Below are positions 1-64,000 of a stretch of DNA of 64,000 nucleotides, piece after piece. The number at the start of each line of letters is the position of its first letter. Within the stretch, counting starts at the first letter, position 1. A model generated the notes under the pieces. The model made no database searches. It saw nothing but the letters and a program-made list of their open reading frames with translations, and was not told the DNA's origin. Source of the stretch: Vicinamibacteria bacterium (GTDB lineage: Bacteria; Acidobacteriota; Vicinamibacteria; Fen-336); contig DATMML010000037.1 of NCBI GenBank assembly GCA_035570235.1, positions 152,426-216,425 of the forward strand, given 5' to 3'. Both the position numbers and the translations under genes were made by a program.

Positions 1-85
1 TCACCACCCCTGGTGGGGCCCCCCCAATAGCTGATAGTATGGCCTCAAGTCTGCTCCGGAAAAGCTGGTTCTTCCCTCGCGGGAG

Positions 86-556
86 GTGCTGATGCGTCGG
101 ACCTTGATCACGCTCGTCCTCGTGGCTCTCCTCGGGGCCTGCGGCAACAACACGAAAACACCGACCGGCCCTTCGAGTGCGTTGGGCCCCATCGCCGTGG
201 TCACGATCACCGCCGTGCCCGTCCTGGTTCCCGGCGTGAGCTCCGCCGACCCCAACTTCCAATATCAGATCTCCTGGGTGCTGACCCTCCAGGAGACGGC
301 AGGGGTCGCGGCCACTCTGACCGAAGTGGACGCTGTCATCGACAGCGCCATCATCAAGTTCGGGCCGGGCGCGCTCGACGCCCAGTCCACGAGCGGGAGC
401 AACCAGGTGGCGGCCAAGGGGACCCTGCAGCTCAACCAGACCATCGCTTACAGCTTCGGGAACGGGTCCCGGCTGGCCACCGTCGTCATCACCGGCTACC
501 TGACCGACGCAAACGGCAACCGCATCATCAAGAGCACGCAGATCCGGATCGTTTGA
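86..556 (+). CDS. hypothetical lipoprotein (signal peptide with LLGAC lipobox)
   Basis: N-terminal signal peptide ending in LLGAC; Thr/Gly-rich β-like mature region; no recognised family. Confidence 0.45.
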   Translation: MLMRRTLITLVLVALLGACGNNTKTPTGPSSALGPIAVVTITAVPVLVPGVSSADPNFQYQISWVLTLQETAGVAATLTEVDAVIDSAIIKFGPGALDAQSTSGSNQVAAKGTLQLNQTIAYSFGNGSRLATVVITGYLTDANGNRIIKSTQIRIV

Positions 557-563
557 GGGAGGG

Positions 564-1304
564 GTGGCTCCTCCCCCCGCCCGGTTCCGTCTTGACGGAG
601 GGACCTGGCTCCTCGTCCTGACGGGGGCGGGCGTCTCGGCGGAGAGCGGGATCCCCACCTTTCGGGCAGCGGGCGGGCTCTGGGAGTCGCACCGCGTGGA
701 GCAGGTGGCCTCCCCGGAGGGCTTCGCCGCCGACCCCGCCCTGGTCTGGCGCTTTTACTCGGAGCGCCGGCGGAAGGCCCGGGCCTGCGAGCCCAACCCC
801 GGCCACCGGGCCCTGGTCGCGATGGAGGAGCGGCTGGGGGACCGCTTCCTTCTGGCTACGCAGAATGTGGACGGGCTCCATGGTCGGGCGGGCAGCCGCC
901 GCCTGCTGGAGCTGCACGGGAACCTCTTCCTCTCCCGCTGCGCCCGCTGCGACCGGGCGCCCTTCCCCGACGAGGGGGCACACGATTCCGTTCCGCGCTG
1001 CGAGGTCTGCGGGACGGGCCTCCTGCGGCCGCACATCGTCTGGTTCGGGGAGTGGCTGGACCCGGCCCATCTGCAGCGGATCGAGGCCTTCATGCAGGAG
1101 GCGCGCTCCGGTCGCTTCGTGTTCCTGGCCGTGGGCACCTCCGGTCTCGTCTATCCCGCGGCGGGCCTCGTCTCCGCCGCCCGCCGCGCGGGCGCGGAGA
1201 CCTGGCTCGTCAACGCGGAGCCCCCGGAGAACCGGCTCCTCTTCGAGCACGTGGTGGAGGGCCAGAGCGGGCGGGTCCTGCCCGAGTTCTTGACCTGGGC
1301 CTAA
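564..1304 (+). CDS. cobB: NAD-dependent protein deacylase, Sir2/CobB family
   Basis: GAGVSAESGIPTFR Rossmann motif, QNVDGLH motif and a four-Cys zinc ribbon (CxxC..CxxC), all typical of sirtuins. Confidence 0.85.
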   Translation: MAPPPARFRLDGGTWLLVLTGAGVSAESGIPTFRAAGGLWESHRVEQVASPEGFAADPALVWRFYSERRRKARACEPNPGHRALVAMEERLGDRFLLATQNVDGLHGRAGSRRLLELHGNLFLSRCARCDRAPFPDEGAHDSVPRCEVCGTGLLRPHIVWFGEWLDPAHLQRIEAFMQEARSGRFVFLAVGTSGLVYPAAGLVSAARRAGAETWLVNAEPPENRLLFEHVVEGQSGRVLPEFLTWA

Positions 1305-1468
1305 GGCTGGCCCTCCCGCCCCCCGCGGCCGGCCGCGAAGCGCCCGCCGGAGGCTGGACGATCCCATCCCAACACGCGCCGCCAACGCCGGGCTAGACTT
1401 GGCGGGCGGACACGCCTCAAGAACACAGCCGCCCGCCCGGTCGGCGCTCGTGCGCCCTTGGAGGATCG

Positions 1469-3469
1469 ATGGACGCTCAGGGGTCCAAGTCGCTTCCCGC
1501 CAACGCCCACACCCTCCTTTCCCCGGGCGAGGTCTACCGGCCGGCGGTGCCCGCCTCCGCTCCGCTCCCGGAGACCACCGCCCGCTCCGTGGGCTGGGGC
1601 CTCTTGCTCTGCGTGATCTTCACCATCGCCTCCGCCTACTCCGGATTGAAGGTGGGGCAGGTGATGGAGGCCGCCATCCCCATCTCCATCCTGGCCATCG
1701 GACTCGCCCGCGCCTACTCACGACGTTCGAGCATGCTCGAGAACGTGATCATCACCGGCATCGGGGGGGTGGCGGGGGGGGTAGTGGCGGGCGCCATCTT
1801 CACCCTCCCCGCCCTCTACATGCTGAACCTGGACCCCCACCCCGCGCAGACCATCTTCATCTGTATGGCCGGGGGTTGCCTGGGCGTGCTCTTCCTGATC
1901 CCCCTCCGCCGCTACTTCGTCCGGGAAATGCACGGGCAGCTGCCCTACCCCGAGGCCACCGCGATCACCGAGGTCCTGGTCACGGGGGAGAAGGGGGGAT
2001 CGCAGGCGCGGCTGCTCCTCGAGGCCACCGCCATCGCCGGGGTTTATGACTTCTTCGTGGGCACCTTCCAGGTGTGGCGGGAGTTCGTGGACTTCCAGTT
2101 CATCCCCGCGGTGAGAGCGCTGGCGGAGCGCGCCCGCGTGGTCTTCAACTTCGACGCCGTGGCCTTCATCCTCGGGCTCGGCTACGTCATGGGCCTCCGC
2201 TCCTCGATGGTCCTCTGCGCGGGCGGCTTTCTCTCCAACTTCGTGCTCGTCCCCCTCATCTGGATGATGGGCCGCTCCTTCCCCGCGGTCGCGGTCTACC
2301 CGGCCACGCTCCCGATCGCGAGCATGACCGCGGCCCAGATCTTCCGCGCCTACGTCCGCTACATGGGCGTGGGCGCCATCGCCACGGCCGGGATCTTCGG
2401 CATCCTCAAGTCCTTGCGGGTCGTGATCGGGTCTTTCGCCATCGCCGGACGCGCCTTCCGCCACGGCGAGGGGGAGGTCCGGGAGCGCACCGACCGCGAC
2501 ATCCCGGTGACCTCGCTCCTGGTGGGCGTGATCCTGAGCGCGCTCGCGGCGGGGGTCTTCTACCTGAGCCTGGGGGTGGCCTTGGGGGTGGTGGCCCTGG
2601 GCCTCGCCCTGACCCTTGTGTTCTGTTTCTTCTTCACCTCCGTGGCCGCCAACGCCATCGCCACCACCGCCCGCAACCCCGTCTCCGGCATGACCATGCT
2701 CACGATCATCGTGTCCTCGGTGGTGCTGCTCCGCTTCGGACTCTCGGGAACCACGGGCATGTTCTTCGTCATGGCCCTGGCGGGCATCGTCTGCACCGCC
2801 CTCTCCGTGTCCGGCCAGGCCATCACCGACCTCAAGACGGGCTACTGGCTGGGCTCTACGCCCGCGGCCCAGGAGAAGCTCAAGTTCCTGGGGGTGGTGG
2901 CCTCCGCGATCGCGGTCGGGCTCACGATCGTGCTCCTGGCCCGGGCCTTCCAGTTCGGCGAGGCCATCCCTGGGGACGCGCGCGTGGTCCTCCCCTCCCC
3001 GCAGGCCGCGATCATGAAGTCGCTCGTGGAGGGGTTCATGAGCCGCCAGCCGGTGGCCTACCTTCTCTTCGGCAGCGGGGCCATGATCGCGCTGGTGATG
3101 GAGATGCTGGGGGCGCCCGCCCTCATCTTCGCGCTGGGCATGTACCTCCCCCTGGAGCTGAACACCCCCGCCCTGGTGGGGGGGTTCCTGGCCCATTTCC
3201 TGAACCGGCGGGCGGAGGCGACGCCGGGCCCGCACGGCCAGAGCATCCGCGAGCGGGGCGTGGTCATCGCCTCCGGACTCATGGCGGGGGGAGCGCTGGG
3301 GGGCGTGTTCGGGGCCGCGTTGCGGCTCTTCCCGTGGTACGCGGAGGACGGCATCAAGACCCCCTTCTACGACCATGTGGCCGTGGCCCAGAGCCTCTCC
3401 GCCCTGATGTTCGCGGCCTTGTGCGCCTACATCTGGTTTAATTCGCTGCGCGAGCCCAAGGACGCCTAA
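1469..3469 (+). CDS. OPT family oligopeptide transporter
   Basis: About 16 predicted TM segments; composition and length typical of the OPT superfamily. Confidence 0.7.
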   Translation: MDAQGSKSLPANAHTLLSPGEVYRPAVPASAPLPETTARSVGWGLLLCVIFTIASAYSGLKVGQVMEAAIPISILAIGLARAYSRRSSMLENVIITGIGGVAGGVVAGAIFTLPALYMLNLDPHPAQTIFICMAGGCLGVLFLIPLRRYFVREMHGQLPYPEATAITEVLVTGEKGGSQARLLLEATAIAGVYDFFVGTFQVWREFVDFQFIPAVRALAERARVVFNFDAVAFILGLGYVMGLRSSMVLCAGGFLSNFVLVPLIWMMGRSFPAVAVYPATLPIASMTAAQIFRAYVRYMGVGAIATAGIFGILKSLRVVIGSFAIAGRAFRHGEGEVRERTDRDIPVTSLLVGVILSALAAGVFYLSLGVALGVVALGLALTLVFCFFFTSVAANAIATTARNPVSGMTMLTIIVSSVVLLRFGLSGTTGMFFVMALAGIVCTALSVSGQAITDLKTGYWLGSTPAAQEKLKFLGVVASAIAVGLTIVLLARAFQFGEAIPGDARVVLPSPQAAIMKSLVEGFMSRQPVAYLLFGSGAMIALVMEMLGAPALIFALGMYLPLELNTPALVGGFLAHFLNRRAEATPGPHGQSIRERGVVIASGLMAGGALGGVFGAALRLFPWYAEDGIKTPFYDHVAVAQSLSALMFAALCAYIWFNSLREPKDA

Positions 3470-3471
3470 GC

Positions 3472-4830
3472 ATGGAGCGCCTCGACCGCATCCTGGCCGA
3501 TTCCATACTCGGCATCGACACCCTCTGGGGAGGCGACGTCATGTGCCCCTCGGGCACCGGTCGCTTCATCGCCGACACCTGGTTCTCCGACGAGCCGCCC
3601 ACGCTCGCCTACACCCACGAGGCGGCGGGCCGGGTGCGTCGGGCGGGGGGCGTCGGGGCCACTCCACCGGATCGGGCGGCCATCTCCGCCTACTTGGCGG
3701 CGGTGGACGTGCGCGGTGCCCTCCACGGCCTGGCCGAGGAGAGCCGGGCCATGGCCGGCTTGCGGGGTGCTTATCTCCGCGGTCTCGTGGTCTCCCTGGA
3801 GGTCATGTGGGACCTCGCCCGGGAGCTGAGGGGAGAGGGCGACCCCGTCCCCTACGAGCGCTGCGTGCGCGCCTCCTCCGGCATCGGCCCCGAAGCCTCG
3901 GACCCGACCTCCAAGAGGCGGCGCTTGGCGGACCTGCTCGCGCGGGCCGGCCACCCCGGGGAGGGCGCGGAGGCCCTCTTGGCCGCGGTGGATGCGTGGC
4001 GGCGGGAGCGGATGGTCCCCCGGAAGTCGATCCCCGCCCTCGCCGCCGCCTTCATCGCGGAGTTCGACGCCCTCGCCGTCCGCCACCTGGTCCCCCACCT
4101 TCCCCCCACCCTCCACGCCGTGCCCCGCGCGAACATCCGGTTCCTGCCCATCGAGGACGCCTGGTTCTCGGGCTCCATGAACTACCTGGGCCGTTCCCGA
4201 AACCCCGACGGCAGCCCCCGCTACGACGCCACCTACGAGATCAACGCTTCCTTGGAGATCTCGGTCCCCGAGTTCGAGCAGCTTGTGACCCACGAGGTGG
4301 TGCCCGGCCACGTGACCAATGCCGCCCTCCTCCAGCACCTCTACGTGCGCGGGGAGGTGGGATTCGAGGCCTCCGTCCAGACCATGAACAGCCGGGCCGC
4401 CGCTCTCGCGGAGGGAATCGCCAACAATGCCATCCTCATGGCTCACGGCGTGGCGGGGGTGGACGAACTGCCCGACGAGGACCTCCAGATCGGCGTGCTC
4501 CTGGCCCTCCTCCAGGACGACGCCAAGAATCAGTCCTCCTTTCTGACCTGGAAGGAGGCCTGGCCGCAGAAAGACGTAGCGGCTGTGCTCCGTCGTGACT
4601 TCCTCTGCTCTAAGGAGCGGGCGGACAAGCTCTCCGGGGCCTGGGGACGCCATCCCCTGCTGGGCCGCATGTATCTGCCCGCCTATCGCGCGGGCACGGA
4701 GGAGGTGGCGCGGCTCAGGGCGAAGCACCCCCCCCAGGCGGTGCTCCCCGCCCTCTATGGCTGCCGCGGCCTGGTGGACGTGGTGACCGTGCGGACGGCC
4801 CTGGGTGAGGCCGCGGCCCCCGGCGCTTAG
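3472..4830 (+). CDS. hypothetical protein with HExxPGH motif (DUF885-like putative metallopeptidase)
   Basis: HEVVPGHVTNAALLQ resembles the DUF885 HExxPGHhxQ motif; otherwise unrecognised. Confidence 0.4.
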   Translation: MERLDRILADSILGIDTLWGGDVMCPSGTGRFIADTWFSDEPPTLAYTHEAAGRVRRAGGVGATPPDRAAISAYLAAVDVRGALHGLAEESRAMAGLRGAYLRGLVVSLEVMWDLARELRGEGDPVPYERCVRASSGIGPEASDPTSKRRRLADLLARAGHPGEGAEALLAAVDAWRRERMVPRKSIPALAAAFIAEFDALAVRHLVPHLPPTLHAVPRANIRFLPIEDAWFSGSMNYLGRSRNPDGSPRYDATYEINASLEISVPEFEQLVTHEVVPGHVTNAALLQHLYVRGEVGFEASVQTMNSRAAALAEGIANNAILMAHGVAGVDELPDEDLQIGVLLALLQDDAKNQSSFLTWKEAWPQKDVAAVLRRDFLCSKERADKLSGAWGRHPLLGRMYLPAYRAGTEEVARLRAKHPPQAVLPALYGCRGLVDVVTVRTALGEAAAPGA

Positions 4831-5912
4831 CGATAGCGCTCGCGGATCGTGGGCACCAGGTACTCCGCGAAGGCTCTCTCCTCGTCGTAGCGCGGGGCGT
4901 AGCCCCAGTCGCGTCGGGCGCTAGAGTCGTCCACGTCCTCGGGCCAGGAGTCCAGGATCCGCTGCCGCTTCAGGTGCGGCTCGAAAGTGAGCCGGCTGCC
5001 CGGGAAGGCCTGCGCCACCCGCCTCCGGATCGCCTCTGCGGAAGGGTTGAATGCCCCCACGTTGTAGACGGTGCGGGTGAGTCGCTCCTTGGGGGCCTGG
5101 GCCAGACTCAAGAGCGCGTCCACGCCGTCGGGCATGGCCATGAAAGGGATCCGGGTGTCCGGCCGCACGAAGCAGGCGTAGGGCGCGCCCGCGGCGGCGG
5201 CGTGGAGCATTTCGGGGGCGTAGTCGGAGGTCCCTCCGGAGGGGACGGTGACGGCGGAGATCAGGCCCGGGAAGCGGACGCAGCGGAAGTCCACCTTGCC
5301 GGAAAGGGTCTCGGCCGCCAGCTGCTTGTAGTGCTCGGCGTAATAACGGCCCAAGTGCTCGCAGTAGAGCTTGTTGCACCCGTACATGGTGGTGGGCCGG
5401 TTCCAATCATCCTCCCCCACCCGGCCCACCCGGTTTTTGGTCTCGAGGTCGGGCAGCCCATAGGCGGCGATGGAGCTCGGGTACATGAAGACCACCGGCC
5501 GGCCGTGCGACTCCCCCTCCTTCTGGGCGAATTCCAGGAGGCGCAGCGTCCCCTCGACGTTCACCTGGTGGGCGGCGGTGGGGGTGAACTCCGCACGGGT
5601 GGAGAGGAGGGCCGCCAGATGGAAGACCAGCTCGACCTCGTACTCGGAGAGGATCCGCTCCAAGAGGTCCACGTCCAGGATCGAGCCCAGATACTGATGC
5701 TGGACCCGGCGGGCCGGCTGGGCCTCGAGGGCCCGCAAGTCGAGGGTGATGATGGCGTGGGCCCCGGCCCCGGCCAGCCTCTCGATGAGGCCGTGGCCGA
5801 TCTCGCCACTGGCGCCCGTCACGAGCACGACCGGTTTCCTCAGCACGCTGACCTCCGGGGGGTTACCGGGCGGCCCGATTGTAGCGTCAAGCGGGGGGCG
5901 GCGGTGCTCCAA
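4827..5912 (-). CDS. NAD-dependent epimerase/dehydratase family protein (L-threonine 3-dehydrogenase-like extended SDR)
   Basis: VLVTGASGEIGHGL Rossmann motif, YxxxK (MYGCNK) catalytic motif, length about 350 aa. Confidence 0.7.
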   Translation of the reverse strand: MEHRRPPLDATIGPPGNPPEVSVLRKPVVLVTGASGEIGHGLIERLAGAGAHAIITLDLRALEAQPARRVQHQYLGSILDVDLLERILSEYEVELVFHLAALLSTRAEFTPTAAHQVNVEGTLRLLEFAQKEGESHGRPVVFMYPSSIAAYGLPDLETKNRVGRVGEDDWNRPTTMYGCNKLYCEHLGRYYAEHYKQLAAETLSGKVDFRCVRFPGLISAVTVPSGGTSDYAPEMLHAAAAGAPYACFVRPDTRIPFMAMPDGVDALLSLAQAPKERLTRTVYNVGAFNPSAEAIRRRVAQAFPGSRLTFEPHLKRQRILDSWPEDVDDSSARRDWGYAPRYDEERAFAEYLVPTIRERYR

Positions 5913-6113
5913 GGACCGCAGGGCGCGTACGCGCCCGGAGGACGAGGATCCCGTTCACCCCTGCCGGGGGACATTTCTACTTGGCACGAAAGGGGCCACT
6001 TCTACGTGGCGTTGACACGAGGGGCCCGACGTTTGACACCTCTCCGCGGGGGGGCTTAGACTCCGCCTGCGCGGCGTCGGCTCAAGGGCCGCGCGCGGCC
6101 GAAAAGCCCCTGC

Positions 6114-6758
6114 ATGCTGTCGGAGAGGATCGGAGCGACCTTCGCGCGCCCGGTGGAGGGCGTGGTGCGGGCCTTCGCCTGGGTGAGCCCGGATGTGCTC
6201 ACCATCACGGGGCTGGCCCTAAACGGGGTGGCTTGCGCCTGCTTCGCCTTTGCGGGGGGAAAGGAGTACACGACCCCCGCCCTGCTGCGCACGGGGGGGC
6301 TGGTGGCCCTCCTGGCCAGCATCTTCGACATGATCGACGGGCGGGTGGCCCGCCGCCGCGGCCGGGGAACCAAGTTCGGGGCCTACCTCGACTCCACCAT
6401 GGACCGCTACTCCGACATGGTGCTCTACATGGGCCTCATGATCCTCTACGCCCGCTTGAACCGGACGCCGTTCATGGTGCTCGTCTGGGTGGCCGCCTTC
6501 GGGAGCTTCATGACCTCCTACGCGCGGGCGCGCGCGGAGAGCCTGATCCCGCGCTGCACGGTGGGTTTCCTCGAGCGTCCGGAGCGGATCGTGCTCCTGA
6601 TCATCGGCGCCCTCACCAACCGCATCGCGGCCGTCCTCTGGGTCATCGCCATCCTCTCCAACCTGACCGCGGTGCAACGCGTGGTCTACACCTATGTGGA
6701 GCTGAAGAGGGGCTGGGGGGGCGCGGGCCCGGAGCGGGGTCCGGGAAAGGACGCGTGA
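6114..6758 (+). CDS. CDP-alcohol phosphatidyltransferase family protein
   Basis: DMIDGRVARRRG...GAYLDSTMDRYSD matches the DG(x2)AR...G(x3)D(x3)D signature; multi-TM. Confidence 0.75.
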   Translation: MLSERIGATFARPVEGVVRAFAWVSPDVLTITGLALNGVACACFAFAGGKEYTTPALLRTGGLVALLASIFDMIDGRVARRRGRGTKFGAYLDSTMDRYSDMVLYMGLMILYARLNRTPFMVLVWVAAFGSFMTSYARARAESLIPRCTVGFLERPERIVLLIIGALTNRIAAVLWVIAILSNLTAVQRVVYTYVELKRGWGGAGPERGPGKDA

Positions 6759-7246
6759 GCTTCAACCCGAAGTCGGAGGCCCTGCGTCGCCGAATGCTCA
6801 CGCCCTGGCGCTTCCGCTTCTACCTCTGGACGACCCTCCCCCTGGCCGCGGGGGCGGGGCTGCGCCTGCGCGAGCTGGACGGATCCTCCTGCACGGTCTT
6901 TCTGCCCGGGGGCTGGCGGACCCAAAACCCGTTCCGGTCCACATATTTCGCCGCCCAGGCCATGGCCGCGGAGTTGTCCACGGGCGCCCCCGCCGCCGTC
7001 CTGGTCGCGGGGGCGTCCGCGTCGGTCTCCATGCTCGTGCGCGGGATCTCCGCCGTTTTCACCCAGAAGATCGTAGGGGGATCGCTCTTCACGTTCTCGG
7101 ACGTGGCCGGCATGGGAACGGCGATCGAACGGTCGGCCGGGGGGGGCGCGGGCGAGACCTACGTGGCCCGCGCCACCGGCCGCACCCCGGAGGGGACCTT
7201 GGCGGCGGAGTTCGAGATCACGTGGTCCTTCAAGCGCCGGGGCTAG
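6755..7246 (+). CDS. hotdog-fold thioesterase-like protein (DUF4442-like)
   Basis: GTG start overlapping the upstream stop (GTGA); sequence resembles DUF4442/PaaI-like hotdog proteins. The 5' part of the long ORF 5981..7246 is judged spurious. Confidence 0.45.
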   Translation: MSFNPKSEALRRRMLTPWRFRFYLWTTLPLAAGAGLRLRELDGSSCTVFLPGGWRTQNPFRSTYFAAQAMAAELSTGAPAAVLVAGASASVSMLVRGISAVFTQKIVGGSLFTFSDVAGMGTAIERSAGGGAGETYVARATGRTPEGTLAAEFEITWSFKRRG

Positions 7247-7836
7247 AGGGCGCCATCGGCTTCGTGGTGGCCGGCGGCCAGAGCCGCCGGATGGGCAGGG
7301 ACAAGGCCCTGCTCGCCTGGGGACCAGGGACGCTCCTGGACGACGCCCTGGCCCGTCTCGGTCAGGTCGTGGTCGACGTGCGCATTCTCGCCGGGTCGCA
7401 GCCCGCCTACCTCGACCGCGGCCGGCCCGTGCTCGCGGACGCCCTCGAAGGGGGGGGCTCCCTGGGCGGCATCTACACCGGCCTGCTGCAGCTGGAGCGC
7501 ACCCCCGGCCTCTTCCTCGGGGTGGACCTGCCCTTCGTCCCCGTCCTCCTGCTGGCCCGGCTGCTGGAACTGGCCCCCGGCTGGGATGCCGTCGTCCCCG
7601 TCTCCCCCGGCGGACCGGAGCCCCTGTGCGCGGCCTACGCGCCGGCCTGCCGGGAGCCGATCCTCCGTCGGCTCCAGCAAGGGCAGCTCAAGATGACCGC
7701 CTTCTGGCCGGACGTCCGCGTGCGGGAGGTGGGCCCCTCCGAGCTCCAGGCTTACGGAGATCCCGGCCTCATGTTCCGGAACTTGAATACGCCCGAGGAC
7801 TACGAGGAGGCGGCCCGCCGCTTCAGGGCACCGTGA
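7222..7836 (+). CDS. mobA: molybdenum cofactor guanylyltransferase MobA
   Basis: GFVVAGGQSRRMGRDKALL N-terminal nucleotide-binding motif typical of MobA. Confidence 0.8.
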   Translation: MVLQAPGLEGAIGFVVAGGQSRRMGRDKALLAWGPGTLLDDALARLGQVVVDVRILAGSQPAYLDRGRPVLADALEGGGSLGGIYTGLLQLERTPGLFLGVDLPFVPVLLLARLLELAPGWDAVVPVSPGGPEPLCAAYAPACREPILRRLQQGQLKMTAFWPDVRVREVGPSELQAYGDPGLMFRNLNTPEDYEEAARRFRAP

Positions 7837-8254
7837 CCGGGACCTCCACCTCCAGGCTGCCCCGGCGGCACCAGCCCTCGCGCCGCGAGCAGTAGAAGAA
7901 GGTGATGGTCGCCCCCACGCTCTGGGCCCCCTTGGGAGCGGTAGGGGCGAACCCGACCGGGAACTTGAGCGGCCGCGACAGGTCCAGGTAACGGGCGGCG
8001 GAGGGATCGTAGGGGGTCGTGCGCACACGGAGGGGCAGCTGCTTATCCACGAGCACGGATTGAGCCACGTCCAACTTGAGGCGCGGCGCCGGCTCCTCGT
8101 TGATGTGCACCTCCGGGTCCTTGGACACGAACGTCACCTCTATCGATGGCGTGGTCCCGGCCTTGGTCGGGGCCACGAAGGTGGCCCTTAGGTCGAAGAA
8201 CTGGTTCCCGGGGGCCAGGGTCAAGAGGAAGAGGAGAGAGGCGGAGCTCGCCAT
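7823..8254 (-). CDS. secreted DsbD N-terminal-domain-like protein (thiol:disulfide interchange domain)
   Basis: Signal peptide; C-terminal FFYCSRREGWC cysteine pair resembles the nDsbD/DsbC-N redox-active motif. Confidence 0.45.
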   Translation of the reverse strand: MASSASLLFLLTLAPGNQFFDLRATFVAPTKAGTTPSIEVTFVSKDPEVHINEEPAPRLKLDVAQSVLVDKQLPLRVRTTPYDPSAARYLDLSRPLKFPVGFAPTAPKGAQSVGATITFFYCSRREGWCRRGSLEVEVPVTVP

Positions 8255-8329
8255 GCACCCACGATCTTACCAGAGGCGGCAGGCAAGGGCCCCCGGGTCT
8301 CCCGGCCGTCGGCGGGTTAAAATCGGGCT

Positions 8330-10345
8330 TTGCCCATGATCCTTGACCTCCAGTCCCGGCTGGCCCAGCTCGTCCGCGCGGCGGCCCGGAAGGCCTTTGG
8401 CGTCGACCTGGATGAGATCACCTTCCAATACCCTCCCCAGATCGAGCTGGGCGACCTCGCCCTGACCTCGCCCTTCGACCTAGCCAAGAAGCTGAGGCGG
8501 AAGCCACGCGACATCGCGGAGCGCTTGGCCGCAGCGCTCTCCTCCGCCCCCGGCGTGCGCCGGGCGGAGGTGGCGGGGGGGGGCTATGTCAACGTCTTCC
8601 TCGAGCGGGGGGCCTTCGCGGCCGGGTTCTACGCCGCCCTCCGCGCTCCCCGGCCTGCCGCCGTCCGGCCGGGGACGGTGATCGTGGAGCACACCAGCAT
8701 CAACCCCAACAAGGCCGCCCATGTCGGCCACCTCCGGAACGCCACCCTGGGCGACACCTTCGTGCGGGTCTTGCGGCACCGTGGCCACACAGTGGGGGTC
8801 CAGAACTACATCGACGACACCGGCGTGCAGGTGGCGGACGTGGTGGTGGGGCTCATCCACCTCGAGCAGAGGAACCTGGCCGGACTCGAGACGGTTCCCG
8901 GGAGGTTCGACTACTACTGCTGGGATCTCTACGCGCGGGTGGGGGACTTCTACGCCGCCGATCCCCGGCGCAAGGCCCTGCAGGTGGAGACCCTCCACGC
9001 GGTGGAGGCCGGCGACAACGACACCGCGCGCCTGGCCGCGGCCGTGGCCGCGCGCATCGTGGACTGCCACCTGGCCACCATGGAGAGGCTGGGCATCCGC
9101 TACGACCTCCTCGCCCACGAGAGCGACATCCTGCGCCTCCATTTCTGGGATCGGGCCTTCGCCCTCCTCAAGGAGGCGGGGGCGATCCGCTTCGAGAGCG
9201 AGGGCAAGAACAAGGGCTGCTGGGTGCTGACCATGGGCGGGGGCGAAGCCGACGAGAGCGCGGGGGGAACGCCCCCCCGGGGGGGCCCTGCCTCCCCCGA
9301 GGCGCGCCGGGTGAGCGATGAGGACAAGATCATCGTCCGCTCCAACGGAACCGTGACCTACACCGGAAAGGACATCGCCTACCAGCTCTGGAAGCTGGGC
9401 CGCCTGGACCAGGACTTCCATTACCGACGCCACCGCACCTACCCCGACGGCCAGGTGCTCTGGACTACGACCAGCGGGCCCGGCGAGCCGGGGGCGCCCG
9501 TGTTCGGCCACGCGCGCGCGGTCTACAACGTGATCGACGTGGGCCAGTCGTACCCCCAGCGGGTGGTGAAGGCGGGGGTGGCGGCCCTCGGCCACGCCCA
9601 GGACGCGGAGGAGAGCCACCACCTGGCCTACGAGAAGGTCGTGCTCTCCCCCGCCACCGCGAAGGCCCTCGGCTACGCGGTGTCGGAGGAGGAGGCGGCG
9701 GTGAAGGTCTCCGGGCGCAAAGGGCTCGGGGTCAAGGCCGACGACCTCCTGGACGCCCTCCTGGGCAAGGCCCGGAGCGAGATCGACGCCCGGGATCCCG
9801 CCCGGGAGGCGGCGGCCCGGGAGCGCACCGCCACCGCCATCGCCATCGGCGCCCTCCGCTACTTCTTGCTCAAGTTCGGGCGGACCCGAATCATCACCTT
9901 CGACATGGAGGAGGCGCTGGCCTTCGCGGGTGAGACCGGGCCCTACCTCCAGAACGCACTGGTGCGGGCGCGGAACATCTTTGCCAAGATGGAGGGCGAG
10001 GGGCACCCGGTGGCGGCGCTCCTGGAGCGGGCCTCCGGTTCCGATCTCGGGGCCCTCCTGGAGGGCGAGGAAGGAGACGAGGTGTGGTCCCTTCTCCTGC
10101 TCATGGCCCGCAGCGAGGAAGTCGCCGAGCAGGCGGTGCGGGCGGAGGAGGTGGCCCTCCTGGCCAAGCACACCTTCGCCGTGGCCCAGGCCTTTCACTC
10201 CTACTACCAGAACCCCAACTACTCCGTGCTCTACGCGGCGAGCGAGGAGCGGCGCGCCTTCCGGACCCTGGTCGTCGACTGCTTCCTCCGGCAGATGGAC
10301 CTGCTCCTGGACCTCTTGGGGATCCCGGTGCCGGAGCGGATGTGA
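8330..10345 (+). CDS. argS: arginine--tRNA ligase
   Basis: HTSINPNKAAHVGHLRN HIGH-class motif and C-terminal DALR anticodon-binding region; length 671 aa with an insertion. Confidence 0.9.
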   Translation: MPMILDLQSRLAQLVRAAARKAFGVDLDEITFQYPPQIELGDLALTSPFDLAKKLRRKPRDIAERLAAALSSAPGVRRAEVAGGGYVNVFLERGAFAAGFYAALRAPRPAAVRPGTVIVEHTSINPNKAAHVGHLRNATLGDTFVRVLRHRGHTVGVQNYIDDTGVQVADVVVGLIHLEQRNLAGLETVPGRFDYYCWDLYARVGDFYAADPRRKALQVETLHAVEAGDNDTARLAAAVAARIVDCHLATMERLGIRYDLLAHESDILRLHFWDRAFALLKEAGAIRFESEGKNKGCWVLTMGGGEADESAGGTPPRGGPASPEARRVSDEDKIIVRSNGTVTYTGKDIAYQLWKLGRLDQDFHYRRHRTYPDGQVLWTTTSGPGEPGAPVFGHARAVYNVIDVGQSYPQRVVKAGVAALGHAQDAEESHHLAYEKVVLSPATAKALGYAVSEEEAAVKVSGRKGLGVKADDLLDALLGKARSEIDARDPAREAAARERTATAIAIGALRYFLLKFGRTRIITFDMEEALAFAGETGPYLQNALVRARNIFAKMEGEGHPVAALLERASGSDLGALLEGEEGDEVWSLLLLMARSEEVAEQAVRAEEVALLAKHTFAVAQAFHSYYQNPNYSVLYAASEERRAFRTLVVDCFLRQMDLLLDLLGIPVPERM

Positions 10346-11055
10346 GCCGCCCGGCCGTGGGCGTCACCATCGGCTACGACGAGCGGCGCTCGGGCTTGTA
10401 CCTGCTGCGGCAGGACTACCTGCGATCGGTGGAGGCGGCGGGGGGGCTGCCCCTGGTCCTGGCCCCCGGCCGGCCGGAGGACGCCTCCGAGTTGCTCCAC
10501 CGCGTAGACGCCCTGATCCTGACCGGGGGGAGTGACGTGGATCCTGCCCTTTACGGGCAGGCCCCCCACCCCAAGCTCGGGCGCGTCATCCGCGAGCGGG
10601 ACGACTTCGAGCTGGCCCTGTGTCGGGAGGCCCTCCGCCGCGACCTGCCCCTCCTCGCTATCTGTCGGGGACACCAGGTGTTAAACGTTGCCACGGGCGG
10701 AACACTGATCCAGGACATCCCGTCTGAGCTGACAGGAGGGCTCGACCACGACCCGCGCTGCGAGCGCTGGGAGCGGGCCCACGATGTGCGGATCCACAAC
10801 GGGACCCGGCTTCGTGAGATCCTGGGCAGGGAGACGATTTCGGTGAACAGCTTCCACCATCAAGCCGTCGACCAGCTGGGACAGGGCCTTACGGTCTCCG
10901 CCTTCACGAGCGACGAGAGGATAGTGGAGGGCATCGAAAGCCCCGGCCACCGCTTTGTCCTCGGGGTCCAGTGGCACCCCGAGGCCTTCTGGAACCGGGA
11001 CGACGGGTTCCAGACCCTCTTCGGGGCCCTGGTGAGGACGGCCGCGGCGGCATGA
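10342..11055 (+). CDS. class I glutamine amidotransferase / gamma-glutamyl-GABA hydrolase-like (peptidase C26)
   Basis: GVTIGYD...LILTGGSDVDPALYG...LAICRGHQVLNVATGG...WHPE motifs (Cys-His triad); GTG start overlaps the argS stop. Confidence 0.75.
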   Translation: MSRPAVGVTIGYDERRSGLYLLRQDYLRSVEAAGGLPLVLAPGRPEDASELLHRVDALILTGGSDVDPALYGQAPHPKLGRVIRERDDFELALCREALRRDLPLLAICRGHQVLNVATGGTLIQDIPSELTGGLDHDPRCERWERAHDVRIHNGTRLREILGRETISVNSFHHQAVDQLGQGLTVSAFTSDERIVEGIESPGHRFVLGVQWHPEAFWNRDDGFQTLFGALVRTAAAA

Positions 11056-11882
11056 TTTCCTCTCTGGCCCTGAGCCTCTTCCTCGCGGGCGCCGGCTCCC
11101 CCGCCGGCATCAAGTGGGAGCGCCAGTTCGACGAGGCCCTCAAGAAGGCCAAGGCCGCGCGCAAGCCAGTCATCGTGAACTTCTGGGCGGAGTGGTGCGG
11201 ATGGTGCCGCCGGCTCGACAGGACCACCTACGCGGACCCCGTGGTCGCCCGCATCGCGGAGGACTTCGTGGCCGTGCGGGTGAACACCGAAGGCAGCAAG
11301 AAGGAGGTCGCGGTCGCCCTGCACTACGACGTCTCCTCTCTGCCCACCGTCGTCTTTCTCACTCCCGCCGGACGCCAGCTCTCCCGCGTCAACGGCTTCC
11401 AGGGACCGGGGGAGTTCCCCCACACGCTCTCTCGGGTCCTTCAGGAAGCCCAGAAGGTGATGGCCTGGGAGGCCGCCCTCGAGGAGAACCCCAAGGACGC
11501 GGCCACCCTCGCCAGCCTGGGCATCCACCTGTTCGACCAGGAGTTCTACGACGAGGGCGGGGACCTTCTGGAGCGGGCCCGATGGGCGGACGCGGAGCAG
11601 CCGGTCGCCAACCGCCGGAAGATCCGCCTGCTTCTGGCCATGCTCCAGAACAACCGGCACCACTACGCCGAGGCCGAGACTCTTCTCAAGGAAGCCCTCG
11701 CCTTCCGGCCCCCGGGAGAGGACGGCGCCAAGCTGCTCTTCGTTCTCGGCCGGACCTATGTGGCCTGGGGACGCGCCGCGGATGCGCGCGTGACCCTGCA
11801 GCAGATCATCAACGACTACGCCCAGAACCCTCTGGCCCAGAAAGCCCGAGACACCTTAGTCGCCCTCGACCACACCAAGTAG
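11052..11882 (+). CDS. thioredoxin-fold protein with TPR-like C-terminal region
   Basis: Signal peptide; WAEWCGWC CxxC active-site motif (DUF255/thioredoxin-like); helical TPR-like tail. Confidence 0.6.
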   Translation: MISSLALSLFLAGAGSPAGIKWERQFDEALKKAKAARKPVIVNFWAEWCGWCRRLDRTTYADPVVARIAEDFVAVRVNTEGSKKEVAVALHYDVSSLPTVVFLTPAGRQLSRVNGFQGPGEFPHTLSRVLQEAQKVMAWEAALEENPKDAATLASLGIHLFDQEFYDEGGDLLERARWADAEQPVANRRKIRLLLAMLQNNRHHYAEAETLLKEALAFRPPGEDGAKLLFVLGRTYVAWGRAADARVTLQQIINDYAQNPLAQKARDTLVALDHTK

Positions 11883-11888
11883 ACCGGT

Positions 11889-12839
11889 CTATTCTCCGGG
11901 TGCCAGAGGAGGGGAGCGGCCCAGGAACTCCACCAGGAGGCGCGCTACCTCCGCCGGACGCTCCTCCTGGGGAAGATGCCCACAGTCCTCAAGGAGCACC
12001 ACACGCGAGCCGGAGATGGCCCGCGCGAACCGATCGGCGTCCGGGGGTGGGATCCAGGCGTCGTACCGGCCCCACAGAATGAGGGTCGGGGCCTGGACCC
12101 GGGGGGCGAGCTCGGCCACCGCCCCCGGATGGAGGCGAAGCGTGGCTAAGAGGGACCGGGTGGCGGCGGGGGCCCCCGGCCGCAGCATGGGGGCCGCGTA
12201 CTCCTCCAGCCGCTCCGGGGTCACGAGGGCGCGGTCGTGGAAAACCTGGCGGAGGGCCGCCCCTACCAGGAGCCGCCGCACCGGGAGGTGGTCGATGAGC
12301 GCCGCCATCGGCCGGAAGCCCGCGACCCGGATCAGGAAGGGCCGGTCCCGCGCGGCCAGGTTGAAGCCCGCGGCGTCGATGAGGACGAGGCGGCCCACCC
12401 GCGAGGGATCGGTGGCCGCGAGCACCACCGCCAGCGCCCCCCCCATGCTGTTGCCCACGAGGTCGGCCCGGGCAATCCCCAGACGGTCGAGGAGGGCCCG
12501 GACCACGCGGGGGTACAACTCGAACGAGAGGTCGGCGGGCAGGTCGGAACCGCCGAAGCCGGGCAGGTCGAGGGCCACCACGTCATGGCCCTCACTAAGG
12601 GTGGGAAGGACATCCTTCCAGGTGTAGATCGAGGAGGCAAAGCCGTGCAGGAGCACGACCGCGGGGCCCCGGCCCGCACGCACGTAGCGGACGCGCAAAC
12701 CCTCCACCGTCTCGTAGCGCGGGGTGAGGCCGGAGTTCTGCAGCCAGGCCCCGGTCGGCCCCGGCGGAGCTTCGCCCCGCAGCACGAGGCCGATGAGGGC
12801 GGCCGTCACGACCCCGATCACGAAGAGGGCGCGACGCAC
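11889..12839 (-). CDS. alpha/beta hydrolase fold protein
   Basis: VVLLHGF...GNSMGG nucleophile elbow; GTG start chosen after a GGAGAG RBS (ORF track extends further 5'). Confidence 0.7.
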   Translation of the reverse strand: MRRALFVIGVVTAALIGLVLRGEAPPGPTGAWLQNSGLTPRYETVEGLRVRYVRAGRGPAVVLLHGFASSIYTWKDVLPTLSEGHDVVALDLPGFGGSDLPADLSFELYPRVVRALLDRLGIARADLVGNSMGGALAVVLAATDPSRVGRLVLIDAAGFNLAARDRPFLIRVAGFRPMAALIDHLPVRRLLVGAALRQVFHDRALVTPERLEEYAAPMLRPGAPAATRSLLATLRLHPGAVAELAPRVQAPTLILWGRYDAWIPPPDADRFARAISGSRVVLLEDCGHLPQEERPAEVARLLVEFLGRSPPLAPGE

Positions 12840-12891
12840 GCTTCTCTCCTCACCACCAGAGCCGCCCCATCCACCGCCTTGGCGTCGGCCG

Positions 12892-13455
12892 CTATTCGAA
12901 GCAGGCCACGAGGAGCGCTTTGCCCCTCCCGGTCTTGTTCTCCGGGCGGCATGACTTGCCCGATTCGGCGCAGCACCAGCAGGCATCCATCGCCTCGCCC
13001 GTGCCGCCGCTCGGGATCACCGAGTCCGTGACGGGACCGGCGTCGGGCTTGCCGCAGGCGCCACCCACCTCGGGAGCGGTCCGCAGCACCACCCGCGAGT
13101 CCGTCATGTTCAGGTAGAGGGGGGTCGAGGCGCTGCCCGGGAAAGCGACCGCGGTGACCCTCTTATCGTTGGCGTCGATCGGACGGTAGATGACGACCAT
13201 GGAGCTGCCCGGCTTGAAGCGCGCCACCTCGGCCACGACCGCAGGCTCGAAGCTCCAGGCCAACTTCTCGCCACTGTTGGACTTCATCACCACGCGGTTC
13301 AGAGCGGGGTCGACGCTCTCCAGCGTCCCGTAGACACTCTTGTGGGGTCGGGGCGGGCCGGCGGTCATCTGCGCCCAAGACCGAGGCGCCATGGCCACGA
13401 GCGCGAGCGGCAGAACGGCTAGCCCCCGAGCGCGAGCGGACCCTAATGAGCCCAT
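12892..13455 (-). CDS. secreted hypothetical protein with C-terminal Cys-rich motif
   Basis: Signal peptide (…SWAQ); C-terminal ACGKP...DACWCCAESGKSC...ACFE cysteine cluster. Confidence 0.45.
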   Translation of the reverse strand: MGSLGSARARGLAVLPLALVAMAPRSWAQMTAGPPRPHKSVYGTLESVDPALNRVVMKSNSGEKLAWSFEPAVVAEVARFKPGSSMVVIYRPIDANDKRVTAVAFPGSASTPLYLNMTDSRVVLRTAPEVGGACGKPDAGPVTDSVIPSGGTGEAMDACWCCAESGKSCRPENKTGRGKALLVACFE

Positions 13456-13599
13456 CTTGTCCTCCCTGGTGAGTCACCGTCCGGGCGCCCACCGACACGA
13501 GACGGTACCATCGAACCAACCTGGGGCAGAACGCCCCCCGACTCGGCCACCCCGCCAGACGATCTCCCGACCGCGGTCACCCCGGAATCTCGTGGAGCC

Positions 13600-14364
13600 T
13601 CAACCCCCGAGCAAGCGCCTGAGCTCGGGCAGGGCCTTGGTGACGGCCTCCTCCCCCGCCGCGAAGAAGCTCGGGATCTTCCGCGGGCGCATCCAGCCCG
13701 AGTCGCCCATGGCGGGGGCGATCACGAGGTCCGCGCCCTGCAGCTCGCTGCGCGTCCGGCCCCGCAGGAGGGTGAGGCCCGCCCGGAGGGCCAGGGCCAC
13801 GAAGGAGTCGGCGGCCGGCCAGCGGGTCCCGCTGTTCACGTCCACCGCCACCACCACCCCCGTCTCCTCCGCCATCTCCCGGGCCAGGCGGACGGGGACC
13901 ACCTCCGAGATGCCGCCGTCGTAGAGCCGGCGGCCATTCAGGACCATGGGCGGGAAGACGCCGGGGAAGCTGCACGACGCTCGCACCGCGTCGCGCAGGT
14001 CGCCCTCGCGCAGCACCACCGGCTCGCCGGTGTCGACGTCGGTGGCGAGAACGCGCACGGGCACCCGCAGGCCCTCGAAGGTGGGGACGGGCAGGAACTC
14101 GTCGATCAAGACCCCGAGCTTGGTGCCGGAAAGCAGCCCGCCCCCCCAGCCCCGCACCCACATCCAGGGATGAAGCCGGGAGGCCTGCTCCACGAGCTTC
14201 TCGAGGTCGGCCCCTCCCGCCCAGGCGGCCGCCACCAGGGCCCCCCCGCTCACGCCGGCAATGCCCGCCGCCGGCATTCCCTCGCGGTCGAGGGCGTGCA
14301 GCACTCCGGCATGGGCCGCCCCGTGGGCGCCCCCGCCCGAGAGCGCGAGATAAAGAGGCTTCAT
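13600..14364 (-). CDS. patatin-like phospholipase
   Basis: GGGAHGAAHAG oxyanion motif, GVSGG nucleophile elbow and DGG catalytic Asp. Confidence 0.75.
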   Translation of the reverse strand: MKPLYLALSGGGAHGAAHAGVLHALDREGMPAAGIAGVSGGALVAAAWAGGADLEKLVEQASRLHPWMWVRGWGGGLLSGTKLGVLIDEFLPVPTFEGLRVPVRVLATDVDTGEPVVLREGDLRDAVRASCSFPGVFPPMVLNGRRLYDGGISEVVPVRLAREMAEETGVVVAVDVNSGTRWPAADSFVALALRAGLTLLRGRTRSELQGADLVIAPAMGDSGWMRPRKIPSFFAAGEEAVTKALPELRRLLGG

Positions 14365-14498
14365 GGCGTCAACCCCGGCCCCCGCCCGCCTCGTCCCCGT
14401 CCCCCACTCTTCTCGTCATTGAAGATGCCCTGCCCTCGGGAGTCAAGACCGGCGGGGGTGGGCTTGGCCCGGACCGCGGACGCTCCCAGTCTTCGAGC

Positions 14499-17400
14499 CT
14501 AGGCGCGGGCCAGGGCGTGGATCTCCTGCAGGCTGACGAGGTCCGTGGCCCGTTCCCGGAGGGCGTGGATGGCGTGGACGGTGGCGGCGGTGGCGGTCAA
14601 GGTGGTCACGACCAGCACCCCGTGCAGGGTGGCGCTCTTGCGGATGGCCCCGTCGTCATAGAAGGACTCGCGGCCGAGGGGGGTATTGAACACGATGGCG
14701 ATTTTCCGGCTCTTGATCAGATCCACCACGTTGGGCCGACCCTCGTTGACCTTGTAGACCATCTGCGCCGCCACCCCGTGCGCGTTCAGGTATTCCGCAG
14801 TGCCCCGGGTGGCCAGGATCGCAAACCCCATCTCCGCGAGGTCCCGCGCGTGGGGCAGGACCCCGGCTTTGTCGTGGTTGTTCACGCTGATGAAGACGGT
14901 GCCGGAGGTGGGGATCTGGAAGCCGGAGGCCATCTGGGCCTTCGCGAAGGCGATGCCGAAGTCCTCGGAGATGCCCATGACCTCCCCCGTGGATTTCATC
15001 TCCGGCCCCAAGATGATGTCGGTGCCGGGGAGCTTGAGGAAGGGGAAGACGGACTCCTTGACGAAGATGCGGGAGACGGTCAGGTCTTCGGTGACGCCTT
15101 GGGCGGCCAGGCTCTTGCCGGCCATGATCCGCGCCGCCACCTTGGCCAGTGGCACCCCGGTGGCCTTGCTCACGAAGGGGGTGGTGCGCGAGGCGCGGGG
15201 GTTCACCTCCAGGACATAGACCACGTCGTTCTTGATGGCGTACTGCACGTTCATGAGCCCGCGCACCCCCAGGGCAAGCCCGAGCTGGCGGGTATAGCGG
15301 CGGATGGTCTCCAGGTGGGGGGCGCTGATGCGGTAGGTGGGCAGAACCATGGCGGAGTCGCCGCTGTGGATCCCCGCCTCCTCGATGTGCTGGAGGATGC
15401 CCCCGATCACCACCCGCTCGCCGTCCCCCAGCGCGTCCACGTCCACCTCGAAGGCGTCCTCCAGGAAGCGGTCCACCAGGATGGGGTGCTCGGGAGAGGC
15501 TTTCACCGCCTCCCGCACGTAGCCCTCCAGGCTCCCCTCGTCGTAGACGATGGCCATGGCCCGGCCTCCCAGGACGTAGGAGGGCCGCACGAGCACGGGG
15601 TAGCCGATGTGGCGGGCGATGACCTTGGCCTCCTCGAGCGAGGTCGCGCTCCCGTTGTCGGGCTGGGGGATCTTGAGCTGGCTCAGGAGGGCGCTGAATC
15701 GCTGGCGGTCCTCGGCGAGGTCTACCGCGTCCGGGCTGGTGCCCAGGATGCGCACCCCCGCCTGGTGCAGGGGCACGGCCAGCCGGAGGGGGGTCTGGCC
15801 CCCGAACTGGATCACCACCCCCGCCGGCTTCTCCAGCTCCAGGACGTTCATCACGTCCTCGAAGGTCAGGGGCTCGAAGTAGAGGCGGTCGGAGGTATCG
15901 TAGTCGGTGGAGACCGTCTCCGGGTTGCAGTTGATCATGATGGTCTCGTACCCCTCCTCCTTGAAGGCGAAGGAGGCGTGGCAGCAGCAGTAGTCGAACT
16001 CGATCCCCTGCCCGATGCGGTTGGGCCCGCTGCCCAGAATCACCACCTTCTTGCGGTCCGTGGGCTCGGCTTCGCACTCCCGCTCGTAGGTCGAGTAGAG
16101 GTAGGGGGTATGCGACTCGAATTCCGCCGCGCAGGTGTCCACGCGCTTGTAGACGGGGACGATACCGGCCCCGATCCGCCGTGCCCGCACCCCCGCTTCG
16201 CTCGCGCCCGTGAGCTGGGCCAGGTGGAGGTCAGAGAACCCCATGCGCTTGGCCTGGCGGAGGGTCCTGTCGTCGACCCCGGGGAGGCCGGGGCCGGGGG
16301 GCGCGGGGGCAGGAGGGGGCGCCCCCCCCGGGGCCGAGTCGGGGGGGAGGGCCTGGCCGCCCGCCCGCGCCACGACCTCTCTCTGCATGTCCACGATCTG
16401 CTGAACCTGGTCCAGGAACCAGGGATCGATCCCGGTCATGCGGTGGATCTCCGCGTGCGGCCAGCCCAGCTCGAGGGCCCGCTTCACGTAGAAGATCCGG
16501 TCGGGGTCGGGAGAGAGGATCTTCTCCTTGATCCGGCGGTCGTCGAGGTCGGCGCGGTTGAAGCCGGAGCTGCTGATCTCCAGCCCCCGCAGCCCCTTCT
16601 GGAGGGCCTCCTTGAAGGTGCGGCCGATGGCCATCACCTCCCCCACCGACTTCATTTGCGTGCCCAGGGTGGGGTTCGCGTCCGGGAACTTCTCGAAGGC
16701 CCAGCGGGGGATCTTCACCACCACGTAGTCCAGCACGGGCTCGAAGCAGGCGGGGGTCACGCGCGTGATGTCGTTTCGGATCTCGTCCAGGTGATAGCCG
16801 ATGGCGAGGAGGGCGGCGATCTTGGCGATGGGAAAGCCGGTGGCCTTGCTGGCCAGGGCGGACGAGCGCGAGACCCGGGGATTCATCTCGATCACGACCA
16901 TGCGGCCGGTGCGGGGGTCGACCGCGAACTGGATGTTGGAGCCCCCCGTCTCCACCCCCACCTCGCGGATGATGGCGCGGGACGCGTTGCGCATGGCCTG
17001 GTACTCGCGGTCGGTCAGGGTCTGGGCGGGGGCCACGGTCACGGAGTCGCCGGTGTGGATCCCCATGGGATCGAAGTTCTCGATCGAGCAGATGACCACG
17101 AAGTTGTCCGCGCGGTCCCGCATGACCTCCAGCTCGTACTCCTTCCACCCGATCACGGACTCCTCGATGAGGATCTCGTGCACGGGGGAGAGATCGAGGC
17201 CCCGCTCGACCAGGTCCTCGAACTCCTCCATGTTGTAGACGATCCCGCCCCCCGTTCCCCCCAGGGTGAAGGAGGGCCGGATCACCGCGGGTAGGCCCGT
17301 GTACTCCAGGACGGAGCGGGCCTCCCCCACCCGGCGGGCAAAGCCGCTCCGGGGCACCTCCAGGCCGATGCGGCCCATGGCCTCCTTGAAAAGCCGCCGG

Positions 17401-17783
17401 TCCTCCCCCACCTCTACCGCCCGCCGGCTGGCCCCGATCAGGCGGGTGCCCAGCCGGTCCAGGACCCCGCGCTTCGACAGCTCCACGGCCAGGTTGAGGG
17501 CGGTCTGGCCGCCCACGGTGGGGAGGAGCGCGTCCGGCCGTTCCCGCTCCAGGATGGCGGTCAAGACCTCGGGGGTCAGGGGCTCCACATAGGTGCGATC
17601 CGCGTACTCCGGGTCGGTCATGATCGTGGCCGGGTTGGAGTTCACGAGCGAGACCCTGAGCCCCTCCTTGCGCAGGACCTTGATGGCCTGGGTGCCGGAG
17701 TAGTCGAACTCGCAGGCCTGGCCGATCACGATCGGTCCGGAGCCAATTACGAGGACGGAGTGGAGAGTGGGGTCCTTGGGCAT
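14499..17783 (-). CDS. carB: carbamoyl-phosphate synthase large subunit
   Basis: 1094 aa, duplicated ATP-grasp halves, highly conserved CarB N-terminus ([24 protein letters not shown]), MGS-like C-terminus. Confidence 0.95.
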
Positions 17784-17859
17784 CGACCCATCAGTATCTC
17801 ACGGTGGAGTCGCCCCCGCAGACGGACGCGGGGAGCGCGGCCGCCTGGCCCTTCCGGCC

Positions 17860-18969
17860 TCAGGCCGGCCGGTGGGCCGCCATGAGCGCGATGAACTCCT
17901 GAAAGAGGTAGTGGCTGTCGTGGGGGCCGGGGCTGGCCTCGGGATGGTACTGGACGGAAATCACGGGCAGGTCCCGGTGGCGGAAGCCCTCCACAGTGCC
18001 GTCGTTCAGGTTCACGTGGGTCTGGATGAACTCGGGTCGGGCGAAGAGGGACGGATCCACGGCGAAGCCGTGGTTCTGGGATGTGATCTCGACCTGCCCG
18101 CTCTTGAGGTTCTTGACCGGATGGTTGGCCCCGCGGTGGCCGAACTTGAGCTTGAAGGTCTTCCCCCCGCAGGCCAAGCCCAGGATCTGGTGCCCGAGGC
18201 AAATCCCGAACACCGGCACCTTCTCCATGAGGACCCGGGTCGCCTCCACCGCGTAGGTGCACGGCTCGGGGTCTCCGGGGCCGTTGGAGAGGAAGATGCC
18301 GTCGGGTTTGAGGGCCAAGGCATCCCGCGCGGAGGTCGTGGCCGGCACCACCGTCACCTGGCAGCCGCCGGCGGCCAGGCTGCGCAGGATGTTCCGCTTC
18401 ATGCCGAAGTCGTAGGCCACCACCCGGTAAGGCAGGCTCTTCGGCCCCGACCCCGCCTCCAATCGATAGGGTTCCGGGCAGGTGACCTCCCGGGCCAGGT
18501 CCAGGCCGATCATGGAGCGGGAGCCCCGCGCGCGCTCCACGAGCGCGGCCCCGTCCCGGGAGAGGGTGGAGATGATGCCCCGCTTGGCCCCGTGGGTGCG
18601 CAGGTGGCGGGTGAGGGCGCGGGTGTCGATCTCGCTGATGCCCACCACCCCCGCCTCGTCCAGGTAGCGGTGCAGCTCCCCCGACGCCCGCCAGGAGGAG
18701 GCCATGGTCGAGACCTCCCGGACCACGAAACCCGCGACCTGGGGGCGCGCTGACTCCACGTCCTCGCGGTTGATGCCGTAGTTGCCGATGTGGGGGTAGG
18801 TCATGGTCACGATCTGCCCCGCGTAGGAGGGATCGGTCAGGACTTCCTGGTAGCCACAGAGGGCGGTGTTGAACACCACCTCTCCCGTGACCTCTCCGGC
18901 GCGCCCGAAGGACTGTCCCTCGAAGAGGGTGCCGTCCTCCAAGGCTAGCGTCGCCGATCGGTGCTCCAC
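17860..18969 (-). CDS. carA: carbamoyl-phosphate synthase small subunit (glutamine amidotransferase)
   Basis: CarA N-domain plus GATase with GICLGHQ and HGFAV motifs; GTG start after a [14 protein letters not shown] (ORF track extends further 5'). Confidence 0.9.
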
Positions 18970-19295
18970 TCTTCCCGTCCCTCTCCTCCGCGGGGCCCGC
19001 GCCCACGGTCGCACTAAGGATATCCGGCCTCGGCTTCTCGTCCAAGGACCGAACCGCTCAACTTCACGCTTGCCTTTTGCGCCCCCCTCTGGAAGGATTC
19101 GCAGCGCATGCCTCACCTCCGCTTGCTGGCCCTGGCGATGGCCTTCGCCCCCGGCGAAGCCCTGGTCCAGCAGGAGGGGTGCCGCCCTCATCGACGCCGG
19201 CGCGCACCCCGGAGCCGCCCAGGCCTGTCCTGGGCGAATGCGTCGAGGTCTCCTTCGGCTACACCTGCAACCATCCCTCGAGAGGCGTGGAACTC

Positions 19296-20540
19296 CCCCA
19301 CGCAATGAGAAGCATGACGACCAAATGGCCCTGGGTACTAGCGATAACCCTGCTCGCCACGTCTTCCCGTGGGGTGAGTCAGGCCGGCGAGCCCGCCGAC
19401 CCTCCGACGCCGGCCGTCGAGGCTCAGCCGCCGCCCCCAGAAAGACCGCCAGAACCGCCCTCTTCCCCGTCGAATCCCGAATGGCAATATGGCGGCTTTG
19501 CAGATGTCGGTTACCTCCACGATTTCAACGATCCCTCCAACCACCTGTTCCGGAGCCGTGGCACCACGTTTCACGTCAACGAAGTGGACTTGAACATGGC
19601 CGGGCTCTATTTGAGGAAATCGACGTCGGAGACCTCGCGCTGGGGAACGGAGCTGACGCTGCAGGCCGGCAAAGATTCGGAGGTCTTCGGATTTTCCGCA
19701 ACCGCACCCAATCTCGCCGGTTCCAATTGGCTCCGGCATCTGGGCCCAACGAACGTCTCCTACCTTGTGCCGGTCGGGAAGGGACTCACCCTTCAGGGCG
19801 GAATCTTCGGCAGCTTTATCGGGTACGACTCCCTCTACGCCAAGGACAATCTCAACTACACGCGCCCGTGGGGTGCAGATTTCACGCCCTACTTCATGTT
19901 GGGCGTGAACGCTCAATACCCGTTCTCTGCAAAACTGACCGCAACTCTGCTCCTGCTCAACGGCTATTGGCACCTGGCCCACGCCAACAACGTTCCCAGT
20001 GCAGGTGGCCAGCTTGCGTACAAGGCGACCGAACATCTGACCTTGAAGGAAACGGTTCTTTACGGGCCGCACCAGTCCGACACCTCGCTCGCGCTCTGGC
20101 GTTTCCTATCCGACAGCATCGCCGAATGGAAGGGGGAGCGACTCACCGTGGCCTTCGACTATTTCGTCGGAACGGAGAGAATCGCCGCTCCCGGAAATCC
20201 CCGAGCGCTCTGGATGTCCGCCCAACTGCCGCTGCACCGCGTGATCAACCCTCGACTCAGCCTCACGATCCGCCCTGAGGTCTACTGGGACCGCGACGGC
20301 CGCACCACGGGATTCCAACAGACGGTGAAGGCGAATACGACGACGCTCGAGTACCGAATTCCGCTCCGCCGCGCCAGCGCCATCCTGCGGCTAGAGCACC
20401 GCATCGACGATTCACGCGGACCCGGCGGAGGCTTCTTCAATGACGGAGAGCTGTCGCCGGGAGTCGTCGGCCTCACGCCAACCCAGAATCTCCTGGGCCT
20501 AGGGGTGATACTGACTTTCGACTCGAGCTCCCATCCTTGA
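19296..20540 (+). CDS. putative outer-membrane beta-barrel protein / porin
   Basis: Signal peptide, Pro-rich linker, alternating amphipathic β-strand pattern, aromatic C-terminus; GC content visibly lower than flanks. Confidence 0.45.
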
Positions 20541-20629
20541 GAACCGGATCTTGCCGAGAAGAGATACGGCAAGGGTCGGCCATCGCCCTCCGGGGGGCGC
20601 GCCCTTACGTGGTTGGCCCTCGCGTCCCC

Positions 20630-21928
20630 TTATGTCCCCGCGGAGGACGCGGGGACGGGACCCGGCTTGGTGATTACGAGGTGGTTCTCCCCGGTGGAGT
20701 CCGGATAGCCGTAGCGGAAGGGCAGATCCCGGTGGGGCTGCGAGCTCCAGAGCTGGAGGAACTCGTCCAAGCAGGCCGGGCTGACAGCTAACGGCCCCTT
20801 GGATGTCACCATCGGCCCCTTGAAGGTCCCGTAGGTCTCGAGGCGAAAGCCCGCCTTGGTGGCGTAGCTGGGGAGGATGCCCGTGGAGTCCGAGATCATG
20901 AAGGCCATGTGCGAGAGGAGGTAGCTCCGGATGCGGCTGAAGCCCTCCCCGCACAGGAGGTAGCTGGCGGCCTTGGTCATGGCCGCCACCTTGCCCTTGG
21001 CTTCGAGGTGCCGGAGCACGGACGGATCCGCCTTCAAGTGGGCGTCGGCAAGGTTGGCCGCGATGTGCCGGTGCACGCGCAGGCCCCCCTCCGGGCCGCC
21101 CTCCCGGGAGCGGAAAGCGATCTCCGCGTTCGAGAACACCTCCGAGAAGTCCGGGGAGACCCAGACCCGGTTGAGGCGCGGGGCCATCTTCCCCTCCTCG
21201 GCCGCGATCTCCTGCCTATCGAAGTACTGTAGGGTCCCGTCCTCCTGCACGCGGAAATAGCGCAGCCCCACCGGTTCGTAGCCGTGCGCGGAGAGGCCCA
21301 CCAGGAAGAAGGAGAGCTGCCCGGGGAGGTCCCCCCTCTGCATCTGCATCAGGTTCTCGCTCGTGCTCTCCGCGTAGGCGAAGAGGCCCCGGATCCGCCG
21401 GCGTAGCTGGTCCAGGCTTCGGGCCAGCCGGACCTTGTCCAGGTCCCGGATGCGCCGGGGATCGCCGGCGTGCTCCAGAGACAAGGTTGTGAACTCGAGA
21501 CCGTCGGGATAGGTGGTGAGGGCCGATAGCAGGTCGCCGCCCCCGAAGGGATAGACCACGGCGAAGGGAAGGTCGGGAGGGCGGCGCGCGGCCAGGAAGG
21601 GCGTGACCACCTTCAGGTACGTCTGGCGGTAGGTCTGGAGCCGGGGCAGGAGCCAGGCACAGTGCTCGTCCACGGTGGCTTTGTCCAGGGAGGGGGGCAG
21701 GGGCTCGTCGCTCCCGCAAGCCGCCACCCGGTGGAGCAGGCGGACCTCGGCCGCGAAATCCTCGCCCCCGGGAGGGAGGGGGGGAAGCCGCGGTCGCTCC
21801 GGGGCCTGCGCCTGGGCCACGGGCAGGGCCGCCCGCGCGGGCGTCGTCTCGTGCGAGCAACCCGCGCCCAGCACGAGCAGGGTCAACGCCGGGGGGAGGT
21901 TCCATCCCCTTTTGGTCAGGCTCCTCAT
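20630..21928 (-). CDS. hypothetical lipoprotein
   Basis: LVLGAGCS lipobox; 432 aa, no recognised domain. Confidence 0.45.
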   Translation of the reverse strand: MRSLTKRGWNLPPALTLLVLGAGCSHETTPARAALPVAQAQAPERPRLPPLPPGGEDFAAEVRLLHRVAACGSDEPLPPSLDKATVDEHCAWLLPRLQTYRQTYLKVVTPFLAARRPPDLPFAVVYPFGGGDLLSALTTYPDGLEFTTLSLEHAGDPRRIRDLDKVRLARSLDQLRRRIRGLFAYAESTSENLMQMQRGDLPGQLSFFLVGLSAHGYEPVGLRYFRVQEDGTLQYFDRQEIAAEEGKMAPRLNRVWVSPDFSEVFSNAEIAFRSREGGPEGGLRVHRHIAANLADAHLKADPSVLRHLEAKGKVAAMTKAASYLLCGEGFSRIRSYLLSHMAFMISDSTGILPSYATKAGFRLETYGTFKGPMVTSKGPLAVSPACLDEFLQLWSSQPHRDLPFRYGYPDSTGENHLVITKPGPVPASSAGT

Positions 21929-21992
21929 CGCTTCCCTACCTCATTGGCGGACTCAGCCGCAGGACACGCTCGGACGACCGCGGGGGAGTCGG

Positions 21993-22559
21993 TCAGTGGA
22001 TGGCGCCCATCTTGGCGAGGGGCCAGAAACGAAAGACGGCGCGGCCGTAGATGTACTTCTCGGGGACTTCACCCCAACTCCGACTGTCGTTGCTGCTGTT
22101 CCGGTGGTCGCCCATCACATAGTAGTAGCCCTTCTTGACCTCCACGGGCGCGAAGCTCTCGTCGTCCCGGAAGCGGGGAGGGATGTAGTCCTCCCGGACC
22201 GCGTGTCCGCTGATGTAGACGTCGCCCCCTTTCACCTCCACCGTGTCCCCGGGCAGGCCCACCACCCTCTTGATGAAGGAGACGGTGGGGTCCCGGGGGT
22301 ACCAGAACACCACTACGTCGCCCCGCTCGATGGGATGAAAACGGTAGCCGAACTTGTTGACGATGATCCGCTCCCCGTCCTCCAGGAGGGGGAGCATGCT
22401 CGTCCCCTGAACCCGGAAGGCCTGGGCCACGAAGGTAATCAGGAAGAAGCAGAAGAGCACGGCCACGGAGAGGTCGTGAAGGAGTTCCCAGACCGCGCGC
22501 CAGACGCGCGTCCGGCTCTCCCCCGCCGAGGCGGAGAGGGCAATGGGCTCCCCGGCCAG
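21993..22559 (-). CDS. lepB: signal peptidase I
   Basis: GTSMLPLL (catalytic Ser box), VFWYPRDPTVSFIKRVVGLPGD, YYVMGDHRNSSNDSR boxes; exact start uncertain (no in-frame ATG/GTG near the expected N-terminus). Confidence 0.8.
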   Translation of the reverse strand: MAGEPIALSASAGESRTRVWRAVWELLHDLSVAVLFCFFLITFVAQAFRVQGTSMLPLLEDGERIIVNKFGYRFHPIERGDVVVFWYPRDPTVSFIKRVVGLPGDTVEVKGGDVYISGHAVREDYIPPRFRDDESFAPVEVKKGYYYVMGDHRNSSNDSRSWGEVPEKYIYGRAVFRFWPLAKMGAIH

Positions 22560-22585
22560 AGGCTCGATCCCCGTGGGCTCCAGGC

Positions 22586-23932
22586 TCAGACCCCCCGCCG
22601 CCGGCGCACCACCCGGGTACCCGCGATGCGGTCGTGCAGGCCATGTCCCCGAAAGGCGATCATCAGGAAGCCGAGCCCCAGAACGGTGCCGGAGAGCAGG
22701 TAGCCGAAGACTCGCAGCGCGGCCCGGGGCATCCCGATGGGGAAGGCCCCGCCCTCTCCCTCGACGCGGAGGTCCAAGAACTCCTTGCCGGGCGTGGCCC
22801 CTTTGATCCCCCAGAAGTAGATGTAGTAGGCGAGGCCGAAAAGGGCGGAGACCAGGGCGAGGCTCACGGAGACCAGGATGGGGAGGAACGACACGTCGGC
22901 CGACGCTCGCGTGTCGCGGGTCCACCAGTAGTAGCCGATGGGAGTAACCAGGACGGCCTGCAGCGCGGTCACCAGGATGGCATCGATGAGACCCGCCCCC
23001 AGGCGGGGCCCGAATCCGGCCGCTTCCTTGCCCGCCGCCATTCCGGCCCGGCGCTCGGCCGTGCGCAACGGCTTCCCCACGGGGCCGGGCCGCGGCGGGA
23101 AAGACCGGGCGGGGGCGGCCAAGGGGACGAGGGAAGCGGCGGGAGAGGGAGCCAGCGAGCTTACCCGGGGCGCCTCCGCCCGCGGCACTCGGGGCAGGGG
23201 GTCCCCCGCGGCGACCTGACCGGGGAGGGGGGCGGCGGGGGCGGGCTCGCGGGTCGCCTCCGGAGAGGAATCCCCCCGCGGCTCCTTGTCCGGGGCCACT
23301 CGGGAGCCGGGGTCGGTGGGAGGCTGCCCCGGCGCTCCTTCCGGGCTTGGCGCCACCTCGGCCCGCAGGGCTTCGGGGATCGGCTGGTGTCCGGTGGTCG
23401 AATCGAGGCGCTGCCCGTCCGTGGAGAGGGGGCTCCCGCAGGCGTTGCAGAAGCGGGCGGGAAGGGCGACGGCGGTGCCGCAGGATGCGCAGACCGCCTT
23501 GGGGGGGCCGCTGGGCTGGGCCAGCTGGACCCCGCACTCGCGGCAGAAGAGGTCCCCTTTGCGGTACGCGGTCTGGCAGGACGGACACTGCAGGTGCGGC
23601 ACCGAGGGGTGTTGGACCACCTTGGCGCCGGGGTCCTCGATCTGCAGGTCATCGCGGAAGAGCAACCGCGCGGTGCCGATGGCCAACAGGTCGCCGTCGC
23701 GGAGGCTTCGCTCGCTGACCCGATCGCCGTTGACCACGGAGCCGTTGGAGGAGTTGCAATCCCGCAGGTAGAACTGGTTTGCCCGGTACTCGATGACGGC
23801 GTGGCGACGCGACACCATGGCGTCGGGGAGGACCAGGTCGTTAGAGGGATCGCGGCCGATGGAGAGGAGGGTGCGGGGAAGGGGGATCTCCTTCCGGGAG
23901 GACGAGGTTGGGTTCACGATCAGCTTCGGCAT
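22586..23932 (-). CDS. FHA domain protein with double zinc ribbon and C-terminal RDD membrane domain
   Basis: N-terminal FHA (SIGRDPSNDLVL...SRRHA...NGSVVNG); two CxxC..CxxC pairs; Pro-rich linker; C-terminal RDD-family TM domain. Confidence 0.7.
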   Translation of the reverse strand: MPKLIVNPTSSSRKEIPLPRTLLSIGRDPSNDLVLPDAMVSRRHAVIEYRANQFYLRDCNSSNGSVVNGDRVSERSLRDGDLLAIGTARLLFRDDLQIEDPGAKVVQHPSVPHLQCPSCQTAYRKGDLFCRECGVQLAQPSGPPKAVCASCGTAVALPARFCNACGSPLSTDGQRLDSTTGHQPIPEALRAEVAPSPEGAPGQPPTDPGSRVAPDKEPRGDSSPEATREPAPAAPLPGQVAAGDPLPRVPRAEAPRVSSLAPSPAASLVPLAAPARSFPPRPGPVGKPLRTAERRAGMAAGKEAAGFGPRLGAGLIDAILVTALQAVLVTPIGYYWWTRDTRASADVSFLPILVSVSLALVSALFGLAYYIYFWGIKGATPGKEFLDLRVEGEGGAFPIGMPRAALRVFGYLLSGTVLGLGFLMIAFRGHGLHDRIAGTRVVRRRRGV

Positions 23933-23938
23933 CGCTCC

Positions 23939-26506
23939 CTAGCCGGCTCTGAACGTCTGCTTGAGCGTGACCCTCGCCTTGACCTTGATCCCTTTCTTCA
24001 TCGCGGGCGCGTATTTCCAGCTGCGGATGGCGGCCAGGACCGCTTCGTCCACCGCCCGGTTGCCCCCCGACTCTAGCACCCTGGGCTCCGTCACCTCTCC
24101 ATTTTCCGTCACCACGAAGGAAACGGAAACCGACACGGAGTCGCCCGACTTCATCTTGGGCGCGCTCTCCGGGTAGGAGACGGACAGTCCGGAGAGCTTC
24201 TTGGCCAGGGTGTCCACGTCGCTGGCCGCGTTCGCGTAGATATGGGCGGTGTCCACGACGTCGGCCGCGGGCGGGGGCGGGGCCTTGACGAGGGCCTTGA
24301 GCTGGGCATCGAGCTTGCCCCTCTTCCCCGCCTGGACGGTGAGCGTCCCCGCCCACGGCTCATATCCATCCTTGGTCATCTCGACCCGGCGGCTCCCCAC
24401 CCGGAGCTTGAGGTCGGTCTGGGGAGTGGGCCCAACCCGGGCCCCGTCGATCGAGACCAAGGCCCCGTAGGGAGTCGACAGGATGTCCGCCACACTGGTG
24501 GCAGGGGCGGAGCGGGTCAAGGGGATGACCGCCTCCGCCGCGGGCAGCTCCGGGCTCAGGACCACGGTCTGGGTCTTGGGCTCGTAGCCCTTCAACTCGA
24601 CCTTGACCTCGTAGCTTCCCAGGGGAAGATCCCGGAGATCGAGGGGGGTCTCGCCGCGCGCCTGGCCATTCACGGTGACCGCCGCCGCTCCGGGCTGGCT
24701 CACCACGCGGATCATGCCCTTCTTCTCCTCGATGGCGGGGGGCATGGGCTCCGGGGTCGGAAGGGTCTTGCGGGTCACGGCCACGCTGGGGGTGGGGACG
24801 GGCGGCGCGGGCTCGGTCCGGCCCGCGCTCCTGAAGAGCACGATGCCGACGAGGCCGAGGGCCAGCAGGAAGAGCAGGGCCGCTCCCCCCAGGATCAAGC
24901 CGACGGGAATGCGGGAACGCACCGCGGGGGGGCCAGCCACGGGGGGCGCCTCGGGCAGGGGGGGCGCCGTCGGCCGGGGCAAGGGTGGAGCGGCCGTCCT
25001 CCCCAAAGACCGGGTCTCTTCGAGGACGGGGTGCTTCTGGGTGGGGCCGCCCTTGTCCGCGGGCCCGCGCGACTTTGCCGTGGGCCCGGGGGCGGCCATT
25101 ACTACCGTGGCCCCCTCTTCGGCGGGCACGGAAGCATCCATGAGGATCGTCGACTCCGACGCCTCGGATCCCAGGGGGGGCGGGGGGGACGGCCGGGCCG
25201 CGGGCTTCTTGGGCAGGGCGCCTGCCTTCATGAGGACGGTGGCCGGCGCGTCGTCGGCGGGGGGAGCTTTTATGAGGACGGTGGCCGGCGAGTCGTCGGT
25301 CTCCGCCGGGGGAGGAGCGGGGGCCGAGGGTCTCTTCTTGGCCGGGGGCGGCGCGGTGGGCGCCTTCATGAGGACGGTGGCCGGGGCGTCGGATCCCGAG
25401 GGCTGGGCCTTTATGAGCACGGTCGCGGGAGAATCGTCCTCGGCCATCGGTAGGGGTGCGAGGGGTCGTTCGACCGGCTTCGCCTTGGGCGGCGCGGGGG
25501 CGCGGGTGGCCGCCGGCTCCTCCCGGGGGTGGGCCGGAGGCGGCGCCGGGGGCTGGATCTCGGGGAGAGGGATGTGGGCGAGCGTCGTGGTGGTCTCGAC
25601 GGTGGCGCTCGCGGTCACGATCGTCTGGTCCGCCCCCAGCCCGCCGAACCAGGAGCCGAGGCAATACTCCAAGTCCTGGACGAACGCGCCCGCGGTCTGG
25701 TAGCGGTCGTCGGGCTTCTTGGCCAGGGCCTTGCCGAACACCTCGTGCCATTTCTGGGGCACGAGGCCGTGCATCTCGAGGTTCGCGGGCTCGATGGGGT
25801 CGACATGCACCAGCTTGTAGAGGATCGAGGTCACGTTGTTCCCCGGGAACGGCTGCTCTCCGGAGAGCATCTCGAAGCAGCACACGCCCAGAGAGAAGAT
25901 GTCGCTCCGCCCGTCGAGCTTGTCGCCCATGGCCTGCTCGGGCGACATGTAGGAGGGCGTGCCGAGGAGGGTGCCCGACTGCGTCATCTCCGCATCCACC
26001 AGCTTCGCGATCCCAAAGTCGGTCACTTTCACCCGATCCTCGTCGAACAGGATCAGGTTCGAGGGCTTGATGTCGCGGTGGATCACGCCTTTGCTGTGGG
26101 CGTAGTCGACGGCGGAGGCGATCTGGCTGGCCAGGCCGATCACCTTCTCCGGCTTGAAGCGCACGCCCTTCTCGATGAGGGAGGCGAGGGTTTGGCCCTC
26201 CACGAACTCCATGGCCAGATAGGGCACCCCCCCCTCCTCGCCAATGTCGAAGAGGGTCACGATGTTCGGATGGGAGAGCGTCCCCGAGATTCGGGCCTCG
26301 TGGTAGAACCGCTCGATGAAGGACTTGTACTGCGGGCTCTGGCGCGGGATGTCCAGCCGGATGGTCTTGATGGCGAGGGTGCGCTTGATCAGGGGGTCGA
26401 AGGCCTTGTAGACGGCCCCCATGGCCCCGAAGCCGATGCTCTCCTGGACCTTGTAGCGGCCGATGCTCTGGGGCATCTGCTCGGTTGATCGGCTGTTGTC
26501 GTCCAT
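23939..26506 (-). CDS. serine/threonine protein kinase with peptide repeats, TM segment, two PEGA domains and TonB-C-like C-terminus
   Basis: Hanks kinase subdomains (GAMGAVYKA, HRDIKPSN, DFG, SPE); four (D/A)PATVL(I/M)KA repeats; PEGA-like β domains; C-terminal TonB-C-like fold. Confidence 0.85.
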   Translation of the reverse strand: MDDNSRSTEQMPQSIGRYKVQESIGFGAMGAVYKAFDPLIKRTLAIKTIRLDIPRQSPQYKSFIERFYHEARISGTLSHPNIVTLFDIGEEGGVPYLAMEFVEGQTLASLIEKGVRFKPEKVIGLASQIASAVDYAHSKGVIHRDIKPSNLILFDEDRVKVTDFGIAKLVDAEMTQSGTLLGTPSYMSPEQAMGDKLDGRSDIFSLGVCCFEMLSGEQPFPGNNVTSILYKLVHVDPIEPANLEMHGLVPQKWHEVFGKALAKKPDDRYQTAGAFVQDLEYCLGSWFGGLGADQTIVTASATVETTTTLAHIPLPEIQPPAPPPAHPREEPAATRAPAPPKAKPVERPLAPLPMAEDDSPATVLIKAQPSGSDAPATVLMKAPTAPPPAKKRPSAPAPPPAETDDSPATVLIKAPPADDAPATVLMKAGALPKKPAARPSPPPPLGSEASESTILMDASVPAEEGATVVMAAPGPTAKSRGPADKGGPTQKHPVLEETRSLGRTAAPPLPRPTAPPLPEAPPVAGPPAVRSRIPVGLILGGAALLFLLALGLVGIVLFRSAGRTEPAPPVPTPSVAVTRKTLPTPEPMPPAIEEKKGMIRVVSQPGAAAVTVNGQARGETPLDLRDLPLGSYEVKVELKGYEPKTQTVVLSPELPAAEAVIPLTRSAPATSVADILSTPYGALVSIDGARVGPTPQTDLKLRVGSRRVEMTKDGYEPWAGTLTVQAGKRGKLDAQLKALVKAPPPPAADVVDTAHIYANAASDVDTLAKKLSGLSVSYPESAPKMKSGDSVSVSVSFVVTENGEVTEPRVLESGGNRAVDEAVLAAIRSWKYAPAMKKGIKVKARVTLKQTFRAG
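25215..25445. repeat. four tandem copies of an approx. 22-nt unit (TTCATGAGGACGGTGGCCGGCG-like) inside the kinase CDS, encoding the PATVL(I/M)KA peptide repeats
   Basis: Direct inspection of the plus-strand sequence; copies at about 25223, 25268, 25363 and 25408. Confidence 0.5.
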
Positions 26507-26743
26507 ATCCCCCGAGCCCTGCCTACCCCTCTAATACGTTCTGCGAACGCGGAAAGAGCGTGGCAAAAGCGAGGCGAAGCACCGCACCCCTGGGCGTTCG
26601 GACTTTAGCACCAAGGTGAAAAGGTGTCAACGCGAGAGGCGCTCAAGTCACGGAGAGGGAAGGGGTTGCGGTGTCGGGTTCGGGAACAACCGAGCGTCCG
26701 CGGCCGTATGGACTGCCGGAGGCTCACCTATAATGGAGGCGCA

Positions 26744-28375
26744 ATGACGGAACGCCCCCCGGCCATTCTCGATTACGGGGTGTTCCAGCAGCCCATCAGT
26801 CCCCTCTTCCTCGACTACCTGGCCGGCCGCAACGGTGTCGAGCGCTTCCTGGGCAGCGCGCGCTGGGACCTCGATGCTCTCTCGGAAGCAAGCGACCGCG
26901 CGCTCACCCACGAGCGGCCCCGGGAAGCGGTGGCGGCCGCGCTCGTGCGCCAGCAGGAGTCGCGAGGAGCAGCTCACGCGGCGGCGCGGGCGGCCGAGCT
27001 CAAGGAGCCGGGCACGGTCGCGATCGTGACCGGGCAGCAGGCGGGTCTCTTCGGCGGCCCCCTCTATGTGCTCTACAAGGCCTTGGGCGCCCGCAAGGCG
27101 GCGCGGCTGCTCCAAGCGCGCCGCGGTCGTTCCGTGGTGCCCGTGTTCTGGGTGGCCTCCGATGACCACGATTTTGCGGAGGTGCGCTCCGCGACTGTTC
27201 TCGACGAGAACGGCCAGATCCGCACCCTGCGCTATAGTCCCCCCCGCGAGCCCGTGGCCCAGCCCGCCTCCCAAATCGTCCTGGACGCCACCGTGGCCGC
27301 CCTCGTGCAGGAGCTGCGGCAGTGCCTGCCCGAGGGCCTTCACCGCGACGAGGTGCTCGCGCGGCTGGGCGAGTGTTATCGGCCCGGGGAGACGCTGGCC
27401 GGGGCTTTCGCCCGCTTTCTCTCCGCTCTCCTCCCCGACCTGGTGGTGCTCGATCCCTCCGACCCCGCCCTGAAAGCCCTGATGGCCCCCCTTCTGGCCC
27501 GCGAGATCCAGGAGGGCTCCCCCACCTCCCGCCTGGCCCTCGAAACCGGCGCCGCCCTTCTGGCCGCGGGCTACCATCAGCAGGTGCCGGTGCGCCCCGG
27601 CTTCCTCAACCTGTTCGTCCTGATGGAGGGCGAGCGGCGCGCACTGGGCATCCAGAACGGCACCGTAGAGGTGCGTGGGCTGGGTCGCCGCATGCCCGTG
27701 GAGGAGGCTCTGAGGCTCCTGAATGCCGCGCCCAAGGACTGGAGCCCAGGGGTGCTCCTCCGCCCCTTGGCCCAGGACCACCTGCTGCCTACGGCCGCCT
27801 ATGTGGGGGGGCCGGCGGAGATTGCCTATCATGCGCAGATCGGCCCCGCCTACGCCCACTTCGGCATCCCCCGACCCTTGCTGCTCCCCCGCCCCAGCCT
27901 CACCCTCTTGGAGCCCGCGCAAGCCCGGGCTCTCGAAGCCGAAGGGCTACGCCTCACCGACCTCGAAGGAGACCCCGAAGGCCTGCTCACGCGCTGGGCG
28001 CGGGAGGCCCACCCGCAGGTGGAGGCCGCCTTCGCCCGCGCCCGCGAAGCCCTCCTTCAAGAGATGGCGAGTGTCGAGGAGGCCCTGGCCGCCGTCGATC
28101 CCACGCTGCGCGCGGCCGCCAACGCCGCCCGGGGGCGTGCCATCCATCAGATCGAGACCCTGCACCAGAAGTCCACCCGGGCCCTGAAAAAGCGGGACCA
28201 GAGCCGGGCCGAACGCCTGCGCCGCACGCGGGACGCCCTCTTCCCGGGGGGCTCGCTCCAGGAGCGGGGCCTGGCCCTGGTCAGCGCCCTGGCCCGCCAC
28301 GGCCAACCCCTCGTGGAGGAGACCGAGCGCGGCCTCGACCCCTGGGCACGGGGACATCAGGTGATACAACTGTGA
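26744..28375 (+). CDS. bshC: bacillithiol biosynthesis cysteine-adding enzyme BshC
   Basis: IVTGQQAGLFGGPLYVLYKALGA N-terminal signature of the BshC/YllA family; 543 aa; GGAGG RBS 5 nt upstream of ATG. Confidence 0.75.
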   Translation: MTERPPAILDYGVFQQPISPLFLDYLAGRNGVERFLGSARWDLDALSEASDRALTHERPREAVAAALVRQQESRGAAHAAARAAELKEPGTVAIVTGQQAGLFGGPLYVLYKALGARKAARLLQARRGRSVVPVFWVASDDHDFAEVRSATVLDENGQIRTLRYSPPREPVAQPASQIVLDATVAALVQELRQCLPEGLHRDEVLARLGECYRPGETLAGAFARFLSALLPDLVVLDPSDPALKALMAPLLAREIQEGSPTSRLALETGAALLAAGYHQQVPVRPGFLNLFVLMEGERRALGIQNGTVEVRGLGRRMPVEEALRLLNAAPKDWSPGVLLRPLAQDHLLPTAAYVGGPAEIAYHAQIGPAYAHFGIPRPLLLPRPSLTLLEPAQARALEAEGLRLTDLEGDPEGLLTRWAREAHPQVEAAFARAREALLQEMASVEEALAAVDPTLRAAANAARGRAIHQIETLHQKSTRALKKRDQSRAERLRRTRDALFPGGSLQERGLALVSALARHGQPLVEETERGLDPWARGHQVIQL

Positions 28376-28394
28376 TGAGAAGGGGTGCCGCGCC

Positions 28395-29516
28395 ATGAGG
28401 CTGGGAATCACGTGCTACCCGACGGTGGGGGGATCGGGAGCGGTGGCGGCGGAGCTCGGGAAGCAGCTGGCCCGCCGCGGCCACGAGATCCACTTCGTGT
28501 CCTACCGCCGCCCCTTTCGCCTGGGCGACTTCCAGCAGAACATCACCTACCACGGAGTGGACATCTCCTCCTACCCGCTCTTTGAGTATCCCCCCCACGA
28601 CCTGGCTCTGGCCGTGAAGATGGCGGAGGCCGCCCGCGAGCACCACCTGGATCTCTTCCACGTCCACTACGCGATCCCCCATGCCATCGCCGGCTTCCTG
28701 GCCCAGCAGATGCTGGGGGCGTCGGCGCCCCGAATGGTGACCACCCTCCACGGCACCGACATCACCCTCGTGGGCCAGGACCGTTCGTTCTTCGAGATCA
28801 CGCGCTTTGGCATCGAGCGCTCGGACGGCGTGACCGCGGTCTCGGAGTTCCTGAAGCGGATGACGACGGAGCTGTTCCAGGTGAAAAACCCCATAGAGGT
28901 CATCCCCAACTTCGTGGACCTCTCCCTGTACTCCCCCGAACGCAACCATCGGGACCGCTCGGCTTTCGCCGCCCCCGGCCAGAAGGTCCTGCTTCACATC
29001 TCCAACTTTCGCCCCGTCAAACGGGTGGTGGACGTGGTGCGCATCCTGGAGCGGGTGAGCCGGGAAGTGGACGCGGTGCTCCTCATGGTGGGGGAGGGCC
29101 CGGAGCGCTCTTCCGCCCAGGCTCTCGTCCGGCGCCTGGGCCTGGAGGAGCGCGTGCGCTTCCTGGGCACCCAGGAGAGCATCGAGGAGATCGCGGGCCT
29201 GGCCGACGTGTTCCTGCTTCCTTCGGAGCTGGAATCGTTCGGCCTCTCCGCCCTGGAGGCCATGGCCTGCGGCGTCCCCGTGGTGGGCTCCGACGCGGGC
29301 GGGCTGCCCGAGGTCGTGAAGCATACCGAGAGCGGCTTCCTCCTGCCCGTGGGGGACGTGGAGGGCATGGCCGCCCGCACCCTGGAGATCCTGAAGGACG
29401 AGGAGCGCCGGCGGGAGATGGGGCAAGCGGGCCGGCGCCGCGTGGAGTTCCTCTTCAACGCCGACCGGGTGGTCAGCCAGTACGAGCGCTACTATGAGCG
29501 GGTGCTGAGCCCGTGA
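28395..29516 (+). CDS. bshA: N-acetyl-alpha-D-glucosaminyl L-malate synthase BshA (GT4)
   Basis: Near-identical N-terminal block to B. subtilis BshA (LGITCYPTVGGSGAVAAELGKQLARRGHEIHF...HYAIPHA) and a GT4 C-terminal EX7E region. Confidence 0.85.
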   Translation: MRLGITCYPTVGGSGAVAAELGKQLARRGHEIHFVSYRRPFRLGDFQQNITYHGVDISSYPLFEYPPHDLALAVKMAEAAREHHLDLFHVHYAIPHAIAGFLAQQMLGASAPRMVTTLHGTDITLVGQDRSFFEITRFGIERSDGVTAVSEFLKRMTTELFQVKNPIEVIPNFVDLSLYSPERNHRDRSAFAAPGQKVLLHISNFRPVKRVVDVVRILERVSREVDAVLLMVGEGPERSSAQALVRRLGLEERVRFLGTQESIEEIAGLADVFLLPSELESFGLSALEAMACGVPVVGSDAGGLPEVVKHTESGFLLPVGDVEGMAARTLEILKDEERRREMGQAGRRRVEFLFNADRVVSQYERYYERVLSP

Positions 29517-30235
29517 GCGACTTCGATCTCGCCGCGGTGTGCGCCCACCCCGACGATGCCGAGCTGATCATGGGGGGGACGATCGCCCGCGAGGCCGCGC
29601 GTGGCCGGCGGGTGGCCCTCGTGGACCTTACCCGCGGGGAGAGCGGCAGCCGGGGCACGCCGGAGACGCGGGCCGCGGAGGCCACGGAGGCGGCCCGGAT
29701 CCTGGGCGTGGCCCACCGGGAATCCCTGGGCCTGCCCGACGCGCGCCTGGCCGCCGTGCCCGAGCAGAAGGACGCGCTGGTGGCGGCGCTGCGCCGCCTG
29801 CGCCCGCGGGTAGTGCTCCTGCAGCACTGGGAGCAGCGCCACCCGGACCACGCCGCGGCCAGCCGCATCGTCTACGACGCGTGCTTCCTGGCCGGCCTCC
29901 GGAACTACCGCTCGGACCTGGGGCCGGCCCACCGTCCCCGGAAGCTGATCTATGCCGTGACCCTGACCGAGGCGGTGGAAGTCCCGCCCAGCATTGTGGT
30001 GGACATCACGACCACCTGGGAAACCAAGCTCCGGGCCATCGCCGCCTTTGCCAGCCAGTTCTCGCCCGGCCCCGGGGAGGCCGTGGCCCTTCCCTTCGAC
30101 CGCTTCCGGGCGCACGTCGAGCTCGCGGCCCGACGCCACGGCCAGCGCATCGACGTCGAGTTCGGGGAGGGCTTCTTGACGCGCGAGCCCCTGGCCGTGG
30201 ACGACCTTCTGTCCCTGGGGGGGCGCTCGATCTGA
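29513..30235 (+). CDS. bshB: N-acetyl-alpha-D-glucosaminyl L-malate deacetylase BshB (LmbE/PIG-L family)
   Basis: AHPDDAE zinc-binding motif of the LmbE family; start overlaps the bshA stop. Confidence 0.75.
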   Translation: MSDFDLAAVCAHPDDAELIMGGTIAREAARGRRVALVDLTRGESGSRGTPETRAAEATEAARILGVAHRESLGLPDARLAAVPEQKDALVAALRRLRPRVVLLQHWEQRHPDHAAASRIVYDACFLAGLRNYRSDLGPAHRPRKLIYAVTLTEAVEVPPSIVVDITTTWETKLRAIAAFASQFSPGPGEAVALPFDRFRAHVELAARRHGQRIDVEFGEGFLTREPLAVDDLLSLGGRSI

Positions 30236-30242
30236 GCCGGGG

Positions 30243-30689
30243 TCAGGCTCGGCAGGCGCGGATCCAGTCGTGAAGCACCCGGATCGCCCCTTCGAGGTCC
30301 GGCCCCCGGAAGAGCAGGTGGTCTTTGGCGTAGGCGCACTGGGGCACGATCGGGACCCCCGCCTCCGCCAAGCGCGCCGCCACGGGGGCGAGATAGCCGC
30401 AGACGTCGAGGTCGATCTCCGCGTCGAGCGTGACCACGCGGTAGGGGCCGGCGCTGGCCCGGGCGCGCCCTTGGAGGGGGCTCCGGCCCCACACCTCCTC
30501 GGGCAGGGTCAGGGAGACCTCGTCGGAGGTGAGGACGAGGGCGGCGAAGGACCCGCCGCTCTCCGCCAGCAGGCCCGCGGCTTCGGCCAGCGCCGATTTG
30601 GGCAGGCTCACCAGGCGGTAGGTCTCGGGCCAGATCTGCAGCCTCGTCCGGGCCCAGACCAGGCGCGCCCGGCCGCTCCCCTCCGCCAC
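30243..30689 (-). CDS. ACT-domain-like small protein (ACT_7-like)
   Basis: Approx. 148 aa with two βαββαβ-like segments; weak family assignment. Confidence 0.4.
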   Translation of the reverse strand: MAEGSGRARLVWARTRLQIWPETYRLVSLPKSALAEAAGLLAESGGSFAALVLTSDEVSLTLPEEVWGRSPLQGRARASAGPYRVVTLDAEIDLDVCGYLAPVAARLAEAGVPIVPQCAYAKDHLLFRGPDLEGAIRVLHDWIRACRA

Positions 30690-30756
30690 GGGGTCATTAT
30701 CGCGCGACCGGGGCGGGAAGGCGGTGCCTTCGGGCGCGGTCTAGAATCTCGTCGGT

Positions 30757-30769
30757 TTGAGCGCAAGAT
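30757..30769 (+). promoter_or_regulatory. Ada-box-like element (TTGAGCGCAAGAT) upstream of ada
   Basis: Matches the E. coli ada promoter Ada box AAAGCGCAAGAT at 10/12 positions; about 40 nt upstream of the ada start. Confidence 0.35.
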
Positions 30770-30809
30770 CCGGATGGCCCCCGTCCGAAACGGGGCCTAG
30801 CTTCGAGGC

Positions 30810-31922
30810 GTGGTGGCGCTGAATCCAGTTCGGCCGAGCGGGGAGAAAAGCCCGCCTCTCGACGACGAGGGCCGGTGGCAAGCGGTGCTCGCTCGCGATG
30901 CCCGTCGGGACGGCACGTTCGTCTTCGGGGTGCGCTCCACCGGCATCTACTGCCGTCCGTCCTGCCCCGCGCGCCGGCCCCGCCGAGAGCGAGTGGTCTT
31001 CTTCGCCCTGCCCGAGGCCGCGGAGGGCGCCGGTTTCCGGGCCTGCCGCCGCTGCCAACCGCGGGACGCCCGCAACGGTGACCCGCGGGCGGCCTGGGTC
31101 CGCCGCCTGTGCCGGCACATCGACCGCCACCTGGACGAGCCCCTGACCCTGGCCGGCCTGAGCGGGCCGGCGGGGGTGGGCCCCCACCACCTGCAGCGAA
31201 CATTCAAGCGCCTCATGGGCATCTCGCCCCGCCAGTACGCCGAGGCCCGGCGCCTGGTGGTGTTGAAGGCGCAGCTCAAAGGAGGACGCGCCGTGACCGA
31301 GGCCACCTACGAAGCCGGATACGGTTCCAGCAGCCGCGTTTACGAGCGCGCCCGGGAGACACTGGGCATGACCCCCGCCACCTATCGCCGCGGGGGCCGC
31401 GGGATGCGCCTCCGGTACGCGATCGTCGACTGCCCGCTCGGCCGCCTCCTGGTCGCGGGAACCGAGCGCGGCGTCTCCGCCGTCTCCCTGGCCGACGACG
31501 ACGCGCGGCTCGAGAGGGCGCTGCGCGAGGAGTACCCGGCGGCGGAAATCCGCCGCGATGACGTCGGCCTCGGGCCCTGGGTCCAGGCCCTCCTGCGCCA
31601 CCTCGCGGGTGGGGAGCCCCATCTGGACCTGCCTCTGGACGTGCAGGCCACCGCCTTCCAGTGGCGGGTTTGGAGCGAGCTGCGCCGGATCCCCTTCGGC
31701 GAGACCCGCTCCTACGGTGAGGTCGCCCGCGCTTTGGGCCAGCCCTCCGCGGCTCGGGCCGTGGCCCGCGCCTGCGCGACCAATCGGGTCTCGATCCTGA
31801 TCCCCTGCCACCGTGTCATCGCCGAGGACGGACGCCTCGCCGGGTACCGCTGGGGCGTCGAGCGCAAGCGAGCCCTGCTCGCCCACGAGGAGAAGGCGGC
31901 GTCACGGCCACGCCGGGGGTAG
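30810..31922 (+). CDS. ada: bifunctional transcriptional activator / methylated-DNA-protein-cysteine methyltransferase Ada
   Basis: N-terminal Ada Zn domain (FVFGVRSTGIYCRPSCPARRP...CRRCQP), AraC-type HTH, C-terminal IPCHRVI methyltransferase active site. Confidence 0.85.
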   Translation: MVALNPVRPSGEKSPPLDDEGRWQAVLARDARRDGTFVFGVRSTGIYCRPSCPARRPRRERVVFFALPEAAEGAGFRACRRCQPRDARNGDPRAAWVRRLCRHIDRHLDEPLTLAGLSGPAGVGPHHLQRTFKRLMGISPRQYAEARRLVVLKAQLKGGRAVTEATYEAGYGSSSRVYERARETLGMTPATYRRGGRGMRLRYAIVDCPLGRLLVAGTERGVSAVSLADDDARLERALREEYPAAEIRRDDVGLGPWVQALLRHLAGGEPHLDLPLDVQATAFQWRVWSELRRIPFGETRSYGEVARALGQPSAARAVARACATNRVSILIPCHRVIAEDGRLAGYRWGVERKRALLAHEEKAASRPRRG

Positions 31923-32075
31923 GCCCGGCCGCGAGGGGGGGCGGACCACACGACACGGCCGAGCCCGCCCGGGCGGCCCGCCCCGGCAGGATCCTCGGTT
32001 AGAGGGAGGGCACCCGATCCCGATTCGCGGGGCGTAGCCCGTGTCCGGGACACGGGCCCTCGCTTGGGGAGGCGA

Positions 32076-32375
32076 TCAGGCCTCTCGGCCTTCGCGGCTC
32101 ACGACGAGTTCGGTCATGCCCGGGCGCGCGACGGCCTCCTCCGCGCTTGAGGTCTCGAGCGTGTGGGGGCGCCGTCTCAGGAGCCCGAGCCGCTTCATCT
32201 TCTCGTGCAGGGTCGTGGGCAGGATGCCGAGGCGGGCCGCAGTCCGCCGCTGATGCCCTCCGGAAGCGGCCAGGGCGTCCACGATCAAGCGCCGCTCGTA
32301 GGCTTCGAGGAGATACTTCAGATGCGTCGGGTTTCCCCCGTTTTCCGGCTGACTGGTCATCGCCATGTCTTGCAT
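32076..32375 (-). CDS. Fis-family (sigma-54 activator-type HTH_8) small DNA-binding protein
   Basis: RRTAARLGILPTTLHEKMKRLGL matches the Fis/NtrC C-terminal HTH; ATG start chosen at MQDMAMTSQ. Confidence 0.5.
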   Translation of the reverse strand: MQDMAMTSQPENGGNPTHLKYLLEAYERRLIVDALAASGGHQRRTAARLGILPTTLHEKMKRLGLLRRRPHTLETSSAEEAVARPGMTELVVSREGREA

Positions 32376-32691
32376 CCTCGCCTCAGCCTGAACCCCCAAC
32401 TCGTTCCCGCCCAGTGTATCCAGGCCGTCGCGCCGGGAAAGGGCTTTGGGACAAGGCCGCCGCCAAGCGTGGTGAGTCCATGGTTTCTTGGGATGAGTCG
32501 AACCCCGGCATGATCCCCGCTCCCCCTGGAGCCGGCCCCCCTCCACACCCCTAAGGCCCCGGCGCTCGGGAGAGAGGGAGCGAGCGCGAGCGCCTTGGTC
32601 CCGCTCGTCCCGCCCTCGGACGGGTCCGTGTCAGCCCCTGGCCGGTTGGTCCCTTTTCCGTTACCCTCCCTCAGGGATCTTTCAGAATGGC

Positions 32692-33921
32692 TTGACTCCG
32701 CTCCCATCCATGAACCTGCCCCCACCCGCCGAAGGCGCCGCTCCCGCCTCCCGCTCCTGGCCCCTCGTCTGGGCCTGGAGTCTCGCGGTCTGGTTCGTGG
32801 TCTGGGTGCTCATGTCGAGCCAGGCCTACGCCTACTACCGAGGCCGGGACCTGCCCGTGCCCTGGGTACGGTTTGTGGGATCGCTGAGCGATGCCCTGAT
32901 GTGGGGCCTCGCCTCCCCGGTCGTCTTGTGGTTTTGCTGGCGGTGGCCCCTCTCCGGCGGGCGCTGGCGAACCACCCTGCCCCTCCATCTTCTCGGTGGC
33001 CTTCTCTTCCCCGCCGCGTTAATAGCTCCCGCGAGCCTCGCGCACTACGGGCTGGGCCGCGCTCTGGCCGACCCCGGCCTCTACCAGCCCCTTTCCCCCG
33101 GCCTCCTCTTCCACAATCTGGTGGGCAATATCTTTACCTATATCGATGTCGTGGCCGTGGGCCTTGCCCTCCACTACGCCCGCGACTCGAGGGCCAAGGA
33201 CCTCCGGGCCTCCAGGCTCGAGGCGCGCCTGGCCGAGGCCCAGCTCCAGGTCCTGCGCATGCAGCTCCACCCCCACTTCCTCTTCAACACCCTGCACACC
33301 ATATCCGCCCTCATGCATAAGGACCTGAAAGCGGCCGACCGCATGCTGGCCCTGCTGGGGGATCTGCTGCGCGACTCCTTCGCCAAGATCGGAGCCCAGG
33401 AGGTGACCTTGAAGCAGGAGCTCGACTTCCTGGAGCGCTATCTCGAGATTGAGAAGACCCGCTTCCAGGACCGGCTGCGGGTGGAAACCAAGATCGACCC
33501 CGAGACCCTGGACGCCGAGGTTCCCAACCTTCTCCTGCAGCCCCTGGTCGAAAACGCGCTCCGGCACGGCATCGCCCGCCGACGGGAGGCGGGCCTGATC
33601 GAGCTCGTGGCCAGACGGGAGAACGGCCGCCTCGAGCTCAGGGTGCGCGACGACGGCCCCGGCTTGCCCTCGGAGGCCGAGATGTCCCGGCGCGGGGGGG
33701 TCGGCCTCGCAAACACCCAGGCCCGGCTGCAGCAGCTGTATGGCTCGGCCCACCGCTTCGAGCTCTTGAACCGGCCCGAGGGCGGCCTGGAAGTGGTCCT
33801 GTCCCTTCCCTTCCGCGTTCAAGGCCAGGCCCTGGAGGAAGGGAATAACCCTCACGTCTTCCGCGGGGGCGTCGCTCCCCTCTCCGAAAAAGGGCCTCCC
33901 CCGAGTTCTCCCCGCGACTAG
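32692..33921 (+). CDS. LytS/YehU-family sensor histidine kinase
   Basis: N-terminal TM region, His_kinase (PF06580-like) LHPHFLFNTLHTI H-box, HATPase_c with N-box QPLVENALRHGI and G-box. Confidence 0.8.
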   Translation: MTPLPSMNLPPPAEGAAPASRSWPLVWAWSLAVWFVVWVLMSSQAYAYYRGRDLPVPWVRFVGSLSDALMWGLASPVVLWFCWRWPLSGGRWRTTLPLHLLGGLLFPAALIAPASLAHYGLGRALADPGLYQPLSPGLLFHNLVGNIFTYIDVVAVGLALHYARDSRAKDLRASRLEARLAEAQLQVLRMQLHPHFLFNTLHTISALMHKDLKAADRMLALLGDLLRDSFAKIGAQEVTLKQELDFLERYLEIEKTRFQDRLRVETKIDPETLDAEVPNLLLQPLVENALRHGIARRREAGLIELVARRENGRLELRVRDDGPGLPSEAEMSRRGGVGLANTQARLQQLYGSAHRFELLNRPEGGLEVVLSLPFRVQGQALEEGNNPHVFRGGVAPLSEKGPPPSSPRD

Positions 33922-34042
33922 ACCCCCCGCTTCGGGCCATCGACCCGGGCCGCCCCCGGCGCACCCTGCAGCTTCTTGAACGCAAGCGGAACCTGGGGCA
34001 TGGCGGAAACGTACCTCTTTTGAACCCGTCCATCCGCAGGTC

Positions 34043-34837
34043 GTGGGGGCACCCGTCCCGAGGGGGAGCTTGAAGATCCGGACGCTGATCGTGGACGACG
34101 AGCCCCTCGCTCGCGAGCGCATGCGCTCGCTCCTCTTGAAAGAGCCCGACGTGAAGATCGTCGCGGAGTGCCGCGACGGGCAGGAGGCCATCAGCGCCAT
34201 CCGCCGCGAGAGCCCCGATCTCGTCTTCCTCGACGTCCAGATCCCGGAGCCGGACGGGTTCGCGGTCCTGGAGGAGGTGGGGGCGGACAAGGCGCCGGTG
34301 GTCGTGTTCGTGACCGCCTACGATCAGTACGCTCTCCAGGCCTTCGAGGTCCATGCCGTGGATTACCTGTTGAAGCCCTTCGACGAGGAGCGATTCCAGA
34401 AGGCGCTGGTCCGGGCCCGCTCCGCCGTGCTGACCCGGGACGGGGAGGGGGTGGACGAGAGGCTAATCTCGCTCCTGAGGGACCTGAAGGCCCCCCCCGG
34501 CTACCTCGAGCGGCTGGTGGTGAAAGCGGCCGGGCGTCTCTTCTTCCTGCGCGCGGAGGAGATCGACTGGATCGAGTCGGCCGGCAACTACGTTTCCCTG
34601 CACGCGGGCGGGGAGTCGCACTTGCTGCGGGAGACCATGACCGCTCTCGAGGGTCGGTTGAACCCGGGCCGCTTCGTGCGCATCCACCGCACCGCCATCG
34701 TCAACCTCGACCGCATCAAGGAGCTGCAGCCCCTCTTCCACGGCGAGTATCAGGTGGTGCTGCGCGACGGCACCGAGCTCACGCTCTCCCGCGGCTACCG
34801 CGAACGCTTGCAGGAGATCATTGGCCGCGAATTCTGA
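34043..34837 (+). CDS. LytTR-family response regulator
   Basis: Receiver domain (LIVDDE...FLDVQIP...D) plus C-terminal LytTR DNA-binding domain. Confidence 0.85.
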
Positions 34838-34895
34838 CCCTCCCCTCCGCGTCGCCTCTTGACAATGCGCGGGCCCGGAACCGAGAATTCGAACG

Positions 34896-35228
34896 GTGAT
34901 CACAGGGTTTAACACCGACGTGAAGTATCGGGGCCTTGTCTACCATGTCCAGACCGAGGACAAAGGCGAGGCCAACCCCCTGATCGAGACCCTGATCTAC
35001 AAAGGCGGAGAGATCCTCGCTTCCCGCCGCCTGCCCTATGCGGAGCTGATCCGCAGCCGCGACGACGAGGCCGCCATCACGAAGCTGATGGAAGATCAGC
35101 ACAAGGGCATGATCATGGAGGTCAAGCGCGGGAAGTTCGACCCCGGAGTGGACCGGACAGAAATCGAGGACCTCTCCCTGGACGAGATCGTGCTCGCCTA
35201 CCTGGCGGGGCGGGCCGCCGCCAAGTAA
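34896..35228 (+). CDS. small hypothetical protein (110 aa)
   Basis: Clean ORF with balanced composition and lower local GC; no recognised family. Confidence 0.35.
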   Translation: MITGFNTDVKYRGLVYHVQTEDKGEANPLIETLIYKGGEILASRRLPYAELIRSRDDEAAITKLMEDQHKGMIMEVKRGKFDPGVDRTEIEDLSLDEIVLAYLAGRAAAK

Positions 35229-35558
35229 GCCCGCTCGCTCCCCCGCCCCGAACAAGCGTCTTTGCGGAAGCCCTGGCTTTCGTGACCGCGGGTGGGTAGG
35301 GGGCGTGGACCCTGCGTGTTACCATCCCCGCATGAGCGCGGGCGCGCCGGCCCGAAGAGGCCGTGGGCTTCGGGGTCCACGAAGTCGCGGGCCGAGACCC
35401 CCATCGCCCTTCCCCTCCCCGTCGACCCTGCGCTCGTGACCAGGAGCCTCAAGACACGGGCGTGGCGCCGCTACCCCGGCCACGAGCGCGGCGCCGCGGA
35501 GAGGCGCCCCCGCTCTCGCGGCAGCGCGCCCCCCCAAGGCGGAGGGGCTTAGCTGCCC

Positions 35559-36851
35559 TTGCCAAGCGCGAGCGACGACCCGAGCCTGGACGCCTTGCGT
35601 CAGAGGCTCGACGCGGAAGAGGCGGCCTACGCCGAGCTGCTGGCCGCGGTCGATCGTCTGGCTTCCTTCCCCCTTCCTGCGGAGGCGCTGCCCGATCTGC
35701 CCGCCCGGGTTGGTCTCCTCAACATGCTCTGGGAGGCCCCGCCCCCGCCCCCGGGGTCGGGGTTGGGAGGGAAGGCCAGGAGGTGGGTCTGGGAGGCGCT
35801 GGCCCCCGCCCGCGCCCGTCAGACCGAGTTCAACGCCGCCCTCGTCCAAGTCCTGAACGGCTACCTGGAGGAGACGGGCCGGCTGCACGCGCGCTTGCGC
35901 GAGCTCGCCTCCGCCCTCGTCCACTATCTGCAGCGCGTCCTCCCTCTGGTCGACCTCCGCGACCGCATGGCCTCCGCCCTCGCGACCACGCGCGCGGAGC
36001 TGATTCTCGAGGCCTTCGACCGGCGACAGGAGTCCCAGGCCCGGCGGCTTCAGGGCCTGCTCGCCCTGCGCGACCGCCTGGAGACCGTGTCCGCGGAGGT
36101 GGACGCCATTCGGGGAGCGCTGGGAGCGGGGGCGCCGCCCCCGGCCCTGGCCATGTCGGCGCTGCGCGCGGCGGAGGACTCGGCCTACACCGCGTTCGAA
36201 AACCGCTTCCGCGGCAGCCGGGAAGAGATCCGGGAGCGGCTCGCCGGCTACGCCGCCCTCTTCCAGGGTCTCGCCCCCGTCGTGGACCTGGGCTGCGGCC
36301 GCGGGGAGTTCCTGGACGTGCTCCGGGAGCGGGGCATCGCCGCCCGCGGCGTGGAGGGGAACGCGAGCGCGGTCCAGCACTGCCGGGACCGGGGCTTCGA
36401 GGTGGTCTTCGGCGACCTTCTGGCCTTCCTCCACGCCGAGCCCGCGGGTGCCCTGGGGGGCGTGTTTGCGGCCCAGGTGGCCGAGCACCTCCCCCCCGCC
36501 GTCCTGGGGCAGATGCTCAAGGAGGCCCACCGCGCCCTCCGGCCGGGCGGGCTCCTCCTCCTGGAGACCGTGAATCCGCGCTCGGTGGTGGGCTTCCTCG
36601 AGGTCTACAACCGCGACCTCACGCACGAGCGGCCGCTGCATCCCGACACGCTGAGCTTCTTGGCCGCGGCCTCGGGCTTCACCGACGTGCGCGTGGAGCT
36701 GCGCTCTCCCGTGGACCCCTCCTCCCGCCTCCAAGCCATCCCCCCCGAGGGCTTGCCCGAGCGGGCGGCCACGCTCCTGAACGAAAACCTGGAGCGGCTG
36801 AACGGCCTGCTCTACGGGCCCCTGGAGTACGCGCTCATGGCGCGTCGGTAG
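35559..36851 (+). CDS. class I SAM-dependent methyltransferase with N-terminal coiled-coil region
   Basis: VVDLGCGRGEF motif I and downstream motifs; N-terminal approx. 200 aa helical/coiled-coil; TTG start uncertain. Confidence 0.65.
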   Translation: MPSASDDPSLDALRQRLDAEEAAYAELLAAVDRLASFPLPAEALPDLPARVGLLNMLWEAPPPPPGSGLGGKARRWVWEALAPARARQTEFNAALVQVLNGYLEETGRLHARLRELASALVHYLQRVLPLVDLRDRMASALATTRAELILEAFDRRQESQARRLQGLLALRDRLETVSAEVDAIRGALGAGAPPPALAMSALRAAEDSAYTAFENRFRGSREEIRERLAGYAALFQGLAPVVDLGCGRGEFLDVLRERGIAARGVEGNASAVQHCRDRGFEVVFGDLLAFLHAEPAGALGGVFAAQVAEHLPPAVLGQMLKEAHRALRPGGLLLLETVNPRSVVGFLEVYNRDLTHERPLHPDTLSFLAAASGFTDVRVELRSPVDPSSRLQAIPPEGLPERAATLLNENLERLNGLLYGPLEYALMARR

Positions 36852-36873
36852 AGGAAGGTCGGGGCCGACTCTC

Positions 36874-38184
36874 ATGCGCCTCGCCTTCCTGACCCCCCTC
36901 CCCCCCGCCTCCACCGGCGTCGCCGACTACAGCGCCGAGGTCCTGGCCCGGCTCGCGGAGCGTCACGAGATCGACGTGTTCCACGGGCAGGACCGCTTGG
37001 ACCCCTCCCGCATCCCGGGGCCGTGCCGCGTCCACCACGCGAGCGGCTTCCTGAATCGTCACGCGCAACGGCCCTTCGACCTCGCGATCTACCAGATGGG
37101 GAACGGTCTCGATCACGCTTTTCTCTACGAACCGCTGGCGAGGGTCCCGGGCCTGCTCGTCCTGCACGACCTGGTGCTGCACCACTCGCGGGCCCGGATG
37201 TTCCTGGACGCGCCGGAGGTGGTGGCCTATCGCCGCGAGCCCTCGAGCCCGGGGCGGCGCGACGCCGCCCGACCCCACCTCCAGGCCTACCGCGACGAGG
37301 TCGCCTACTCGTATCCCGGGCAGGCGGGCCGCCTGGACGAGGCCCACCTCTCCACCCTGGGCCGCCTCCTCCCCTACGCCTTTCCCCTCTTCCGCATCCC
37401 GGTGGAGGCCTCCCGCCTCACCGCCGCCCACAACGACTTCGTGCTGGAGTCGGTTCGGTCGGAGGTACCGGAGGCGGAGGTGGCCCGGATCCCCATGGCC
37501 GCGGAGAGGGCGGCGGTGGCACCCAGCGCGGTCCTTGAGCTGCGCGCGCGCCTGGGCATCCCCGCCGGAGCCTTCGTAGTGGGAACCTTCGGCCTCCTCA
37601 CCCGGGAGAAGCAGATCGAGACCCTGGCGAGGGCGGTGGCGCGGGCGGCGGTCGCGCTCCCCCATCTGTGGCTGCTGCTGGTGGGACCCGTGCCCGACCC
37701 CGGCCGTCTCACCCGCCTCCTGCTCGAGCGGGGGGTGCGGGAGCGGACGATCGTGACCGGCCCCGTCCCCTTCTGGACCCTACCCGCCCACATGGAGGCG
37801 GCCGATCTCGTCGTTCACCTGCGCTACCCCACCGCGCGGGAGACTTCGGCCGCCCTGCTGCGGGTCCTGGCCCAGGGCCGCCCCACCGTGATCTCCGACC
37901 TCGAGCATCTCGACGACGTTCCCGCGGGGGCCGCGGTTCGCGCCGACGTCACCGACGAAGAGGGCGAGGTGACGCGGGCCATCCTCCGGCTGGCCGGGAG
38001 CCCGGCGGCGCGGGGCGAGCTCTCGCGGCGCGCCCGCGCCTTCATGCGCCGCGAGCATTCCTTCGCCCGCTCTCTGGAGGGGTACGAGGCGGCGATCGAG
38101 CGCGCCCGGGCCCGCCCGGACCCCCCGCCTCGGCCGTGGCCCGCCCACTGGCCGCGTCCCCGGCGCCCCGGGGAACCCGCCTAG
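36874..38184 (+). CDS. glycosyltransferase family 4 (GT-B)
   Basis: GT4-like N-domain and C-terminal retaining-GT fold; length 436 aa. Confidence 0.75.
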   Translation: MRLAFLTPLPPASTGVADYSAEVLARLAERHEIDVFHGQDRLDPSRIPGPCRVHHASGFLNRHAQRPFDLAIYQMGNGLDHAFLYEPLARVPGLLVLHDLVLHHSRARMFLDAPEVVAYRREPSSPGRRDAARPHLQAYRDEVAYSYPGQAGRLDEAHLSTLGRLLPYAFPLFRIPVEASRLTAAHNDFVLESVRSEVPEAEVARIPMAAERAAVAPSAVLELRARLGIPAGAFVVGTFGLLTREKQIETLARAVARAAVALPHLWLLLVGPVPDPGRLTRLLLERGVRERTIVTGPVPFWTLPAHMEAADLVVHLRYPTARETSAALLRVLAQGRPTVISDLEHLDDVPAGAAVRADVTDEEGEVTRAILRLAGSPAARGELSRRARAFMRREHSFARSLEGYEAAIERARARPDPPPRPWPAHWPRPRRPGEPA

Positions 38185-38188
38185 ACGC

Positions 38189-38551
38189 TCAGGTAGAGGA
38201 GACGGCGTCCCGGGCCTCGGCCAGAACCTGGACGAGCCGCGCCCGAACCCTGGGCGCGATCCGGGTGAACTCCAGGCCCACGCCGAAGCGCCGGCGATCG
38301 CCGGTGGTGCCCAGGGCGCAGGCGGCCACGCGCGCCTCCACGTCCGCCTGCTCCCCGGCCACGATCAGGCGCAGCTTCAGGACGGAGTCCATCTCCAGGG
38401 CGAGGGGCGACTCGATCATCATTCCGTAGGAGCTCACGCGCACGAGCTCGGCCCCCACCACGGAGACGAGGGGGACCCCATCCCGGGCGGGGATGCGGAG
38501 GGCACGCCGCCTCTCCAGGCCCTCGGGTCCGAACGCTCCACGCTGCCTCAA
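38189..38551 (-). CDS. PilZ domain protein (putative c-di-GMP receptor)
   Basis: RRRALR (RxxxR) followed by a DxSxGG-like segment (VSSYGMMIES); TTG start overlaps the upstream stop by 2 nt. Confidence 0.45.
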   Translation of the reverse strand: MRQRGAFGPEGLERRRALRIPARDGVPLVSVVGAELVRVSSYGMMIESPLALEMDSVLKLRLIVAGEQADVEARVAACALGTTGDRRRFGVGLEFTRIAPRVRARLVQVLAEARDAVSST

Positions 38552-39270
38552 GAGACCTCGCGCAGCACGCGGAACCCGTAGTCCGCGTATCGCATGCTGG
38601 GAAGGAGGCTGCTGCGCGCGGCGGGGGAGGACCAGCGGACGCGGTGGCGCCACGATCCCCCCCGGCTCGACCGCCGCTCGCCCTCCGCCGGCCCCCGGAG
38701 GTTTCGCGTCGGCCCCGCCCGGTAGAAGTCGGCCCGGTACCAGTCCAGGCACCACTCGTGGACGATCGTGCCCATGTCGAAGAGGCCATAGCCGTTCGGC
38801 GTCCCCTGTCCCACCCGCCAGGGGCCGGAGAGGGCGCCCTCCGGCACCTCTCCCGGCGGCAGCGCCGCGCCCCAGGCCGTGGCCGCCGAGGCCAGGCCGC
38901 CGCGCGCGGCCCGCTCCCACTCCGCCTCGGTGGGGAGACGCCAGCGCCCTCCCACCGTCCGCGAGAGCCAGGAGCAGTAACCCGTGGCATCGAACCACGA
39001 GACGCCGACCACCGGCTGCTCGGGGGCCCAGAATGCGGGATCGGACCACCAAGGCGGGGCCTCCACCCGCCCCCCGGCCAGGAACCGGGCGTAGGCGAGC
39101 GTCGTGACCGGGGTCCGCCCGATGTGGAAAGCGGGAACCTCGACTTCGTGGACGGGGCGCTCATCGTCGCGGCCGTCGTCCGAGCCCATGCGGAAGCGTC
39201 CGGCGGGGACGAGGGCGGTCGAGGGAGCGAGCGGAGACCGACCGGGCCGGGGCAGAGAGGCAATCGCCAT
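38548..39270 (-). CDS. formylglycine-generating enzyme family protein (FGE-sulfatase domain)
   Basis: MGSDDGRDDERPVHEV...PVT...F and GGSW/RV...R motifs typical of the FGE/SUMF1 fold; 240 aa. Confidence 0.7.
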   Translation of the reverse strand: MAIASLPRPGRSPLAPSTALVPAGRFRMGSDDGRDDERPVHEVEVPAFHIGRTPVTTLAYARFLAGGRVEAPPWWSDPAFWAPEQPVVGVSWFDATGYCSWLSRTVGGRWRLPTEAEWERAARGGLASAATAWGAALPPGEVPEGALSGPWRVGQGTPNGYGLFDMGTIVHEWCLDWYRADFYRAGPTRNLRGPAEGERRSSRGGSWRHRVRWSSPAARSSLLPSMRYADYGFRVLREVS

Positions 39271-39323
39271 GGCGACCCCTTATTCTAGAAGTGTCTCGGT
39301 TGTGGGTGTCCTCGATCCGTCAT

Positions 39324-39350
39324 CATAACTAATAGTGGACGCTAGTTATG
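39324..39350. promoter_or_regulatory. inverted repeat CATAACTA-N11-TAGTTATG in an AT-rich divergent promoter region
   Basis: Perfect 8-bp inverted repeat, with a third CATAAC copy at 39364; in a 120-bp AT-rich island between the FGE-like gene and the M28 peptidase gene. Confidence 0.3.
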
Positions 39351-39408
39351 GCATATACTATAACATAACACTCTAGGTGTTTCCAGTTCTACCAAGCGAG
39401 GACCCCAG

Positions 39409-41049
39409 ATGAGACTGCTTCTGGTCTGCGCCCTGGCCACCTTGACCGCACTCGGTCTGGCCGCGTTCCGGCCGGCCGTGGTGACCCCCCTGGAGAGAGC
39501 GGCCGCCCAGTCGATCCGCGCCGAGCAGCTGCGCGCGGACGTCCGCTTCCTGGTGAGCGATCTCCTCGACGGTCGTGGTCCGGGGAGCCGCGGAGACCGG
39601 TTGGCCCAAGCCTTCATCGCCGCGCGGATGGAGGGCATCGGCCTCGAGCCCGGCGCTCCGGATGGCTCCTGGTTCCAGCCCTTCGACATCGTGGGTGTGA
39701 GCAGCCGGCCCGCGGGGCGGATCCTCCTTGCGCGGGGGGCGGTGAAGGAGGAGCTGTGGCCGCTCGAGGACGTGGTGGCCGCCGCGGGGGTTCCGTCTCC
39801 GGAAGCGCGGATCGAAGGGGCGGAGATCGTGTTCGGGGGCTACGGCATCGTGGCCCCGGAGTTCGGCGGGGACGACGACAAGGGAGCCGATCTCAGGGGC
39901 AAAGTCCTCTTGATGATGAACCGCGAGCCCGAGAGCGGCCCCTCGAGCTTCGCGGGCGGGGGGCGGCACCAATGCGGGCGCGGGGACGAGAAGTACGACC
40001 TGGCCGCGAAAATGGGGGCCGCGGGGGCGATCCTCATCCACACCGCGCGCTCTGCCGGCTGCCCCTGGTCGCTCGTCGAGTCCTCTTGGGGCGGAGAGCA
40101 GTTCAGCTTGCCGAGCGAGGGCGGCCCCCAGCTCCGCGTGAAGGCCTGGATCACCGAGGAGGCCGCGAGACGAATCGCTCGCCTCTCCGGCCAGGACCTG
40201 GACACGCTCCGGCGGGGCGCCGAGAGGAGGGACTTCCGCCCCCTGCCCCTGGGCGTAGCCTTGACCCTCGCCTTGCGGAGCGAGGTGAGGCGCGGGCAGA
40301 CGGCCAACGTGATCGGCCGGCTGCCCGGCAGCGACCTGGGCCTGTCCCGGGAGGGGGTCGTCTACACCGCCCACCACGACCACCTCGGGGCTAAGCCCGG
40401 CCCAGACGCGAGCGCGAGCGCCGCCTGCGACCACGCCTCCGGGGTGGCCGTCCTCCTGGCCATCGCCGAAGCCATGAAGGCGTTGCCGCAGACCCCGCCC
40501 CGCACCACGTTCTTCGCGGCGGTGGGAGGAGAGGAGTGGGGCCGGCTCGGCTCGCGGTACCTCGCCGGGCGGCCTCCCCTGCCCGCGGGGCGATTGGCCG
40601 CGGACATCAACGTGGAGGGCATCGCGATCGGGGGGAGAACGCGGGACGTCACGCAGATCGATCGGGGCCAGTCCTCCCTCGACGATTGGGTCGAGGCCCT
40701 GGCCGCCGTCCAGGATCGCCACGTGGTCTCTCCTCCGTCCCCGGACGCATGCTCGCTTCCCGACCCCTTCAGCTTCGCCCGCATCAGAGTTCCGGTGGCG
40801 TCCCTCGGCTCGGGCACGGAGGCCATCGGCCAGCCGGCGGGCGGGGGTCAGAAACCAGACGAGACCGGGAAGGCCGAGGCGTCTCGTCGGCTCGCAGAGG
40901 ATGGGGACTTCGCGGGAGCGGTGGAGGACGCCCAGCTCCTCTTCTACCTGGGGGTCAAGGTCGGGAGCGCCACCCCCCGACCGACCTGGCGGGGGAGCGA
41001 CGAGTTCAAGGCCACGCGGGAGGCACGGGCCGAGCCGGGGATACGCTGA
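39409..41049 (+). CDS. M28 family metallopeptidase (aminopeptidase) with PA domain
   Basis: Signal peptide; HHDHLG and DxASGVAVLLAIAEA zinc-ligand motifs; PA-domain insertion. Confidence 0.8.
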   Translation: MRLLLVCALATLTALGLAAFRPAVVTPLERAAAQSIRAEQLRADVRFLVSDLLDGRGPGSRGDRLAQAFIAARMEGIGLEPGAPDGSWFQPFDIVGVSSRPAGRILLARGAVKEELWPLEDVVAAAGVPSPEARIEGAEIVFGGYGIVAPEFGGDDDKGADLRGKVLLMMNREPESGPSSFAGGGRHQCGRGDEKYDLAAKMGAAGAILIHTARSAGCPWSLVESSWGGEQFSLPSEGGPQLRVKAWITEEAARRIARLSGQDLDTLRRGAERRDFRPLPLGVALTLALRSEVRRGQTANVIGRLPGSDLGLSREGVVYTAHHDHLGAKPGPDASASAACDHASGVAVLLAIAEAMKALPQTPPRTTFFAAVGGEEWGRLGSRYLAGRPPLPAGRLAADINVEGIAIGGRTRDVTQIDRGQSSLDDWVEALAAVQDRHVVSPPSPDACSLPDPFSFARIRVPVASLGSGTEAIGQPAGGGQKPDETGKAEASRRLAEDGDFAGAVEDAQLLFYLGVKVGSATPRPTWRGSDEFKATREARAEPGIR

Positions 41050-41100
41050 CTCCCCCGCTTCCGCCCCGCGATGGCCACACCGCCCCGCCCGCGGCGGGGA

Positions 41101-41325
41101 TCAGGGATGGGGGGCCACGCCGGCCCGTCGGTGCGCGCGGTGGGCACGGTGAGAGCGCGCTCGGGCCCCCCGGTGCTTGCTCGAGCGGTGTCGCCGCGTC
41201 GCGCGCGTGCGGTTGCTCCGGGTAGACGGGGAGCGACGCGAGGCGGCCCGGGCGGCCAGGACAAACGGCCCCCCCAGCAGTCCCAGGACCAGTCCGAGAC
41301 AGACGAGCTTGCGGATCATCAGCAC
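41101..41325 (-). CDS. possible small membrane-anchored Arg-rich protein (74 aa)
   Basis: AGAGGTG SD 3 nt upstream of ATG, AT-rich promoter-like region upstream; hydrophobic N-terminus then an extremely Arg/His-rich tail; could be a GC-driven artefact. Confidence 0.25.
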   Translation of the reverse strand: MLMIRKLVCLGLVLGLLGGPFVLAARAASRRSPSTRSNRTRATRRHRSSKHRGARARSHRAHRAHRRAGVAPHP

Positions 41326-41402
41326 CTCTTAGGAACCCCCAGATATTGACATGAAGTAACATCCTAAGCAACTGAGCCTATCTAGCTGTCACAAAATGTA
41401 AA

Positions 41403-42733
41403 TCAGGTGGAGCCCACCACGAAGATCGGGACGCTTCCCCCCCCCGCGCTGACGTTGATCACGCTGCTGCGTGACACCCGCGTGACCGCCCCCACCTCGG
41501 CCCCCGTGACGTAGAAGGGGTTGGTATTGACCTTGAGGAACTCGAACTTCAACTCGCCGCCCGTGAGCACCGGGAAGGGCTCCTCGGGGATCGTCACCCG
41601 CTCTTGCACCACCCAGGGCTCGGCCAGGCCCGCCCGGACCGCCCCTTCCCATAGGGCCGGCTCCGTGTCGTCGCCCACGAGCACGGACTGCCCTCCGTAC
41701 CCATGGGCGGGCTTCAAGACCAGGCTCCGGCGGTTCGCGAGGACATGGGGCAGCAGATCGATCTCTTGCCCGTCCTTCAGCGTGCGCCGCTCCTCCACCT
41801 TTCGAGTCCAGGGGGTGACCCGGGCCACGAACGCTCGCTCGTCCTCGCTCAGAAGGGAGGCGAAGGCCTCGTCGGTGAGGAGGGCGAGGAAGGCCTTGTC
41901 TTCGGAGAGCCGGCAACGGAAGGAGTTCACGAAGGGGACGAGGCCAAGGCGATAGGCGCTCAGGAAGGGGCGCACCTCGTCCTCGCGCTTGAGGAGCTCC
42001 GAGAGCACCACCCGGCGGTAGACGACATCCACGAGGCGGGAGCCGGCCCGGAGGCGCCCCCCGAGAACCGTCATCTCGCGGGGATCGGCGAGGAAACAGT
42101 CGACGCCGCGGGCGGCAAAGGCCTCGCGCAGGATTTCCTGGTCCGCCCTCGTCTTCACGTCCGCCCAATCCGCGATGGCCACTCCCGGCCGCCCCGCCCC
42201 GGGATCCCGCAGCGCCCCCAGCACGGCCTGGACGAGCCCCTCCTCCGAGGGCTGGTAGGCGAGGGGCGTCTCGAGGGCAAACGCCCGGAAGACCGGGAGC
42301 TCCGAGAAGACCTTGGCCATGCGGTCGCTGTAGCCAAAACCGGCGGGGGCGTCGCTGTTGATCTCGATGAAGCGGGGGCCGGTGGGGGTGAGGAAGGCGT
42401 CGAGCCGCGAGACCACCACGTCGGGCTCCCCCGGGTCCACGGCCAGCCAGCGCGCCTCCGCGGCCGGGGTGCCCAGGAACGCGCACAGCCGGCCCACATC
42501 CCCCAAGAACGCGCGCCGGGCCACTCGCGCCGCCAGCTCGAGCAGGCGCCGCCCCTCCGCCCGCAGGGCCTCCCAGGCGGTCCGCTCCACGAACTGGGGC
42601 CGAAGGAAGCTCGCCATGGGCGCCCGGTCGAAAGTGACCCCCGCCCGCGAGAGCTCCTCAGTAAGCCAAGCGGCCTGTTCGCGCGCGGCGGCGGGATCGG
42701 CTTCCAGGCGACGGTTGTAGGCGCGGGCGGCGG

Positions 42734-42756
<23 letters not shown>
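41403..42756 (-). CDS. ATP-grasp-like protein (glutathionylspermidine-synthase / circularly permuted ATP-grasp type)
   Basis: VLKPAHGYGGQSV and surrounding pre-ATP-grasp-like blocks; the N-terminal 270 codons of the track ORF are judged a spurious extension; GTG start inferred. Confidence 0.4.
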
Positions 42757-44019
<1,263 letters not shown>

Positions 44020-44023
<4 letters not shown>

Positions 44024-44955
44024 GAGGCCGCCCCCGCGCCGCCCCCGAGCAGGAGGTAGAGCACGGCCATGCGGACGGCCACCCCGTTGGTGACCTGGTC
44101 CAAGATCACGGAGTAGGGCCCGTCGGCCACCTCGCTCGCGATCTCCACCCCGCGGTTCATGGGGCCGGGGTGAAGGATCAGCACGTCCTTCTTGGCCCGC
44201 CGGACCCGCTCCTCGGTGAGGCCGAAGCGGTTGAAGAACTCCCGGGGGGAGGGGAGGTAGCCGCCCGTCATCCGCTCCCGCTGGATCCGCAGCACCATGA
44301 TCGCGTCCGCCCCCTCCACCGCCTCCTCGATCCGCCAGGTGACGGGGGCCAGCCGCTCGATCCCGGGGGGCACCAGGGTGGGAGGGGCGCACAGCACGAC
44401 CGAGGCCCCCATCTTCGAGAGCAGCCACAGGTTCGAGCGGGCCACCCGGCTGTGCAGCAGGTCCCCTACGATGGCCACCCGCAGACCCTTGAGCCGCCCC
44501 TTGCGCTGGCGGAGGGTGAGGGCGTCGAGGAGGGCCTGGGTGGGGTGCTCGTGGGCCCCGTCCCCCGCGTTCACGATCGCGGACCGGCAATGCCGGGCCA
44601 GGAAGTGCGGGGCCCCGGAGGAGGCGTGGCGGATCACGATCATGTCTGGGTTCATGGCCTCGAGGTTCTTGGCGGTGTCGAGCAGCGTCTCTCCCTTCTG
44701 GACGCTGGAGGTGGCGGTCGAGATGCTGAGGCTGTCCGCGGAGAGGACCTTCTCCGCGATCTCGAACGACGAGCGGGTGCGCGTGGAGGCCTCGTAGAAG
44801 AGGTTGACCACGGTCTTGCCCCTGAGCACGGGCACCTTTTTGATGGGGCGGTCCAGCACCTCCTTCAGCCCGTCCGCGGTGTCGAGGACCACCTGGATAT
44901 CGGCCGGCTCCAGGGGCTCGATGCCCAGGAGATGGCGGTGGGGGAACGCGCTCAC
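44020..44955 (-). CDS. pyrB: aspartate carbamoyltransferase catalytic subunit
   Basis: STRTR carbamoyl-phosphate motif, HPTQ and HPGP motifs. Confidence 0.9.
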
Positions 44956-45569
44956 TTCCCTCTCCTTCCCCGGGCCCGCCCGCGGCGGGCCCCCCCCCGC
45001 TGGGCCCGCCGGGCCCGGCGCTCCAGGAGCAGGACCCCGTCCCTTCCGTCCTCCTCCCGGAGAAGCACCTGCACGATCTCCTGCCGCGCCGTGGCCAGGC
45101 TCCGACCCGCGTAGTCGGCGCGGATGGGGAGCTCGCGGTGGCCCCGGTCCACGAGCACGGCCAGCTCGATGCGGTCGGGGCGGCCGAAGTCGATGAGCTG
45201 GTCGAGGGCGGCGCGCACCGTGCGCCCGGTGAAGAGCACGTCGTCCACCACGATCACCGTGCGGCCGTCGATGGAGAAGGGGATCTCGGTTCCCTTGGTG
45301 ATGGGCTGGCTCGCGATCATCGTGAAATCGTCGCGGTAGAGGGAGATGTCCAGGGCCCCCACCGCGGGCTCGACCCCGCTCGCCTCCCGGAGGAGACCGG
45401 CCAGCCGGCGGGCGAGGGGCACCCCGCGGCTGCGCACCCCCACCAGCACCACCCCCCGCATGTCGGGGTGGCGCTCCAGGATCTCGTGGGCCATGCGGGC
45501 CAGGGTGCGGGCCACGCGGCCCGCGTCCATGAGAACTGCCTTCTCAATCTGGGGAGAGGGGCCGGCCAT
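44952..45569 (-). CDS. pyrR: bifunctional pyrimidine operon regulator / uracil phosphoribosyltransferase PyrR
   Basis: PRTase motif [13 protein letters not shown]; conserved PyrR N-terminus; unusual Arg-rich C-terminal tail; stop overlaps the pyrB start (GTGA). Confidence 0.85.
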
Positions 45570-45746
45570 TCAAGCCACCCGGGCCCCGTCCGGCACCGGA
45601 AGCTCGGGGAGGACGGTCTTGGGGGCCCCCTTCAGGAGCCGCGCGGACACGATCGTGCCGACCCGGATCTGCAAGCTCAGGAAGTCGTCGAGGCTGGCCA
45701 AGGCGGGCGGATGGTACCGCGCCCCGCTCCCACGGACAAGCCTTGC

Positions 45747-46445
45747 TCATGCGGGCTCCCCCAGGATCGCGCGCAGCGCCACCTCGGTTTGCGAGAAGTC
45801 GTCGAGGAGCGCGTCGGGGGACTCCGCGGCCAGGCGCTCTTGGGGCGTCCGCCCCGTGGCCACCGCCACCGCCCGCACGCCCAGGCCACGCCCGCAGAGC
45901 ACGTCGTGGATGGAGTCCCCGACGACCACCACCCGCTTCCCCGCGAACTCCAGCCCGGTGAGGTCGCGCGCGCGGGCCACGGCCAGGGCGGGCAGGCGAT
46001 AGCGGTCCTCGTGGTCGGAGCCGAAGGCCCCGAAGGGGAAGTGGCGGTTGGCGCGGAGGGGCGCGAGCTTGGCCCGCGCACAGGGCTCCAGGTTGCCGGT
46101 GAGGAGGCCAAGCGTGACCCCCCTCGTCGCGGCCAGGGCCTCCAGGAGGGGGCCCACGCCCGGCTTGGCCACCACGTCCTCCGGGCGCAGGAGCTCCAGG
46201 AGCCGCGAGCGGTACCGCTCCAGGGCGGTTGAGCGAAGGGCCACGATCTCTTCGTCCAGAAAGCCGGCCCCCCGCATGAGCTCGCGCACGATCTGGGGAT
46301 CGGTCTTCCCGGAATAGTCGTATCCGGCGACGGGGCCCACGGCGCCGAACGTCTCCTGGAGCGCGTCCTCCAGAGCCCGCGAGGAGACCCCTCCCGCGGA
46401 GAGGAGCGTGCCGTCGATGTCGAAGAGCACGAGCCGTGGGGTCAG
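45747..46445 (-). CDS. HAD-superfamily hydrolase
   Basis: LVLFDIDGTL motif I, later motifs (GDSIHD); CTG start after GGAGAG inferred, directly after the upstream gene stop. Confidence 0.65.
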   Translation of the reverse strand: MTPRLVLFDIDGTLLSAGGVSSRALEDALQETFGAVGPVAGYDYSGKTDPQIVRELMRGAGFLDEEIVALRSTALERYRSRLLELLRPEDVVAKPGVGPLLEALAATRGVTLGLLTGNLEPCARAKLAPLRANRHFPFGAFGSDHEDRYRLPALAVARARDLTGLEFAGKRVVVVGDSIHDVLCGRGLGVRAVAVATGRTPQERLAAESPDALLDDFSQTEVALRAILGEPA

Positions 46446-48274
46446 GGGCTCTCCTCGGGCAGGGGCGGAAGGTCGTCGAGGCTGCCCCCGGCCGTGATGG
46501 GGGTGATGGCGAGGCTCTCGTAGCTGGGGATGAAGGTGACGGGGTGGGCCTGGGCGAAGTCCTCGTCGACGATCTCGGTCAGGACCCGCCCCTCCATGTC
46601 GCGGGCCACGGGCAACCCGATCAAGTAGAGGAGGGTGGGTGCCACGTCGAGGACGGAGGCGCTGCCCAGCACGGCGCCCGGTCGCACTCCGTCCCCCACC
46701 GCCATCAGGAACCCGTCCGGCGCGCCCGCGTGGGTCCCGCTCATGCCGGAGCCGCCGGTCGCCCCATCCAGGAGCCGCCGCCAGAGGGGGACGGGCTCCA
46801 TGCCATAGCCGGACACGACCACCAGGATCTCCCCCGGGCGCAGCTGCTTCTCCGTCTCCCCCACCCATTGGCTGAGCAGGGCCTGATAGCGGTCGAGGAC
46901 CCGCCCGTAGCGCCGCGTCTCTTGGGCACGCACGTCGCCGAAGCTCTCGGGATGGGCATAGCGCAGGAAGGCGTGGCCGACCACGTCCAGGCCGTAGAAG
47001 TAGGTGGCAAAGAAGGGGGGGTCGTAGGCGGCCCTGAGGACGGAGCCCGCCCGCCGGTAGGTGAGGTCCGGAGCCAGGGCCCGCTCCACCAGGTCCCGCC
47101 GCCAGGGAAGGTCGTCCCCCCCGGAACGCAGGGGGGGCTCGACGAACTCGGAGAGCAGGGCCTCGTCCACGTCCCCCGCGGGCACGGAGCGGGACTTGAC
47201 CTCCGCGATCAGGTCGCGGGGGTAGAGGGTGTCGGCGGCCCGGACCGGATCGTCGCGGAGCAGGTGGAAGTAGGGGGAGAGCATGAACCCCTGCACGCGC
47301 TCCGGCGGGTAGGTGCCCCAGATGCGAACGATCCCGGTGGGGATGCCGAAGGCGTTGAGCGCGTTCCACAGGGCCCGCCGCTTGCGGGCGGTGGAGGTCA
47401 CGGGCCGGGTGGAAACGAGCCCCACCCGCTCCAGGAGCCGGACCAGAGCCCCCTTGGGCAGGAGCTCGTAGGTGGTGGTGGAGCCGAGCACCCGGTAGGT
47501 GGCGAAGCTCTTCACCCCATGGTCGCGGGGCAGGCGCCCGGTGAGTATGGTGGTCCAGACGGGCGGCCCTTCCGTGGGGCGCAGGGTGGCGAGGGGCCCC
47601 CCCGCCCCTCTCTTCAGGATGCGCGCGAACGCGGGCAGGTTGCCCTTGGTCACGCCCGAAGCGACCACGTCCGGGCCGAGGCCGTCCACACCCACGAGGA
47701 GGACCCGCCGCGTGGGAGTGATGGTCTCCGTGGCCAGGGGGAGGGGGCGGGCCTCGGCCGCGGGGAGGGGACGCAGGGCCAGGGGAAGGATCACGGCCGC
47801 GGAGGGGGCGAGGACGACGAGGGCGGCGGAGAAGCCGCGGCCCCGGCGGGGGAAGAGAAACAGGTCCACGCCCACCGCGAGAAGGACCAGGAGGGCGGCG
47901 GAGACGGCCAGGCCGGACGCGAAGAGGCCACGGAGGAACTCCACCGGGATCGAGTGGCGGTAGCTGAGCAGGTTCATCCAATAGAGGGCGGCCGCGGCGG
48001 AGAGGGCCAGGAAAGCGAGCCCGGGGAAAAAGGGGAGCCCCGAGAGCAGGGGTGGGGAGGGGCGGGAACCCCCCAAGAGCGCGTGGAAAAGGAGAGCGAG
48101 GAGCGCGAGGCCCGCGGTGCCGACCACGAGGTAGGGGAGGAAGAAGGAGACCAGGAGGGCCAGGGCCTCCCCGCGCAGCCGGATCCCCGGGTTCAGGAAG
48201 AGGGTGAGCGCGACCAGGTCCGCGGCCAGGATCGCGGCCGCCGCGGCCGCGCTGCCCAGGGTTCGCCGGAACAT
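46442..48274 (-). CDS. membrane-anchored alkaline phosphatase / type I phosphodiesterase family protein
   Basis: N-terminal approx. 180 aa multi-TM region; C-terminal domain with VGVDGLGPD and HG motifs of the AlkP/NPP superfamily. Confidence 0.6.
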   Translation of the reverse strand: MFRRTLGSAAAAAAILAADLVALTLFLNPGIRLRGEALALLVSFFLPYLVVGTAGLALLALLFHALLGGSRPSPPLLSGLPFFPGLAFLALSAAAALYWMNLLSYRHSIPVEFLRGLFASGLAVSAALLVLLAVGVDLFLFPRRGRGFSAALVVLAPSAAVILPLALRPLPAAEARPLPLATETITPTRRVLLVGVDGLGPDVVASGVTKGNLPAFARILKRGAGGPLATLRPTEGPPVWTTILTGRLPRDHGVKSFATYRVLGSTTTYELLPKGALVRLLERVGLVSTRPVTSTARKRRALWNALNAFGIPTGIVRIWGTYPPERVQGFMLSPYFHLLRDDPVRAADTLYPRDLIAEVKSRSVPAGDVDEALLSEFVEPPLRSGGDDLPWRRDLVERALAPDLTYRRAGSVLRAAYDPPFFATYFYGLDVVGHAFLRYAHPESFGDVRAQETRRYGRVLDRYQALLSQWVGETEKQLRPGEILVVVSGYGMEPVPLWRRLLDGATGGSGMSGTHAGAPDGFLMAVGDGVRPGAVLGSASVLDVAPTLLYLIGLPVARDMEGRVLTEIVDEDFAQAHPVTFIPSYESLAITPITAGGSLDDLPPLPEESP

Positions 48275-48349
48275 CAGGAGAGCCTACCCGATTTGGCGCG
48301 CCCTCGCCCCCGTCGACGAACCGCGCCGCCGCCGGTTATCATCGGGGGA

Positions 48350-49192
48350 ATGCCCGCCGACGAGCCCGCTCCTCTCCTCGCCCGCGAGCCGCTGGAGGGC
48401 GCCTACGTGCTCCTCACCTTCCGGCACGCGGAGACGGCCCGCGCCGCCCGCGCTGGCCAGTTCGTGATGATCAAGGCGGGCACGAGCCCCGAGCTTCCCC
48501 TCCGCAGGCCCTTCTCGGTCATGAGCGTGGACCGCGCGCGGCAAACCTTCACCCTCTTCCTGAAGGCGGTGGGGCCGGGGAGCCGGGCCCTGGCCGGCCT
48601 GCGCGTGGGGGAGGTGGCCCAGTGCCTGGGACCCCTGGGCCGATCGTTCCCGCCCCCGGGCGCGGGGGAGGAGGCCTTGCTCGTGGCCGGCGGCTACGGG
48701 ATCGCCCCCTTCCGCCTCTTCTGCGAAGAGCTCGGCACCGGCCCCCGGGCCCGCGTGTTCTACGGCGGCCGCACCGGTCACGATCTGCAACTGCGCGACC
48801 GCTTCGCGGACCTCAAGGTGCCGCTCCTGCCCGCCACCGAGGACGGGAGCGTCGGCCACCGCGGGCGGGTCACCTCCGCGCTCGAGGCCTACCTGGACGG
48901 GCGGCCAGGCCCGGTGCGGCTCTACGCCTGCGGCCCCCCCGCGATGCTCCAGGCGGTGGCGAGCTTGGCCGGCGAGCGGGGCCTCGAGGCCTCGGTGAGC
49001 CTCGATCCCTGGATGGGCTGCGGCCTCGGCACCTGCCTGAGCTGCGTGGTCTGGACCCAGGAGCGGGAAGAGCCGCGGCCCCACTACCGCTGCGCCTGCA
49101 CCGAGGGCCCGGTCTTCGACGCCAAAACCGTGGTCTGGCCGGGAGAGGTGACGTCGCTCGCCCGGCGGCGGCCGGAGAGGTCCCCCGCGTGA
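48350..49192 (+). CDS. pyrK: dihydroorotate dehydrogenase electron transfer subunit
   Basis: FAD/NAD-binding FNR-like fold (RPFSV) and C-terminal CGxGxCxxC...C [2Fe-2S] motif (MGCGLGTCLSCVV); ATG at 48350 inside the larger track ORF. Confidence 0.85.
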   Translation: MPADEPAPLLAREPLEGAYVLLTFRHAETARAARAGQFVMIKAGTSPELPLRRPFSVMSVDRARQTFTLFLKAVGPGSRALAGLRVGEVAQCLGPLGRSFPPPGAGEEALLVAGGYGIAPFRLFCEELGTGPRARVFYGGRTGHDLQLRDRFADLKVPLLPATEDGSVGHRGRVTSALEAYLDGRPGPVRLYACGPPAMLQAVASLAGERGLEASVSLDPWMGCGLGTCLSCVVWTQEREEPRPHYRCACTEGPVFDAKTVVWPGEVTSLARRRPERSPA

Positions 49193-50130
49193 ACCTCTCC
49201 GTCGAGATCGCGGGCCTGCGTCTCAAGAACCCCTTGATCGCCGCCTCCGGCACGTTCGGGTACGGGGTCGAGTACGAGGGGATCTTGGATTTGTCCCGTC
49301 TCGGCGGCCTCGTCTCCAAGGGGCTCTACCTCGAGCCCCGCGACGGCTGCCCCCCCCCGCGCATCGTGGAGACGCCGTCGGGGCTCCTGAACGCGATCGG
49401 CCTCCAGGGGGTGGGCGTCCGGGCCTTCGTGCGAGACGTCCTGCCCCGCCTCCTCGTCCACGACACCGCAATCTTCGTGAACGTCTGCGGCGACACCGTC
49501 GAGGAATACGCGGAGGTAGCGCGTATCCTGGAAGACGCGCCGGGGGTGGCCGGGCTCGAGATCAACATCTCCTGCCCCAACGTCAAGAAGGGGGGGATGG
49601 CCTTTGGTGGCGATCCCCGCATGACCCATGAGGTGGTGGCGGCGGTGCGCAAAGCCACCCTCCGGCCCGTGATCCCGAAGCTCTCGCCCAACGTGGCCGA
49701 CATCACCGTCTTCGCGCGGGCGGCCGCGGAGGCGGGCGCGGATGCCCTCTCCTGCATCAACACCCTCCTGGGCCTGGCCATCGACGTGGAGACCGCGAGG
49801 CCCGCCCTCGCCTTCGGCACCGGGGGCCTCTCGGGTCCCGCAATCCGGCCCCTGGCCGTGCGGATGGCCTGGCAAGCGGCCCGCGCGGTCAAGATCCCCG
49901 TCATCGGCGTGGGGGGGATCGCGTCCGCCCGCGACGCGCTCGAGTTCCTGATCGCGGGCTGCCGGGCCGTTCAGGTGGGGACCGCGAACTTCGTCAACGT
50001 GGGCATCTACGATCGGATCCTCGCCGACCTCGGCCACTACCTGGAGCGGCACGGACGGACGGACATCAATGAGGTCGTGGCCACCCTCTCCTATCCCGAT
50101 TCGGCCCCGGCGCCCCCGAGAAGCGAATGA
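49189..50130 (+). CDS. pyrD: dihydroorotate dehydrogenase catalytic subunit (class 1B)
   Basis: [15 protein letters not shown], active-site Cys motif, FMN-binding GGI motif; GTG start overlaps the pyrK stop. Confidence 0.9.
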
Positions 50131-50822
50131 CGCCCCGGGAGCGCCTGATCGTGGCCCTGGACCTGCCCGGCCGCGAGGAGGCGCTCGCCCTCGTCGGCCG
50201 CCTGGCCGGCCGGGCGGGGATGTTCAAGGTCGGAAGCCGGCTCTTCACCGCGGCGGGGCCGGACCTCGTGCGCGAGCTTTTGGCCCGGGGCGAGAAGGTC
50301 TTTTTGGACCTCAAGTACCACGACATCCCCGACGTCGTGGGCGCCGCCGTGGGCGAGGCCGCCCGCTTGGGGGTGTCGCTCCTGGACGTCCACGCCCTCG
50401 GCGGCCCGGCCATGATCGAGGCGGCGGCGGGGGCTCTGCCCGCCCTCGGCACGCGCCTTCTGGCCGTGACCATCCTGACCAGCCACGACCAGCCGGACCT
50501 GGACCAGGTCGGGATCGGGGGGCCGCTCACGGAGTCGGTGCGGCGCCTCGCTCTGCTGGCCAAGGCCTCCGGAGTGGACGGTGTGGTGGCCTCGCCCCAC
50601 GAGGCCGCTCTCCTCCGCGAGGCGTGCGGTCCCCAATTCCTGATCGTGACCCCGGGCATCCGGCCGGCGGGGGCGCGGGCCGGCGACCAGGCGCGCGCCG
50701 CCACCCCCGGCGCCGCCCTGGCCGCGGGAGCGGACTACCTCGTGGTGGGCCGGCCCATCACCGAGGCCCCGGATCCGTCCGCCGCGCTCGAGGCCATCGT
50801 CCGGGAGATGGAAGCGGTTTGA
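50127..50822 (+). CDS. pyrF: orotidine 5'-phosphate decarboxylase
   Basis: LIVALD...[10 protein letters not shown] catalytic lysine motif; start overlaps the pyrD stop. Confidence 0.9.
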
Positions 50823-50856
50823 CCCCCTCCCCCCCGCTCTGGTACGCTTGGAAGTT

Positions 50857-50887
50857 GAAAATGAAATTGAAATTCAATTTCATTATG
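50857..50887. promoter_or_regulatory. Fur-box-like AT-rich palindrome (TGAAATTGAA-A-TTCAATTTCA) overlapping the start codon of the cytochrome c/FTR1 gene
   Basis: Perfect 10-1-10 palindrome of GAAAAT/GAAATT hexamers (consensus Fur hexamer GATAAT) in an otherwise 70% GC context. Confidence 0.5.
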
Positions 50888-52801
50888 TCCCTCGTCCTCC
50901 TGGCCAGCGGCCTCCTGGCCGCTTGCGCGGGGGCGCCCGCGGCCCCCCAAGCGCCCGCCGCGGACGGGGGCGACGGCCAGCGCCTGGTCGCTCTCCTCGA
51001 CTACATCAGCGGCGACTACCGGCGCGCGGTCCGCGGCCGGCAGGTCCTGGTGGTGAGCGAGTACGAGGAGCAGATCCGGTTCGCGGGCGAGGCCCGCGGA
51101 CTGGCTCGCGGCCTCCTGGGCCCCTCCTCCTCCCCGGACGATCCCCTCCTGACCGGGCTCGCCGAGGTGGAGGCCCAGGTCCGGGCGAAGGCGGAGCCGG
51201 AAGCAGTGGCGGAGGTCTGCCGGTCGGCGCGCGAGCAGGCGGTGGCGCGCTTCAGCCTCCGCACCATGCCCGTCGAGCGGCCCTCCCTCCCCCGCGCCCA
51301 GCGCCTCTACGCCGAGTCCTGCACCCCCTGCCACGGCGCGCAGGGGAACGCCGACACCGAGCGGGCCCGTTCCTTCAACCCTCCCCCCGCGCGCTTCCGC
51401 GACCCCTCCCGCCTGGGCGAGATGTCTCCCTACCGGATCTACAACGCGCTCACCTTCGGCGTCCCCGGCACGGCCATGGCCTCCTTCGACAGCCTGTCCC
51501 CCGCCGACCGCTGGAGCCTGGCCTTCTACGTCTTCCGGCTGGGGCACGAGGGCGAGAGGGCGGGAGCCCCCGTGGCCATGACCCTGGCCGACATGGCCGG
51601 CCGCTCCGACCTCGAGATCGCCGCCGGCCTTAAGGCCGAGAAGCACCCCGACCCCGACGGTGCGCTCGTCTACCTGCGGCGCGAGGCGGCCTTCACGGAG
51701 GCGCCGGCGGGGGTCGGGATCGACCGCACGCGGGAGATGGCCCGGCAGGCGGTGCGCCTGTACACCCAGGGGCGGGCGCGCGAGGCGGACCGCCTGGCCC
51801 TCGACGCCTACCTGCAGGGCTTCGAGCCGCTGGAGATGCGCCTGCGGGCCCGGGACGCCGCGGGCACGCTCCAGGTGGAGACCGGCTTCCGCGACCTTAG
51901 GGCCTCGATGGTTCAGGGGGAGACCGCCGATCGTGTGCGGGCCCGGGGCCAGGCCCTGGATGGCCGGCTGGCCTGGCTGGGGGAGGGAGGGCGGCGGCCC
52001 CTCGTCCCCCTGGCCGCGGGCTTCCTGATCTACTTCCGGGAGGGCGTCGAGGCCGCGCTCCTCGTGGGCGCTCTCCTGGCCGGCCTCAGGCGCCTCGGCC
52101 GCCCCGAGGCCGCGCGGTACCTCCACGCGGGCTGGCTTCTGGCCCTGCCCGCGGGCGTGGTCACCTGGTGGGTCTTCGACCGCGCCATCTCCCTGGGCTC
52201 GAGCCAGCGCGAGCTGATGGAGGCGCTCGTCGCCCTCCTGGCCGCGGCCGTGCTCTTCTCGGTGAGCTTCTGGATGATCTCCAAGGCGGAGTCCCGCCAC
52301 TGGATGGGCTACCTCAAGCAGAAGCTCGAGGCGGGGCTCTCCCGCCGCAGCCTCCTCGTCCTCTCCGGCCTGGCTTTCCTAGCCGTCTATCGGGAGGCCG
52401 CCGAGACCATCCTCTTCACTCAGGCCCTGCTCCTGGAGTCGGAGCTCCATCGGGCCGAGGTCTGGACGGGGGCGCTTCTGGGCCTCCTGGCGGTGGTGGT
52501 GGCGGCCGTCCTCATGAACCGCACCGTCCTGCGTCTGCCCCTCGGTCCCTTCTTCGCGGTCTCCAGCCTCCTCCTCTGCGGCCTCGCCATCTCCTTCGCG
52601 GGGACGGGCATCTACCAGCTGGTGGCGACGGGCTACCTGACCCCGCGCCCGGTGCCCTTCCCGGAGGTGCCCTGGATGGGCATCCATCCCGACCTGACCG
52701 GCCTGCTCGTTCAGCTCACGATCCTCCTCATCATCGCGGGGGCGGGGCTCCTCACCCTCCTGCGGCGGCCCCTGGCCCAGTCCGGCGGTCACGCCGCCTG
52801 A
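50861..52801 (+). CDS. cytochrome c / FTR1-family iron permease fusion (lipoprotein signal)
   Basis: MKLKF...LLAACAG lipobox; CTPCHG heme-binding CxxCH; two RExxE motifs (FREGVEA, YREAAET) in a 7-TM FTR1 permease domain. Confidence 0.8.
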   Translation: MKLKFNFIMSLVLLASGLLAACAGAPAAPQAPAADGGDGQRLVALLDYISGDYRRAVRGRQVLVVSEYEEQIRFAGEARGLARGLLGPSSSPDDPLLTGLAEVEAQVRAKAEPEAVAEVCRSAREQAVARFSLRTMPVERPSLPRAQRLYAESCTPCHGAQGNADTERARSFNPPPARFRDPSRLGEMSPYRIYNALTFGVPGTAMASFDSLSPADRWSLAFYVFRLGHEGERAGAPVAMTLADMAGRSDLEIAAGLKAEKHPDPDGALVYLRREAAFTEAPAGVGIDRTREMARQAVRLYTQGRAREADRLALDAYLQGFEPLEMRLRARDAAGTLQVETGFRDLRASMVQGETADRVRARGQALDGRLAWLGEGGRRPLVPLAAGFLIYFREGVEAALLVGALLAGLRRLGRPEAARYLHAGWLLALPAGVVTWWVFDRAISLGSSQRELMEALVALLAAAVLFSVSFWMISKAESRHWMGYLKQKLEAGLSRRSLLVLSGLAFLAVYREAAETILFTQALLLESELHRAEVWTGALLGLLAVVVAAVLMNRTVLRLPLGPFFAVSSLLLCGLAISFAGTGIYQLVATGYLTPRPVPFPEVPWMGIHPDLTGLLVQLTILLIIAGAGLLTLLRRPLAQSGGHAA

Positions 52802-52809
52802 AGCCGACG

Positions 52810-53067
52810 GTGTCCCCGCCCACCCTCACCCTGCTCGGCAGACCGGACTGCCGTCTCTGCCATGAGATGCGGGCGGTGGCGGAGCGGGTGCTCCTCGAGC
52901 CCGCCCGGGTCGTAGAGCGGGACGTCCGCGAGGACCCCGAGCTCGAGAAGCTCTACCGGCTGGAGATTCCGGTGCTGCTTTGGGGAGAGCGGGAGGTCGT
53001 CCGGCACCGCGTGACGGAGGCCGAGCTCCGCGGGCGGCTGCAGGAGCTCGGCTTCGGCCGCCCCTGA
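52810..53067 (+). CDS. glutaredoxin-like small protein (DUF836/YruB-like)
   Basis: LLGRPDCRLCHEM CxxC motif in an 85-aa thioredoxin fold; GTG start 9 nt after the upstream stop. Confidence 0.55.
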   Translation: MSPPTLTLLGRPDCRLCHEMRAVAERVLLEPARVVERDVREDPELEKLYRLEIPVLLWGEREVVRHRVTEAELRGRLQELGFGRP

Positions 53068-53070
53068 GGG

Positions 53071-53110
53071 AAAAAAGACGGCGTGCCCCAGGGGGGCACG
53101 CCGTCTTTGC
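53071..53110. terminator. bidirectional rho-independent terminator (GACGGCGTGCCCC-AGG-GGGGCACGCCGTC flanked by A6 / T3)
   Basis: 13-bp perfect GC-rich stem, 3-nt loop, A-run upstream and T-run downstream; sits between convergent genes. Confidence 0.6.
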
Positions 53111-53130
53111 CATCGCTGGCTTTTTGGTCG

Positions 53131-54642
53131 CTACTCGTCGGTGCGGAAGGTGAACACCACCCGCTCGCCGGCTCGGCCGCTCAGGCGGAAGACGACCGCC
53201 TCGCCCGAGATCTCGGCCACGCTTCCGGCCAGGACGCGCAGGCTGCCGGGAACCAGGTTGGCGGTGGCTCCGAGCTCGAAGCGCCACGTCCCGGGCTTTC
53301 CCGCCCCCTGGACGAGCTGGGCCTCGACCCGGTTCTCGCCCCGGCGGCCCGCGGCCAGCGCCGTGGACCCGCCCGGGCCCGCGAACGCCGCGGTCTCGCC
53401 GTTGACCATCACCTGACCGCTCGCTCCCTCGACGTCGAGCTGGCTCGCCCAACCGATCCGGCGGGCGAGGGCGGTCGTGGGTTGGGCGGTCGGGGAAACC
53501 GATGCCAGGCAGGGGGTGTCCTTCGAGACGCCGCTTGCGGCCACGGGGAAGAAGCAGGGCTGGAACGGCATGCGGACCTGGAAGTCCTCGTGGGCGTTGG
53601 GGGCGTTGCCGGGGGTGTTCTGCGTCTCCACCCTCATGCGCACGTCATAGACGAAGGTGATGGTGAAGACGGGCACGAGGTTTCCGCTCGCTCCGATGTT
53701 TCCGTTCGCATGCTGGCCGCCGAAGGGTGTCGTGATCCCGGTGACGGGGGTGAAGGTGATGGGAACGTCGCACTTGCCTCCCAGAGTCGTCGGAAAATTG
53801 GGCGGGGGCGGGATGGGACCGGGAAAGTTCGTCTCCACGTGCAGGTTCACGTCCACGTTGTAGGCGAGCTTGCCTGGTCCCGTGCTCTGGCACATGTCGA
53901 ACTCGACTTGCTGGGCCTGGAAGGGATTGAAGAAGGGCAGGTTGATGGGTGAGCCCTGCTCGACGCCGCCCAAGCGGACATGGAAGGAGGCGTTGAAGGG
54001 CACGGCGGGCAGGGTGGTCGTGGTGGTCGTGGGCAGCGCGGCGGGCGCGGTGGTCGGCGGCGAACCCGCGGTCTGCGTCGGCGAGGGCGAATTGCTGCTG
54101 CGGGTGGCCAGGGCGACGCCGCCCCCCACCACCGCCGCTCCCCCCACCGCCGCCAGCACCGTCGCCGTCCCGATTCCCGCCGCCGCAAACCCCGCGGGCA
54201 CGGCCGGAAACACCGCCCCCGGGGCGCTCGAGGCAAAGGGAGCCACGGGGGTGTCCTTCTGGCACTCGCTCTCGCTCTTCACTACCAGCGCCTCGTTGTC
54301 CACCGTCCGGTTCTCCAGGAACTTCTGGTCGAACGCGTCCACGTAGTACTGAATCTTCTTCCCGATAAGCTCCTTCCTGGGCTTGGGAAGAACCCCCGCG
54401 TGGCAGGGCGCATCCGCCTTCATCTCCACGTAGTACCAGTTCGGCGGTCCCTCCTCCGCCCGGAAGTAGACCCTCGCCCGGGCCACCTGGCCCGCGGGCG
54501 AAAAGCAGGCGTTCATCTTCGGATACTTTTCGGCCACGATGCACCCGATGGCTTTGTGATCGATCGTCAAGCCCTGCGCCCGCAGTGACCCCGGCAACAG
54601 CATCAAGAGCAGCGCGACTCCATTAACGGTGGCTCGCTTCAT
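53131..54642 (-). CDS. secreted paralog 1 of an uncharacterised triplicated family (Cys-containing N-domain, Gly/Ala hydrophobic segment, Thr/Pro linker, two further domains)
   Basis: Signal peptide LLPGSLRAQG; 60-75% identity by eye to the two downstream paralogs across all domains. Confidence 0.6.
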   Translation of the reverse strand: MKRATVNGVALLLMLLPGSLRAQGLTIDHKAIGCIVAEKYPKMNACFSPAGQVARARVYFRAEEGPPNWYYVEMKADAPCHAGVLPKPRKELIGKKIQYYVDAFDQKFLENRTVDNEALVVKSESECQKDTPVAPFASSAPGAVFPAVPAGFAAAGIGTATVLAAVGGAAVVGGGVALATRSSNSPSPTQTAGSPPTTAPAALPTTTTTTLPAVPFNASFHVRLGGVEQGSPINLPFFNPFQAQQVEFDMCQSTGPGKLAYNVDVNLHVETNFPGPIPPPPNFPTTLGGKCDVPITFTPVTGITTPFGGQHANGNIGASGNLVPVFTITFVYDVRMRVETQNTPGNAPNAHEDFQVRMPFQPCFFPVAASGVSKDTPCLASVSPTAQPTTALARRIGWASQLDVEGASGQVMVNGETAAFAGPGGSTALAAGRRGENRVEAQLVQGAGKPGTWRFELGATANLVPGSLRVLAGSVAEISGEAVVFRLSGRAGERVVFTFRTDE

Positions 54643-54763
54643 CGTTTAGCCTCCCCAGGCATCTCGCCGCGACCGGCCAGAGTACGGCGTGGCCGGACCG
54701 GCACGAGGGACTGTGTCTTATACGGGTGTTATAGCACAAAGGCAGGGTGGTCCCTAGGAAATA

Positions 54764-54802
54764 GGAGCGAGCGGCATGCCCCGCAGGGCACGCCGCTCGC
54801 TC
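54764..54802 (-). terminator. GC-rich hairpin (16-bp stem, 1 mismatch) downstream of paralog 2
   Basis: GGAGCGAGCGGCATGCC-CCGCAG-GGCACGCCGCTCGCTC; weak T-tract on the minus strand. Confidence 0.35.
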
Positions 54803-54817
54803 GCGGACCAGTTCTGA

Positions 54818-56248
54818 CTAGTTTGCGGTACGGAAGCTGAATACCACGCGCTCGCCCGGCCGGCCGCTCAGCCGGAAGACGACCGACTCACCCGACAGCA
54901 GGGCCACGTCGCCGGCGAGAACGCGCACGCTTCCCGGCATGACACCGGTCGTCGGCAAGTCGAAGCGCCAGGTGCCCGGCTTCCCCGCCCCCTGCACGAG
55001 CTGGGCTTCGACGCGGTTTTCTCCCACCCGGCCCGTGGCGAGAGAAGTCGACCGGCCGGGGCCCGCGAAGACCGCGGCCGCGCCGTTGATCACCACTTGG
55101 CCCGTGGCTTCCGGCACGTCTAGCTGGCTGGCCCAGACAATACGCCCCGCGGTTGAAGACTGCAGGCCCGAGTTGGACTCGAAGCCGAAGCCGCGGTCCA
55201 TCAGAATATGGACGTCCTGGTGCGCCTTCGGGCTGTTGCCGGGAGTGCCCGCCGTCTCCACCCTCATACGGACATCATAGCTGCCGATGAGGAAGAAGCC
55301 GAGGGAGCCGGAAGGTCTGAGAGCTGAGACTCCGAAGCCCCGGAAGGGTGATGAGATCCCCCGGTCAGTGAAGGTCATTGGAATGTTGCAGAGTCCTCCA
55401 AGCGTGACCGGGAAACCAGGGGGGCCAGGGAACCCCGGGACAGGGGTCTCGCCGACATCTACGTTGAAGGTGAGCGTGCCCGGCCCCGTGCTCTGGCACA
55501 TATCGAACTCGACCTGGGGAGGAACAAAGGGGTTCAGATCCAGGGACGTGCTCGTCTGCACCACCCCGCCCACCTTGACGATGAAGACGGCATTGAAGGG
55601 CACCTGGGGCTGGGTCGTGGTGGTTGTGGTCGGTATGGTCGCCGGTACCGTCGTGGGCGTCGTGACTAAGGGCTGCGTCGTTGGCGGCGGGTTGTTGTTG
55701 CTGCGGGTGGCGAGGGCGACTCCGCCCCCCACCACCGCCGCTCCCCCCACCGCCGCCACCACCGTCGCCGTCCCCACCCCCGCCGCCGCAAACCCCGCCG
55801 GCACGGCCGGGAAGACCGCGGCCGGCGCGCTCGTCGCGAAGGGCGCGACGGGCACGTCCTTCTTGCACTCGGACTCGCTTTTCACCACCAGCGCCTCGTT
55901 GTCCACGGTGCGGTTCTCCGCGAACTTCTGGTCGAAGGCGTTCACGTAGTAGAGGACCTTCTTCCCGATCAGCTGCTTCTTGGGCTTGGGAAGAACCCCT
56001 GCGTGGCAGGGGGCCTCCGACTTCATCTCCACGTAGTACCAGTTCGGCGGCCCGTCCTCCTGCCGGAAGTAGACGCGCGCCCGGGCCAGCTGGCTGGCGG
56101 GAGAAAAGCACGCGTTCAACTTGGGATACTTCTCGGCCACGATGCATCCCACCGGCTTGTGGTCGATGTTCAGCCCTTGGGCCAGAAGAGGGACCGGCAG
56201 CACCAGCAATAGCGACGCGACTCCGCGACGGACGGCTCGCTCCAACAT
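54818..56248 (-). CDS. secreted paralog 2 of the triplicated family
   Basis: ATG start 7 nt after a GGGAGG RBS; same domain order as paralog 1, including the C-terminal β-rich domain. Confidence 0.6.
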   Translation of the reverse strand: MLERAVRRGVASLLLVLPVPLLAQGLNIDHKPVGCIVAEKYPKLNACFSPASQLARARVYFRQEDGPPNWYYVEMKSEAPCHAGVLPKPKKQLIGKKVLYYVNAFDQKFAENRTVDNEALVVKSESECKKDVPVAPFATSAPAAVFPAVPAGFAAAGVGTATVVAAVGGAAVVGGGVALATRSNNNPPPTTQPLVTTPTTVPATIPTTTTTTQPQVPFNAVFIVKVGGVVQTSTSLDLNPFVPPQVEFDMCQSTGPGTLTFNVDVGETPVPGFPGPPGFPVTLGGLCNIPMTFTDRGISSPFRGFGVSALRPSGSLGFFLIGSYDVRMRVETAGTPGNSPKAHQDVHILMDRGFGFESNSGLQSSTAGRIVWASQLDVPEATGQVVINGAAAVFAGPGRSTSLATGRVGENRVEAQLVQGAGKPGTWRFDLPTTGVMPGSVRVLAGDVALLSGESVVFRLSGRPGERVVFSFRTAN

Positions 56249-56422
56249 GAATAGCCTCCCCAGGCTTTGCGCCGCGACCGGACACAAGAAAGCCTTGGCC
56301 GGACCGGCAGGAGGAATCTGTTCCCTAGTGTGCACGCCCCCGATACCACGAATGCGTTGTCGTTCCCGACAAAGAAGCGGGAGCGAACGGACCGGATTCA
56401 AGGGCACGCCGCAGGCCGACAT

Positions 56423-57475
56423 CTAACAGCAGTTCGTATTGAAGAGAATGTGGAAGTCCTGGTGGGCTTTCGGGCTGTTGCCCACCGTACCGGCCGTCTC
56501 CACCCGCATGCGGATGTCATAGCTGCCAATGACGAAGGGAGGCGGGGGAAAGGGCGGCGGGCCGGGGGGGGATGTGAACCCCCGGTCCGTGAAGGCGACG
56601 GGAATGCTGCAGGTCCCTCCCAGCGTGACCGGGAAGCCAGAAACGGGCGGGGAGAACTGAGCCGGGTTGGCCCCGATGTCGAGGTTGAAGGCGAGCTTGC
56701 CCGGGCCCGTGCTCTGGCACATGTTGAACTCGACGATGGGGGGGGTAGAGCAGGCGCACGTGTTCAGCGTGGGGCTCGTCTGAGGTGCCCCGTTCACCCG
56801 GACGATGAAGACGGCGTTGAAGGGTACGGGGGGGGTCGTGGCCGGGGTGGTGGTGGGCGTGGTGATCGGGGTCGTGACGGGCACGGTGGCGGGAATACCC
56901 TGAGTGGTAGGAGTCGGGTTGTTGTTCCCGCTCGACGCGAGCGCCACCCCGCCCCCCACCACCGCCGCTCCCCCCACCACCGCCGCCACCGTCGCCGTCC
57001 CCACTCCCGCCGCCGCAAACCCGGCCGGCATGGCGGGGAAGACGGCGGCGGGGGCGCCCGCCGCGAAGGGCGCGACGGGCAGGTCTTTCCGGCACTCGCC
57101 CTCGCTCTTCACGACCAAGGCCTCGTTGTCCACGGTGCGGTTCTCCGCGAACTTCTGGTCGAACGCGTTCACGTAGTAGAGGACCTTCTTCCCGATCAGC
57201 TGCTTCTTGGGCTTGGGAAGAACCCCTGCGTGGCAGGGGGCCTCCGACTTCATCTCCACGTAGTACCAGTTCGGCGGCCCGTCCGCCTGCCGGAAATAGA
57301 CGCGGGCCCGTGCCAGCTGGCTGGCGGGCGAAAAGCACGCGTTCAACTTGGGATACTTCTCGGCCACGATGCATCCCACCGGTTTGTGGTCGATGTTCAG
57401 CCCTTGGGCGAGAAGAGGGACGGGAAGCACCACCCACAGCAATGCGACTCCGCGACGCACGGCCCGCTCAAACAT
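56423..57475 (-). CDS. secreted paralog 3 of the triplicated family, C-terminally truncated (possible pseudogene or variant)
   Basis: Identical N-terminal half to paralog 2; ends ...HILFNTNCC, lacking the last approx. 125 aa present in paralogs 1 and 2. Confidence 0.5.
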   Translation of the reverse strand: MFERAVRRGVALLWVVLPVPLLAQGLNIDHKPVGCIVAEKYPKLNACFSPASQLARARVYFRQADGPPNWYYVEMKSEAPCHAGVLPKPKKQLIGKKVLYYVNAFDQKFAENRTVDNEALVVKSEGECRKDLPVAPFAAGAPAAVFPAMPAGFAAAGVGTATVAAVVGGAAVVGGGVALASSGNNNPTPTTQGIPATVPVTTPITTPTTTPATTPPVPFNAVFIVRVNGAPQTSPTLNTCACSTPPIVEFNMCQSTGPGKLAFNLDIGANPAQFSPPVSGFPVTLGGTCSIPVAFTDRGFTSPPGPPPFPPPPFVIGSYDIRMRVETAGTVGNSPKAHQDFHILFNTNCC

Positions 57476-57730
57476 GAATAGCCTCCCGAGGCTTTGCGTG
57501 CCGGACACAGGAAGCAGGTGGCCGGACCGGTAGGAGGGATTTCCCGGCGATATTAGCACGAAGGTCAAGCCTCGGTGGCGTGCCCGGCGGGGAAAGGGCG
57601 TCGTTTTCTGTTCTCTCCTTGTCCACTGCGAAGAGAATTTTGGGGCCGGAACCCTATCCGCGGCTCGGGAGGGCGGAGGGTGCGGGCGTGGGGGCGCGGA
57701 GCGGCTCCGGGAGAGCAACCCCCGCGTGAG

Positions 57731-60322
57731 CTAGCGCTCTTTCGCGCTCTCCTCTGCCTCCAGGCGGCGGGCCCAGGGGGTGTCGGAAAACTCCTCCCGC
57801 AAACGCTTTCGATCGGCGTCCGCGCCTTCGGCGTCACCGGCCGCCTCCCGCGCCGCCGCTCCTCCGAACAGGGCCTGGGCCACGTAGGGGCTGGTGGGGG
57901 CCTCGAGCACCAGAGCGGAGAAGGCCTCCGCCGCTTCCCGCGGGTGACCGACTCGGGCCAGGCTCTCCCCGCGCAAGCAGAGCATCTCCGCGCGCAGAGG
58001 CGACCCCCCGGGCGCGAAACTGGCGCCGTGCCGGGCGTACTCCGCAGCCTCTTCGAAATGCTCGGCGGCGTACGCTCTCGACGCGCGTTCGTAGAGGGTC
58101 GTCGGATCCCCCGCCGGATGACGGGGCCCGCTCGCAAACCGGCTGGCCACCAGGAGGAGCAAGAGGCCGCCGGGGACGAGACCGCCCCAGCGGCGGCCGG
58201 GCGAGGGCAGGGCGCACGCCTCCACCGGGTTTGGCCCCGGAGTGGGGCTTGACTCGGAGACCCGCCGCCGGCGCCGCAAGGCCGCGGCCACGACTCCGAG
58301 GGCGATCCCGGAGAGTCCGAGGCCCAGCCAGTCGGCGGCGTTGCGCGAGGGGTAAATGAGCCGCACCGTGCTCTGCCGGGGTATCACCATCATGAGAGCG
58401 GGCGAGATCAGGTAAGGGCCGTCCGCTCCCTCCGCCCGCCAGCGCGGGTGGTAGGAGATCTTCACCAGCAGGGGGTGGCCCGGATGGTCGGTGGTGATGG
58501 TGAGGCCTTCCGCCTCCACCCTCTCCTCCACCTTCACGTCCCCGGGGAGGGGCAGGAGGGGCGGGGCCAGCCACTCATCCTTCTCCACGACCCCGATGCG
58601 GGGGTCATCGGTGAAGACGAGGGGGGCAGGGCTGAGCGGCTTGCGCGTGAACCAGCGGTAGGCCTTGTCCCGCCAATGGGCGGGTGGGGAACGCACGGGC
58701 GCGAAGGGGAGCGGCTCCACGTAGGAGGAGCCGGAGGAGGCCAGATGGAAGATCCGGTAGGGGGGGATGCTGGCCACGCTCATCACGTCGGCCCGGGCGT
58801 CCAGGGCGGAGATGAGCTGGGGCGAGAGGGCCACGACCTCGTTGACGTTGAAGAGCCGCAGGCGGGGAAAGGCGTTCTCGGGATCAAAGTGCGAGTACTC
58901 ACGGCTTCGGAAGGGGTTGGGAGAGCTCGCGAAGAGCTCGGAGGCCAGGTAATAGACGGCGTGGGTCTGGAGGCTGGCCTGGTTGTAGACCCCCTCGAGG
59001 GTGGAGCGGCCGGTGAAGAAGGGCAGGGTCTCGTACATCCGGATGGATCCCGCTTTTTCGTGGGTGGCGCTGTATTCGACGGCCACCCGCGGATCGGCGA
59101 CCGTGCCCTGGAGGCGGTCGGAGAGCTCGCGGAAGGCGGGCCACAGCTCCTTGGCCTCGAGGCCGGTGTAGTTCCAGTCGATCCAGGAGCGCAGTACCTT
59201 CGATTGCCCGTCTACGTGGCAGACGGCGACGAGCACCAGGCCCAGGGCGGCCAGGTCCGGGGCGGACAGGAGGCGGAGGCCGAGGCCGAGGCTGACGCCC
59301 CCCGCCAGGCAAAGCGCGAGGTGGGTGAAGGGGACGAAGCGGACGTCGATGATGCCGAGGGCCGGCCCCGCCGCGGCCAAGGCCGCCCCCACCGCCGCCG
59401 CGTGGATGAGGAACAGCAGCCGGTGGTCGGGCCCCCCGGTACGACGGGCCCAGAGGAGCGTAGACAGGAGGCCGGCTGAGGCGACCACGAAGAGGGGCCA
59501 GAGCAGAAACGGGAAGAGCCCATGGGTGGTGACCGTGATCCAGGGGTCATCGTAGGGCGTGGTCCAGCGCCAATAGAAAAGGAGGGGCACGAGGGTGACG
59601 CCGGCAAGGGCGAAGGCCAGCCCGGCCAGGGCCAGGAGCCAGCGCAGCGTCCGCGCCGGGCGGCGGGCCGCGTAAAGGAAATAGGAAGCGGAGAGGCCGG
59701 CCCAGAGCACGGCGTACCCGTGGGCGAGGGCGGTGAGGGCAAGGAGGAGGGCCGGGACCCAGGGTCCACGGCCATCGGCAAAGCACCGATACGTGCATCC
59801 CAGGAAGAGGACGGCGAGACCGATGCCATACGTATAAGCGAACTCTCCGGTCAGGGTGCTGGCCAGGCTGCCCCCCCAGATCGCGTTCTCCTCCAGGAAG
59901 AGGAACACGAGGGCCCCCGCCGCTCCCAGAAGGGGGGCGGGAAAACCGAAACCCAGGAGCCGGAGCGCGGCGTAGGTCAGCAGAGGCAAGAGGAACACCC
60001 CGAGCACGGTGCCGAGCTTGAAGGCCACGGGCATGCCCGTCAGGGGGGCCAGGCCCGAGATGATGAGGAAGGGAAGGGGAAAGTAGTAGAGAAGGAGCGG
60101 CTGCCCAAGATAGGCCCCGGGATACCAGCCGTGGAGGCGCAGGCTCGGCAGGAGGCGCTCGTGGAACCAGACCGCGGTGGGATAGTGGCAGGGCGTATCA
60201 CCCCCCGCGGCGATGGTGGGCAGGAAGAGCAGCGAGGGTCGGAGGTAGTCCAGGAGCACCAGGAGCAGAACGAGGAGGCCGAGGGCGTCCGCGGTCCGCT
60301 CCCGCCAGCGGGGCAATGACAT
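57731..60322 (-). CDS. large polytopic membrane protein with extracytoplasmic domain and C-terminal TPR-like region (glycosyltransferase-39/ArnT-like or YfhO-like topology)
   Basis: About 12 TM helices at the N-terminus, a 300-aa soluble domain, another TM, then a TPR-like helical tail; family assignment uncertain. Confidence 0.55.
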   Translation of the reverse strand: MSLPRWRERTADALGLLVLLLVLLDYLRPSLLFLPTIAAGGDTPCHYPTAVWFHERLLPSLRLHGWYPGAYLGQPLLLYYFPLPFLIISGLAPLTGMPVAFKLGTVLGVFLLPLLTYAALRLLGFGFPAPLLGAAGALVFLFLEENAIWGGSLASTLTGEFAYTYGIGLAVLFLGCTYRCFADGRGPWVPALLLALTALAHGYAVLWAGLSASYFLYAARRPARTLRWLLALAGLAFALAGVTLVPLLFYWRWTTPYDDPWITVTTHGLFPFLLWPLFVVASAGLLSTLLWARRTGGPDHRLLFLIHAAAVGAALAAAGPALGIIDVRFVPFTHLALCLAGGVSLGLGLRLLSAPDLAALGLVLVAVCHVDGQSKVLRSWIDWNYTGLEAKELWPAFRELSDRLQGTVADPRVAVEYSATHEKAGSIRMYETLPFFTGRSTLEGVYNQASLQTHAVYYLASELFASSPNPFRSREYSHFDPENAFPRLRLFNVNEVVALSPQLISALDARADVMSVASIPPYRIFHLASSGSSYVEPLPFAPVRSPPAHWRDKAYRWFTRKPLSPAPLVFTDDPRIGVVEKDEWLAPPLLPLPGDVKVEERVEAEGLTITTDHPGHPLLVKISYHPRWRAEGADGPYLISPALMMVIPRQSTVRLIYPSRNAADWLGLGLSGIALGVVAAALRRRRRVSESSPTPGPNPVEACALPSPGRRWGGLVPGGLLLLLVASRFASGPRHPAGDPTTLYERASRAYAAEHFEEAAEYARHGASFAPGGSPLRAEMLCLRGESLARVGHPREAAEAFSALVLEAPTSPYVAQALFGGAAAREAAGDAEGADADRKRLREEFSDTPWARRLEAEESAKER

Positions 60323-60444
60323 TCGCGGGAGAGTCTAACCCATGCCCGCGCCCCGCCCCGCGGATCGGGCGGGGGCGGCGTCTTTACGCGAGCCGCGACG
60401 TCGGCTAGGATCGAAGCCCGGATCTCAACAGCCCCATAGGAGCC

Positions 60445-60807
60445 ATGAAGCAGGCGGCCCGCATCCTGATCGTCGACGACGACCCGGAGATCGGCGGGAT
60501 GCTCACGCGCTCTTTGTCCCGTCACGGGTTCCAGATCGACGCCGTGGGCTCGGCAGAAGAAGCCCTCGCGCGCACGGAGACCACCGTTTACGACGCGGCC
60601 TTGGTGGATCTGGTCATGCCCGGCCGCGACGGGGCCGACCTGGCAGCAGCCCTGCGCCGGAAGATCCCCGGCATGCCGATCGGTCTCCTGACCGGCTACA
60701 CCAATTCTCCCCTGATCCCCACCGCCGAGCGCTCCGGCGTGGCCGTCTTCACCAAGCCCGTCATCATCAAGGACCTGGTGGACTTTCTCCGGTCTGAGAT
60801 CACCTAG
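60445..60807 (+). CDS. single-domain response regulator (CheY-like receiver)
   Basis: ILIVDDD...D...LVDLVMPGRDG...FTKP receiver motifs; 120 aa. Confidence 0.8.
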   Translation: MKQAARILIVDDDPEIGGMLTRSLSRHGFQIDAVGSAEEALARTETTVYDAALVDLVMPGRDGADLAAALRRKIPGMPIGLLTGYTNSPLIPTAERSGVAVFTKPVIIKDLVDFLRSEIT

Positions 60808-62149
60808 GGGTCTCGGCCCGCCGATCGCTCCCCCGGCGATGGGCGGCCTCTTGCTTGCGCAGCAGACGCTCCCGCCGGCGCCAGAAGGCCCTGGCCAGGC
60901 GCCGCGATCGCGGGTCCTCCCGCCGTTCCAGGAGGTCGAGGGCGCGGTCCACCACCGAAAGGGCCGCCTCGGGGTCACGCCGGCGGTGCTCATGTTGCAT
61001 GGCCAGCTCGTGCATGGCCAGGGGCTCCCCCGCTTCCGCGGCCGCCGCCCAGAGGCCGGCCGCCTCCTCGAGATCGCCGGCCCGCTTGGCCCGCGCGGCC
61101 AGCCCGAGCAGGGCGGCGGTGCGCAGGGGGCCCGTCCCCTGCGCGGCCGCGCGCCGGTACTCGCTCTCCGAGCGCTCGTAGAGCCGCGCGCGCTCGAGCA
61201 CTCGGGCCAGGCTGTAGACATCGCGCGGGTCCTCGGCCAGGTCCCCCTCCACCCATTGGCAGGCCAGGATGGAGAGCGCGGCCAGGGAAACGATGTCCTG
61301 GCGGTTGTGGGCAAAGACGCGGGCCAAAGCGCGGGCGTCCCGGCGGCGCACGTAATCGAAATAAACCTGGGGAATCTCCTCCCCGGGGATGTCGTCCTCC
61401 CGGTACAGGCCCAGGAGCTCCCTCTCCAGGGACTGTAAGCGGCACGACTCTAGGCGAGCCTTCCACAGCCGGCGGGCGGGGTGCAGAAGGTCCAGGTGGG
61501 GCATCTCGGCCAGGGGGAATCGCCCCCGGTTCAGGCGATAGCGGGCGTCGAGGAGGGGGAGGTCGAACATCTTTCCGTTGAAGGTGACCAGGTGGGAGAA
61601 GCGGCGGAGGTCACTGGCCAGCGCATGCAGGAGGGAGGCTTCCTCGTGGTAGTCGCGCATGAAGTACTGGCGGACGACGAAACGGTCCCCCTCCACGTAG
61701 CCGATTCCGACCAGGAAGGCGGCCGTGCCCGCTCCCCCCGCCAGGCCCGTGGTCTCGGTGTCCAGGAACACGGCGGAGGGGAGATCGAAGGAGGTGAGCT
61801 CCGGCTCCGCGGTGAGGACGCCCACCGTGGCGGGAGCCAGGGAGCGGAAGCGGCTCAAGGGGACCTCTCCCTGTCGGGCCTCGAGGTGGACATCCGCCTC
61901 CATGAGAAAGAACTCCCCCCGCTCGTTCTCGATCCTCATCCCCTGGACCAACTCCTCGAGGGGCACCGCCACCGCCGGCGGGCGCGGACGGGCCCGGTAA
62001 GCGGTGGCCACCAGGCGCTCCAAGCGGGCCTTCAAGGAGCCCTCCCCGGCCTCTCCGAGCAGGGTCTCCTCCAGGGCCTCGAGGGGGACGGGGCCGGGGT
62101 CGCGGCGCAGGCGTCGCAGCCTGTCCTGGAGGGAGGGCGTGCTCAGCAA
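60800..62149 (-). CDS. RNase H-like / DEDD-type exonuclease with C-terminal TPR region (MrfB/YprB-like)
   Basis: VFLDTETTGL exonuclease motif I, later FNGKMFD and H-containing motifs; C-terminal TPR-like helices; located directly downstream of a DUF1998 helicase, as in mrfAB. Confidence 0.6.
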   Translation of the reverse strand: MLSTPSLQDRLRRLRRDPGPVPLEALEETLLGEAGEGSLKARLERLVATAYRARPRPPAVAVPLEELVQGMRIENERGEFFLMEADVHLEARQGEVPLSRFRSLAPATVGVLTAEPELTSFDLPSAVFLDTETTGLAGGAGTAAFLVGIGYVEGDRFVVRQYFMRDYHEEASLLHALASDLRRFSHLVTFNGKMFDLPLLDARYRLNRGRFPLAEMPHLDLLHPARRLWKARLESCRLQSLERELLGLYREDDIPGEEIPQVYFDYVRRRDARALARVFAHNRQDIVSLAALSILACQWVEGDLAEDPRDVYSLARVLERARLYERSESEYRRAAAQGTGPLRTAALLGLAARAKRAGDLEEAAGLWAAAAEAGEPLAMHELAMQHEHRRRDPEAALSVVDRALDLLERREDPRSRRLARAFWRRRERLLRKQEAAHRRGSDRRAETPR

Positions 62150-62313
62150 GCGCGCGCCTCCCCGCGGGTCCGCGCGGGATCCCGAGGCGTGCCTCTCGCG
62201 CGGAGAGACCCCACCACCGCCCTCCTCCCCGATCTCGGGGAGGATGGGCTCGACCCGAGGCGGCGCCGCGGCTTCAGGGCCTCACCTTCCCGCCCCGGGG
62301 CCGGGCTTCGCCG

Positions 62314-64000
62314 TCATCCGAGGACGGCACCGAGCAGGGCCAGAGCGACCTCCTTGCCCCGGTTGCCGACCTCCCCCGGGGGGCCCACGCAGGATGGGCA
62401 GCCGTCTTGGCAGGGGCAGGAAGCAATAAGCGATCGGCTCTCCCGAAGGAGCCGGTCGTGCAGGCGGTAGAGGGGCTCGGAGAGCCCTATGCCCCCCGGG
62501 TAGTTGTCGTAGAGAAAGACGATGGGCTCGTAGTCGTCGGGCGGGGGCGGCGCCGCGAGTCTCTCCCTCCACCCCTTCTGTATCTGGGCCTCGCCCTGGC
62601 CGTTGTCGCCCAGCGCCACCCCCAGGTCGTGGCGGTCGCACATCAGGAAGAGGGCGGCCATCTGCCCCAGCGTGTGGGAGAGGGCCACCACTCCGTCCCG
62701 CCGGTCCTCCCCCCGGAAGGGCAGCCCGATCAGGACCTCCTTGGGGATGGTCAGCCAGTACGAGGTGGTGTGCATCTCGTTCTCCGGCATCTGGAGGTCC
62801 CCCGCCCCCACGTTCTCGTTGGTGTGGAACTTGATCTTCTTGAAGCCCACTACCTGCGAGGTCACGTGCACCTCGCCGTGGCTGCGGAGGGCGCGGCCGG
62901 CCCCCTCCTCCGCGAAGCGGTCCAGGATCCGCACCTTCGTGTAGGTGATGGCGTCGGTGTAGTAGTCCACCTCCGCCCCCCGCACCTGGGCGCGCCGCTC
63001 TTGGTGGTCGTACTTCTCCACCAGGTAGGTGCGGCCTTCCAGGATGTACACCGCCTTCTCGTGCAGGGTGGCGGGGGCGCTGTCGTAGTCCACCTCCGCG
63101 ATGACCCGGGGGGCTTCCCCCGGGGTGACGTCCTGGATCACGAAGTTGTCGGAGGAGACGCTGCGCAGGCTGATCGCGTCTGCGGGATAGCTCTCGCTCG
63201 TCCAATGCCAGCGGTCCCCCGCCCGGTGCAACAGCCTCTCCTCCTCGAGGAAGCGCAGGATCTCCCCGAGGTCCTCACCCCCGAAGGTCTCCTCCGCGGA
63301 GAAAGGCAGCTCGAAGGCCGCGCACTTGACGTGGTTGACGAGGATCTGCAGGTTGTCCGGATTGATACGACCCTGCTCCACGGGCGCCCCGAAGAAGTAG
63401 TCCGGGTTCTTGGCGATGAACTGGTTGAGGGGGGTCGAGTTCGCGACCAGGACCGCCACCGAGGTGCCGGAGCGACGGCCCGCCCGCCCCGCCTGCTGCC
63501 AGGCCGAGGCCACGCTCCCCGGGTAGCCGAGAAGGACCGCGCAGTCCAGGCTGCCGATGTCGATTCCCAGCTCCAGGGCGTTGGTGGAGACCACCCCCCG
63601 CACCGACCCCTCGCGAAGGCCGCGCTCGATCTCGCGGCGCTTCAAGGGCAAATAGCCGCCCCGATAGCCGCGGATCAGGCCCTCGCTCCCGGGCCTGGTC
63701 TCTAGCGCCTCCTTCAGGTAGGTGACGAGGATCTCGGTGGCCAGGCGCGAGGGGGTGAAGACGATCGTCTGCAGGCCGCGGGACAGGAAGGAGACCGCCA
63801 CGTCGCGCGCGCTGCCCAGGGCCGAGCGGCGGATGCCGAGCTGCCGGTTCACCAGGGGAGGGTTGTAGATCGCGAAGTACTTCTCGCCCTGGGGCGCCCC
63901 GCTCTCGTCGATGAGCGTCATCTCTTGGCCGGTGAGCGCCTCCGCCAGCTCCTTGGGGTTGCCGATGGTGGCCGAGGAGCAGAGGAACTGGGGCTCGGAG
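62314..64000 (-). CDS. DEXH-box helicase with C-terminal DUF1998 zinc domain (MrfA/YprA-like), 5' end outside window
   Basis: Helicase C-terminal motifs (QQAGRAGRR), FLLCSATIGNP-type block continuing in frame through the window end, C-terminal CPCQDGCPSC 4-Cys cluster (DUF1998). Confidence 0.8.
   Translation of the reverse strand, partial: SEPQFLCSSATIGNPKELAEALTGQEMTLIDESGAPQGEKYFAIYNPPLVNRQLGIRRSALGSARDVAVSFLSRGLQTIVFTPSRLATEILVTYLKEALETRPGSEGLIRGYRGGYLPLKRREIERGLREGSVRGVVSTNALELGIDIGSLDCAVLLGYPGSVASAWQQAGRAGRRSGTSVAVLVANSTPLNQFIAKNPDYFFGAPVEQGRINPDNLQILVNHVKCAAFELPFSAEETFGGEDLGEILRFLEEERLLHRAGDRWHWTSESYPADAISLRSVSSDNFVIQDVTPGEAPRVIAEVDYDSAPATLHEKAVYILEGRTYLVEKYDHQERRAQVRGAEVDYYTDAITYTKVRILDRFAEEGAGRALRSHGEVHVTSQVVGFKKIKFHTNENVGAGDLQMPENEMHTTSYWLTIPKEVLIGLPFRGEDRRDGVVALSHTLGQMAALFLMCDRHDLGVALGDNGQGEAQIQKGWRERLAAPPPPDDYEPIVFLYDNYPGGIGLSEPLYRLHDRLLRESRSLIASCPCQDGCPSCVGPPGEVGNRGKEVALALLGAVLG

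Follow-up and report, generated by a model that had tools for sequence, protein, structure and literature searches.

A chromosomal bshC-bshA-bshB cluster of Vicinamibacteria predicted to encode bacillithiol synthesis and apparently inherited vertically

Does a genome of the class Vicinamibacteria carry the whole route to bacillithiol (BSH) as one gene cluster, and if so, did that cluster arrive there as a unit? Both ideas come from a sequence-only reading of the 64-kb stretch of DNA analyzed here (the window), which also took BSH or a derivative to be the low-molecular-weight thiol of the organism. We conclude that the locus is very likely a chromosomal, vertically inherited bshC-bshA-bshB operon encoding the three known steps of BSH synthesis in Vicinamibacteria. 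The reading of the cluster is correct but ordinary: the pathway had already been predicted for the phylum, and the cluster was inherited, not recently acquired.

The source is a high-GC, non-Firmicute genome, as had been supposed. It is a soil metagenome contig of the class Vicinamibacteria (Acidobacteriota), and its nearest loci belong to Vicinamibacteria and Acidobacteriota MAGs, with identities of up to 95%. The three genes are adjacent and co-oriented on the forward strand (26744-30235), so that the full bshABC set lies inside 3.5 kb (Table 1), and a separate public gene prediction for the source contig agrees on all three genes and their lengths. A gap of 19 nt, containing GAAGGGG, separates bshC from bshA, and bshA and bshB overlap by 4 nt (GTGA), the bshA stop TGA occupying 29514-29516 and the bshB start GTG 29513-29515. 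The contiguous, co-oriented cluster with its start-stop overlap is thus confirmed as first described. Given these junctions, and with no terminator-like site found within the cluster, bshC, bshA and bshB are predicted to form one transcription unit. A longer bshC beginning at a GTG at 26624 was considered and rejected as unlikely, both from the lengths of its homologs (mostly 543-551 aa) and from the conserved non-coding promoter blocks within 26624-26743. A search for structured RNA within and near the cluster gave no Rfam match with E <= 1.

Table 1. Positions of the bsh genes, their divergent neighbors and predicted promoter elements in the window
Feature	Position	Strand	Length	Description
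FHA / zinc-ribbon / RDD protein	22586..23932	-		Pfam FHA, DZR, RDD; downstream partner of the kinase
Ser/Thr protein kinase	23939..26506	-		Pfam Pkinase, PEGA, TonB_C
Sigma-70-like promoter of the divergent kinase gene	26602..26630	-		TTGACA-N17-TAAAGT, TG before second hexamer, 10/12 matches
ECF-sigma-like motif GGAAC-N17-CGTA	26683..26708	+		Upstream of bshC; predicted promoter
TATAAT hexamer	26729..26734	+		9 nt ahead of bshC ATG; may be the -10 element of a transcript with no or almost no leader
bshC	26744..28375	+	543 aa	Putative cysteine-adding enzyme of bacillithiol synthesis
bshA	28395..29516	+	373 aa	Predicted GT4 glycosyltransferase, UDP-GlcNAc:L-malate (N-acetylglucosaminyl-malate synthase)
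bshB (BshB1 type)	29513..30235	+	240 aa	Predicted LmbE/PIG-L zinc deacetylase for GlcNAc-malate

Each of the three proteins scores above its NCBI curated equivalog cut-off, a threshold built to separate iso-functional proteins. BshC scored 419.1 bits against TIGR03998 (cut-off 265.8, profile positions 3-529 of 529), BshA 541.5 bits against TIGR03999 (cut-off 273.7, positions 1-374 of 375) and BshB 236.4 bits against TIGR04001, the BshB1 model (cut-off 182.5). These family matches are not due to chance, since the HMM E-values were 3e-125, 9e-163 and 3e-70, respectively; the MshA and MshB models stayed far below their own cut-offs.

In BshC, Pfam models PF10079 (275 bits) and PF24850 (80 bits) were matched, and the Rossmann-like domain and the C-terminal coiled-coil domain are both present. 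The sole relative in the PDB is Bacillus subtilis BshC (4WBD; E = 1.8e-43, 152 bits, low identity), with which the blocks GQQxGLxxGPLY, FWVA..DHD and RP..Q..LPT..Y.GGP.E..Y all align. The sequence TGQQAGLFGGPLY spans residues 96-108 and the block GQQAGLFGGPLY residues 97-108. Homologs carry the name BshC at NCBI and JGI, and near-identical proteins have already been so named by public pipelines. A full-length equivalog match together with 4WBD as the only solved relative identifies the protein as BshC, and not as another YllA-like family member.

BshA has the Glyco_transf_4 and Glycos_transf_1 domains, i.e. two GT4 domains in a GT-B fold. The next-best family reached 147.6 bits, and the MshA model 84 bits against a cut-off of 462.5. 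The top PDB matches were BshA of Bacillus anthracis (2JJM, 3MBO; 405 bits), with 51% identity to 2JJM over the full length, and BshA of B. subtilis (5D00; 389 bits), while MshA gave about 63 bits, so that the protein sides with BshA and not with the mycothiol glycosyltransferases. Its N-terminal block had been called near-identical to that of B. subtilis BshA; this was an overstatement, as identity is 67% over the first 43 residues and 56% over residues 1-107.

BshB is an LmbE-type deacetylase, as proposed, and of the BshB1 type; the rival models BshB2, MshB and Mca scored 51, 47.7 and 47.5 bits against cut-offs of 195, 224 and 277. PDB matches were 1UAN (Thermus TT1542), 6P2T (N-acetyl-alpha-D-glucosaminyl L-malate deacetylase 1) and 2IXD (LmbE-related protein). 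The motif AHPDDAE occupies residues 11-17 (A11-H12-P13-D14-D15) and the second metal-site motif, HPDH, residues 110-113 (H110-P111-D112-H113), and the AHPDD and HPDH motifs align to the matching motifs of 1UAN and 6P2T. The LmbE/PIG-L motifs AHPDD and HxDH (near residue 110) presumably provide His12, Asp15 and His113 as zinc ligands, as in BcZBP (2IXD).

Taken together, the three enzymes would carry out a complete pathway. BshA, as a retaining GT4 enzyme, would link UDP-GlcNAc and L-malate into GlcNAc-malate; BshB, as a zinc deacetylase, would strip the acetyl group to yield GlcN-malate; and BshC would attach cysteine to form BSH, which would then serve as the redox buffer of the cell and as a detoxification cofactor. 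The BshC reaction has not yet been reproduced in vitro with the enzyme of any organism (PMC5790435), and the final step therefore rests on Bacillus and Chlorobaculum genetics. That BSH or a derivative is the low-molecular-weight thiol here is a reasonable expectation from the three confirmed gene identities. It agrees with gene-content surveys that predicted the BSH pathway for Acidobacteria in 2018 (PMC6282198) and again in 2025 (PMC12719100); our literature search found no chemical evidence for BSH in any member of the Acidobacteriota.

Enzymes of these families might instead make a different glycosyl thiol, for instance by using an acceptor other than L-malate. In favor of this reading is the low identity of BshC to the B. 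subtilis enzyme. However, the scores of all three proteins at equivalog level and the full-length identity of BshA to a crystallized BshA speak for the canonical product, as does the chemical detection of BSH or N-methyl-bacillithiol (N-Me-BSH) wherever the bshABC set was tested, namely in Chlorobiaceae, Polaribacter and Thermus (PMC6282198). We consider a different thiol highly improbable.

More serious is the proposal that BSH is modified further, to N-Me-BSH or another derivative, by a methyltransferase of the NmbA type whose gene lies beyond the window. An nmbA ortholog was reported in about one third of the BSH-pathway-positive Acidobacteria of the 2018 survey (PMC6282198), and our inspection covered 64 kb of the genome, so that nmbA or gshAB may lie elsewhere. 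Against this, most BSH-pathway Acidobacteriota do not have NmbA (PMC12719100), and, apart from an Ada/MGMT DNA-repair protein, the window encodes a single SAM-methyltransferase (35559-36851, 5 kb downstream of the cluster), for which 9RI2, the structure of NmbA, was not matched at E <= 0.01. This methyltransferase was rejected as an NmbA candidate: its best match is an unrelated methyltransferase (3DLI), its NCBIfam matches are weak and generic, and its gene adjoins one for a glycosyltransferase. A methylated or otherwise derivatized product seems unlikely, if less so than a different thiol, and BSH itself is the more likely end product.

The presence of BSH-dependent genes such as fosB, bstA and ypdA had been suggested as a check. 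Among approximately 55 ORFs of the window scanned with Pfam and NCBIfam, no YpdA/Bdr, Brx (bacilliredoxin), BstA/DinB or FosB was found, and downstream use of BSH is thus not supported by the window. Only one thiol-related protein was seen among them, a thioredoxin-like/TPR protein (10971-11882) that is not specific to BSH.

It had further been suggested that the cluster may have been acquired as a unit. The same C-A-B order in distant Armatimonadota, Ignavibacteria, Zixibacteria and Steroidobacteraceae, and the intermixing of Ignavibacteria and Zixibacteria sequences in the BshC tree, favor this idea in its general form; from these two observations, transfer of bshCAB as a unit probably occurs somewhere in bacteria. 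For a recent transfer into this genome, however, the evidence is negative throughout. The GC, GC3, codon usage and 4-mer content of the cluster all fall within the window's own range and are indistinguishable from the rest of it. No integrase, transposase or tRNA-flank signature was found among the scanned neighbors and ORFs of the window, and the scanned neighbors include the core metabolic genes carAB, pyrBCDF and argS. Adjacency of bshC and bshA was seen in all 25 Vicinamibacterales loci that could be judged, with a contiguous C-A-B order in 19. The block carB-carA-FHA/RDD-kinase, divergent from bshC-bshA-bshB, is kept across Vicinamibacterales and present upstream in most judged loci, including loci whose BshC has diverged down to about 63% identity. 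A kinase gene divergent from bshC is found at the same locus in the sister order Marinacidobacterales. Vicinamibacterales BshC forms one clade in a neighbor-joining tree, which was built without bootstrap and whose deep nodes are not resolved. Recent horizontal transfer is largely refuted on these grounds, and we hold that this genome scarcely could have gained the three-gene cluster in such a way. The cluster may have been acquired long ago, when Vicinamibacterales arose or earlier, as far as a tree of that kind can be read.

The context of the cluster was compared as well. All-vs-all ORF clustering of 80 loci, in which shadow ORFs of high-GC genomes are noise, recovered only BshC, BshA, BshB and a clade-restricted kinase/FHA pair; no recurrent extra gene beside bshC or bshCAB across phyla, such as a postulated partner of BshC, was found in these loci. 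In those Vicinamibacterales loci that reach far enough upstream, and likewise in loci of the Marinacidobacterales type, bshC is directly preceded by the kinase gene on the other strand; the FHA/RDD gene is conserved with the kinase gene in the same loci.

Several elements upstream of bshC resemble promoters. The motif GGAAC-N17-CGTA has 3 matches in the window against 0.23 expected, and 12 related loci have it at the same position ahead of bshC, with spacers of varying sequence. TATAAT or TATGAT stands 8-9 nt ahead of the bshC ATG in 10 of 13 subgroup loci, again with varying intervening bases; among the subgroup loci, GGAGG between the hexamer and the ATG is confined to the window and one other locus (L001). 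Transcription of bshC would thus be predicted to start from the conserved ECF-like and TATAAT elements. On the other strand, both hexamers of the kinase promoter hardly vary among the loci of Vicinamibacterales and Marinacidobacterales. A class-wide operator common to the kinase gene and bshC was considered and rejected: the kinase promoter is class-wide and the bshC-proximal elements differ between subclades, so there is no evidence for a shared operator. A bolder proposal is that bshCAB in one Vicinamibacterales subclade is driven by tandem ECF-type and TATAAT promoters, the latter giving a leaderless bshC mRNA, and that this, with the class-wide pairing with the kinase and FHA/RDD genes, would wire thiol synthesis to envelope or stress signaling. 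We regard this as speculative and rather unlikely. If true, such control would resemble that of the SigR/mycothiol genes of Streptomyces more than that by Spx in Firmicutes. SigR controls mycothiol genes in Streptomyces, and Spx control is seen in Firmicutes.

With this locus, Vicinamibacteria, a class abundant in soil, joins the bacteria predicted to rely on BSH rather than glutathione, in line with published work that regards BSH and its derivatives as the low-molecular-weight thiols most widespread in bacteria. Its three genes, being compactly arranged, would serve conveniently as a cassette to rebuild the pathway in a heterologous host; in a host that lacks BSH, bshCAB could show whether ubiquitous substrates suffice for BshC. 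Bacillus genes would allow the same experiment, and the locus therefore offers no special advantage for working out the mechanism of BshC. It changes no concept, and the neighborhood comparison yields no candidate for a 'missing partner' of BshC.

Among known systems, the B. subtilis pathway (BshA, BshB1/BshB2 and BshC; Gaballa et al. 2010, reviewed in PMC5790435) uses the same enzyme families, all three matched here at equivalog level, and would share its chemistry with the cluster; the BshB found here is of the BshB1 type, and the BshC has Rossmann-like and coiled-coil domains. [quoted passage not shown] In the cluster described here, in contrast, the order is a contiguous C-A-B, mgsA and pantothenate genes are not linked, and ECF-like and TATAAT elements are found upstream. 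Spx-type control, described in the Firmicute literature, is not expected in Acidobacteriota.

Chlorobaculum tepidum likewise represents a non-Firmicute, Gram-negative lineage with bshABC enzymes, and the survey that described its N-Me-BSH genes (bshA CT0548, bshB CT1419, bshC CT1558 and nmbA CT1040) also predicted BSH or N-Me-BSH in Acidobacteria from gene content (PMC6282198). Its genes are dispersed, judging by locus numbers, and NmbA converts BSH to N-Me-BSH, whereas the genes described here are clustered, with no NmbA-like gene in the window. The mycothiol pathway of Actinobacteria (MshA, MshB, MshC and MshD) is homologous in its first two steps, a GT4 glycosyltransferase followed by an LmbE-type deacetylase, and the two pathways share a glucosamine scaffold and the logic of cysteine addition. 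It differs in that the proteins here score far under the cut-offs of the MshA, MshB and Mca models, the third enzyme is BshC and not the CysRS-like MshC, and there is no MshD acetyltransferase.

The cluster was presented as more novel than it is. Besides the published predictions for Acidobacteria (PMC6282198, PMC12719100), bshC was first found partly via 'occasional co-localization' with bshA (PMC5790435), and the bshC-bshA-bshB order recurs in at least four other phylum-level groups; loci with it come from Armatimonadota (L030), Ignavibacteria (L036, L055, L056), Zixibacteria (L040, L061, L065), Steroidobacteraceae (L045, L052, L058) and Gammaproteobacteria (L057). The arrangement C-B-A was seen as well, both in Acidobacteriota of the Sulfomarinibacteraceae type and in Hydrogenedentota. 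The C-A-B clusters of other phyla share order and orientation with the one described here, and their junctions are likewise short or overlapping, but their BshC is only 30-36% and their BshA 45-56% identical, they are without the upstream kinase/FHA context, and their BshC proteins fall into separate clades.

The bshC, bshA and bshB genes form a cluster whose functional reading, as enzymes of bacillithiol (BSH) synthesis, is supported by profile and structure comparisons; its reading as a horizontal acquisition is not. The sequence-only reading had described the three genes as adjacent and co-oriented, and three same-strand ORFs were indeed present at 26744-30235. A gap of 19 nt containing GAAGGGG separates the bshC stop from the bshA ATG, and the bshA stop codon overlaps the GTG start of bshB (GTGA), as had been claimed. 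Because these junctions are tight and no terminator-like sites were found within bshCAB, the cluster is likely a single transcription unit. A mechanical ORF list began bshC at a GTG at 26624. This start was rejected and the ATG at 26744 accepted, since most BshC homologs run to 543-551 aa, a public gene call made independently on a 180-kb ENA metagenome contig with the exact protein likewise gives 543 aa, and the extra 120 nt of the longer form hold conserved blocks predicted to be non-coding promoter sequence.

Features of the window, in window coordinates
Feature	Position	Strand	Length or remark
FHA/zinc-ribbon/RDD protein	22586-23932	-	upstream side of bshC, beside the kinase gene
Ser/Thr kinase	23939-26506	-	PEGA and TonB_C domains; directly upstream of bshC
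CAAGT + AAgGGcTTGCgg	~26644-26671	+	candidate transcription-factor site
GGAAC-N16/17-CGTA	26683-26708	+	
bshC	26744-28375	+	543 aa
bshA	28395-29516	+	373 aa
bshB	29513-30235	+	240 aa
ACT-domain gene			convergent, downstream of bshB; ends 7 nt past bshB
Ada-type methyltransferase/regulator			past the ACT-domain gene
LytS/LytTR two-component pair			after the Ada-type gene
GGAAC-N16/17-CGTA	33988-34013	+	
RomY-like ORF	34896-35228	+	110 aa
Methyltransferase	35559-36851		
Long cytochrome c/FTR1 ORF	50069-52801	+	
pyrF	50127-50822	+	
Three successive large ORFs	53131-57718	-	503, 534 and 431 aa
PTPS_related membrane protein	57731-60322		863 aa

Protein identities were assigned with an NCBIfam profile scan judged by curated equivalog cut-offs. 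BshC scored 419 bits over its full length against TIGR03998 (cut-off 266), BshA 541 bits against TIGR03999 (cut-off 274) and the bshB product 236 bits against the BshB1 model TIGR04001 (cut-off 182). Competing models fell far under their cut-offs: MshA reached 84 bits (cut-off 462), BshB2 51 bits (cut-off 195), and the mycothiol-pathway models MshB and Mca about 48 bits each. Pfam architectures were as expected, with PF10079 and PF24850 in BshC, GT4 N- and C-domains in BshA, and PIG-L in BshB. Among solved structures, BshA matched B. anthracis BshA (2JJM and 3MBO, 405 bits) and B. subtilis BshA (5D00, 389 bits) far better than MshA structures (~63 bits). The sole match of BshC was B. subtilis BshC (4WBD), and BshB matched Thermus TT1542 (1UAN), N-acetyl-alpha-D-glucosaminyl L-malate deacetylase 1 (6P2T) and an LmbE-related protein (2IXD). 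On the equivalog scores, Pfam domains and structure matches, neither of the two alternatives raised earlier holds, namely that the BshC candidate is a different YllA-like family member and that the GT4 protein is a mycothiol or other glycosyltransferase. Close BshC homologs are already labelled BshC by public pipelines. The quoted motifs were located at BshC residues 96-108 (TGQQAGLFGGPLY) and BshB residues 11-17 (AHPDDAE), and BshB also carries HPDH at residues 110-113. The N-terminal block of BshA, described as near-identical to that of B. subtilis, is strongly conserved, but at 67% identity over residues 1-43 and 56% over residues 1-107 it is not near-identical; over its full length BshA shares 51% identity with the B. 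anthracis enzyme.

From family knowledge (PMC5790435), BshA would transfer GlcNAc from UDP-GlcNAc onto L-malate, BshB would deacetylate the product, and BshC would add cysteine to yield BSH. The BshC reaction has yet to be reconstituted, perhaps because a partner protein is missing (PMC5790435), and a fourth gene was therefore sought beside bshC by all-vs-all clustering of flanking ORFs across phyla. Besides BshA, BshB and a clade-restricted kinase/FHA pair, no gene family recurred there. As for the final thiol, we infer that plain BSH is favoured over N-methyl-bacillithiol (N-Me-BSH), because the window has no gene resembling the methyltransferase NmbA (the methyltransferase at 35559-36851 does not match NmbA structure 9RI2) and a 2025 survey counts Acidobacteriota among the phyla in which the BSH pathway is present and NmbA mostly absent (PMC12719100). 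A search for the BSH-dependent enzymes YpdA/Bdr, Brx, DinB/BstA and FosB among the scanned ORFs of the 64-kb window yielded none.

The kinase and bshC genes diverge from a 237-bp intergenic region, in which we infer promoter elements at the level of consensus. A near-consensus kinase promoter is predicted (TTGACA-N17-TAAAGT, with TG ahead of the second hexamer) and is almost invariant across Vicinamibacterales and Marinacidobacterales. In both orders the kinase and downstream FHA/RDD genes (22586-26630) are divergently paired with bshC (homologous loci L002-L034, L059 and L060), even where bshA and bshB are unlinked; the pairing may have a functional basis or may be conserved synteny only. On the bshC side, in the window's subclade, GGAAC-N16/17-CGTA, with a variable spacer sequence, occupies the same position in 12 relatives (L001-L008, L019, L020, L032 and L038). 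With 3 copies against an expected 0.23, the motif is over-represented in the window; it recurs in the LytS/LytTR intergenic region of the window, L004 (12098-12123) and L020 (11178-11203). It resembles an ECF-sigma promoter and may mark an ECF-sigma regulon with bshCAB as a member. The window's scanned ORFs include no ECF sigma gene. Closer to the gene, TATAAT lies exactly 9 nt ahead of the bshC ATG (26729-26746 region), and TATAAT or TATGAT stands 8-9 nt ahead in 10/13 subgroup loci. This placement, the lack of conservation in the bases between, and the restriction of a GGAGG before bshC to the window and L001 among subgroup loci suggest a leaderless or near-leaderless bshC mRNA. These proximal elements differ in other subclades. 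In the stretch from the kinase -35 element to the bshC promoter elements, the short sequences CAAGT and AAgGGcTTGCgg show little or no variation across 16/16 aligned Vicinamibacterales intergenic regions, and this inverted CAAG/CTTG may be a transcription-factor site.

The suggestion that the cluster was acquired as a unit found no support as a recent transfer. In GC, GC3, codon usage and 4-mer content, bshCAB falls inside the range covered by the 32 other genes and by sliding windows. Among 80 fetched loci, bshC and bshA are adjacent in all 25 Vicinamibacterales loci of sufficient extent, and all three genes are contiguous in 19 of these. Within the cluster, bshB is the gene whose placement varies most, since L032 has a ~2.4-kb insertion between bshA and bshB and five loci with bshC-bshA (L006, L011, L015, L018 and L042) have no bshB in the fetched flank. 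The upstream carB-carA-FHA/RDD-kinase block is conserved together with the cluster. In a neighbor-joining BshC tree, midpoint-rooted and without bootstrap, Vicinamibacterales form a single clade with C-A-B order throughout. Composition, synteny and tree thus indicate an old cluster passed on vertically within the order. Marinacidobacterales, the sister order in the same class, retain FHA/RDD-kinase<>bshC and have neither bshA nor bshB within 6 kb of bshC. Deeper in time, an ancient transfer, or an ancient event that joined bshAB to bshC, may have occurred.

The surroundings are those of a core chromosome, as marked by pyrimidine biosynthesis genes (carB, carA, pyrC, pyrB, pyrR, pyrD and pyrF) scattered over 14499-19305 (-), 42734-45569 (-) and 48622-50822 (+). 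Together with argS, these are core housekeeping genes among the scanned ORFs, which include no integrase or transposase. GC is ~70% throughout, and the closest loci in species-representative genomes come from MAGs of Vicinamibacteria and Acidobacteriota, with identities of up to 95%. RomY is known in Myxococcus as a regulator of polarity and motility; the ORF directly past the LytS/LytTR pair scores 113 bits with NF053858, a model of the RomY N-terminal domain (cut-off 50), and has an 86%-identical tblastn match in L069. The long ORF with cytochrome c and FTR1-type iron permease domains probably starts further downstream, because its 5' part overlaps pyrF in a different frame. The three large ORFs before the PTPS_related protein have coding-like GC3 and no Pfam match.

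In Firmicutes, the operon of bshA and bshB1 also includes mgsA, and bshC lies apart beside panE (PMC5790435), in agreement with the earlier statement that bshC is usually unlinked there. Synthesis of BSH or N-Me-BSH in Acidobacteria was predicted from gene content by Hiras et al. 2018 (PMC6282198), and within the literature searched bacillithiol is nowhere tied to Vicinamibacteria specifically. The C-A-B order is shared with loci labelled Armatimonadota, Ignavibacteria, Zixibacteria, Steroidobacteraceae and another Gammaproteobacterium, whereas Sulfomarinibacteraceae-type Acidobacteriota and Hydrogenedentota have C-B-A instead. The cluster is a further instance of a known pathway rather than a new system, and its novelty is low.

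Follow-up and report, generated by a model that had tools for sequence, protein, structure and literature searches.

A cysteine-less FGE-fold gene and a small PilZ gene paired in a clade of Vicinamibacteria

We analyzed a 64,000-nucleotide stretch of DNA (the window) from a Vicinamibacteria soil acidobacterium, in which a gene encoding a protein of the FGE (formylglycine-generating enzyme) fold and a small PilZ gene are paired in a conserved putative two-gene operon. The association of the two genes in related genomes is far beyond chance, and we found no report of it in the literature searched. We hold it moderately probable that the PilZ protein is a c-di-GMP adaptor acting on the FGE-like protein, the unit being the two-gene operon, FGE-like gene first, and not a four-gene module with the nearby glycosyltransferase (GT4) and methyltransferase (MT) genes.

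Structure of the locus

Both genes lie on the minus strand. The FGE-like gene (38548-39270; Pfam PF03781) encodes 240 aa and the PilZ gene (38189-38551; PF07238) 120 aa plus a stop codon, where the preliminary description had counted 121 aa. As that description stated, stop and start overlap in a TTGA (38548-38551, minus strand), the FGE-like TGA (38550-38548) lying on the PilZ start codon TTG (38551-38549). A GAGG motif is found in the window sequence 4 nt upstream of this TTG, within the final FGE-like codons. When ATGA, GTGA and TTGA are pooled as 4-nt overlaps, the tight coupling proposed for the window recurs in 13 of the 17 orthologous junctions measured, the other four having a gap of 0 nt (2 loci) or 22 nt (2 loci). 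A GAGG/GGAG-like motif is also present in the last FGE-like codons across orthologous junctions.

The AT-rich divergent intergenic region preceding the FGE-like and PilZ genes (39271-39408) holds a sigma-70-like promoter candidate on the minus strand (39357-39385; TGGAAA-17-TATAGT, extended TG), a consensus match only. Three promoter-like sites were observed, compared to 0.1 expected in shuffles. The region also contains short palindromes (inverted repeats at 39345-39369 and 39324-39350), and orthologues have similarly AT-rich upstream regions containing -10-like elements. At its other end the PilZ gene (last position 38189) converges on the GT4 gene, which ends at 38184. The spacer between the two stop codons (38185-38188, no strand) is 4 bp long and too small for separate PilZ and GT4 terminators; a search for intrinsic terminators found no terminator-like site in 34800-39600.

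The FGE-like protein has lost the catalytic cysteines of FGE

The fold assignments of the preliminary description are borne out for both proteins by Pfam profiles. The FGE-like protein matches PF03781 with 164.2 bits (curated cut-off 23.3), its AlphaFold2 model (pLDDT 77, pTM 0.82) resembles solved FGEs, PvdO and ToxD (TM 0.77-0.80), and solved FGEs are its best matches in both sequence and fold. With the aerobic, copper-dependent FGEs (human SUMF1 and those of S. coelicolor, M. tuberculosis and T. curvata) it shares the motifs RLPTEAEWE, (V)xEWxxDW and RGGS as well as the active-site serine, S206. On these grounds the protein could be taken for a genuine FGE maturing sulfatases encoded elsewhere in the genome, but the active site speaks against it. 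In the alignment to S. coelicolor FGE, H209 and S214 stand in place of the catalytic Cys272 and Cys277, H171 in place of the active-site Trp234, and S206 corresponds to Ser269; the catalytic loop has 3 residues fewer, and the protein as a whole is about 50 aa shorter (240 vs about 290-300 aa). A cysteine is found at either catalytic position in 0 of 80 family members, while H171 is kept in 80 of 80 and H209 in 77 of 80. In the S. coelicolor enzyme Cys272 and Cys277 are needed, Trp234 and Ser269 have active-site roles, and mutation of the catalytic cysteines to serine leaves the enzyme inactive (PMC2459300). Since both cysteines are gone family-wide, formylglycine synthesis by the known mechanism is excluded, and their absence, together with histidines at two active-site positions, means that sulfatase maturation is not the role of this protein. 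The search for sulfatases that the preliminary description had proposed gave a consistent picture: no PF00884 match was found among the about 45 window genes scanned, nor any sulfatase in the conserved neighbour clusters listed for 82 related loci, these clusters not being Pfam-scanned. A genuine FGE is effectively refuted and we leave it almost no chance.

All NCBIfam equivalog models scored the protein under their cut-offs (GldK, 80 bits for a cut-off of 350; PvdO, 68 bits for 500). No signal peptide, lipobox or hydrophobic N-terminal segment was seen in the sequence, and the protein is predicted to be cytoplasmic. The family (~220-240 aa) is conserved at ~50% identity across several soil phyla, namely Acidobacteriota, Methylomirabilota, Actinomycetota and Chloroflexota and has an invariant HEWCxDW...WRH signature. 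The FGE scaffold is likewise reused without the cysteine pair in pFGE/SUMF2, PvdO, TagR, Tsi3, ToxD and CalU17, several of which bind proteins instead of doing FGE chemistry; the T6SS immunity protein Tsi3 was found to be non-enzymatic (bioRxiv 10.1101/2021.05.21.445229). Compared to these, the present family is small, predicted cytoplasmic, much better conserved across phyla and marked by its signature, and the FGE-like gene has no T6SS, pyoverdine or toxoflavin genes in its vicinity. The loop carrying H209 is modelled at pLDDT <50, and a metal or ligand site at this residue is therefore conjecture.

The PilZ protein

The PilZ protein scores 30.2 bits against PF07238 (cut-off 22.5), over residues 32-111 only, a match which leaves out the RxxxR segment. 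The motifs reported in the preliminary description were recovered in part: RRRALR (residues 14-19) is present and so is the second motif, RVSSYG (residues 37-42), but with R at the canonical D/N position. In the family (407 or more clusters at 90% identity, about 15-30 at 50% identity) the order is RRRxxR, an 18-residue spacer and (N/D)xSxxG; 126 of 132 members have RRRxxR, and about 87% have N/D. The R is common to the window copy and its four closest clusters. This replacement makes c-di-GMP binding by the window copy uncertain, and judging from the motif it may weaken or abolish binding in the sub-clade.

The AlphaFold2 model (mean pLDDT 82.6) has a flexible N-terminus with RRRALR, a six-stranded beta-barrel with RVSSYG and a C-terminal helix, an arrangement resembling that of PilZ domains solved with c-di-GMP. 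Its best PDB fold matches in Foldseek are PilZ domains (MrkH, Alg44, MotI/DgrA, YcgR, BcsA); among the matches is also XC1028, reportedly a non-binding PilZ domain. The family profile gave no sequence match to solved PilZ chains even at E<=1. GC3 is 0.92, typical for genes of this 70% GC genome, and dN/dS between close orthologues is 0.15-0.46; the ORF is a real gene.

Conservation of the pair

Every PilZ relative with a readable upstream gene lies directly downstream of an FGE-like gene (13 loci including the window, plus 7 other contigs). This order holds in the 12 loci that were fetched, from 11 GTDB species-representative genomes and L002, and each of six further PilZ genes that were looked up, with products sharing 43-62% identity with the window copy, directly follows an FGE-sulfatase gene. 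The 4-nt overlap is conserved over 43-88% PilZ identity. Pairwise identities of the two proteins are correlated (r = 0.85), PilZ evolving faster with a mean identity of 49% vs 65% for the FGE-like protein. A translational coupling so tight and evolutionarily conserved makes a functional link between the two products very probable.

Only a single clade of Vicinamibacteria has the pair, and PilZ-positive and PilZ-negative loci are interspersed inside a single FGE clade; from this distribution, PilZ appears to have been lost several times, in about half of the clade, with the FGE-like gene kept. Such repeated loss would suit a PilZ protein that is co-transcribed but aimed at another target, or that is a c-di-GMP-blind adaptor, its link to the FGE-like protein being shared expression only. 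The R at the binding-motif position in the sub-clade points the same way, as do the existence of non-binding PilZ domains and the lack of any natural FGE-PilZ fusion among the best 150 PilZ-profile hits. Against this, the window copy keeps RRRxxR, its dN/dS is well below 1, and the PilZ family is found only behind the FGE-like family. Expression timing alone is hard to accept given this exclusivity and the conserved overlap, and we regard such an arrangement as rather unlikely.

The lineage does have c-di-GMP turnover: one related contig carries a Response_reg-EAL gene two genes away from the pair. In the window itself, a scan of about 45 genes turned up neither GGDEF nor EAL genes.

The neighbouring GT4-methyltransferase operon

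As the preliminary description had it, the pair converges on a GT4 gene that follows a SAM methyltransferase gene, and both products pass Pfam thresholds. The GT4-type glycosyltransferase (36874-38184, plus strand) matches Glyco_trans_1_4 (42.7 bits) and Glycos_transf_1 (31.1 bits); it has no PDB sequence match, and its NCBIfam hits are all far under cut-offs. The class I methyltransferase (35559-36851, plus strand) matches Methyltransf_23 (47.8 bits, residues 222-377), as well as MetW, Methyltransf_25 and Methyltransf_11. Its best PDB match is the methyltransferase 3dli (E 8e-45, residues 208-429), and its N-terminal ~220 aa have no Pfam match.

That description had also suggested a c-di-GMP-controlled module for glycan or protein modification, made up of the FGE-like, PilZ, GT4 and MT proteins, in which PilZ gates GT4 and MT. 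PilZ domains classically control exopolysaccharide synthases, and the GT4-MT genes adjoin the FGE-like gene in convergent orientation in 14 of ~25 clade loci and in all longer related contigs; with stops 4 bp apart and no terminator, the two transcription units could also interfere. As in BcsA cellulose synthase and Alg44/Alg8 alginate systems, a PilZ domain is found near a glycosyltransferase gene. In those systems, however, a membrane GT2 synthase carries the PilZ domain or shares an operon with it, whereas the window PilZ is soluble, single-domain and in a putative operon with the FGE-like gene, and the enzyme nearby, a GT4, is encoded in a convergent operon at a distance from PilZ that varies between genomes. 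The layout is, as first described, unlike those for cellulose, alginate or Pel. The number of unrelated genes (TonB_C, ExbD, pirin, PAP2/haloperoxidase-like) between PilZ and GT4 ranges from 0 to 3 in relatives, and GT4-MT still adjoins the FGE-like gene in six loci where PilZ is absent (L001, L010, L013, L018, L019, L022). Outside the clade, FGE-like genes have neither PilZ nor GT4 nor MT neighbours. The regional synteny also takes in clearly unrelated genes (an M28 peptidase, a circularly permuted ATP-grasp gene, ThiG/ThiS and ADH), so that the GT4-MT neighbourhood looks like part of it. Nothing specific ties GT4-MT to the pair; the two genes appear to belong to a separate, independently transcribed convergent operon, usually in the order RomY_N-like, MT, GT4. 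A single four-gene module is thus improbable, and this part of the preliminary description is not supported.

The first gene of this order encodes, in the window, a 110-aa protein (34896-35228, plus strand) resembling the RomY N-terminal domain (NCBIfam NF053858, 112.8 bits, cut-off 50). Eleven related loci have a version with 67-88% identity; the gene adjoins MT in L089 and L091, and in relatives heads a transcription unit RomY_N-like/(ThiS/ThiG)/MT/GT4. On the far side of the pair, an M28 peptidase gene (39409-41049, plus strand; Peptidase_M28, 88 bits), whose product combines a PA domain with a hydrophobic N-terminus resembling a signal peptide, is divergent from and upstream of the FGE-like gene, as in 12 related loci and further related contigs. 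The RomY N-terminal domain serves in Myxococcus as a co-GAP for the polarity switch MglA/MglB (PMC9481161). The block of RomY_N-like, MT, GT4, TonB_C/ExbD, PilZ, FGE-like and M28 genes could then be read as a surface or motility-polarity locus with PilZ as the c-di-GMP input to motility. In line with this, many relatives carry TonB_C/ExbD genes in the PilZ-GT4 interval, many PilZ proteins are motility regulators (MotI and YcgR being among the fold matches), and the FGE-fold proteins GldK and PorK are components of gliding/T9SS machines. The coincidence is only thematic, though: the scan of the window detected no genes of the MglA/MglB type, the window has no TonB or ExbD genes at the PilZ-GT4 site, and the FGE-like protein, besides having no signal peptide or lipobox, is nearer FGE than GldK (97 vs 43 bits). 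We consider a motility-polarity locus very improbable.

A putative role for the pair

In the adaptor arrangement that we favour, the first gene provides a predicted cytoplasmic protein of the FGE/SUMF1-EgtB-PvdO fold in which both copper-binding catalytic cysteines are lost and conserved histidines occupy two positions of the old active site (H171 that of Trp234/W299, H209 that of Cys272). Its pocket is most likely reused, for ligand or peptide binding or for a different chemistry. The second gene encodes a stand-alone PilZ of the c-di-GMP-binding type, placed behind the FGE-like gene in one clade, co-inherited with it and then lost in several lineages. Co-produced with the FGE-like protein and binding to it, PilZ would be an accessory adaptor or regulatory subunit through which c-di-GMP switches the activity or localisation of its partner.

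Some observations weigh against an adaptor: PilZ is dispensable, the FGE-like family works without it in all other lineages, the window copy has R for N/D, the best 150 hits contain no FGE-PilZ fusion, and the window genes scanned include no GGDEF or EAL gene.

Single-domain PilZ proteins such as MapZ, which act on a partner enzyme, offer an analogy. Known adaptors (MapZ/PA4608 on the methyltransferase CheR1; Xanthomonas PilZ with FimX and PilB; MotI/DgrA) are stand-alone proteins of ~120 aa and share with the window PilZ the RxxxR-bearing flexible N-terminus, the six-stranded beta-barrel and the C-terminal helix; an action by partner binding is likewise presumed here. Differences are the R that the window copy has at the D/N position and the lack of any sequence match of the family profile to a solved PilZ chain. 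The presumed partner is here an FGE-fold protein whose gene is translationally coupled to PilZ, whereas to our knowledge the MapZ and CheR1 genes are not so coupled. On the side of the partner, Tsi3 provides an example of a cysteine-less FGE fold working through protein-protein contacts (bioRxiv 10.1101/2021.05.21.445229).

Gene organization of the region

The gene map of the region was drawn by listing open reading frames (ORFs) and searching their products against Pfam. In this window of ~70% GC, a methyltransferase gene (35559-36851, plus strand) encodes class I SAM methyltransferase domains at residues ~220-380, its first ~220 aa having no Pfam match, and is followed by a gene identified by Pfam as a GT4-type glycosyltransferase (36874-38184, plus strand). 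Both converge on a minus-strand pair composed of an FGE-sulfatase-domain protein (38548-39270; PF03781, 164.2 bits), hereafter the FGE-like protein, and a PilZ protein (38189-38551; PF07238 at residues 32-111, 30.2 bits against a cut-off of 22.5). The FGE-like protein has 100% identity to P0001, a protein of a Vicinamibacteria (Acidobacteriota) metagenome-assembled genome. Its gene is divergent from that of an M28 peptidase (39409-41049, plus strand). The FGE-like stop codon overlaps the TTG start of PilZ (TTGA), and a GAGG lies 4 nt upstream. The preliminary description, made from the sequence alone, was thus accurate in every structural respect (genes, overlap and convergence), and its two domain assignments are borne out by these profile scores.

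The stop codons of PilZ and GT4 (38189 and 38184) are separated by 4 bp, and no terminator-like site was found near these convergent ends; the two transcripts probably overlap as antisense RNAs, or transcription ends in collision. The spacer between the M28 and FGE-like genes (39271-39408, 138 bp) is AT-rich (~50% GC against 70% for the genome) and contains a promoter-like site on the minus strand together with short palindromes. Two of these, GTTATGGCATA/TATAACATAAC and CATAACTA/TAGTTATG, overlap the promoter-like -10 element; the palindromes could be an operator. Upstream regions of orthologues are likewise AT-rich, with no obvious conservation of sequence.

Rfam gave no family, and in particular no c-di-GMP riboswitch, either in the whole window at the gathering threshold or in 34800-39500 at E<=1. 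PADLOC returned no match for the FGE-like, PilZ, GT4, M28 or RomY_N-like proteins and only a generic match to mad2 (43.5 bits) for the methyltransferase: the FGE-like/PilZ region is not part of a PADLOC defence system. Searches of PDB sequences gave no match for GT4, and a sole match, the uncharacterised structure 3dli, for the methyltransferase.

The active site of the FGE-like protein is remodelled

Solved formylglycine-generating enzymes (FGEs) are the best matches of the 240-aa FGE-like protein both by sequence and by fold (TM 0.77-0.80). The catalytic copper-binding cysteines of FGE are C336/C341 in the human enzyme and C272/C277 in that of S. coelicolor. Aligned with the latter, the window protein carries His209 in place of Cys272, Ser214 in place of Cys277 and His171 in place of Trp234 (human W299), retains Ser269 as Ser206, and has a catalytic loop shorter by 3 residues. 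Both cysteines are needed for FGE activity, their serine mutants being inactive, and Trp234 and Ser269 have been described as active-site residues of the S. coelicolor enzyme (PMC2459300).

Residue conservation was examined in 80 family members from the fetched loci, none of which has a cysteine at either catalytic position. A genuine FGE acting in sulfatase maturation, the trivial explanation of the gene, is therefore contradicted in all 80 members. The preliminary description had pointed to sulfatases as the observation that would favour this explanation; no PF00884 sulfatase was found among the ~45 window genes scanned, and the listing of neighbour clusters around 82 loci, these clusters not being Pfam-scanned, showed no sulfatase either. 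Five residues are invariant in the 80 members (H171, E172, W173, W207 and R208) and three nearly so (C174 in 79, D176 in 78 and H209 in 77); the loop bearing H209 is of low confidence in the model. The residues that this family keeps invariant lie together at what was the active site, which points to a functional pocket, ligand-binding or catalytic, rather than to formylglycine chemistry.

We also compared the protein with the other known uses of the fold. All NCBIfam equivalog scores fall far below their cut-offs: 90 bits against 420 for SenA, 68 against 360 for EgtB, 68 against 500 for PvdO, 80 against 350 for GldK and 41 against 458 for GldJ. In EgtB, OvoA and SenA, a DinB domain with iron-binding histidines is N-terminal to, and fused with, the FGE-like domain, whereas the window protein consists of the FGE-like domain only. 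Unlike PvdO, GldK-PorK and GldJ, it carries no periplasmic or lipoprotein signal: no hydrophobic segment, signal peptide or lipobox is visible at its N-terminus, so that the protein is most likely cytoplasmic. Known activities of the FGE fold include copper-dependent oxidation, sulfoxide synthesis and protein binding; the present family stands apart within it as a separate functional class by its remodelled active site, where His takes the place of Trp and of Cys. We conclude that the family forms an uncharacterised branch of its own within the FGE fold; database names such as 'formylglycine-generating enzyme required for sulfatase activity' are probably wrong for it.

The PilZ gene is real and belongs to a divergent family

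Long spurious ORFs are common in genomes of 70% GC, and the PilZ reading frame is open upstream well into the FGE-like gene (287-aa ORF), as would be expected of a high-GC shadow ORF. This explanation was rejected on several lines of evidence, which together indicate a real gene starting at the TTG: a GC3 of 0.92, dN/dS values of 0.15-0.46 among close orthologues, the Pfam match, an alignment of 35 homologues in which strong conservation begins just after the proposed start, and the structure model. The profile of the family matched no solved PilZ chain among PDB sequences even at E<=1; the family is therefore divergent, and a comparison of folds was needed. AlphaFold2 models the PilZ protein (pLDDT 82.6) as a barrel of six strands plus a C-terminal helix, and the best Foldseek matches of this model in the PDB are MrkH, the Alg44 PilZ domain, MotI, YcgR and the BcsA PilZ domain (probability 1.00).

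The protein cluster containing the window's PilZ sequence (P0121) has its first residue written as L and is recorded from JGI only; for the neighbouring FGE-like protein there are records from NCBI, JGI and ENA. The TTG-initiated, overlapping PilZ gene may therefore be missing from the NCBI annotation of this metagenome-assembled genome.

PilZ is coupled to the FGE-like gene in a restricted lineage

The PilZ family comprises at least 407 clusters at 90% identity. A HMMER scan of 1.84 billion representatives gave ~15 PilZ-family clusters at E<=1e-30, weaker matches corresponding to other PilZ architectures. Six PilZ proteins, 43-62% identical to that of the window, were checked on their contigs, and all six lie directly after an FGE-sulfatase gene. 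Among the contigs checked for the FGE-like protein, two have the same arrangement and the third is a PilZ-less locus. The 4-nt overlap is present in 13 of the 17 junctions measured, the other four having a gap of 0 or 22 nt (two loci each). The translational coupling proposed from the TTGA of the window is thus a conserved property of the pair. Pairwise identities of the two proteins are correlated (r = 0.85), PilZ evolving faster. No natural FGE-PilZ fusion was found among the best 150 of 978 PilZ-profile matches in the 1.84 billion representatives, where long matches are tandem PilZ proteins, PilZ with a receiver domain, or unrelated proteins. The literature searched yielded no publication linking PilZ with FGE, SUMF1 or FGE-sulfatase domains.

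The distribution of the two families was obtained from one scan of GTDB species representatives, which returned 80 loci. The FGE-like family is found in Vicinamibacteria, Thermoanaerobaculia, Terriglobia and Methylomirabilota/Rokubacteria, and also in Acidimicrobiia, Thermoleophilia, Dehalococcoidia and Chloroflexia, at 47-72% identity to the window protein (89% for the closest locus, L003). A PilZ gene was detected with the PilZ-family HMM in the window and in 12 fetched loci, 11 from the GTDB scan plus the related locus L002; it is always immediately downstream of the FGE-like gene, whose product is at least 61% identical to that of the window in all of them. A neighbour-joining tree of the FGE-like proteins shows loci with and without PilZ intermingled in a single clade, a pattern that fits one gain of PilZ followed by repeated loss. 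Outside this clade, the FGE-like gene has no PilZ, GT4, methyltransferase or M28 neighbour, and no neighbour is conserved across phyla: clustering of the ORFs around 82 loci revealed lineage-specific synteny only. The real feature of the region is thus a lineage-restricted operon coupling PilZ to an FGE-fold protein devoid of catalytic cysteines.

The two most divergent PilZ-carrying loci, L015 and L017 (FGE-like at ~2877-3599 and 8001-8723, respectively), have lost H209 in a different loop (WRS/WRR), and their PilZ has a canonical D in DISxxG; this may be a co-variation between the partners.

The GT4-methyltransferase genes are probably regional synteny

The preliminary description had proposed a c-di-GMP-controlled glycan- or protein-modification module including all four genes. 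In relatives, the usual order is an M28 gene divergent from FGE-like and PilZ, a slot of variable genes, and then, facing the pair, GT4, the methyltransferase, (ThiG, ThiS) and a RomY_N-like gene at the far end. The slot between PilZ and GT4 is empty in the window; in relatives it holds TonB_C, TonB_C and ExbD, pirin and TonB_C, or a PAP2/haloperoxidase-like gene and TonB_C. In loci L083 and L084, an ABATE/zf-CGNR gene follows PilZ, and the contigs end before any GT4 gene. The GT4-methyltransferase genes are kept where PilZ is absent, and the synteny takes in unrelated genes: a circularly permuted ATP-grasp gene, a zinc alcohol dehydrogenase and ThiG/ThiS. No specific evidence supports a module extending to GT4 and the methyltransferase; the coupled PilZ/FGE-fold pair is the part of the proposal that stands. 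The most plausible reading of the proximity of the other two genes is regional synteny, in a lineage that rearranges slowly.

The earlier remark that the layout differs from known polysaccharide systems holds. In Bcs, Alg and Pel, the receptor domain is fused to, or co-operonic with, a polysaccharide synthase, whereas the window PilZ consists of a single domain and shares its operon with the FGE-like gene, and GT4 is on the opposite strand at a spacing that varies in relatives.

The RomY_N-like protein (34896-35228, plus strand, 110 aa) matches NCBIfam NF053858 at 112.8 bits against a cut-off of 50, and is 67-88% identical in related Vicinamibacteria, where its gene is directly upstream of the methyltransferase-GT4 genes. 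In Myxococcus, the RomY N-terminal domain is a co-GAP of the MglA/MglB polarity switch (PMC9481161). Neither an MglA nor an MglB gene turned up in the window. A LytS-type histidine kinase (His_kinase PF06580 and HATPase_c) and a LytTR response regulator (32692-34837, plus strand) immediately precede the RomY_N-like gene; they are not conserved at this place in related loci.

c-di-GMP signature of the PilZ family

The family consensus is GLERRRxxR, 18 residues, then LVN(V/I)SxxGMxIES. In PilZ domains the (D/N)xSxxG motif is expected ~20 residues after RxxxR, its first position being part of the canonical binding motif. Of 132 family members, 126 carry an RRRxxR-like motif (RRRALR at residues 14-19 in the window), and the first position of (D/N)xSxxG is N or D in ~87% of the family. 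Judged by these canonical motifs, the family as a whole looks binding-competent. The window PilZ and its four nearest clusters have RVSSYG, keeping S and G; because R replaces N/D, c-di-GMP binding by the window's own copy is uncertain. No GGDEF or EAL gene was found among the ~45 window genes scanned. A Response_reg-EAL gene lies close to the FGE-like/PilZ pair in one related contig, which indicates that c-di-GMP turnover exists in the lineage.

Possible function of the pair

Single-domain PilZ proteins relay c-di-GMP signals to partner proteins; to our knowledge few such partners have been described, essentially none of them from Acidobacteriota, a phylum of bacteria abundant in soil; the lineage at issue is, as far as we know, represented only by metagenome-assembled genomes. 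A PilZ family located only behind one gene family, with conserved coupling, therefore designates a concrete candidate partner, which itself belongs to an FGE-fold branch that is widespread and well conserved. We take the operon to encode a putative PilZ adaptor together with a partner of a new type. PilZ would be made together with the FGE-like protein and, by analogy with single-domain PilZ adaptors, would bind it and convey c-di-GMP control; the FGE-like protein may in turn bind or modify a ligand in its former active-site pocket.

A cysteine-less FGE fold acting by protein-protein contacts has a precedent in Tsi3 (bioRxiv 10.1101/2021.05.21.445229), and TagR1, an FGE-sulfatase-domain protein listed with the P. 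aeruginosa H1-T6SS, is a second one. Tsi3-type proteins are encoded beside a T6SS effector or within T6SS loci, whereas no T6SS-related Pfam family was found in the window or in the related contigs. A bolder and rather unlikely reading is that the cysteine-less family is an unrecognised enzyme class, in which the Cu(I)/Cys2 site has been rebuilt around H171 and H209 (signature HEWCxDW...WRH) for a new reaction, oxidative or other, that modifies a protein or small molecule in soil bacteria, and which acquired a dedicated PilZ subunit in Vicinamibacteria. If true, it would be the first FGE-fold enzyme gated by c-di-GMP.

In a single locus, L084, a DinB_2 gene (3738-4511) is present ~1 kb downstream of the FGE-like/PilZ pair. 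DinB associated with an FGE-like domain is the EgtB/OvoA architecture, and a split version of it is conceivable at this locus.

Other features of the window

A complete bshC - bshA (GT4) - bshB (PIG-L deacetylase) string (26609-30235, plus strand) constitutes a bacillithiol biosynthesis set in an acidobacterial metagenome-assembled genome; a tie between these genes, 8 kb away, and the FGE-like/PilZ pair was considered and rejected, no evidence connecting them. A Ser/Thr protein kinase (22586-26530, minus strand) has an unusual C-terminus of two PEGA domains and a TonB_C domain, and adjoins a membrane protein of FHA - double zinc ribbon - RDD architecture. Downstream of a membrane protein of the PTPS_related family (PF10131), three large ORFs in a row (504, 534 and 435 aa; 53131-60334, minus strand) lack any Pfam match. 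In a long ORF (49952-52801, plus strand), cytochrome c domains are joined to an FTR1-type iron permease.

Follow-up and report, generated by a model that had tools for sequence, protein, structure and literature searches.

An iron permease gene in Vicinamibacteria DNA begins inside a perfect, AT-rich palindrome, which raises the question of what is being maintained at its start codon: a protein-binding site in the DNA, a structure or initiation signal in the mRNA, or the encoded peptide itself. The earlier note on this DNA had read the palindrome as a Fur-box-like operator partly embedded in coding sequence. Here, we examine this reading in the 64,000-nucleotide stretch that carries the gene (hereafter the window) and in orthologous loci.

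The palindrome, its promoter and its operon

The 10-1-10 palindrome described in the earlier note, TGAAATTGAA-A-TTCAATTTCA, is exact at positions 50862-50882 as read from the sequence. It in fact extends further: two more bases on each side are complementary, producing a perfect 12-1-12 palindrome (AATGAAATTGAA-A-TTCAATTTCATT, 50860-50884) with its dyad centre at 50872 (no strand is assigned to this element or to the hexamer array, 7-1-7 unit and terminal hairpin described below). This block is the most AT-rich 25-mer of the window, whose GC content is 70.4%. Among 100 dinucleotide-preserving shuffles of the window, no match to the palindrome was found at three or fewer mismatches (0.00 expected), and the same scan of the real window returned the site itself and its own copy at a 6-bp offset. 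A chance palindrome was rejected on the basis of these shuffles and of the retention of the site across orthologues (see below).

The reading of the block as GAAAAT/GAAATT hexamers was also correct, within an array longer than previously described. Specifically, the putative operator consists of six hexamers in phase (GAAGTT GAAAAT GAAATT GAAATT C AATTTC ATTATG, 50851-50887) that start 2 nt past the -10 element and span the predicted transcription start, the ATG (50861-50863) and codons 1-9. Matches to the position weight matrix (PWM) fall at 50855, 50861 and 50867, in a 6-bp register. The array contains a perfect 7-1-7 unit, TGAAATT-C-AATTTCA (50868-50882), with the geometry of one Fur-family dimer; this unit agrees at 12 of 14 positions with TGAAAATnATTTTCA, the actinobacterial Zur-type box, and at 10 of 14 with TGATAATnATTATCA. 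The window lineage has one GAAATT hexamer more than the family, equivalent to two additional codons (K-L), and this extra hexamer shifts the dyad centre 6 bp downstream.

The permease has a predicted promoter of its own on the plus strand, with a -35 element conserved in orthologues (TTGACC, 50819-50824), an 18-nt spacer, an extended -10 element (TGgTACGCT, 50840-50848, with TG at 50840-50841 and TACGCT at 50843-50848) and 12 nt between the end of the -10 element and the ATG. Of 68 distinct upstream regions of orthologues, 63 contain the pattern TTGAC[CGT]-17/18-TAnnnT. Across these 63 loci, TACGCT is the commonest -10 variant (25/63), TG occupies -15/-14 in 41/63, the ATG follows the end of the -10 element at 10-14 nt (most often 12) and the array starts 2-6 nt after the -10 element. 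Within the window, TTGAC-N18/19-TAnnnT is seen three times against 0.11 expected (27-fold), in every case ahead of a gene. The two further instances in the window have ordinary leaders of ~50 and ~95 nt, and the one upstream of 26505 has a clear Shine-Dalgarno (SD) sequence. A generic consensus promoter scan passed over the permease promoter, since TACGCT shares only 3/6 positions with TATAAT.

No conserved SD sequence precedes the permease ATG among orthologous loci. With only 10-14 nt separating promoter and ATG, the mRNA would be nearly leaderless, forcing the operator into codons 1-7; judged from promoter geometry alone, transcription would start at about 50854-50858, leaving a leader of ~4-6 nt. 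The array would thus overlap the core promoter or transcription start, as is expected of a Fur box, with the promoter itself predicted from conservation and enrichment.

The three genes described next lie on the plus strand. The upstream gene is pyrF (orotidine 5'-phosphate decarboxylase, 50127-50822; Pfam OMPdecase, E 9e-59), the stop codon of which (TGA, 50820-50822) falls within the -35 element; in many related loci, the 3' end of pyrF (AIVREME) lies directly upstream of the FTR1 promoter. The cytochrome c/FTR1-family permease gene (50861-52801, 646 aa) matches Pfam FTR1 at 2e-22 (80 bits; cut-off 25.3), is also above the cut-offs of Cytochrome_CBB3 and Cytochrom_C, and encodes C154, C157 and H158, invariant in the alignment (c-type cytochrome CxxCH). 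Its lipoprotein-type signal peptide (MKLKFNFIMSLVLLASGLLAAC) begins with MKLKFNF, and codons 1-7 lie within the operator, in agreement with the earlier note. With 101 bits against the NCBIfam EfeU/Ftr1 equivalog, below the cut-off of 255, the permease is therefore not an EfeU orthologue; it has 496 homologues, the closest named ones being from Vicinamibacteria. The second gene of the operon starts with GTG 8 nt past the permease stop (52810-53067; Pfam Glrx-like PF05768, E 3e-14) and encodes a small glutaredoxin-like CxxC protein of 85 aa, also found downstream of the permease in loci L087, L088 and L103. A GC-rich hairpin between convergent genes (AAAGACGGCGTGCCCC-agg-GGGGCACGCCGTCTTT, 53074-53108) is likely the end of the operon and would function as a terminator; a consensus terminator scan missed it because its T-run is only 3. 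Among ~40 genes of the window annotated with Pfam, neither a Fur gene nor any other iron-uptake gene was recognisable.

Selection at the nucleotide level

The orthologue set comprised 78 loci from soil metagenomes and MAGs, representing 72 distinct start regions, and the site is present in all 72, with at least 17 of the 23 positions of the consensus TTGAAAATGAAATTCATTTTCAA in each and an exact match in 21. The consensus holds 1.3-1.8 bits per position, with an information profile symmetric about position 12; conservation runs 6 nt upstream of the ATG and drops right after motif position 23. The number of hexamers varies among copies (including the 6-bp insertion of the window and MKLK/MKMK variants) while the 6-bp register is held, and many loci have a further upstream GAAGTT hexamer that lies at or before the predicted transcription start. 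At the protein level, the N-terminus follows M[KDN]x[IKNV]F[KNR] in 108 of 120 close homologues: relatives start with MKFIFK/N, MDFIFR or MKSIFK, and the window protein with MKLKFNF. More than 100 orthologues show this constraint of the site on the N-terminus, which also turns up sporadically outside the phylum.

Synonymous choice in codons 2-7 tracks the DNA motif, against the codon bias of the genome. Specifically, the ratio of AAA to AAG is 57:19 in these codons versus 20:331 in the rest of the gene, that of ATT to ATC 65:18 versus 20:947, and that of AAT to AAC 37:9 versus 17:258, and TTT:TTC stands at 0:121 in codons 2-7; GC content is 23% in this segment versus 74% in the rest of the gene. 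The motif also occurs in both orientations, with an asymmetric variant (CTGAAAATGAAATCCATTTTCAA) at 11 distinct loci, where it encodes MKSIFK, and its reverse complement at 4 loci, where it encodes MDFIFR. The peptide thus varies non-conservatively (position 2 is K, D or N) while the DNA motif is held.

Loci in which the gene arrangement differs provide further evidence. In L074 and L075, the permease start codon overlaps the pyrF stop, promoter and motif are both missing, and the protein has an ordinary signal peptide: site and peptide are lost together. In L103, promoter and motif are kept, and the ATG of the motif opens a 9-codon ORF (MNFIFNFIE*) ending in a TGA that overlaps the real ATG, the site persisting as a detached mini-ORF. 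From these sequence comparisons, selection is seen to act at the nucleotide level and not on the peptide. The proposal of the earlier note that an operator is embedded in the coding sequence and shapes the N-terminus is strongly supported by the conservation of the site in 72/72 start regions, by codon choice, by the occurrence of both orientations and by the three rearranged loci.

Candidate regulators of the site

We infer which regulator acts here, which metal it senses and the repression itself from the form and setting of the site. On this basis, the palindrome probably forms the centre of an operator bound by a dimeric metal-sensing repressor of the Fur family, Fur-Fe2+ being the best candidate. 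When iron is replete, repressor dimers would occupy the overlapping 7-1-7 units and either keep RNA polymerase out or prevent the open complex from forming; when iron is scarce, the sigma-70-type promoter of the permease would fire. The product would be a nearly leaderless bicistronic mRNA encoding the permease (50861-52801) and the glutaredoxin-like protein (52810-53067) and ending at the 53074-53108 hairpin. With essentially no 5' UTR, the operator would have to sit in coding sequence and would therefore fix the first residues of the protein. In leaderless genes, as found in Actinobacteria and Deinococcus, operators may overlap the start codon, and in a gene that lacks a 5' UTR, any repressor site near +1 must fall within the first codons and constrain them. 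The permease differs from fully leaderless genes in that its predicted leader is ~4-6 nt rather than zero, given the 10-14-nt gap between -10 element and ATG.

Fur boxes have been described by hexamer and by overlapping 7-1-7 models (PMC11353095), and the site shares this architecture, being an AT-rich inverted repeat of ~19 bp made of hexamers or overlapping 7-1-7 units. The family core 19-mer (GAAAATGAAATTCATTTTC) agrees with the E. coli Fur box (GATAATGATAATCATTATC) at 15/19 positions (p ~5e-4 by composition-preserving permutation), and the window's own site at only 13/19 (p ~0.03). Like a classical Fur box, the site is a promoter-proximal AT-rich dyad of 6-bp units and overlapping 7-1-7 units, variable in hexamer number, at an iron-uptake gene. 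Unlike a classical Fur box, its hexamer is GAAA(A/T)T rather than GATAAT, its array occupies about +1 to +30, past the -10 element, rather than covering the -35 and -10 elements, the putative operator overlaps the start codon and 7-9 codons, and it belongs to no regulon visible in the window and related loci (805 kb, mostly permease flanks). The consensus sequences of FNR, CRP, IdeR, LexA, the Irr ICE box, ArgR, and B. subtilis PerR and Zur were all worse matches than the Fur- and Zur-type boxes.

Iron-regulated FTR1/EfeU-type operons include efeUOB of E. coli and of B. subtilis, ftr1-p19 of C. jejuni and ftrABCD of Brucella and Bordetella. As in such operons, an FTR1 permease would here be under the iron-responsive repressor of its lineage, and the partner proteins handle iron redox chemistry. 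The operon differs from them in that the permease is fused to N-terminal lipoprotein-anchored and cytochrome c domains and has a small glutaredoxin-like protein as its only partner. FTR1 operons, among them the iron-regulated alpha-proteobacterial operons that serve as a comparison case, have been predicted to answer to the particular iron regulator that each lineage employs (PMC1698941). The literature on acidobacterial Fur boxes, on Fur boxes over leaderless start codons and on cytochrome c/FTR1 fusions yielded nothing specific.

Searches for the regulator and for further sites gave a mixed picture. Neither tblastn (queries: Fur of E. coli; Fur, PerR and Zur of B. subtilis; IdeR of M. tuberculosis) nor a small Fur-family HMM recovered a Fur- or DtxR-family gene from the window or from any Vicinamibacteria locus. 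A PWM scan of both strands of the window and related loci, 805 kb consisting mostly of permease flanks with few iron genes, found no second site of at least 8 bits. The one fur gene found adjacent to a site comes from another phylum: in L091, a Myxococcota-like locus whose permease is 40% identical at the protein level, only two strong PWM matches occur in 5.9 kb, the first at the permease start and the second in the divergent promoter region adjoining a PF01475 FUR gene that lies 1.3 kb away. The product of this gene scores highest against ferric-uptake-regulator models (90 bits, followed by PerR at 64 and Zur at 43), and a motif-like block is retained at the corresponding position in fur orthologues with 79-80% identity. 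Used as a query, the L091 Fur recovered Myxococcota relatives only and no Vicinamibacteria Fur, and a more distant Fur paralogue from Polyangiaceae has no such site in four loci. Iron-responsive repression by Fur, as put forward in the earlier note, therefore stands as plausible at the sequence level: the 15/19 match, the precedent of FTR1 genes under local iron regulators (PMC1698941) and the fur gene of L091 speak for it, and the missing second site and local fur gene speak against it. In these 805 kb, strongly biased to permease flanks, the expected enrichment of the palindrome at other iron-uptake genes was not seen, with no second site down to 8 bits.

The motif alone cannot tell Fur from Zur or from another Fur-family paralogue. 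The same promoter-proximal operator might thus be read by a different regulator, either a Zur-, Mur- or PerR-like paralogue or an unrelated dedicated dimeric repressor, sensing zinc, manganese, redox state or haem. We regard this as doubtful, if worth serious consideration. The half-sites fit the Zur-type 7-1-7 box (TGAAAATnATTTTCA) at 13/14 positions, better than the Fur 7-1-7 at 11/14, with TGAAAAT/ATTTTCA nearly identical to the half-site of the actinobacterial box; the confinement of the site to the permease gene in 805 kb would suit a dedicated regulator; and one product of the operon is a haem protein, the other a CxxC redox protein. However, the two best half-sites of the family consensus are 7 bp apart and not 1 bp as in a Zur box, and the family site is therefore a three-hexamer Fur-type box, which as a full 19-mer fits the Fur box at 15/19. 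Furthermore, the gene is no typical member of a zinc regulon, no regulator gene is conserved beside the operon (its neighbours differ among loci), the site-adjacent regulator of L091 is best matched by ferric-uptake-regulator rather than PerR or Zur models, and relatives of this iron permease family are under iron regulators (PMC1698941).

RNA-level and peptide-level readings, and what the element means

The same letters could in principle serve two purposes, as an operator that dictates the first seven residues of the lipoprotein signal peptide and as a 5' hairpin in the nearly leaderless mRNA that masks the AUG, such that iron would control both transcription and translation initiation through a single 23-bp sequence. 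In a bolder form of this unlikely reading, the regulator would not be Fur; an unrecognised factor dedicated to a single operon would account for the lack of a second site in 805 kb. The range of such a dual-use element, retained across very large evolutionary distances, would cover Acidobacteriota and, sporadically, Myxococcota and a 43% GC lineage.

It is less probable still that the element works mainly as RNA, an AU-rich 5'-terminal hairpin that buries the AUG and adjusts translation or mRNA stability in response to temperature, an RNA-binding protein or a small RNA. A hairpin with the AUG in its stem is predicted for the window (-9.4 kcal/mol, z = -4.3 versus shuffles), the family alignment has 86.7% of its cells paired, a mild excess over shuffles (7-11 of 500), and pair 8/16 shows changes from U-A to U-G. 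Yet several relatives fold no better than shuffled sequences (z -1.2 to +0.15), pair 7/17 is unpaired in 10/27 site types, and changes are overwhelmingly one-sided, with the double changes that compensatory pairing would leave in only 2/10 pairs. Conserved motif positions 1-3, together with GAAGTT in many loci, lie at or before the predicted transcription start, and an indel of 6 bp, which leaves the hexamers in phase, is the kind of change tolerated by a protein that reads hexamers. A search of 50600-51100 against Rfam returned no match, only sub-threshold noise. The loss of the element from genes lacking their own 5' end fits the RNA and DNA readings equally.

A non-regulatory role, in which the AT-rich block would be an SD-independent initiation element offering an unstructured A/U-rich start to a leaderless mRNA at 70% GC, appears very unlikely. 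Such an element would be in keeping with a leader of only ~4-6 nt devoid of a conserved SD sequence, with the low GC content of codons 2-7 (23% against 74% elsewhere), with its dispensability where translation is coupled to pyrF and with the retention of the motif ATG as a coupled mini-ORF in L103. However, AU-richness leaves unexplained the 1.5-1.8 bits at 14 positions, the invariant G/C positions (TTC 121:0 TTT), the exactly symmetric dyad, the finding of the site in either orientation and the conservation upstream of the ATG; in addition, a stable hairpin over the AUG would hinder initiation. Finally, conservation of the peptide MKFIFKF for its own sake, as a special signal-peptide n-region or a regulatory nascent peptide, is suggested by the shared pattern in 108/120 close homologues and by the persistence of the peptide in the L103 mini-ORF, but is extremely improbable given the charge reversal at position 2 (K/D/N) and the variation at position 3 (F/S/L/V) through single-base changes that keep the DNA motif, the synonymous sites fixed against genome codon bias, the conservation extending 6 nt 5' of the ATG, and the fact that L074 and L075 manage without it.

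A Fur-type operator would be a clean example of a type of switch that is already known, and the general picture of Fur-type regulation is unchanged. The locus is a clean natural example of overlapping codes, in which a predicted transcription-factor site sets the N-terminus of a protein, and it comes with natural controls that separate DNA-level from protein-level selection: orientation isomers, hexamer (two-codon) indels, operon-fused orthologues and the L103 mini-ORF. It also carries a warning for annotation, in that the conserved MKFIF start of this permease family would reflect the predicted operator and not a functional peptide motif. For the Vicinamibacteria, an abundant and barely studied class of soil acidobacteria, our results provide a candidate metalloregulator operator and promoter architecture, with a consensus (TTGAAAATGAAATTCATTTTCAA) that can serve directly in searches of complete genomes for members of the iron regulon.

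A conserved palindrome over the permease start codon

The cytochrome c/FTR1-family iron permease gene (window 50861-52801, + strand) is overlapped at its start codon by a perfect 10-1-10 palindrome, TGAAATTGAA-A-TTCAATTTCA, at 50862-50882, with the sequence that an earlier note had reported. With two more complementary bases per side, the palindrome extends to 12-1-12 (50860-50884; centre at 50872). The palindrome is the most AT-rich block of the window, the overall GC content of which is 70.4%, and lies in an array of 6-bp units (50851-50887: GAAGTT GAAAAT GAAATT GAAATT C AATTTC ATTATG) that contains a perfect 7-1-7 unit, TGAAATT-C-AATTTCA (50868-50882). When up to three mismatches were allowed, no match occurred in 100 dinucleotide-preserving shuffles of the window, and the same search on the real window returned the site and its self-copy offset by exactly 6 bp. 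The palindrome is a genuine, non-random and functional element. A possible further operator is the stretch ranking second in AT content (39320-39385), which lies just 5' of the gene for an M28 peptidase (ATG at 39409) and has an inverted repeat of the 8-11-8 type, CATAACTA-N11-TAGTTATG, followed by ATATACTATAACATAAC.

The closest permease homologues belong to Vicinamibacteria (Acidobacteriota; identity up to 93%), and their N-termini are strikingly alike (MKFIFKI, MDFIFNF, MNFIFRM, MKSIFKI and MKLKFNF), the remaining signal peptide being variable. This pattern occurs in 108 of 120 close homologues versus 7 of 142 full-length representatives (29-59% identity). In 86 orthologous loci, drawn from collections of genomes and metagenomes, every one of the 72 distinct start regions having upstream sequence agrees with the family consensus TTGAAAATGAAATTCATTTTCAA in at least 17 of 23 positions, and 21 are identical to it. 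The consensus is itself palindromic (perfect 11-1-11), the ATG occupying positions 7-9; its information content, 1.3-1.8 bits at most positions and symmetric about position 12, collapses directly past position 23. One extra GAAATT hexamer (two codons, K-L), which the window shares with its three closest relatives (L001, L007 and L021), moved the dyad centre by 6 bp, thereby creating the window's particular palindrome. Two other orthologous loci (L004:10005-10031 and L040:871-897) have an added inverted repeat, CATGGAT-N11-ATCCATG, across the motif and next codons, and their predicted RNA fold pairs this repeat instead of the family palindrome. A 34% identical permease from a 54% GC organism (L094:490-546) is without a GAAAAT-type site; a perfect 8-1-8 palindrome, TTGAGAAC-C-GTTCTCAA, lies about 20 nt 5' of its ATG, possibly an operator of this gene particular to that lineage.

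DNA and peptide as targets of selection

Judged from codon usage and natural variants, the constraint on codons 2-7 acts on nucleotides, not on the peptide. Across 68 distinct orthologues, codon preference in codons 2-7 is opposite to that in the remainder of the gene: AAA:AAG is 57:19 versus 20:331, ATT:ATC is 65:18 versus 20:947 and AAT:AAC is 37:9 versus 17:258, with GC at 23% versus 74%; within codons 2-7, TTC occurs 121 times and TTT never. Residues 2 (K/D/N) and 3 (F/S/L/V) vary by single-base changes that keep the motif. The asymmetric variant CTGAAAATGAAATCCATTTTCAA (11 distinct loci) encodes MKSIFK, and its exact reverse complement (4 distinct loci) encodes MDFIFR; occurrence in both orientations is what a dyad-symmetric DNA site permits. 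Conservation also runs 6 nt upstream of the ATG, outside the reading frame.

Three orthologues serve as natural controls. In L074 (2480-2530) and L075 (4050-4085), the start codon of the permease shares bases with the pyrF stop (GTGA in one locus, ATGA in the other), promoter and motif are absent and the protein has an ordinary lipoprotein signal (MRWTRAPALV...); the permease was here absorbed into the pyr operon, with promoter, motif and MKFIF peptide all lost. In L103, a 68% identity orthologue (2455-2525), promoter and motif are intact, and the motif ATG starts a 9-codon ORF, MNFIFNFIE*, the TGA of which overlaps the true permease ATG (ATGA), suggesting termination-reinitiation coupling from a leaderless mini-ORF. 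The motif thus tracks the promoter, not the protein, and the N-terminal peptide is dispensable. These controls, the reversed codon choice and the two orientations strongly support the proposal that the N-terminal residues are shaped by the operator.

Promoter, leader and operon

TTGAC[CGT], a 17-18 nt spacer and TAnnnT occur in 63 of 68 distinct upstream regions, 41 of these 63 promoters having TG at -15/-14, and the distance from the end of the -10 element to the ATG is 10-14 nt (mode 12). In the window, the -35 element TTGACC (50819-50824) overlaps the stop codon of pyrF, which ends at 50822, only 38 bp from the permease, and the extended -10 element is TGgTACGCT (50840-50848). A generic promoter scanner did not call this promoter, as TACGCT agrees with TATAAT at just three of six positions. 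In the whole window, TTGAC-N18/19-TAnnnT is found three times versus 0.11 expected, always 5' of a gene, and looks like this organism's housekeeping promoter type. The only other two matches, at 6033-6062 (+) and 26602-26630 (-), precede genes for a CDP-alcohol phosphatidyltransferase and a Ser/Thr kinase with PEGA and TonB_C domains. Their leaders are ordinary (about 50 and 95 nt, with a clear Shine-Dalgarno sequence upstream of 26505), so that the very short promoter-ATG spacing is special to the permease.

From promoter geometry, we infer a permease transcription start about 6-9 nt past the -10 element and a leader of about 4-6 nt, which leaves no room for a Shine-Dalgarno sequence; none is conserved at orthologous permease starts. 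If this start holds, the near-absent leader explains why the operator lies inside coding sequence: the putative operator would occupy about +1 to +30, where no alternative position is available.

The permease (646 aa) has a lipoprotein-type signal peptide, MKLKFNFIMSLVLLASGLLAAC, and c-type cytochrome and FTR1 permease domains. A glutaredoxin-like CxxC gene (PF05768; 52810-53067) follows after 8 nt and is kept after the permease at L087:12019-12219, L088:12020-12205 and L103:4424-4735; the two genes are a conserved module. In the window and these loci, the PF05768 protein (61-103 aa) is always encoded 3' of the permease. A GC-rich hairpin between convergent genes (53074-53108) was not called by a terminator scanner. 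Pyrimidine genes surround this iron permease operon (14499-19524, -; 44952-45569, -; 48284-50822, +), comprising carB and carA, a pyrK-like/pyrD region, pyrF and a phosphoribosyltransferase; synteny of pyrF and permease is common among relatives, and the functional reason is not evident.

The candidate regulator

Against the E. coli Fur box, the 19-mer at the core of the family consensus agrees at 15 of 19 positions, a score reached in about 5 of 10,000 composition-preserving shuffles; for the window copy, the agreement is 13 of 19 (p ~0.03). The permease site shares the Fur hallmarks of a hexamer array, overlapping 7-1-7 units and tolerance of an added hexamer (PMC11353095). Its half-sites fit the Zur-type 7-1-7 box, TGAAAATnATTTTCA, at least as well as Fur, so the motif alone points to the family without singling out a paralogue. 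The function of the gene suggests iron, and FTR1 operons of alpha-proteobacteria are predicted to be controlled by each lineage's own iron regulator (PMC1698941).

Neither the window nor the Vicinamibacteria loci contain a Fur-family or DtxR-family gene, the window has no other recognisable iron-uptake genes, and 805 kb (window and all loci, both strands; mostly permease flanks) held no second site of at least 8 bits. These absences speak against a global Fur box, and the enrichment of the palindrome at other iron-uptake genes, which the earlier note had set as its test, is not seen in this DNA; with a sample so biased towards permease flanks, a wider regulon may nevertheless exist. Distant relatives with the N-terminal signature also bear the site at the start codon: L089 (GC 43%; ATGATAATGGATTTCATTTTCAC, with a canonical GATAAT hexamer), L090 (GC 70%; TTAATAATGAAATCCATTTTCAA) and L091, L092 and L093 (GC 69-73%). 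In L091, a PF01475 FUR gene lies 1.3 kb from the permease; its product scores highest against ferric-uptake-regulator models and has relatives in Polyangiaceae and Archangiaceae. The only two strong matches in L091 to the weight matrix of family sites are the permease start and the divergent promoter region adjoining fur, and in fur orthologues (79-80% identity) a motif-like AT-rich block occupies the corresponding position; the site is missing from the locus of a more distant Fur paralogue in Polyangiaceae. On this Myxococcota-like contig (L091:5090-5256), fur is divergent from a gene for a 299-aa secreted/outer-membrane-like protein of unknown family, with a second, weaker site over the annotated start of the 299-aa gene. 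The minus strand reads CTTGACA, 17 nt, TAAGTT, 4 nt and motif, the permease promoter/operator layout, and the gene pair with its motif block recurs in L099-L102.

The palindrome could additionally act at the RNA level, as a transcript hairpin with the AUG in its stem, predicted for the window at -9.4 kcal/mol (z = -4.3). Several relatives fold no better than shuffled sequence, variation is mostly one-sided (double changes affect just 2 of the 10 pairs), 10 of 27 site types leave one pair unformed and Rfam holds no matching family. A protein that reads DNA accounts better for the conserved hexamer phase and for conservation at or 5' of the inferred start.

The best explanation of the palindrome is that a Fur-family repressor, probably Fur, uses it as its operator; the candidate operator covers the inferred transcription start and the opening codons of an iron-permease operon that would be nearly leaderless. 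Iron-responsive Fur repression, as originally claimed, remains a likely proposal. The permease start shows very cleanly how DNA and protein codes can overlap, and TTGAAAATGAAATTCATTTTCAA is a motif that can be put to use in a phylum so far little studied.

Follow-up and report, generated by a model that had tools for sequence, protein, structure and literature searches.

The locus was found to hold a unit of two genes, A followed by B, both on the + strand, in a soil member of the Acidobacteriota (Vicinamibacteria). Gene A encodes an inner-membrane cytochrome c/FTR1 permease of the PbrT type, within the iron/lead transporter (ILT) family, and gene B encodes a DUF836 glutaredoxin-like protein. 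It is rather probable that the unit serves iron uptake as an operon repressed by a Fur-family regulator, with the heme of gene A oxidising Fe(II) for transport as Fe(III). For this operon we infer the mechanism, the metal specificity and the redox direction of the heme, as well as which regulator binds and what gene B does.

Gene A (50861..52801) is a single ORF, which by translation gives 646 aa plus a stop codon, and gene B (52810..53067) gives 85 aa from a GTG start. The two are separated by 8 nt after the gene A stop codon, with no hairpin between them. Gene B had earlier been placed 9 nt downstream, but the frame implied by a start at 52811 is full of stop codons, and the start is the GTG at 52810. 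The compactness of the unit claimed at the same time was borne out by this gap of 8 nt and by the 2-nt gap or ATGA overlap found in relatives. A and B most likely form a compact two-gene operon. Upstream of gene A lie pyrK, pyrD and pyrF, and on the downstream side are unknown paralogs and a PTPS_related protein. Inspection of the loci of relatives showed that the A-B pair was kept where the flanks differ. The pyrK-pyrD-pyrF genes upstream and the same convergent gene downstream are also conserved in the clade that carries the pair, so part of the A-B linkage may be plain inherited gene order. Gene A is probably chromosomal, because homologous loci sit on Mb-scale contigs. No tRNA was found within the window, that is, the whole 64-kb stretch of DNA that was analysed, and no RNA family was detected by Rfam at 44000-60000.

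The N-terminus of gene A carries a signal peptide with a lipobox (aa 1-22, 50861..50926, + strand). The motif L19-A-A-C22, which confirmed the lipobox of the earlier note, fits the pattern [LVI][ASTVI][GAS]C and is preceded by an N-region with K2/K4 and a hydrophobic core. Lipidation at Cys22 after Sec export is thus probable from the sequence. A lipobox-like motif was observed in 81 of 120 close homologs, compared with only 18 of the 117 diverse family members in which residue conservation was counted.

The periplasmic region that follows comprises ∼355 residues and was resolved into three parts, all on the + strand. The first is a helical module of four helices (module 1, aa 36-131, 50966..51253); Y48, Y53, E67 and E70 are invariant, and D52 is present in 115 of 117 homologs. 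The second is a class I mono-heme cytochrome c domain (aa ∼140-230, 51278..51550). It exhibits the motif C154-T-P-C157-H158 (51320-51334), the only CxxCH in gene A, with M206 as the axial ligand, and it was matched at aa 145-224 by Pfam Cytochrome_CBB3 (33.2 bits, gathering cut-off 27) and Cytochrom_C (32.8 bits, cut-off 21.3). The assignment to class I was based on the CxxCH, the distal Met and the cytochrome c fold. The third part is another helical module (module 2, aa 242-374, 51584..51982), recognized by conservation and in the AlphaFold2 model, which runs straight into TM1; here Y317, E325, E340 and R347 are invariant, and E322 is found in 115/117. A mono-heme cytochrome c domain had been proposed earlier at a size of about 330 aa. 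Its single CxxCH and its fold were verified, the latter by the structure prediction that the earlier note had called for, whereas the domain itself takes up only ∼90 aa between the two helical modules. The rest of the periplasmic region outside the cytochrome fold is helical and without a Pfam match, and modules 1 and 2 returned nothing when searched alone against Pfam at E values up to 10. The signal peptide and the topology suggest that the heme domain is periplasmic, and the invariant Tyr, Asp and Glu residues of the helical modules are likely to form an iron-binding site.

The remainder of the protein is an FTR1/EfeU-type permease of seven transmembrane helices (aa 381-634, 52001..52762, + strand). 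Pfam FTR1 (PF03239) scored 80.1 bits against a gathering cut-off of 25.3, and the AlphaFold2 model (mean pLDDT 89) showed seven long helices at 381-634. The hydropathy profile agrees with 7 TM, and several K/R residues are located in the TM3-4 loop and the C-tail. The earlier description of a 7-TM FTR1 permease was therefore upheld by Pfam, hydropathy and the model; its "both RExxE motifs" were also present, but the total is three rather than two, R393-E-G-V-E397 in TM1, R450-E-L-M-E454 in TM3 and R511-E-A-A-E515 in TM4. Those of TM1 and TM4 are invariant in 117/117 homologs, and all three are invariant or nearly so. An N-out, C-in topology is predicted from the signal peptide together with the seven TM helices of the model. 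The fusion of cytochrome c and FTR1 is thus real, and an oxidoreductase partner is placed in cis with the permease, as the earlier note had said. The NCBIfam EfeU equivalog NF041756 gave 101.1 bits, below its cut-off of 255, and the score for TIGR00145 (EfeU/Ftr1) was also below cut-off. Filing gene A as EfeU was dropped on account of these sub-threshold scores and of the lack of efeO/efeB partners; genes for EfeO, EfeB, P19 or a polyferredoxin were not found among the neighbours examined. No PDB entry matching the FTR1 part was found.

The cytochrome c-FTR1 fusion is not new, and belongs to a large, widespread and already named family. Hundreds of homologs appear in GenBank as "cytochrome c/FTR1 family iron permease" or "high-affinity iron transporter"; judged from sequence, the proteins under the former GenBank/RefSeq designation, which is a name only, have the same domain order as gene A. 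At E<1e-30, 809 cluster representatives (50% identity) were obtained, and almost all of the best 150 of these align full length (∼residues 20-635). Identity to gene A is 62-93% for close homologs from Vicinamibacteria and 29-37% for plasmid-borne homologs of the same product name. The family was found in Acidobacteriota (soil), Myxococcota, Binatia, Planctomycetota and many Proteobacteria, and on metal-resistance plasmids; the names of 10 low-GC cluster representatives were only Calditrichota and Balneolaceae. When the N-terminal module alone was used as query, 110 plasmid records were matched, 101 of them with at least 80% coverage by one match, and almost all of the matches listed were annotated as FTR1 or cytochrome c/FTR1 permeases. 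NCBIfam holds no model dedicated to the cytochrome c/FTR1 branch, and a literature search found no study of the heme domain of the PbrT-type branch.

The closest named relative compared was PbrT (Rmet_5945, ILT family) of plasmid pMOL30 of Cupriavidus metallidurans CH34. BLASTP aligned it with gene A over residues 8-640 (650 alignment columns) at 32% identity and an E value of 5e-88. PbrT has 642 aa compared with 646 aa, combines Cytochrome_CBB3/Cytochrom_C with FTR1 in the same way, and shares the CxxCH, the Met ligand, LDYxxxDY, EYxE, AYLDGFEPxE and three RExxE motifs. The settings differ: pbrT lies on a plasmid in a MerR-regulated lead-resistance operon beside pbrR, pbrA and pbrB/C, whereas gene A combines a lipobox with a Fur-box-like operator, is followed by a Glrx-like gene and has no metal-resistance neighbours. 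PbrT is regarded as a putative importer of Pb(II) whose role is uncertain, and in one published model of lead resistance it plays no part (PMC3431237).

The region upstream of gene A was read manually, and the promoter assignment is based on this inspection and on cross-locus conservation. A promoter-like -35 hexamer TTGACC (50819..50824, + strand) overlaps the pyrF stop codon (50820-50822), and TTGAC(C/G) recurs at the equivalent upstream position in most close Vicinamibacteria loci. A -10-like hexamer TACGCT (TAnnnT; 50843..50848, + strand) is located 18 nt after it and 12 nt before the ATG, with TAC(G/A)CT or TAGnCT at the same distance in L002, L007, L009, L011 and L012. Because the -10 hexamer is only 12 nt from the ATG, the 5' UTR of gene A is expected to be very short, giving a near-leaderless mRNA. 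A strict scanner called no sigma-70 promoter at 50000-54000.

A Fur-box-like operator, an inverted repeat at 50857..50884, overlaps the start codon of gene A. Its core is a perfect 12-1-12 palindrome, AATGAAATTGAA-A-TTCAATTTCATT (50860-50884), for which 100 shuffles gave 0 matches, and it sits in an AT-rich island (50843-50895) within DNA of ∼74% G+C. Within the clade, the consensus TGAAAATGAAATTCATTTTCA forms a palindrome of 9-1-9 geometry. By our own comparison, the clade consensus GAAAATGAAATTCATTTTC agrees with the E. coli Fur box GATAATGATAATCATTATC at 15 of 19 positions; the best site of the window itself matches at 13/19 and differs at 6/19. For the locus search a 14-sequence alignment was used, as the 117-sequence alignment was too diverse. 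Of 82 loci, 38, from Vicinamibacteria and some Myxococcota, carry a site with at most 4 mismatches at the start codon, while only 2 weak operator-like sites occurred elsewhere in 847 kb. It was considered that an AT-rich start merely eases near-leaderless translation; as a complete account this was rejected, since the dyad symmetry is exact and the palindrome is conserved at the nucleotide level across phyla. The geometry and position of the palindrome are consistent with a putative Fur-family operator. The 64-kb window contains neither a second operator site nor a fur gene, and tblastn with the Fur protein of locus L037 gave nothing significant there; since both are absent, the regulator could be another Fur-family protein (Zur, Mur or PerR) or an unrelated one. 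In other phyla, the permease is immediately preceded by a FUR-family gene in 13 loci at 12 genomic places, and in Binatia loci the permease neighbours are ferric ABC transporter genes and ExbB.

The likeness to PbrT raised the question of whether gene A imports lead or another non-iron metal, or acts as a redox-gated sensor or channel with the heme reporting periplasmic redox state or O2. The end-to-end alignment with the pMOL30 protein speaks for such a role, as do the many plasmid members in metal-resistance islands beside cadR/pbrR, a P-type ATPase, a PAP2 phosphatase or arsenic-resistance genes. We nevertheless consider it very unlikely for gene A, near which no metal-resistance genes were seen and which is preceded by the Fur-box-like operator and not by a MerR-type promoter. 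The residues needed for iron transport by FTR1 are all invariant, and chromosomal members of other phyla adjoin fur, ferric ABC transporter and exbB genes. Import of toxic metals would more plausibly be a side activity of an iron permease.

In the iron-uptake reading that we prefer, the acidic helical modules would capture Fe(II) in the periplasm, and the heme would oxidise it to Fe(III), taking the role of Fet3p, FtrB or EfeB/EfeO. Fe(III) would then be passed to the RExxE glutamates and into the cell, and the electron of the heme would be handed to the respiratory chain or to an acceptor in the periplasm; no candidate acceptor was identified. When iron is plentiful, a Fur-family repressor would shut the operon off by binding the 9-1-9 palindrome, which spans both the start codon and the predicted site of transcription initiation. 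The direction of the redox step is favoured by analogy with other FTR1 systems. Yeast Ftr1p needs the ferroxidase Fet3p, FtrABCD of Bordetella and Brucella uses a cupredoxin, and in EfeUOB the partners are EfeO/EfeB. The potential of class I His/Met cytochromes c is typically high enough for the oxidation of carboxylate-bound Fe(II).

The opposite direction, the other one raised in the earlier note, was also weighed, in which the heme domain would be a ferric reductase of periplasmic Fe(III) or its chelates and the FTR1 channel would import Fe(II). A c-type heme passes electrons either way, and the architecture leaves the direction unfixed; moreover, EfeU-type systems are often called ferrous-iron transporters, and TIGR00145 is named "EfeU/Ftr1 family ferrous iron transporter subunit". 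This reading seems unlikely to us, because the partners in all FTR1 systems that have been studied (Fet3p/Ftr1p, FtrABCD, EfeUOB) are generally known either to oxidise Fe(II) or to handle Fe(III), and a single His/Met class I heme is usually of high potential and a poor reductant of Fe(III) at neutral pH. Nor does any gene nearby encode a membrane partner that could donate electrons, for example a quinol dehydrogenase or a polyferredoxin.

Yeast Fet3p/Ftr1p, EfeUOB and FtrABCD or P19-cFtr1 resemble gene A in their 7-TM FTR1 permease, the RExxE motifs and the need for an extracytoplasmic redox partner. In these split systems the partner is a protein of its own (a copper oxidase, a cupredoxin or a DyP peroxidase), whereas in gene A a c-type heme is fused in cis. 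The abbreviation cFTR1 may also denote Campylobacter Ftr1. As far as the accounts cited here describe it, cFTR1 (Slr0964) of Synechocystis sp. PCC 6803 is an FTR1-family permease, induced by iron starvation, that takes up Fe(III) via reduction and re-oxidation (Xu et al. 2016, cited in bioRxiv 10.1101/2021.11.08.467730, PMC7676907). By that description, the logic of its pathway is the same as that proposed for gene A, but re-oxidation is attributed there to oxygen and not to a heme domain. Thioredoxin-like genes also occur in some Gram-negative P19-FTR1 clusters (PMC8238504).

The prediction that gene B encodes an 85-aa CxxC protein of the glutaredoxin/thioredoxin fold was well supported. Pfam Glrx-like/DUF836 (PF05768) scored 56.2 bits against a cut-off of 26, the active site reads C14-R-L-C17-H18 with a cis-Pro54, and the model (pLDDT 89.7) showed a thioredoxin fold in the order beta-alpha-beta-alpha-beta-beta-alpha. 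The best PDB matches of the model were the DUF836 structures 1wjk (mouse C330018D20Rik) and 1ttz (Xanthomonas XCC2852), at TM 0.65-0.78, together with thioredoxins. Both DUF836 structures share the fold, the CxLC and the cis-Pro with gene B, whose subfamily differs from them in a nearly invariant His right after the CxxC (C-x-L-C-H-E-M) and in adjoining a permease gene. The function of DUF836 proteins is, to our knowledge, essentially unknown. Among 23 gene B homologs, C14, C17 and I53-P54 are invariant, and none has a signal peptide, which indicates that the protein is cytoplasmic. It had been suggested that gene B supplies or recycles reducing equivalents for the heme. With gene B predicted on the cytoplasmic side and the heme in the periplasm, it could not serve the heme directly, and the two could be linked only indirectly or at the cytoplasmic face. 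The thioredoxin-like proteins of P19 clusters are periplasmic, in contrast to gene B.

In all 22 informative loci, which belong to one Vicinamibacteria clade, gene B directly follows the permease gene, and in look-ups begun from B homologs the permease adjoined in 3 of 3, with no other context seen. The pairing is restricted to this clade and does not characterize the permease family at large. In the iron-uptake model, gene B would be co-transcribed with the permease, and most plausibly would act in reduction or hand-off of Fe(III) at the cytoplasmic side or in local thiol redox. Another explanation is that gene B feeds cytochrome c maturation (from thioredoxin through CcdA/DsbD to the CxxCH of the apocytochrome), or is a general thiol oxidoreductase that shares the transcript. 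The canonical thioredoxin fold with CxxC and cis-Pro would suit either task, and the cytoplasm is where CcdA and DsbD are generally known to draw their electrons; most permease family members lack B, implying that the permease needs no B generally. Every B homolog with an examined context adjoins a permease gene, however, CcdA/DsbD are normally served by the housekeeping thioredoxin, and ccdA, dsbD or ccm genes were not seen beside the A-B pair, which makes this explanation doubtful. A bolder form of the iron-uptake model, which we regard as distinctly unlikely, is that the permease and the DUF836 protein form a self-contained, copper-independent transmembrane redox relay. The heme on the periplasmic side would oxidise Fe(II), allowing Fe(III) through the channel, and the thioredoxin-fold protein with its CxxCH would then dock at the cytoplasmic face, and reduce or receive the incoming Fe(III). 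If this is true, gene B would encode the first cytoplasmic partner dedicated to an FTR1 permease to be described, and a bacterial DUF836 protein would have a function for the first time.

Behind gene B, between the convergent genes, folding revealed a GC-rich hairpin with a 16-bp perfect stem and a 3-nt loop (53074..53108, no strand assigned). Its free energy is ∼-41 kcal/mol, with z = -5.4 (+ strand) and -5.0 (- strand) compared with shuffles. A strong bidirectional terminator had been claimed here. The hairpin is indeed very stable on both strands and has a U6 tail on the minus strand, but on the plus strand it is followed only by U3, beyond which lie another, small hairpin and a run of U5 (53109-53125). 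From its sequence, it reads as a canonical intrinsic terminator for the minus-strand gene; a strict scanner called no intrinsic terminator at 50000-54000.

FTR1 permeases count among the major routes by which cells take up iron with high affinity, and every such system known so far depends on an external redox partner. The locus overturns nothing in the current understanding of them. The model of gene A provides a short list of invariant periplasmic Tyr, Asp and Glu residues to mutate, and the locus adds a clade-specific cytoplasmic thioredoxin-like companion of the permease. The conserved Fur-type operator is an argument that the chromosomal members work on iron, and PbrT would accordingly appear as a recruited iron permease.

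Translation of the locus (window G+C ~70%) gave a single 646-aa open reading frame at 50861-52801 (+), here gene A, followed by an 85-aa frame with a GTG start at 52810-53067 (+), gene B, which begins 8 nt past the gene A stop codon. The earlier note had given the distance as 9 nt, but the frame from 52811 which this implied was full of stops and offered no open gene B frame, and GTG 52810 was therefore regarded as the real start. The gene B homologs in the alignment share the N-terminal residues (M/V)-S-P-P-T-L-T-L-L-G. Upstream of gene A, pyrK-like, pyrD and pyrF genes were found on the plus strand. Downstream of gene B, three tandem paralogs of a secreted protein (53131-54642, 54818-56422 and 56423-57718) and, beyond them, a PTPS_related membrane protein are encoded on the minus strand. 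The paralogs are mutually 60-72% identical and had no match in Pfam; in each, the N-terminal domain is conserved and a linker rich in Thr and Pro is present, and the third is without the C-terminal ~110 residues. Two related loci from other genomes (L083 and L084) carry one copy in the same convergent position 3' of the Glrx-like gene. The closest public contig was L003, from a Vicinamibacteria metagenome-assembled genome, with 93% amino-acid identity, and the best protein matches to the gene A product were likewise from Vicinamibacteria/Acidobacteriota.

Folding predicted a GC-rich hairpin at 53074-53108 on both strands, with a 16-bp stem, a 3-nt loop and ~-41 kcal/mol (z = -5.4 for the plus, -5.0 for the minus strand). 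It separates the gene B stop (53067) from that of the convergent gene (53131). With A6 in front of it and T3 behind it on the plus strand, it has the form of a canonical terminator where the minus-strand gene is concerned, but for the A-B operon it would be a weaker one. On the plus strand, a second, small hairpin accompanied by a U5 run comes next. The hairpin at 53074-53108 was not reported by a strict terminator scanner.

In Pfam, the gene A product matched FTR1 (80.1 bits) and a cytochrome c domain (residues 145-224), both above the gathering thresholds. The NCBIfam models EfeU and TIGR00145 gave matches below their cut-offs only; the protein was therefore assigned to the FTR1 superfamily, and an identity as EfeU ortholog was ruled out. 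Its K-rich N-terminus and hydrophobic core are closed by a lipobox, L19-A-A-C22, and the sequence contains a single CxxCH (residues 154-158). RExxE occurs three times, at 393, 450 and 511. The one additional to the two classical motifs, R-E-L-M-E at residues 450-454 (52208-52222), lies at the start of TM3 and is conserved nearly as well as the two classical ones (R in 111, E451 in 116 and E454 in all of 117 homologs). A confident AlphaFold2 model built on these 117 diverse homologs (mean pLDDT 89, pTM 0.72) began with a signal-peptide helix and continued with four helices (36-131), a compact domain (~140-230), helices 242-374 continuous with the membrane part, and seven long helices (381-634). 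Thus the cytochrome c domain, previously put at about 330 aa, comprised only ~90 aa and was placed by the model between two helical modules. No Pfam family covered these modules, their PDB matches were generic four-helix bundles only, and the FTR1 part had neither a sequence nor a fold match in the PDB. The signal peptide and the seven modelled helices fit an N-out arrangement, which would put the N-terminal region on the periplasmic side, the site of c-type heme attachment; the TM3-4 loop and the C-tail contain several K/R residues.

The gene A product almost certainly belongs to the cytochrome c/FTR1 (PbrT-type) family. A search of 1.84 billion cluster representatives yielded 6966 relatives at E<=0.001, of which 809 reached E<=1e-30; the top 150 were nearly all 600-700 aa long, with alignments spanning the entire query at E<1e-79, and CxxCH was present in 146 of them. 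GenBank names such homologs 'cytochrome c/FTR1 family iron permease'. Residues invariant in the 117 homologs were found in the periplasmic helical modules (Y48, Y53, E67 and E70; Y317, E325, E340 and R347), the heme domain (C154, C157, H158 and M206) and the permease (R393, E394 and E397; E454; R511, E512 and E515; Q618), and D52, E322, R450 and E451 were nearly invariant. In a collection of species-representative genomes, 465 stretches coded for relatives; the best 80 came from Vicinamibacteria, Binatia, Eisenbacteria, Myxococcota, Planctomycetota, Thermodesulfobacteriota, Flavobacteriales and several proteobacterial groups. With the periplasmic module alone as query, 110 plasmid records were matched; in 101 of them one match spanned 80% or more of it, and the annotation of almost all matches listed was FTR1 or cytochrome c/FTR1 permease.

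Other FTR1 permeases work with redox partners, as in Fet3p/Ftr1p, the cupredoxin FtrB of FtrABCD, and EfeO/EfeB with EfeU. By analogy with these systems, the most economical model would be a ferroxidase one, in which Fe(II) would be captured by the acidic/Tyr-rich helical modules and oxidised by the heme to Fe(III), the three RExxE motifs would conduct Fe(III) inward, and the electron would pass to a periplasmic acceptor. The oxidising direction of the heme step has about an even chance. The same conserved heme domain might serve as a ferric reductase, which we consider unlikely beside that analogy.

Evidence bearing on the transported metal came from the start of gene A, a region on whose regulation the earlier note is silent. 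Its start codon lies inside an AT-rich island (50843-50895) in surrounding DNA of ~74% G+C, and a perfect 12-1-12 palindrome was found at 50860-50884, with no match in 100 shuffles. At the same place, related loci carry TGAAAATGAAATTCATTTTCA, a 9-1-9 palindrome which, by our own comparison, is identical to the classical Fur box at 15 of 19 positions; the window's own site agrees with the E. coli Fur box at 13 of 19 only. Of 82 loci, 38 had a site with at most 4 mismatches no more than a few bases away from the start codon, among them every close Vicinamibacteria locus with an intact 5' end and several from Myxococcota (L001-L031, L043, L051, L054, L073 and others, homologous loci with the site at the same position). 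Elsewhere in 847 kb there were two weak sites only, and the window yielded no second one. Evidently this DNA element limits the choice of first codons in the permease gene, whose N-termini are of the M-K-F-I-F type. Recurrent in related loci, a -35-like TTGAC(C/G) at 50819-50824 (+), overlapping the pyrF stop codon, and a -10-like TAC(G/A)CT at 50843-50848 (+) are separated by 18 nt. The latter is only ~12 nt from the ATG, implying a near-leaderless transcript whose start, predicted near 50854-50856, would be covered by the candidate operator. The sole other strongly AT-rich island of the window (39339-39383) lies between two divergent genes, an FGE-sulfatase-like one (-) and an M28 peptidase gene (+), in an intergenic region (39264-39408) where ATAAC/GTTAT elements are repeated and which is probably a promoter/operator region.

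No fur gene was present in the 64-kb window. In other phyla, a FUR-family gene stands directly upstream of the permease gene in 13 loci, and ferric ABC transporter and exbB genes are its neighbours in Binatia. Together with the palindrome, these neighbours argue for iron-responsive repression and a function in iron uptake, and we infer a Fur-family protein as the regulator of the A-B operon.

Many plasmid copies, on the other hand, are located in metal-resistance islands. The family gene has cadR/pbrR as well as genes for a cation transporter, a P-type ATPase and a PAP2 phosphatase as neighbours on pA81 and pENH91. The copy that adjoins pbrR, pbrA and pbrB/C on the Cupriavidus metallidurans CH34 plasmid pMOL30 is pbrT. 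Plasmid members (L086, L088, L089 and L087; pA81, pENH91, pMOL30 and pBSY17_3) accompany Tn3-type transposases as well as Pb/Cd or arsenic-resistance genes. PbrT aligned with residues 8-640 of the gene A product (32% identity, E 5e-88) and has every conserved motif and the identical Pfam architecture; the fusion is therefore of a known and already named kind, of which gene A is a new member. The literature presents PbrT as a member of the iron/lead transporter family with a putative function in Pb(II) uptake and an uncertain part in lead resistance (PMC3431237), and a proteome table lists it as 'iron permease FTR1' (PMC11647595). For the cyanobacterial FTR1 permease cFTR1/Slr0964, work cited in two reports gives an experimental link to Fe(III) uptake after re-oxidation (10.1101/2021.11.08.467730, PMC7676907). 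While the plasmid settings would suit an importer of a metal other than iron, the operator-like palindrome and the iron-related neighbours of relatives in other phyla make this reading, or one as a sensor, quite improbable for the gene A product, and iron uptake is its likely physiological role.

The gene B product scored above the Pfam DUF836/Glrx-like threshold and gave a confident thioredoxin-fold model, with structural matches to the DUF836 structures 1wjk and 1ttz and to thioredoxins. Open reading frames, Pfam and models thus bore out the earlier observation of a cytochrome c-FTR1 fusion with a Glrx-like gene downstream. In 23 homologs C14, C17 and the cis-Pro (I53-P54) were invariant, and H18, E19 and M20 were nearly so (at least 90%), giving the subfamily motif C-x-L-C-H-E-M. 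The active site itself, C-R-L-C-H-E-M (residues 14-20; 52849-52869), includes a CxxCH string resembling a heme c attachment site. None of the 23 homologs had a signal peptide, so the product was considered cytoplasmic. The conservation of H18, E19 and M20 might point to the binding of a metal instead of simple disulfide exchange.

A B-like gene was found immediately 3' of the permease gene in 22 loci, which are all the informative loci whose permease shares 56% identity or more with the query; two more end at a contig edge. It was absent after the permease gene from the Vicinamibacteria clade of 48-55% identity and from every other phylum examined. In nine loci, mostly of this more distant clade (L021, L024-L028, L030, L051 and L073; permease 48-52% identical), it is replaced by a gene for a glyoxalase/VOC-domain protein of ~381 aa, ~85 nt further along the same strand; the clade retains the start-codon palindrome in loci whose start region was examined. 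Look-ups from three gene B homologs (51-59% identity) all led to an adjoining permease gene, the two genes being 2 nt apart or overlapping by 4 nt. In one of the three, a long-read assembly (L085, 2035-4004), the permease gene beside the Glrx-like gene is split into several short ORFs, probably by assembly frameshift errors rather than as a pseudogene. The pair is retained in a locus with different flanking genes, though the wider pyr-permease-Glrx order is also conserved in most relatives. Of the earlier interpretation, co-transcription of the pair is well supported by the short gap and the synteny; a direct redox link of gene B to the periplasmic heme was excluded by the cytoplasmic location of its product. 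A functional link is plausible. It seems unlikely that gene B is a cytochrome-maturation helper or a bystander, and any specific role for it is doubtful.

The plasmid associations thus indicate two ecological contexts of the family, one chromosomal and iron-linked, the other mobile and linked to metal resistance. To this known family the locus makes two modest additions, a conserved candidate Fur-type operator and gene B as a clade-specific accessory gene.
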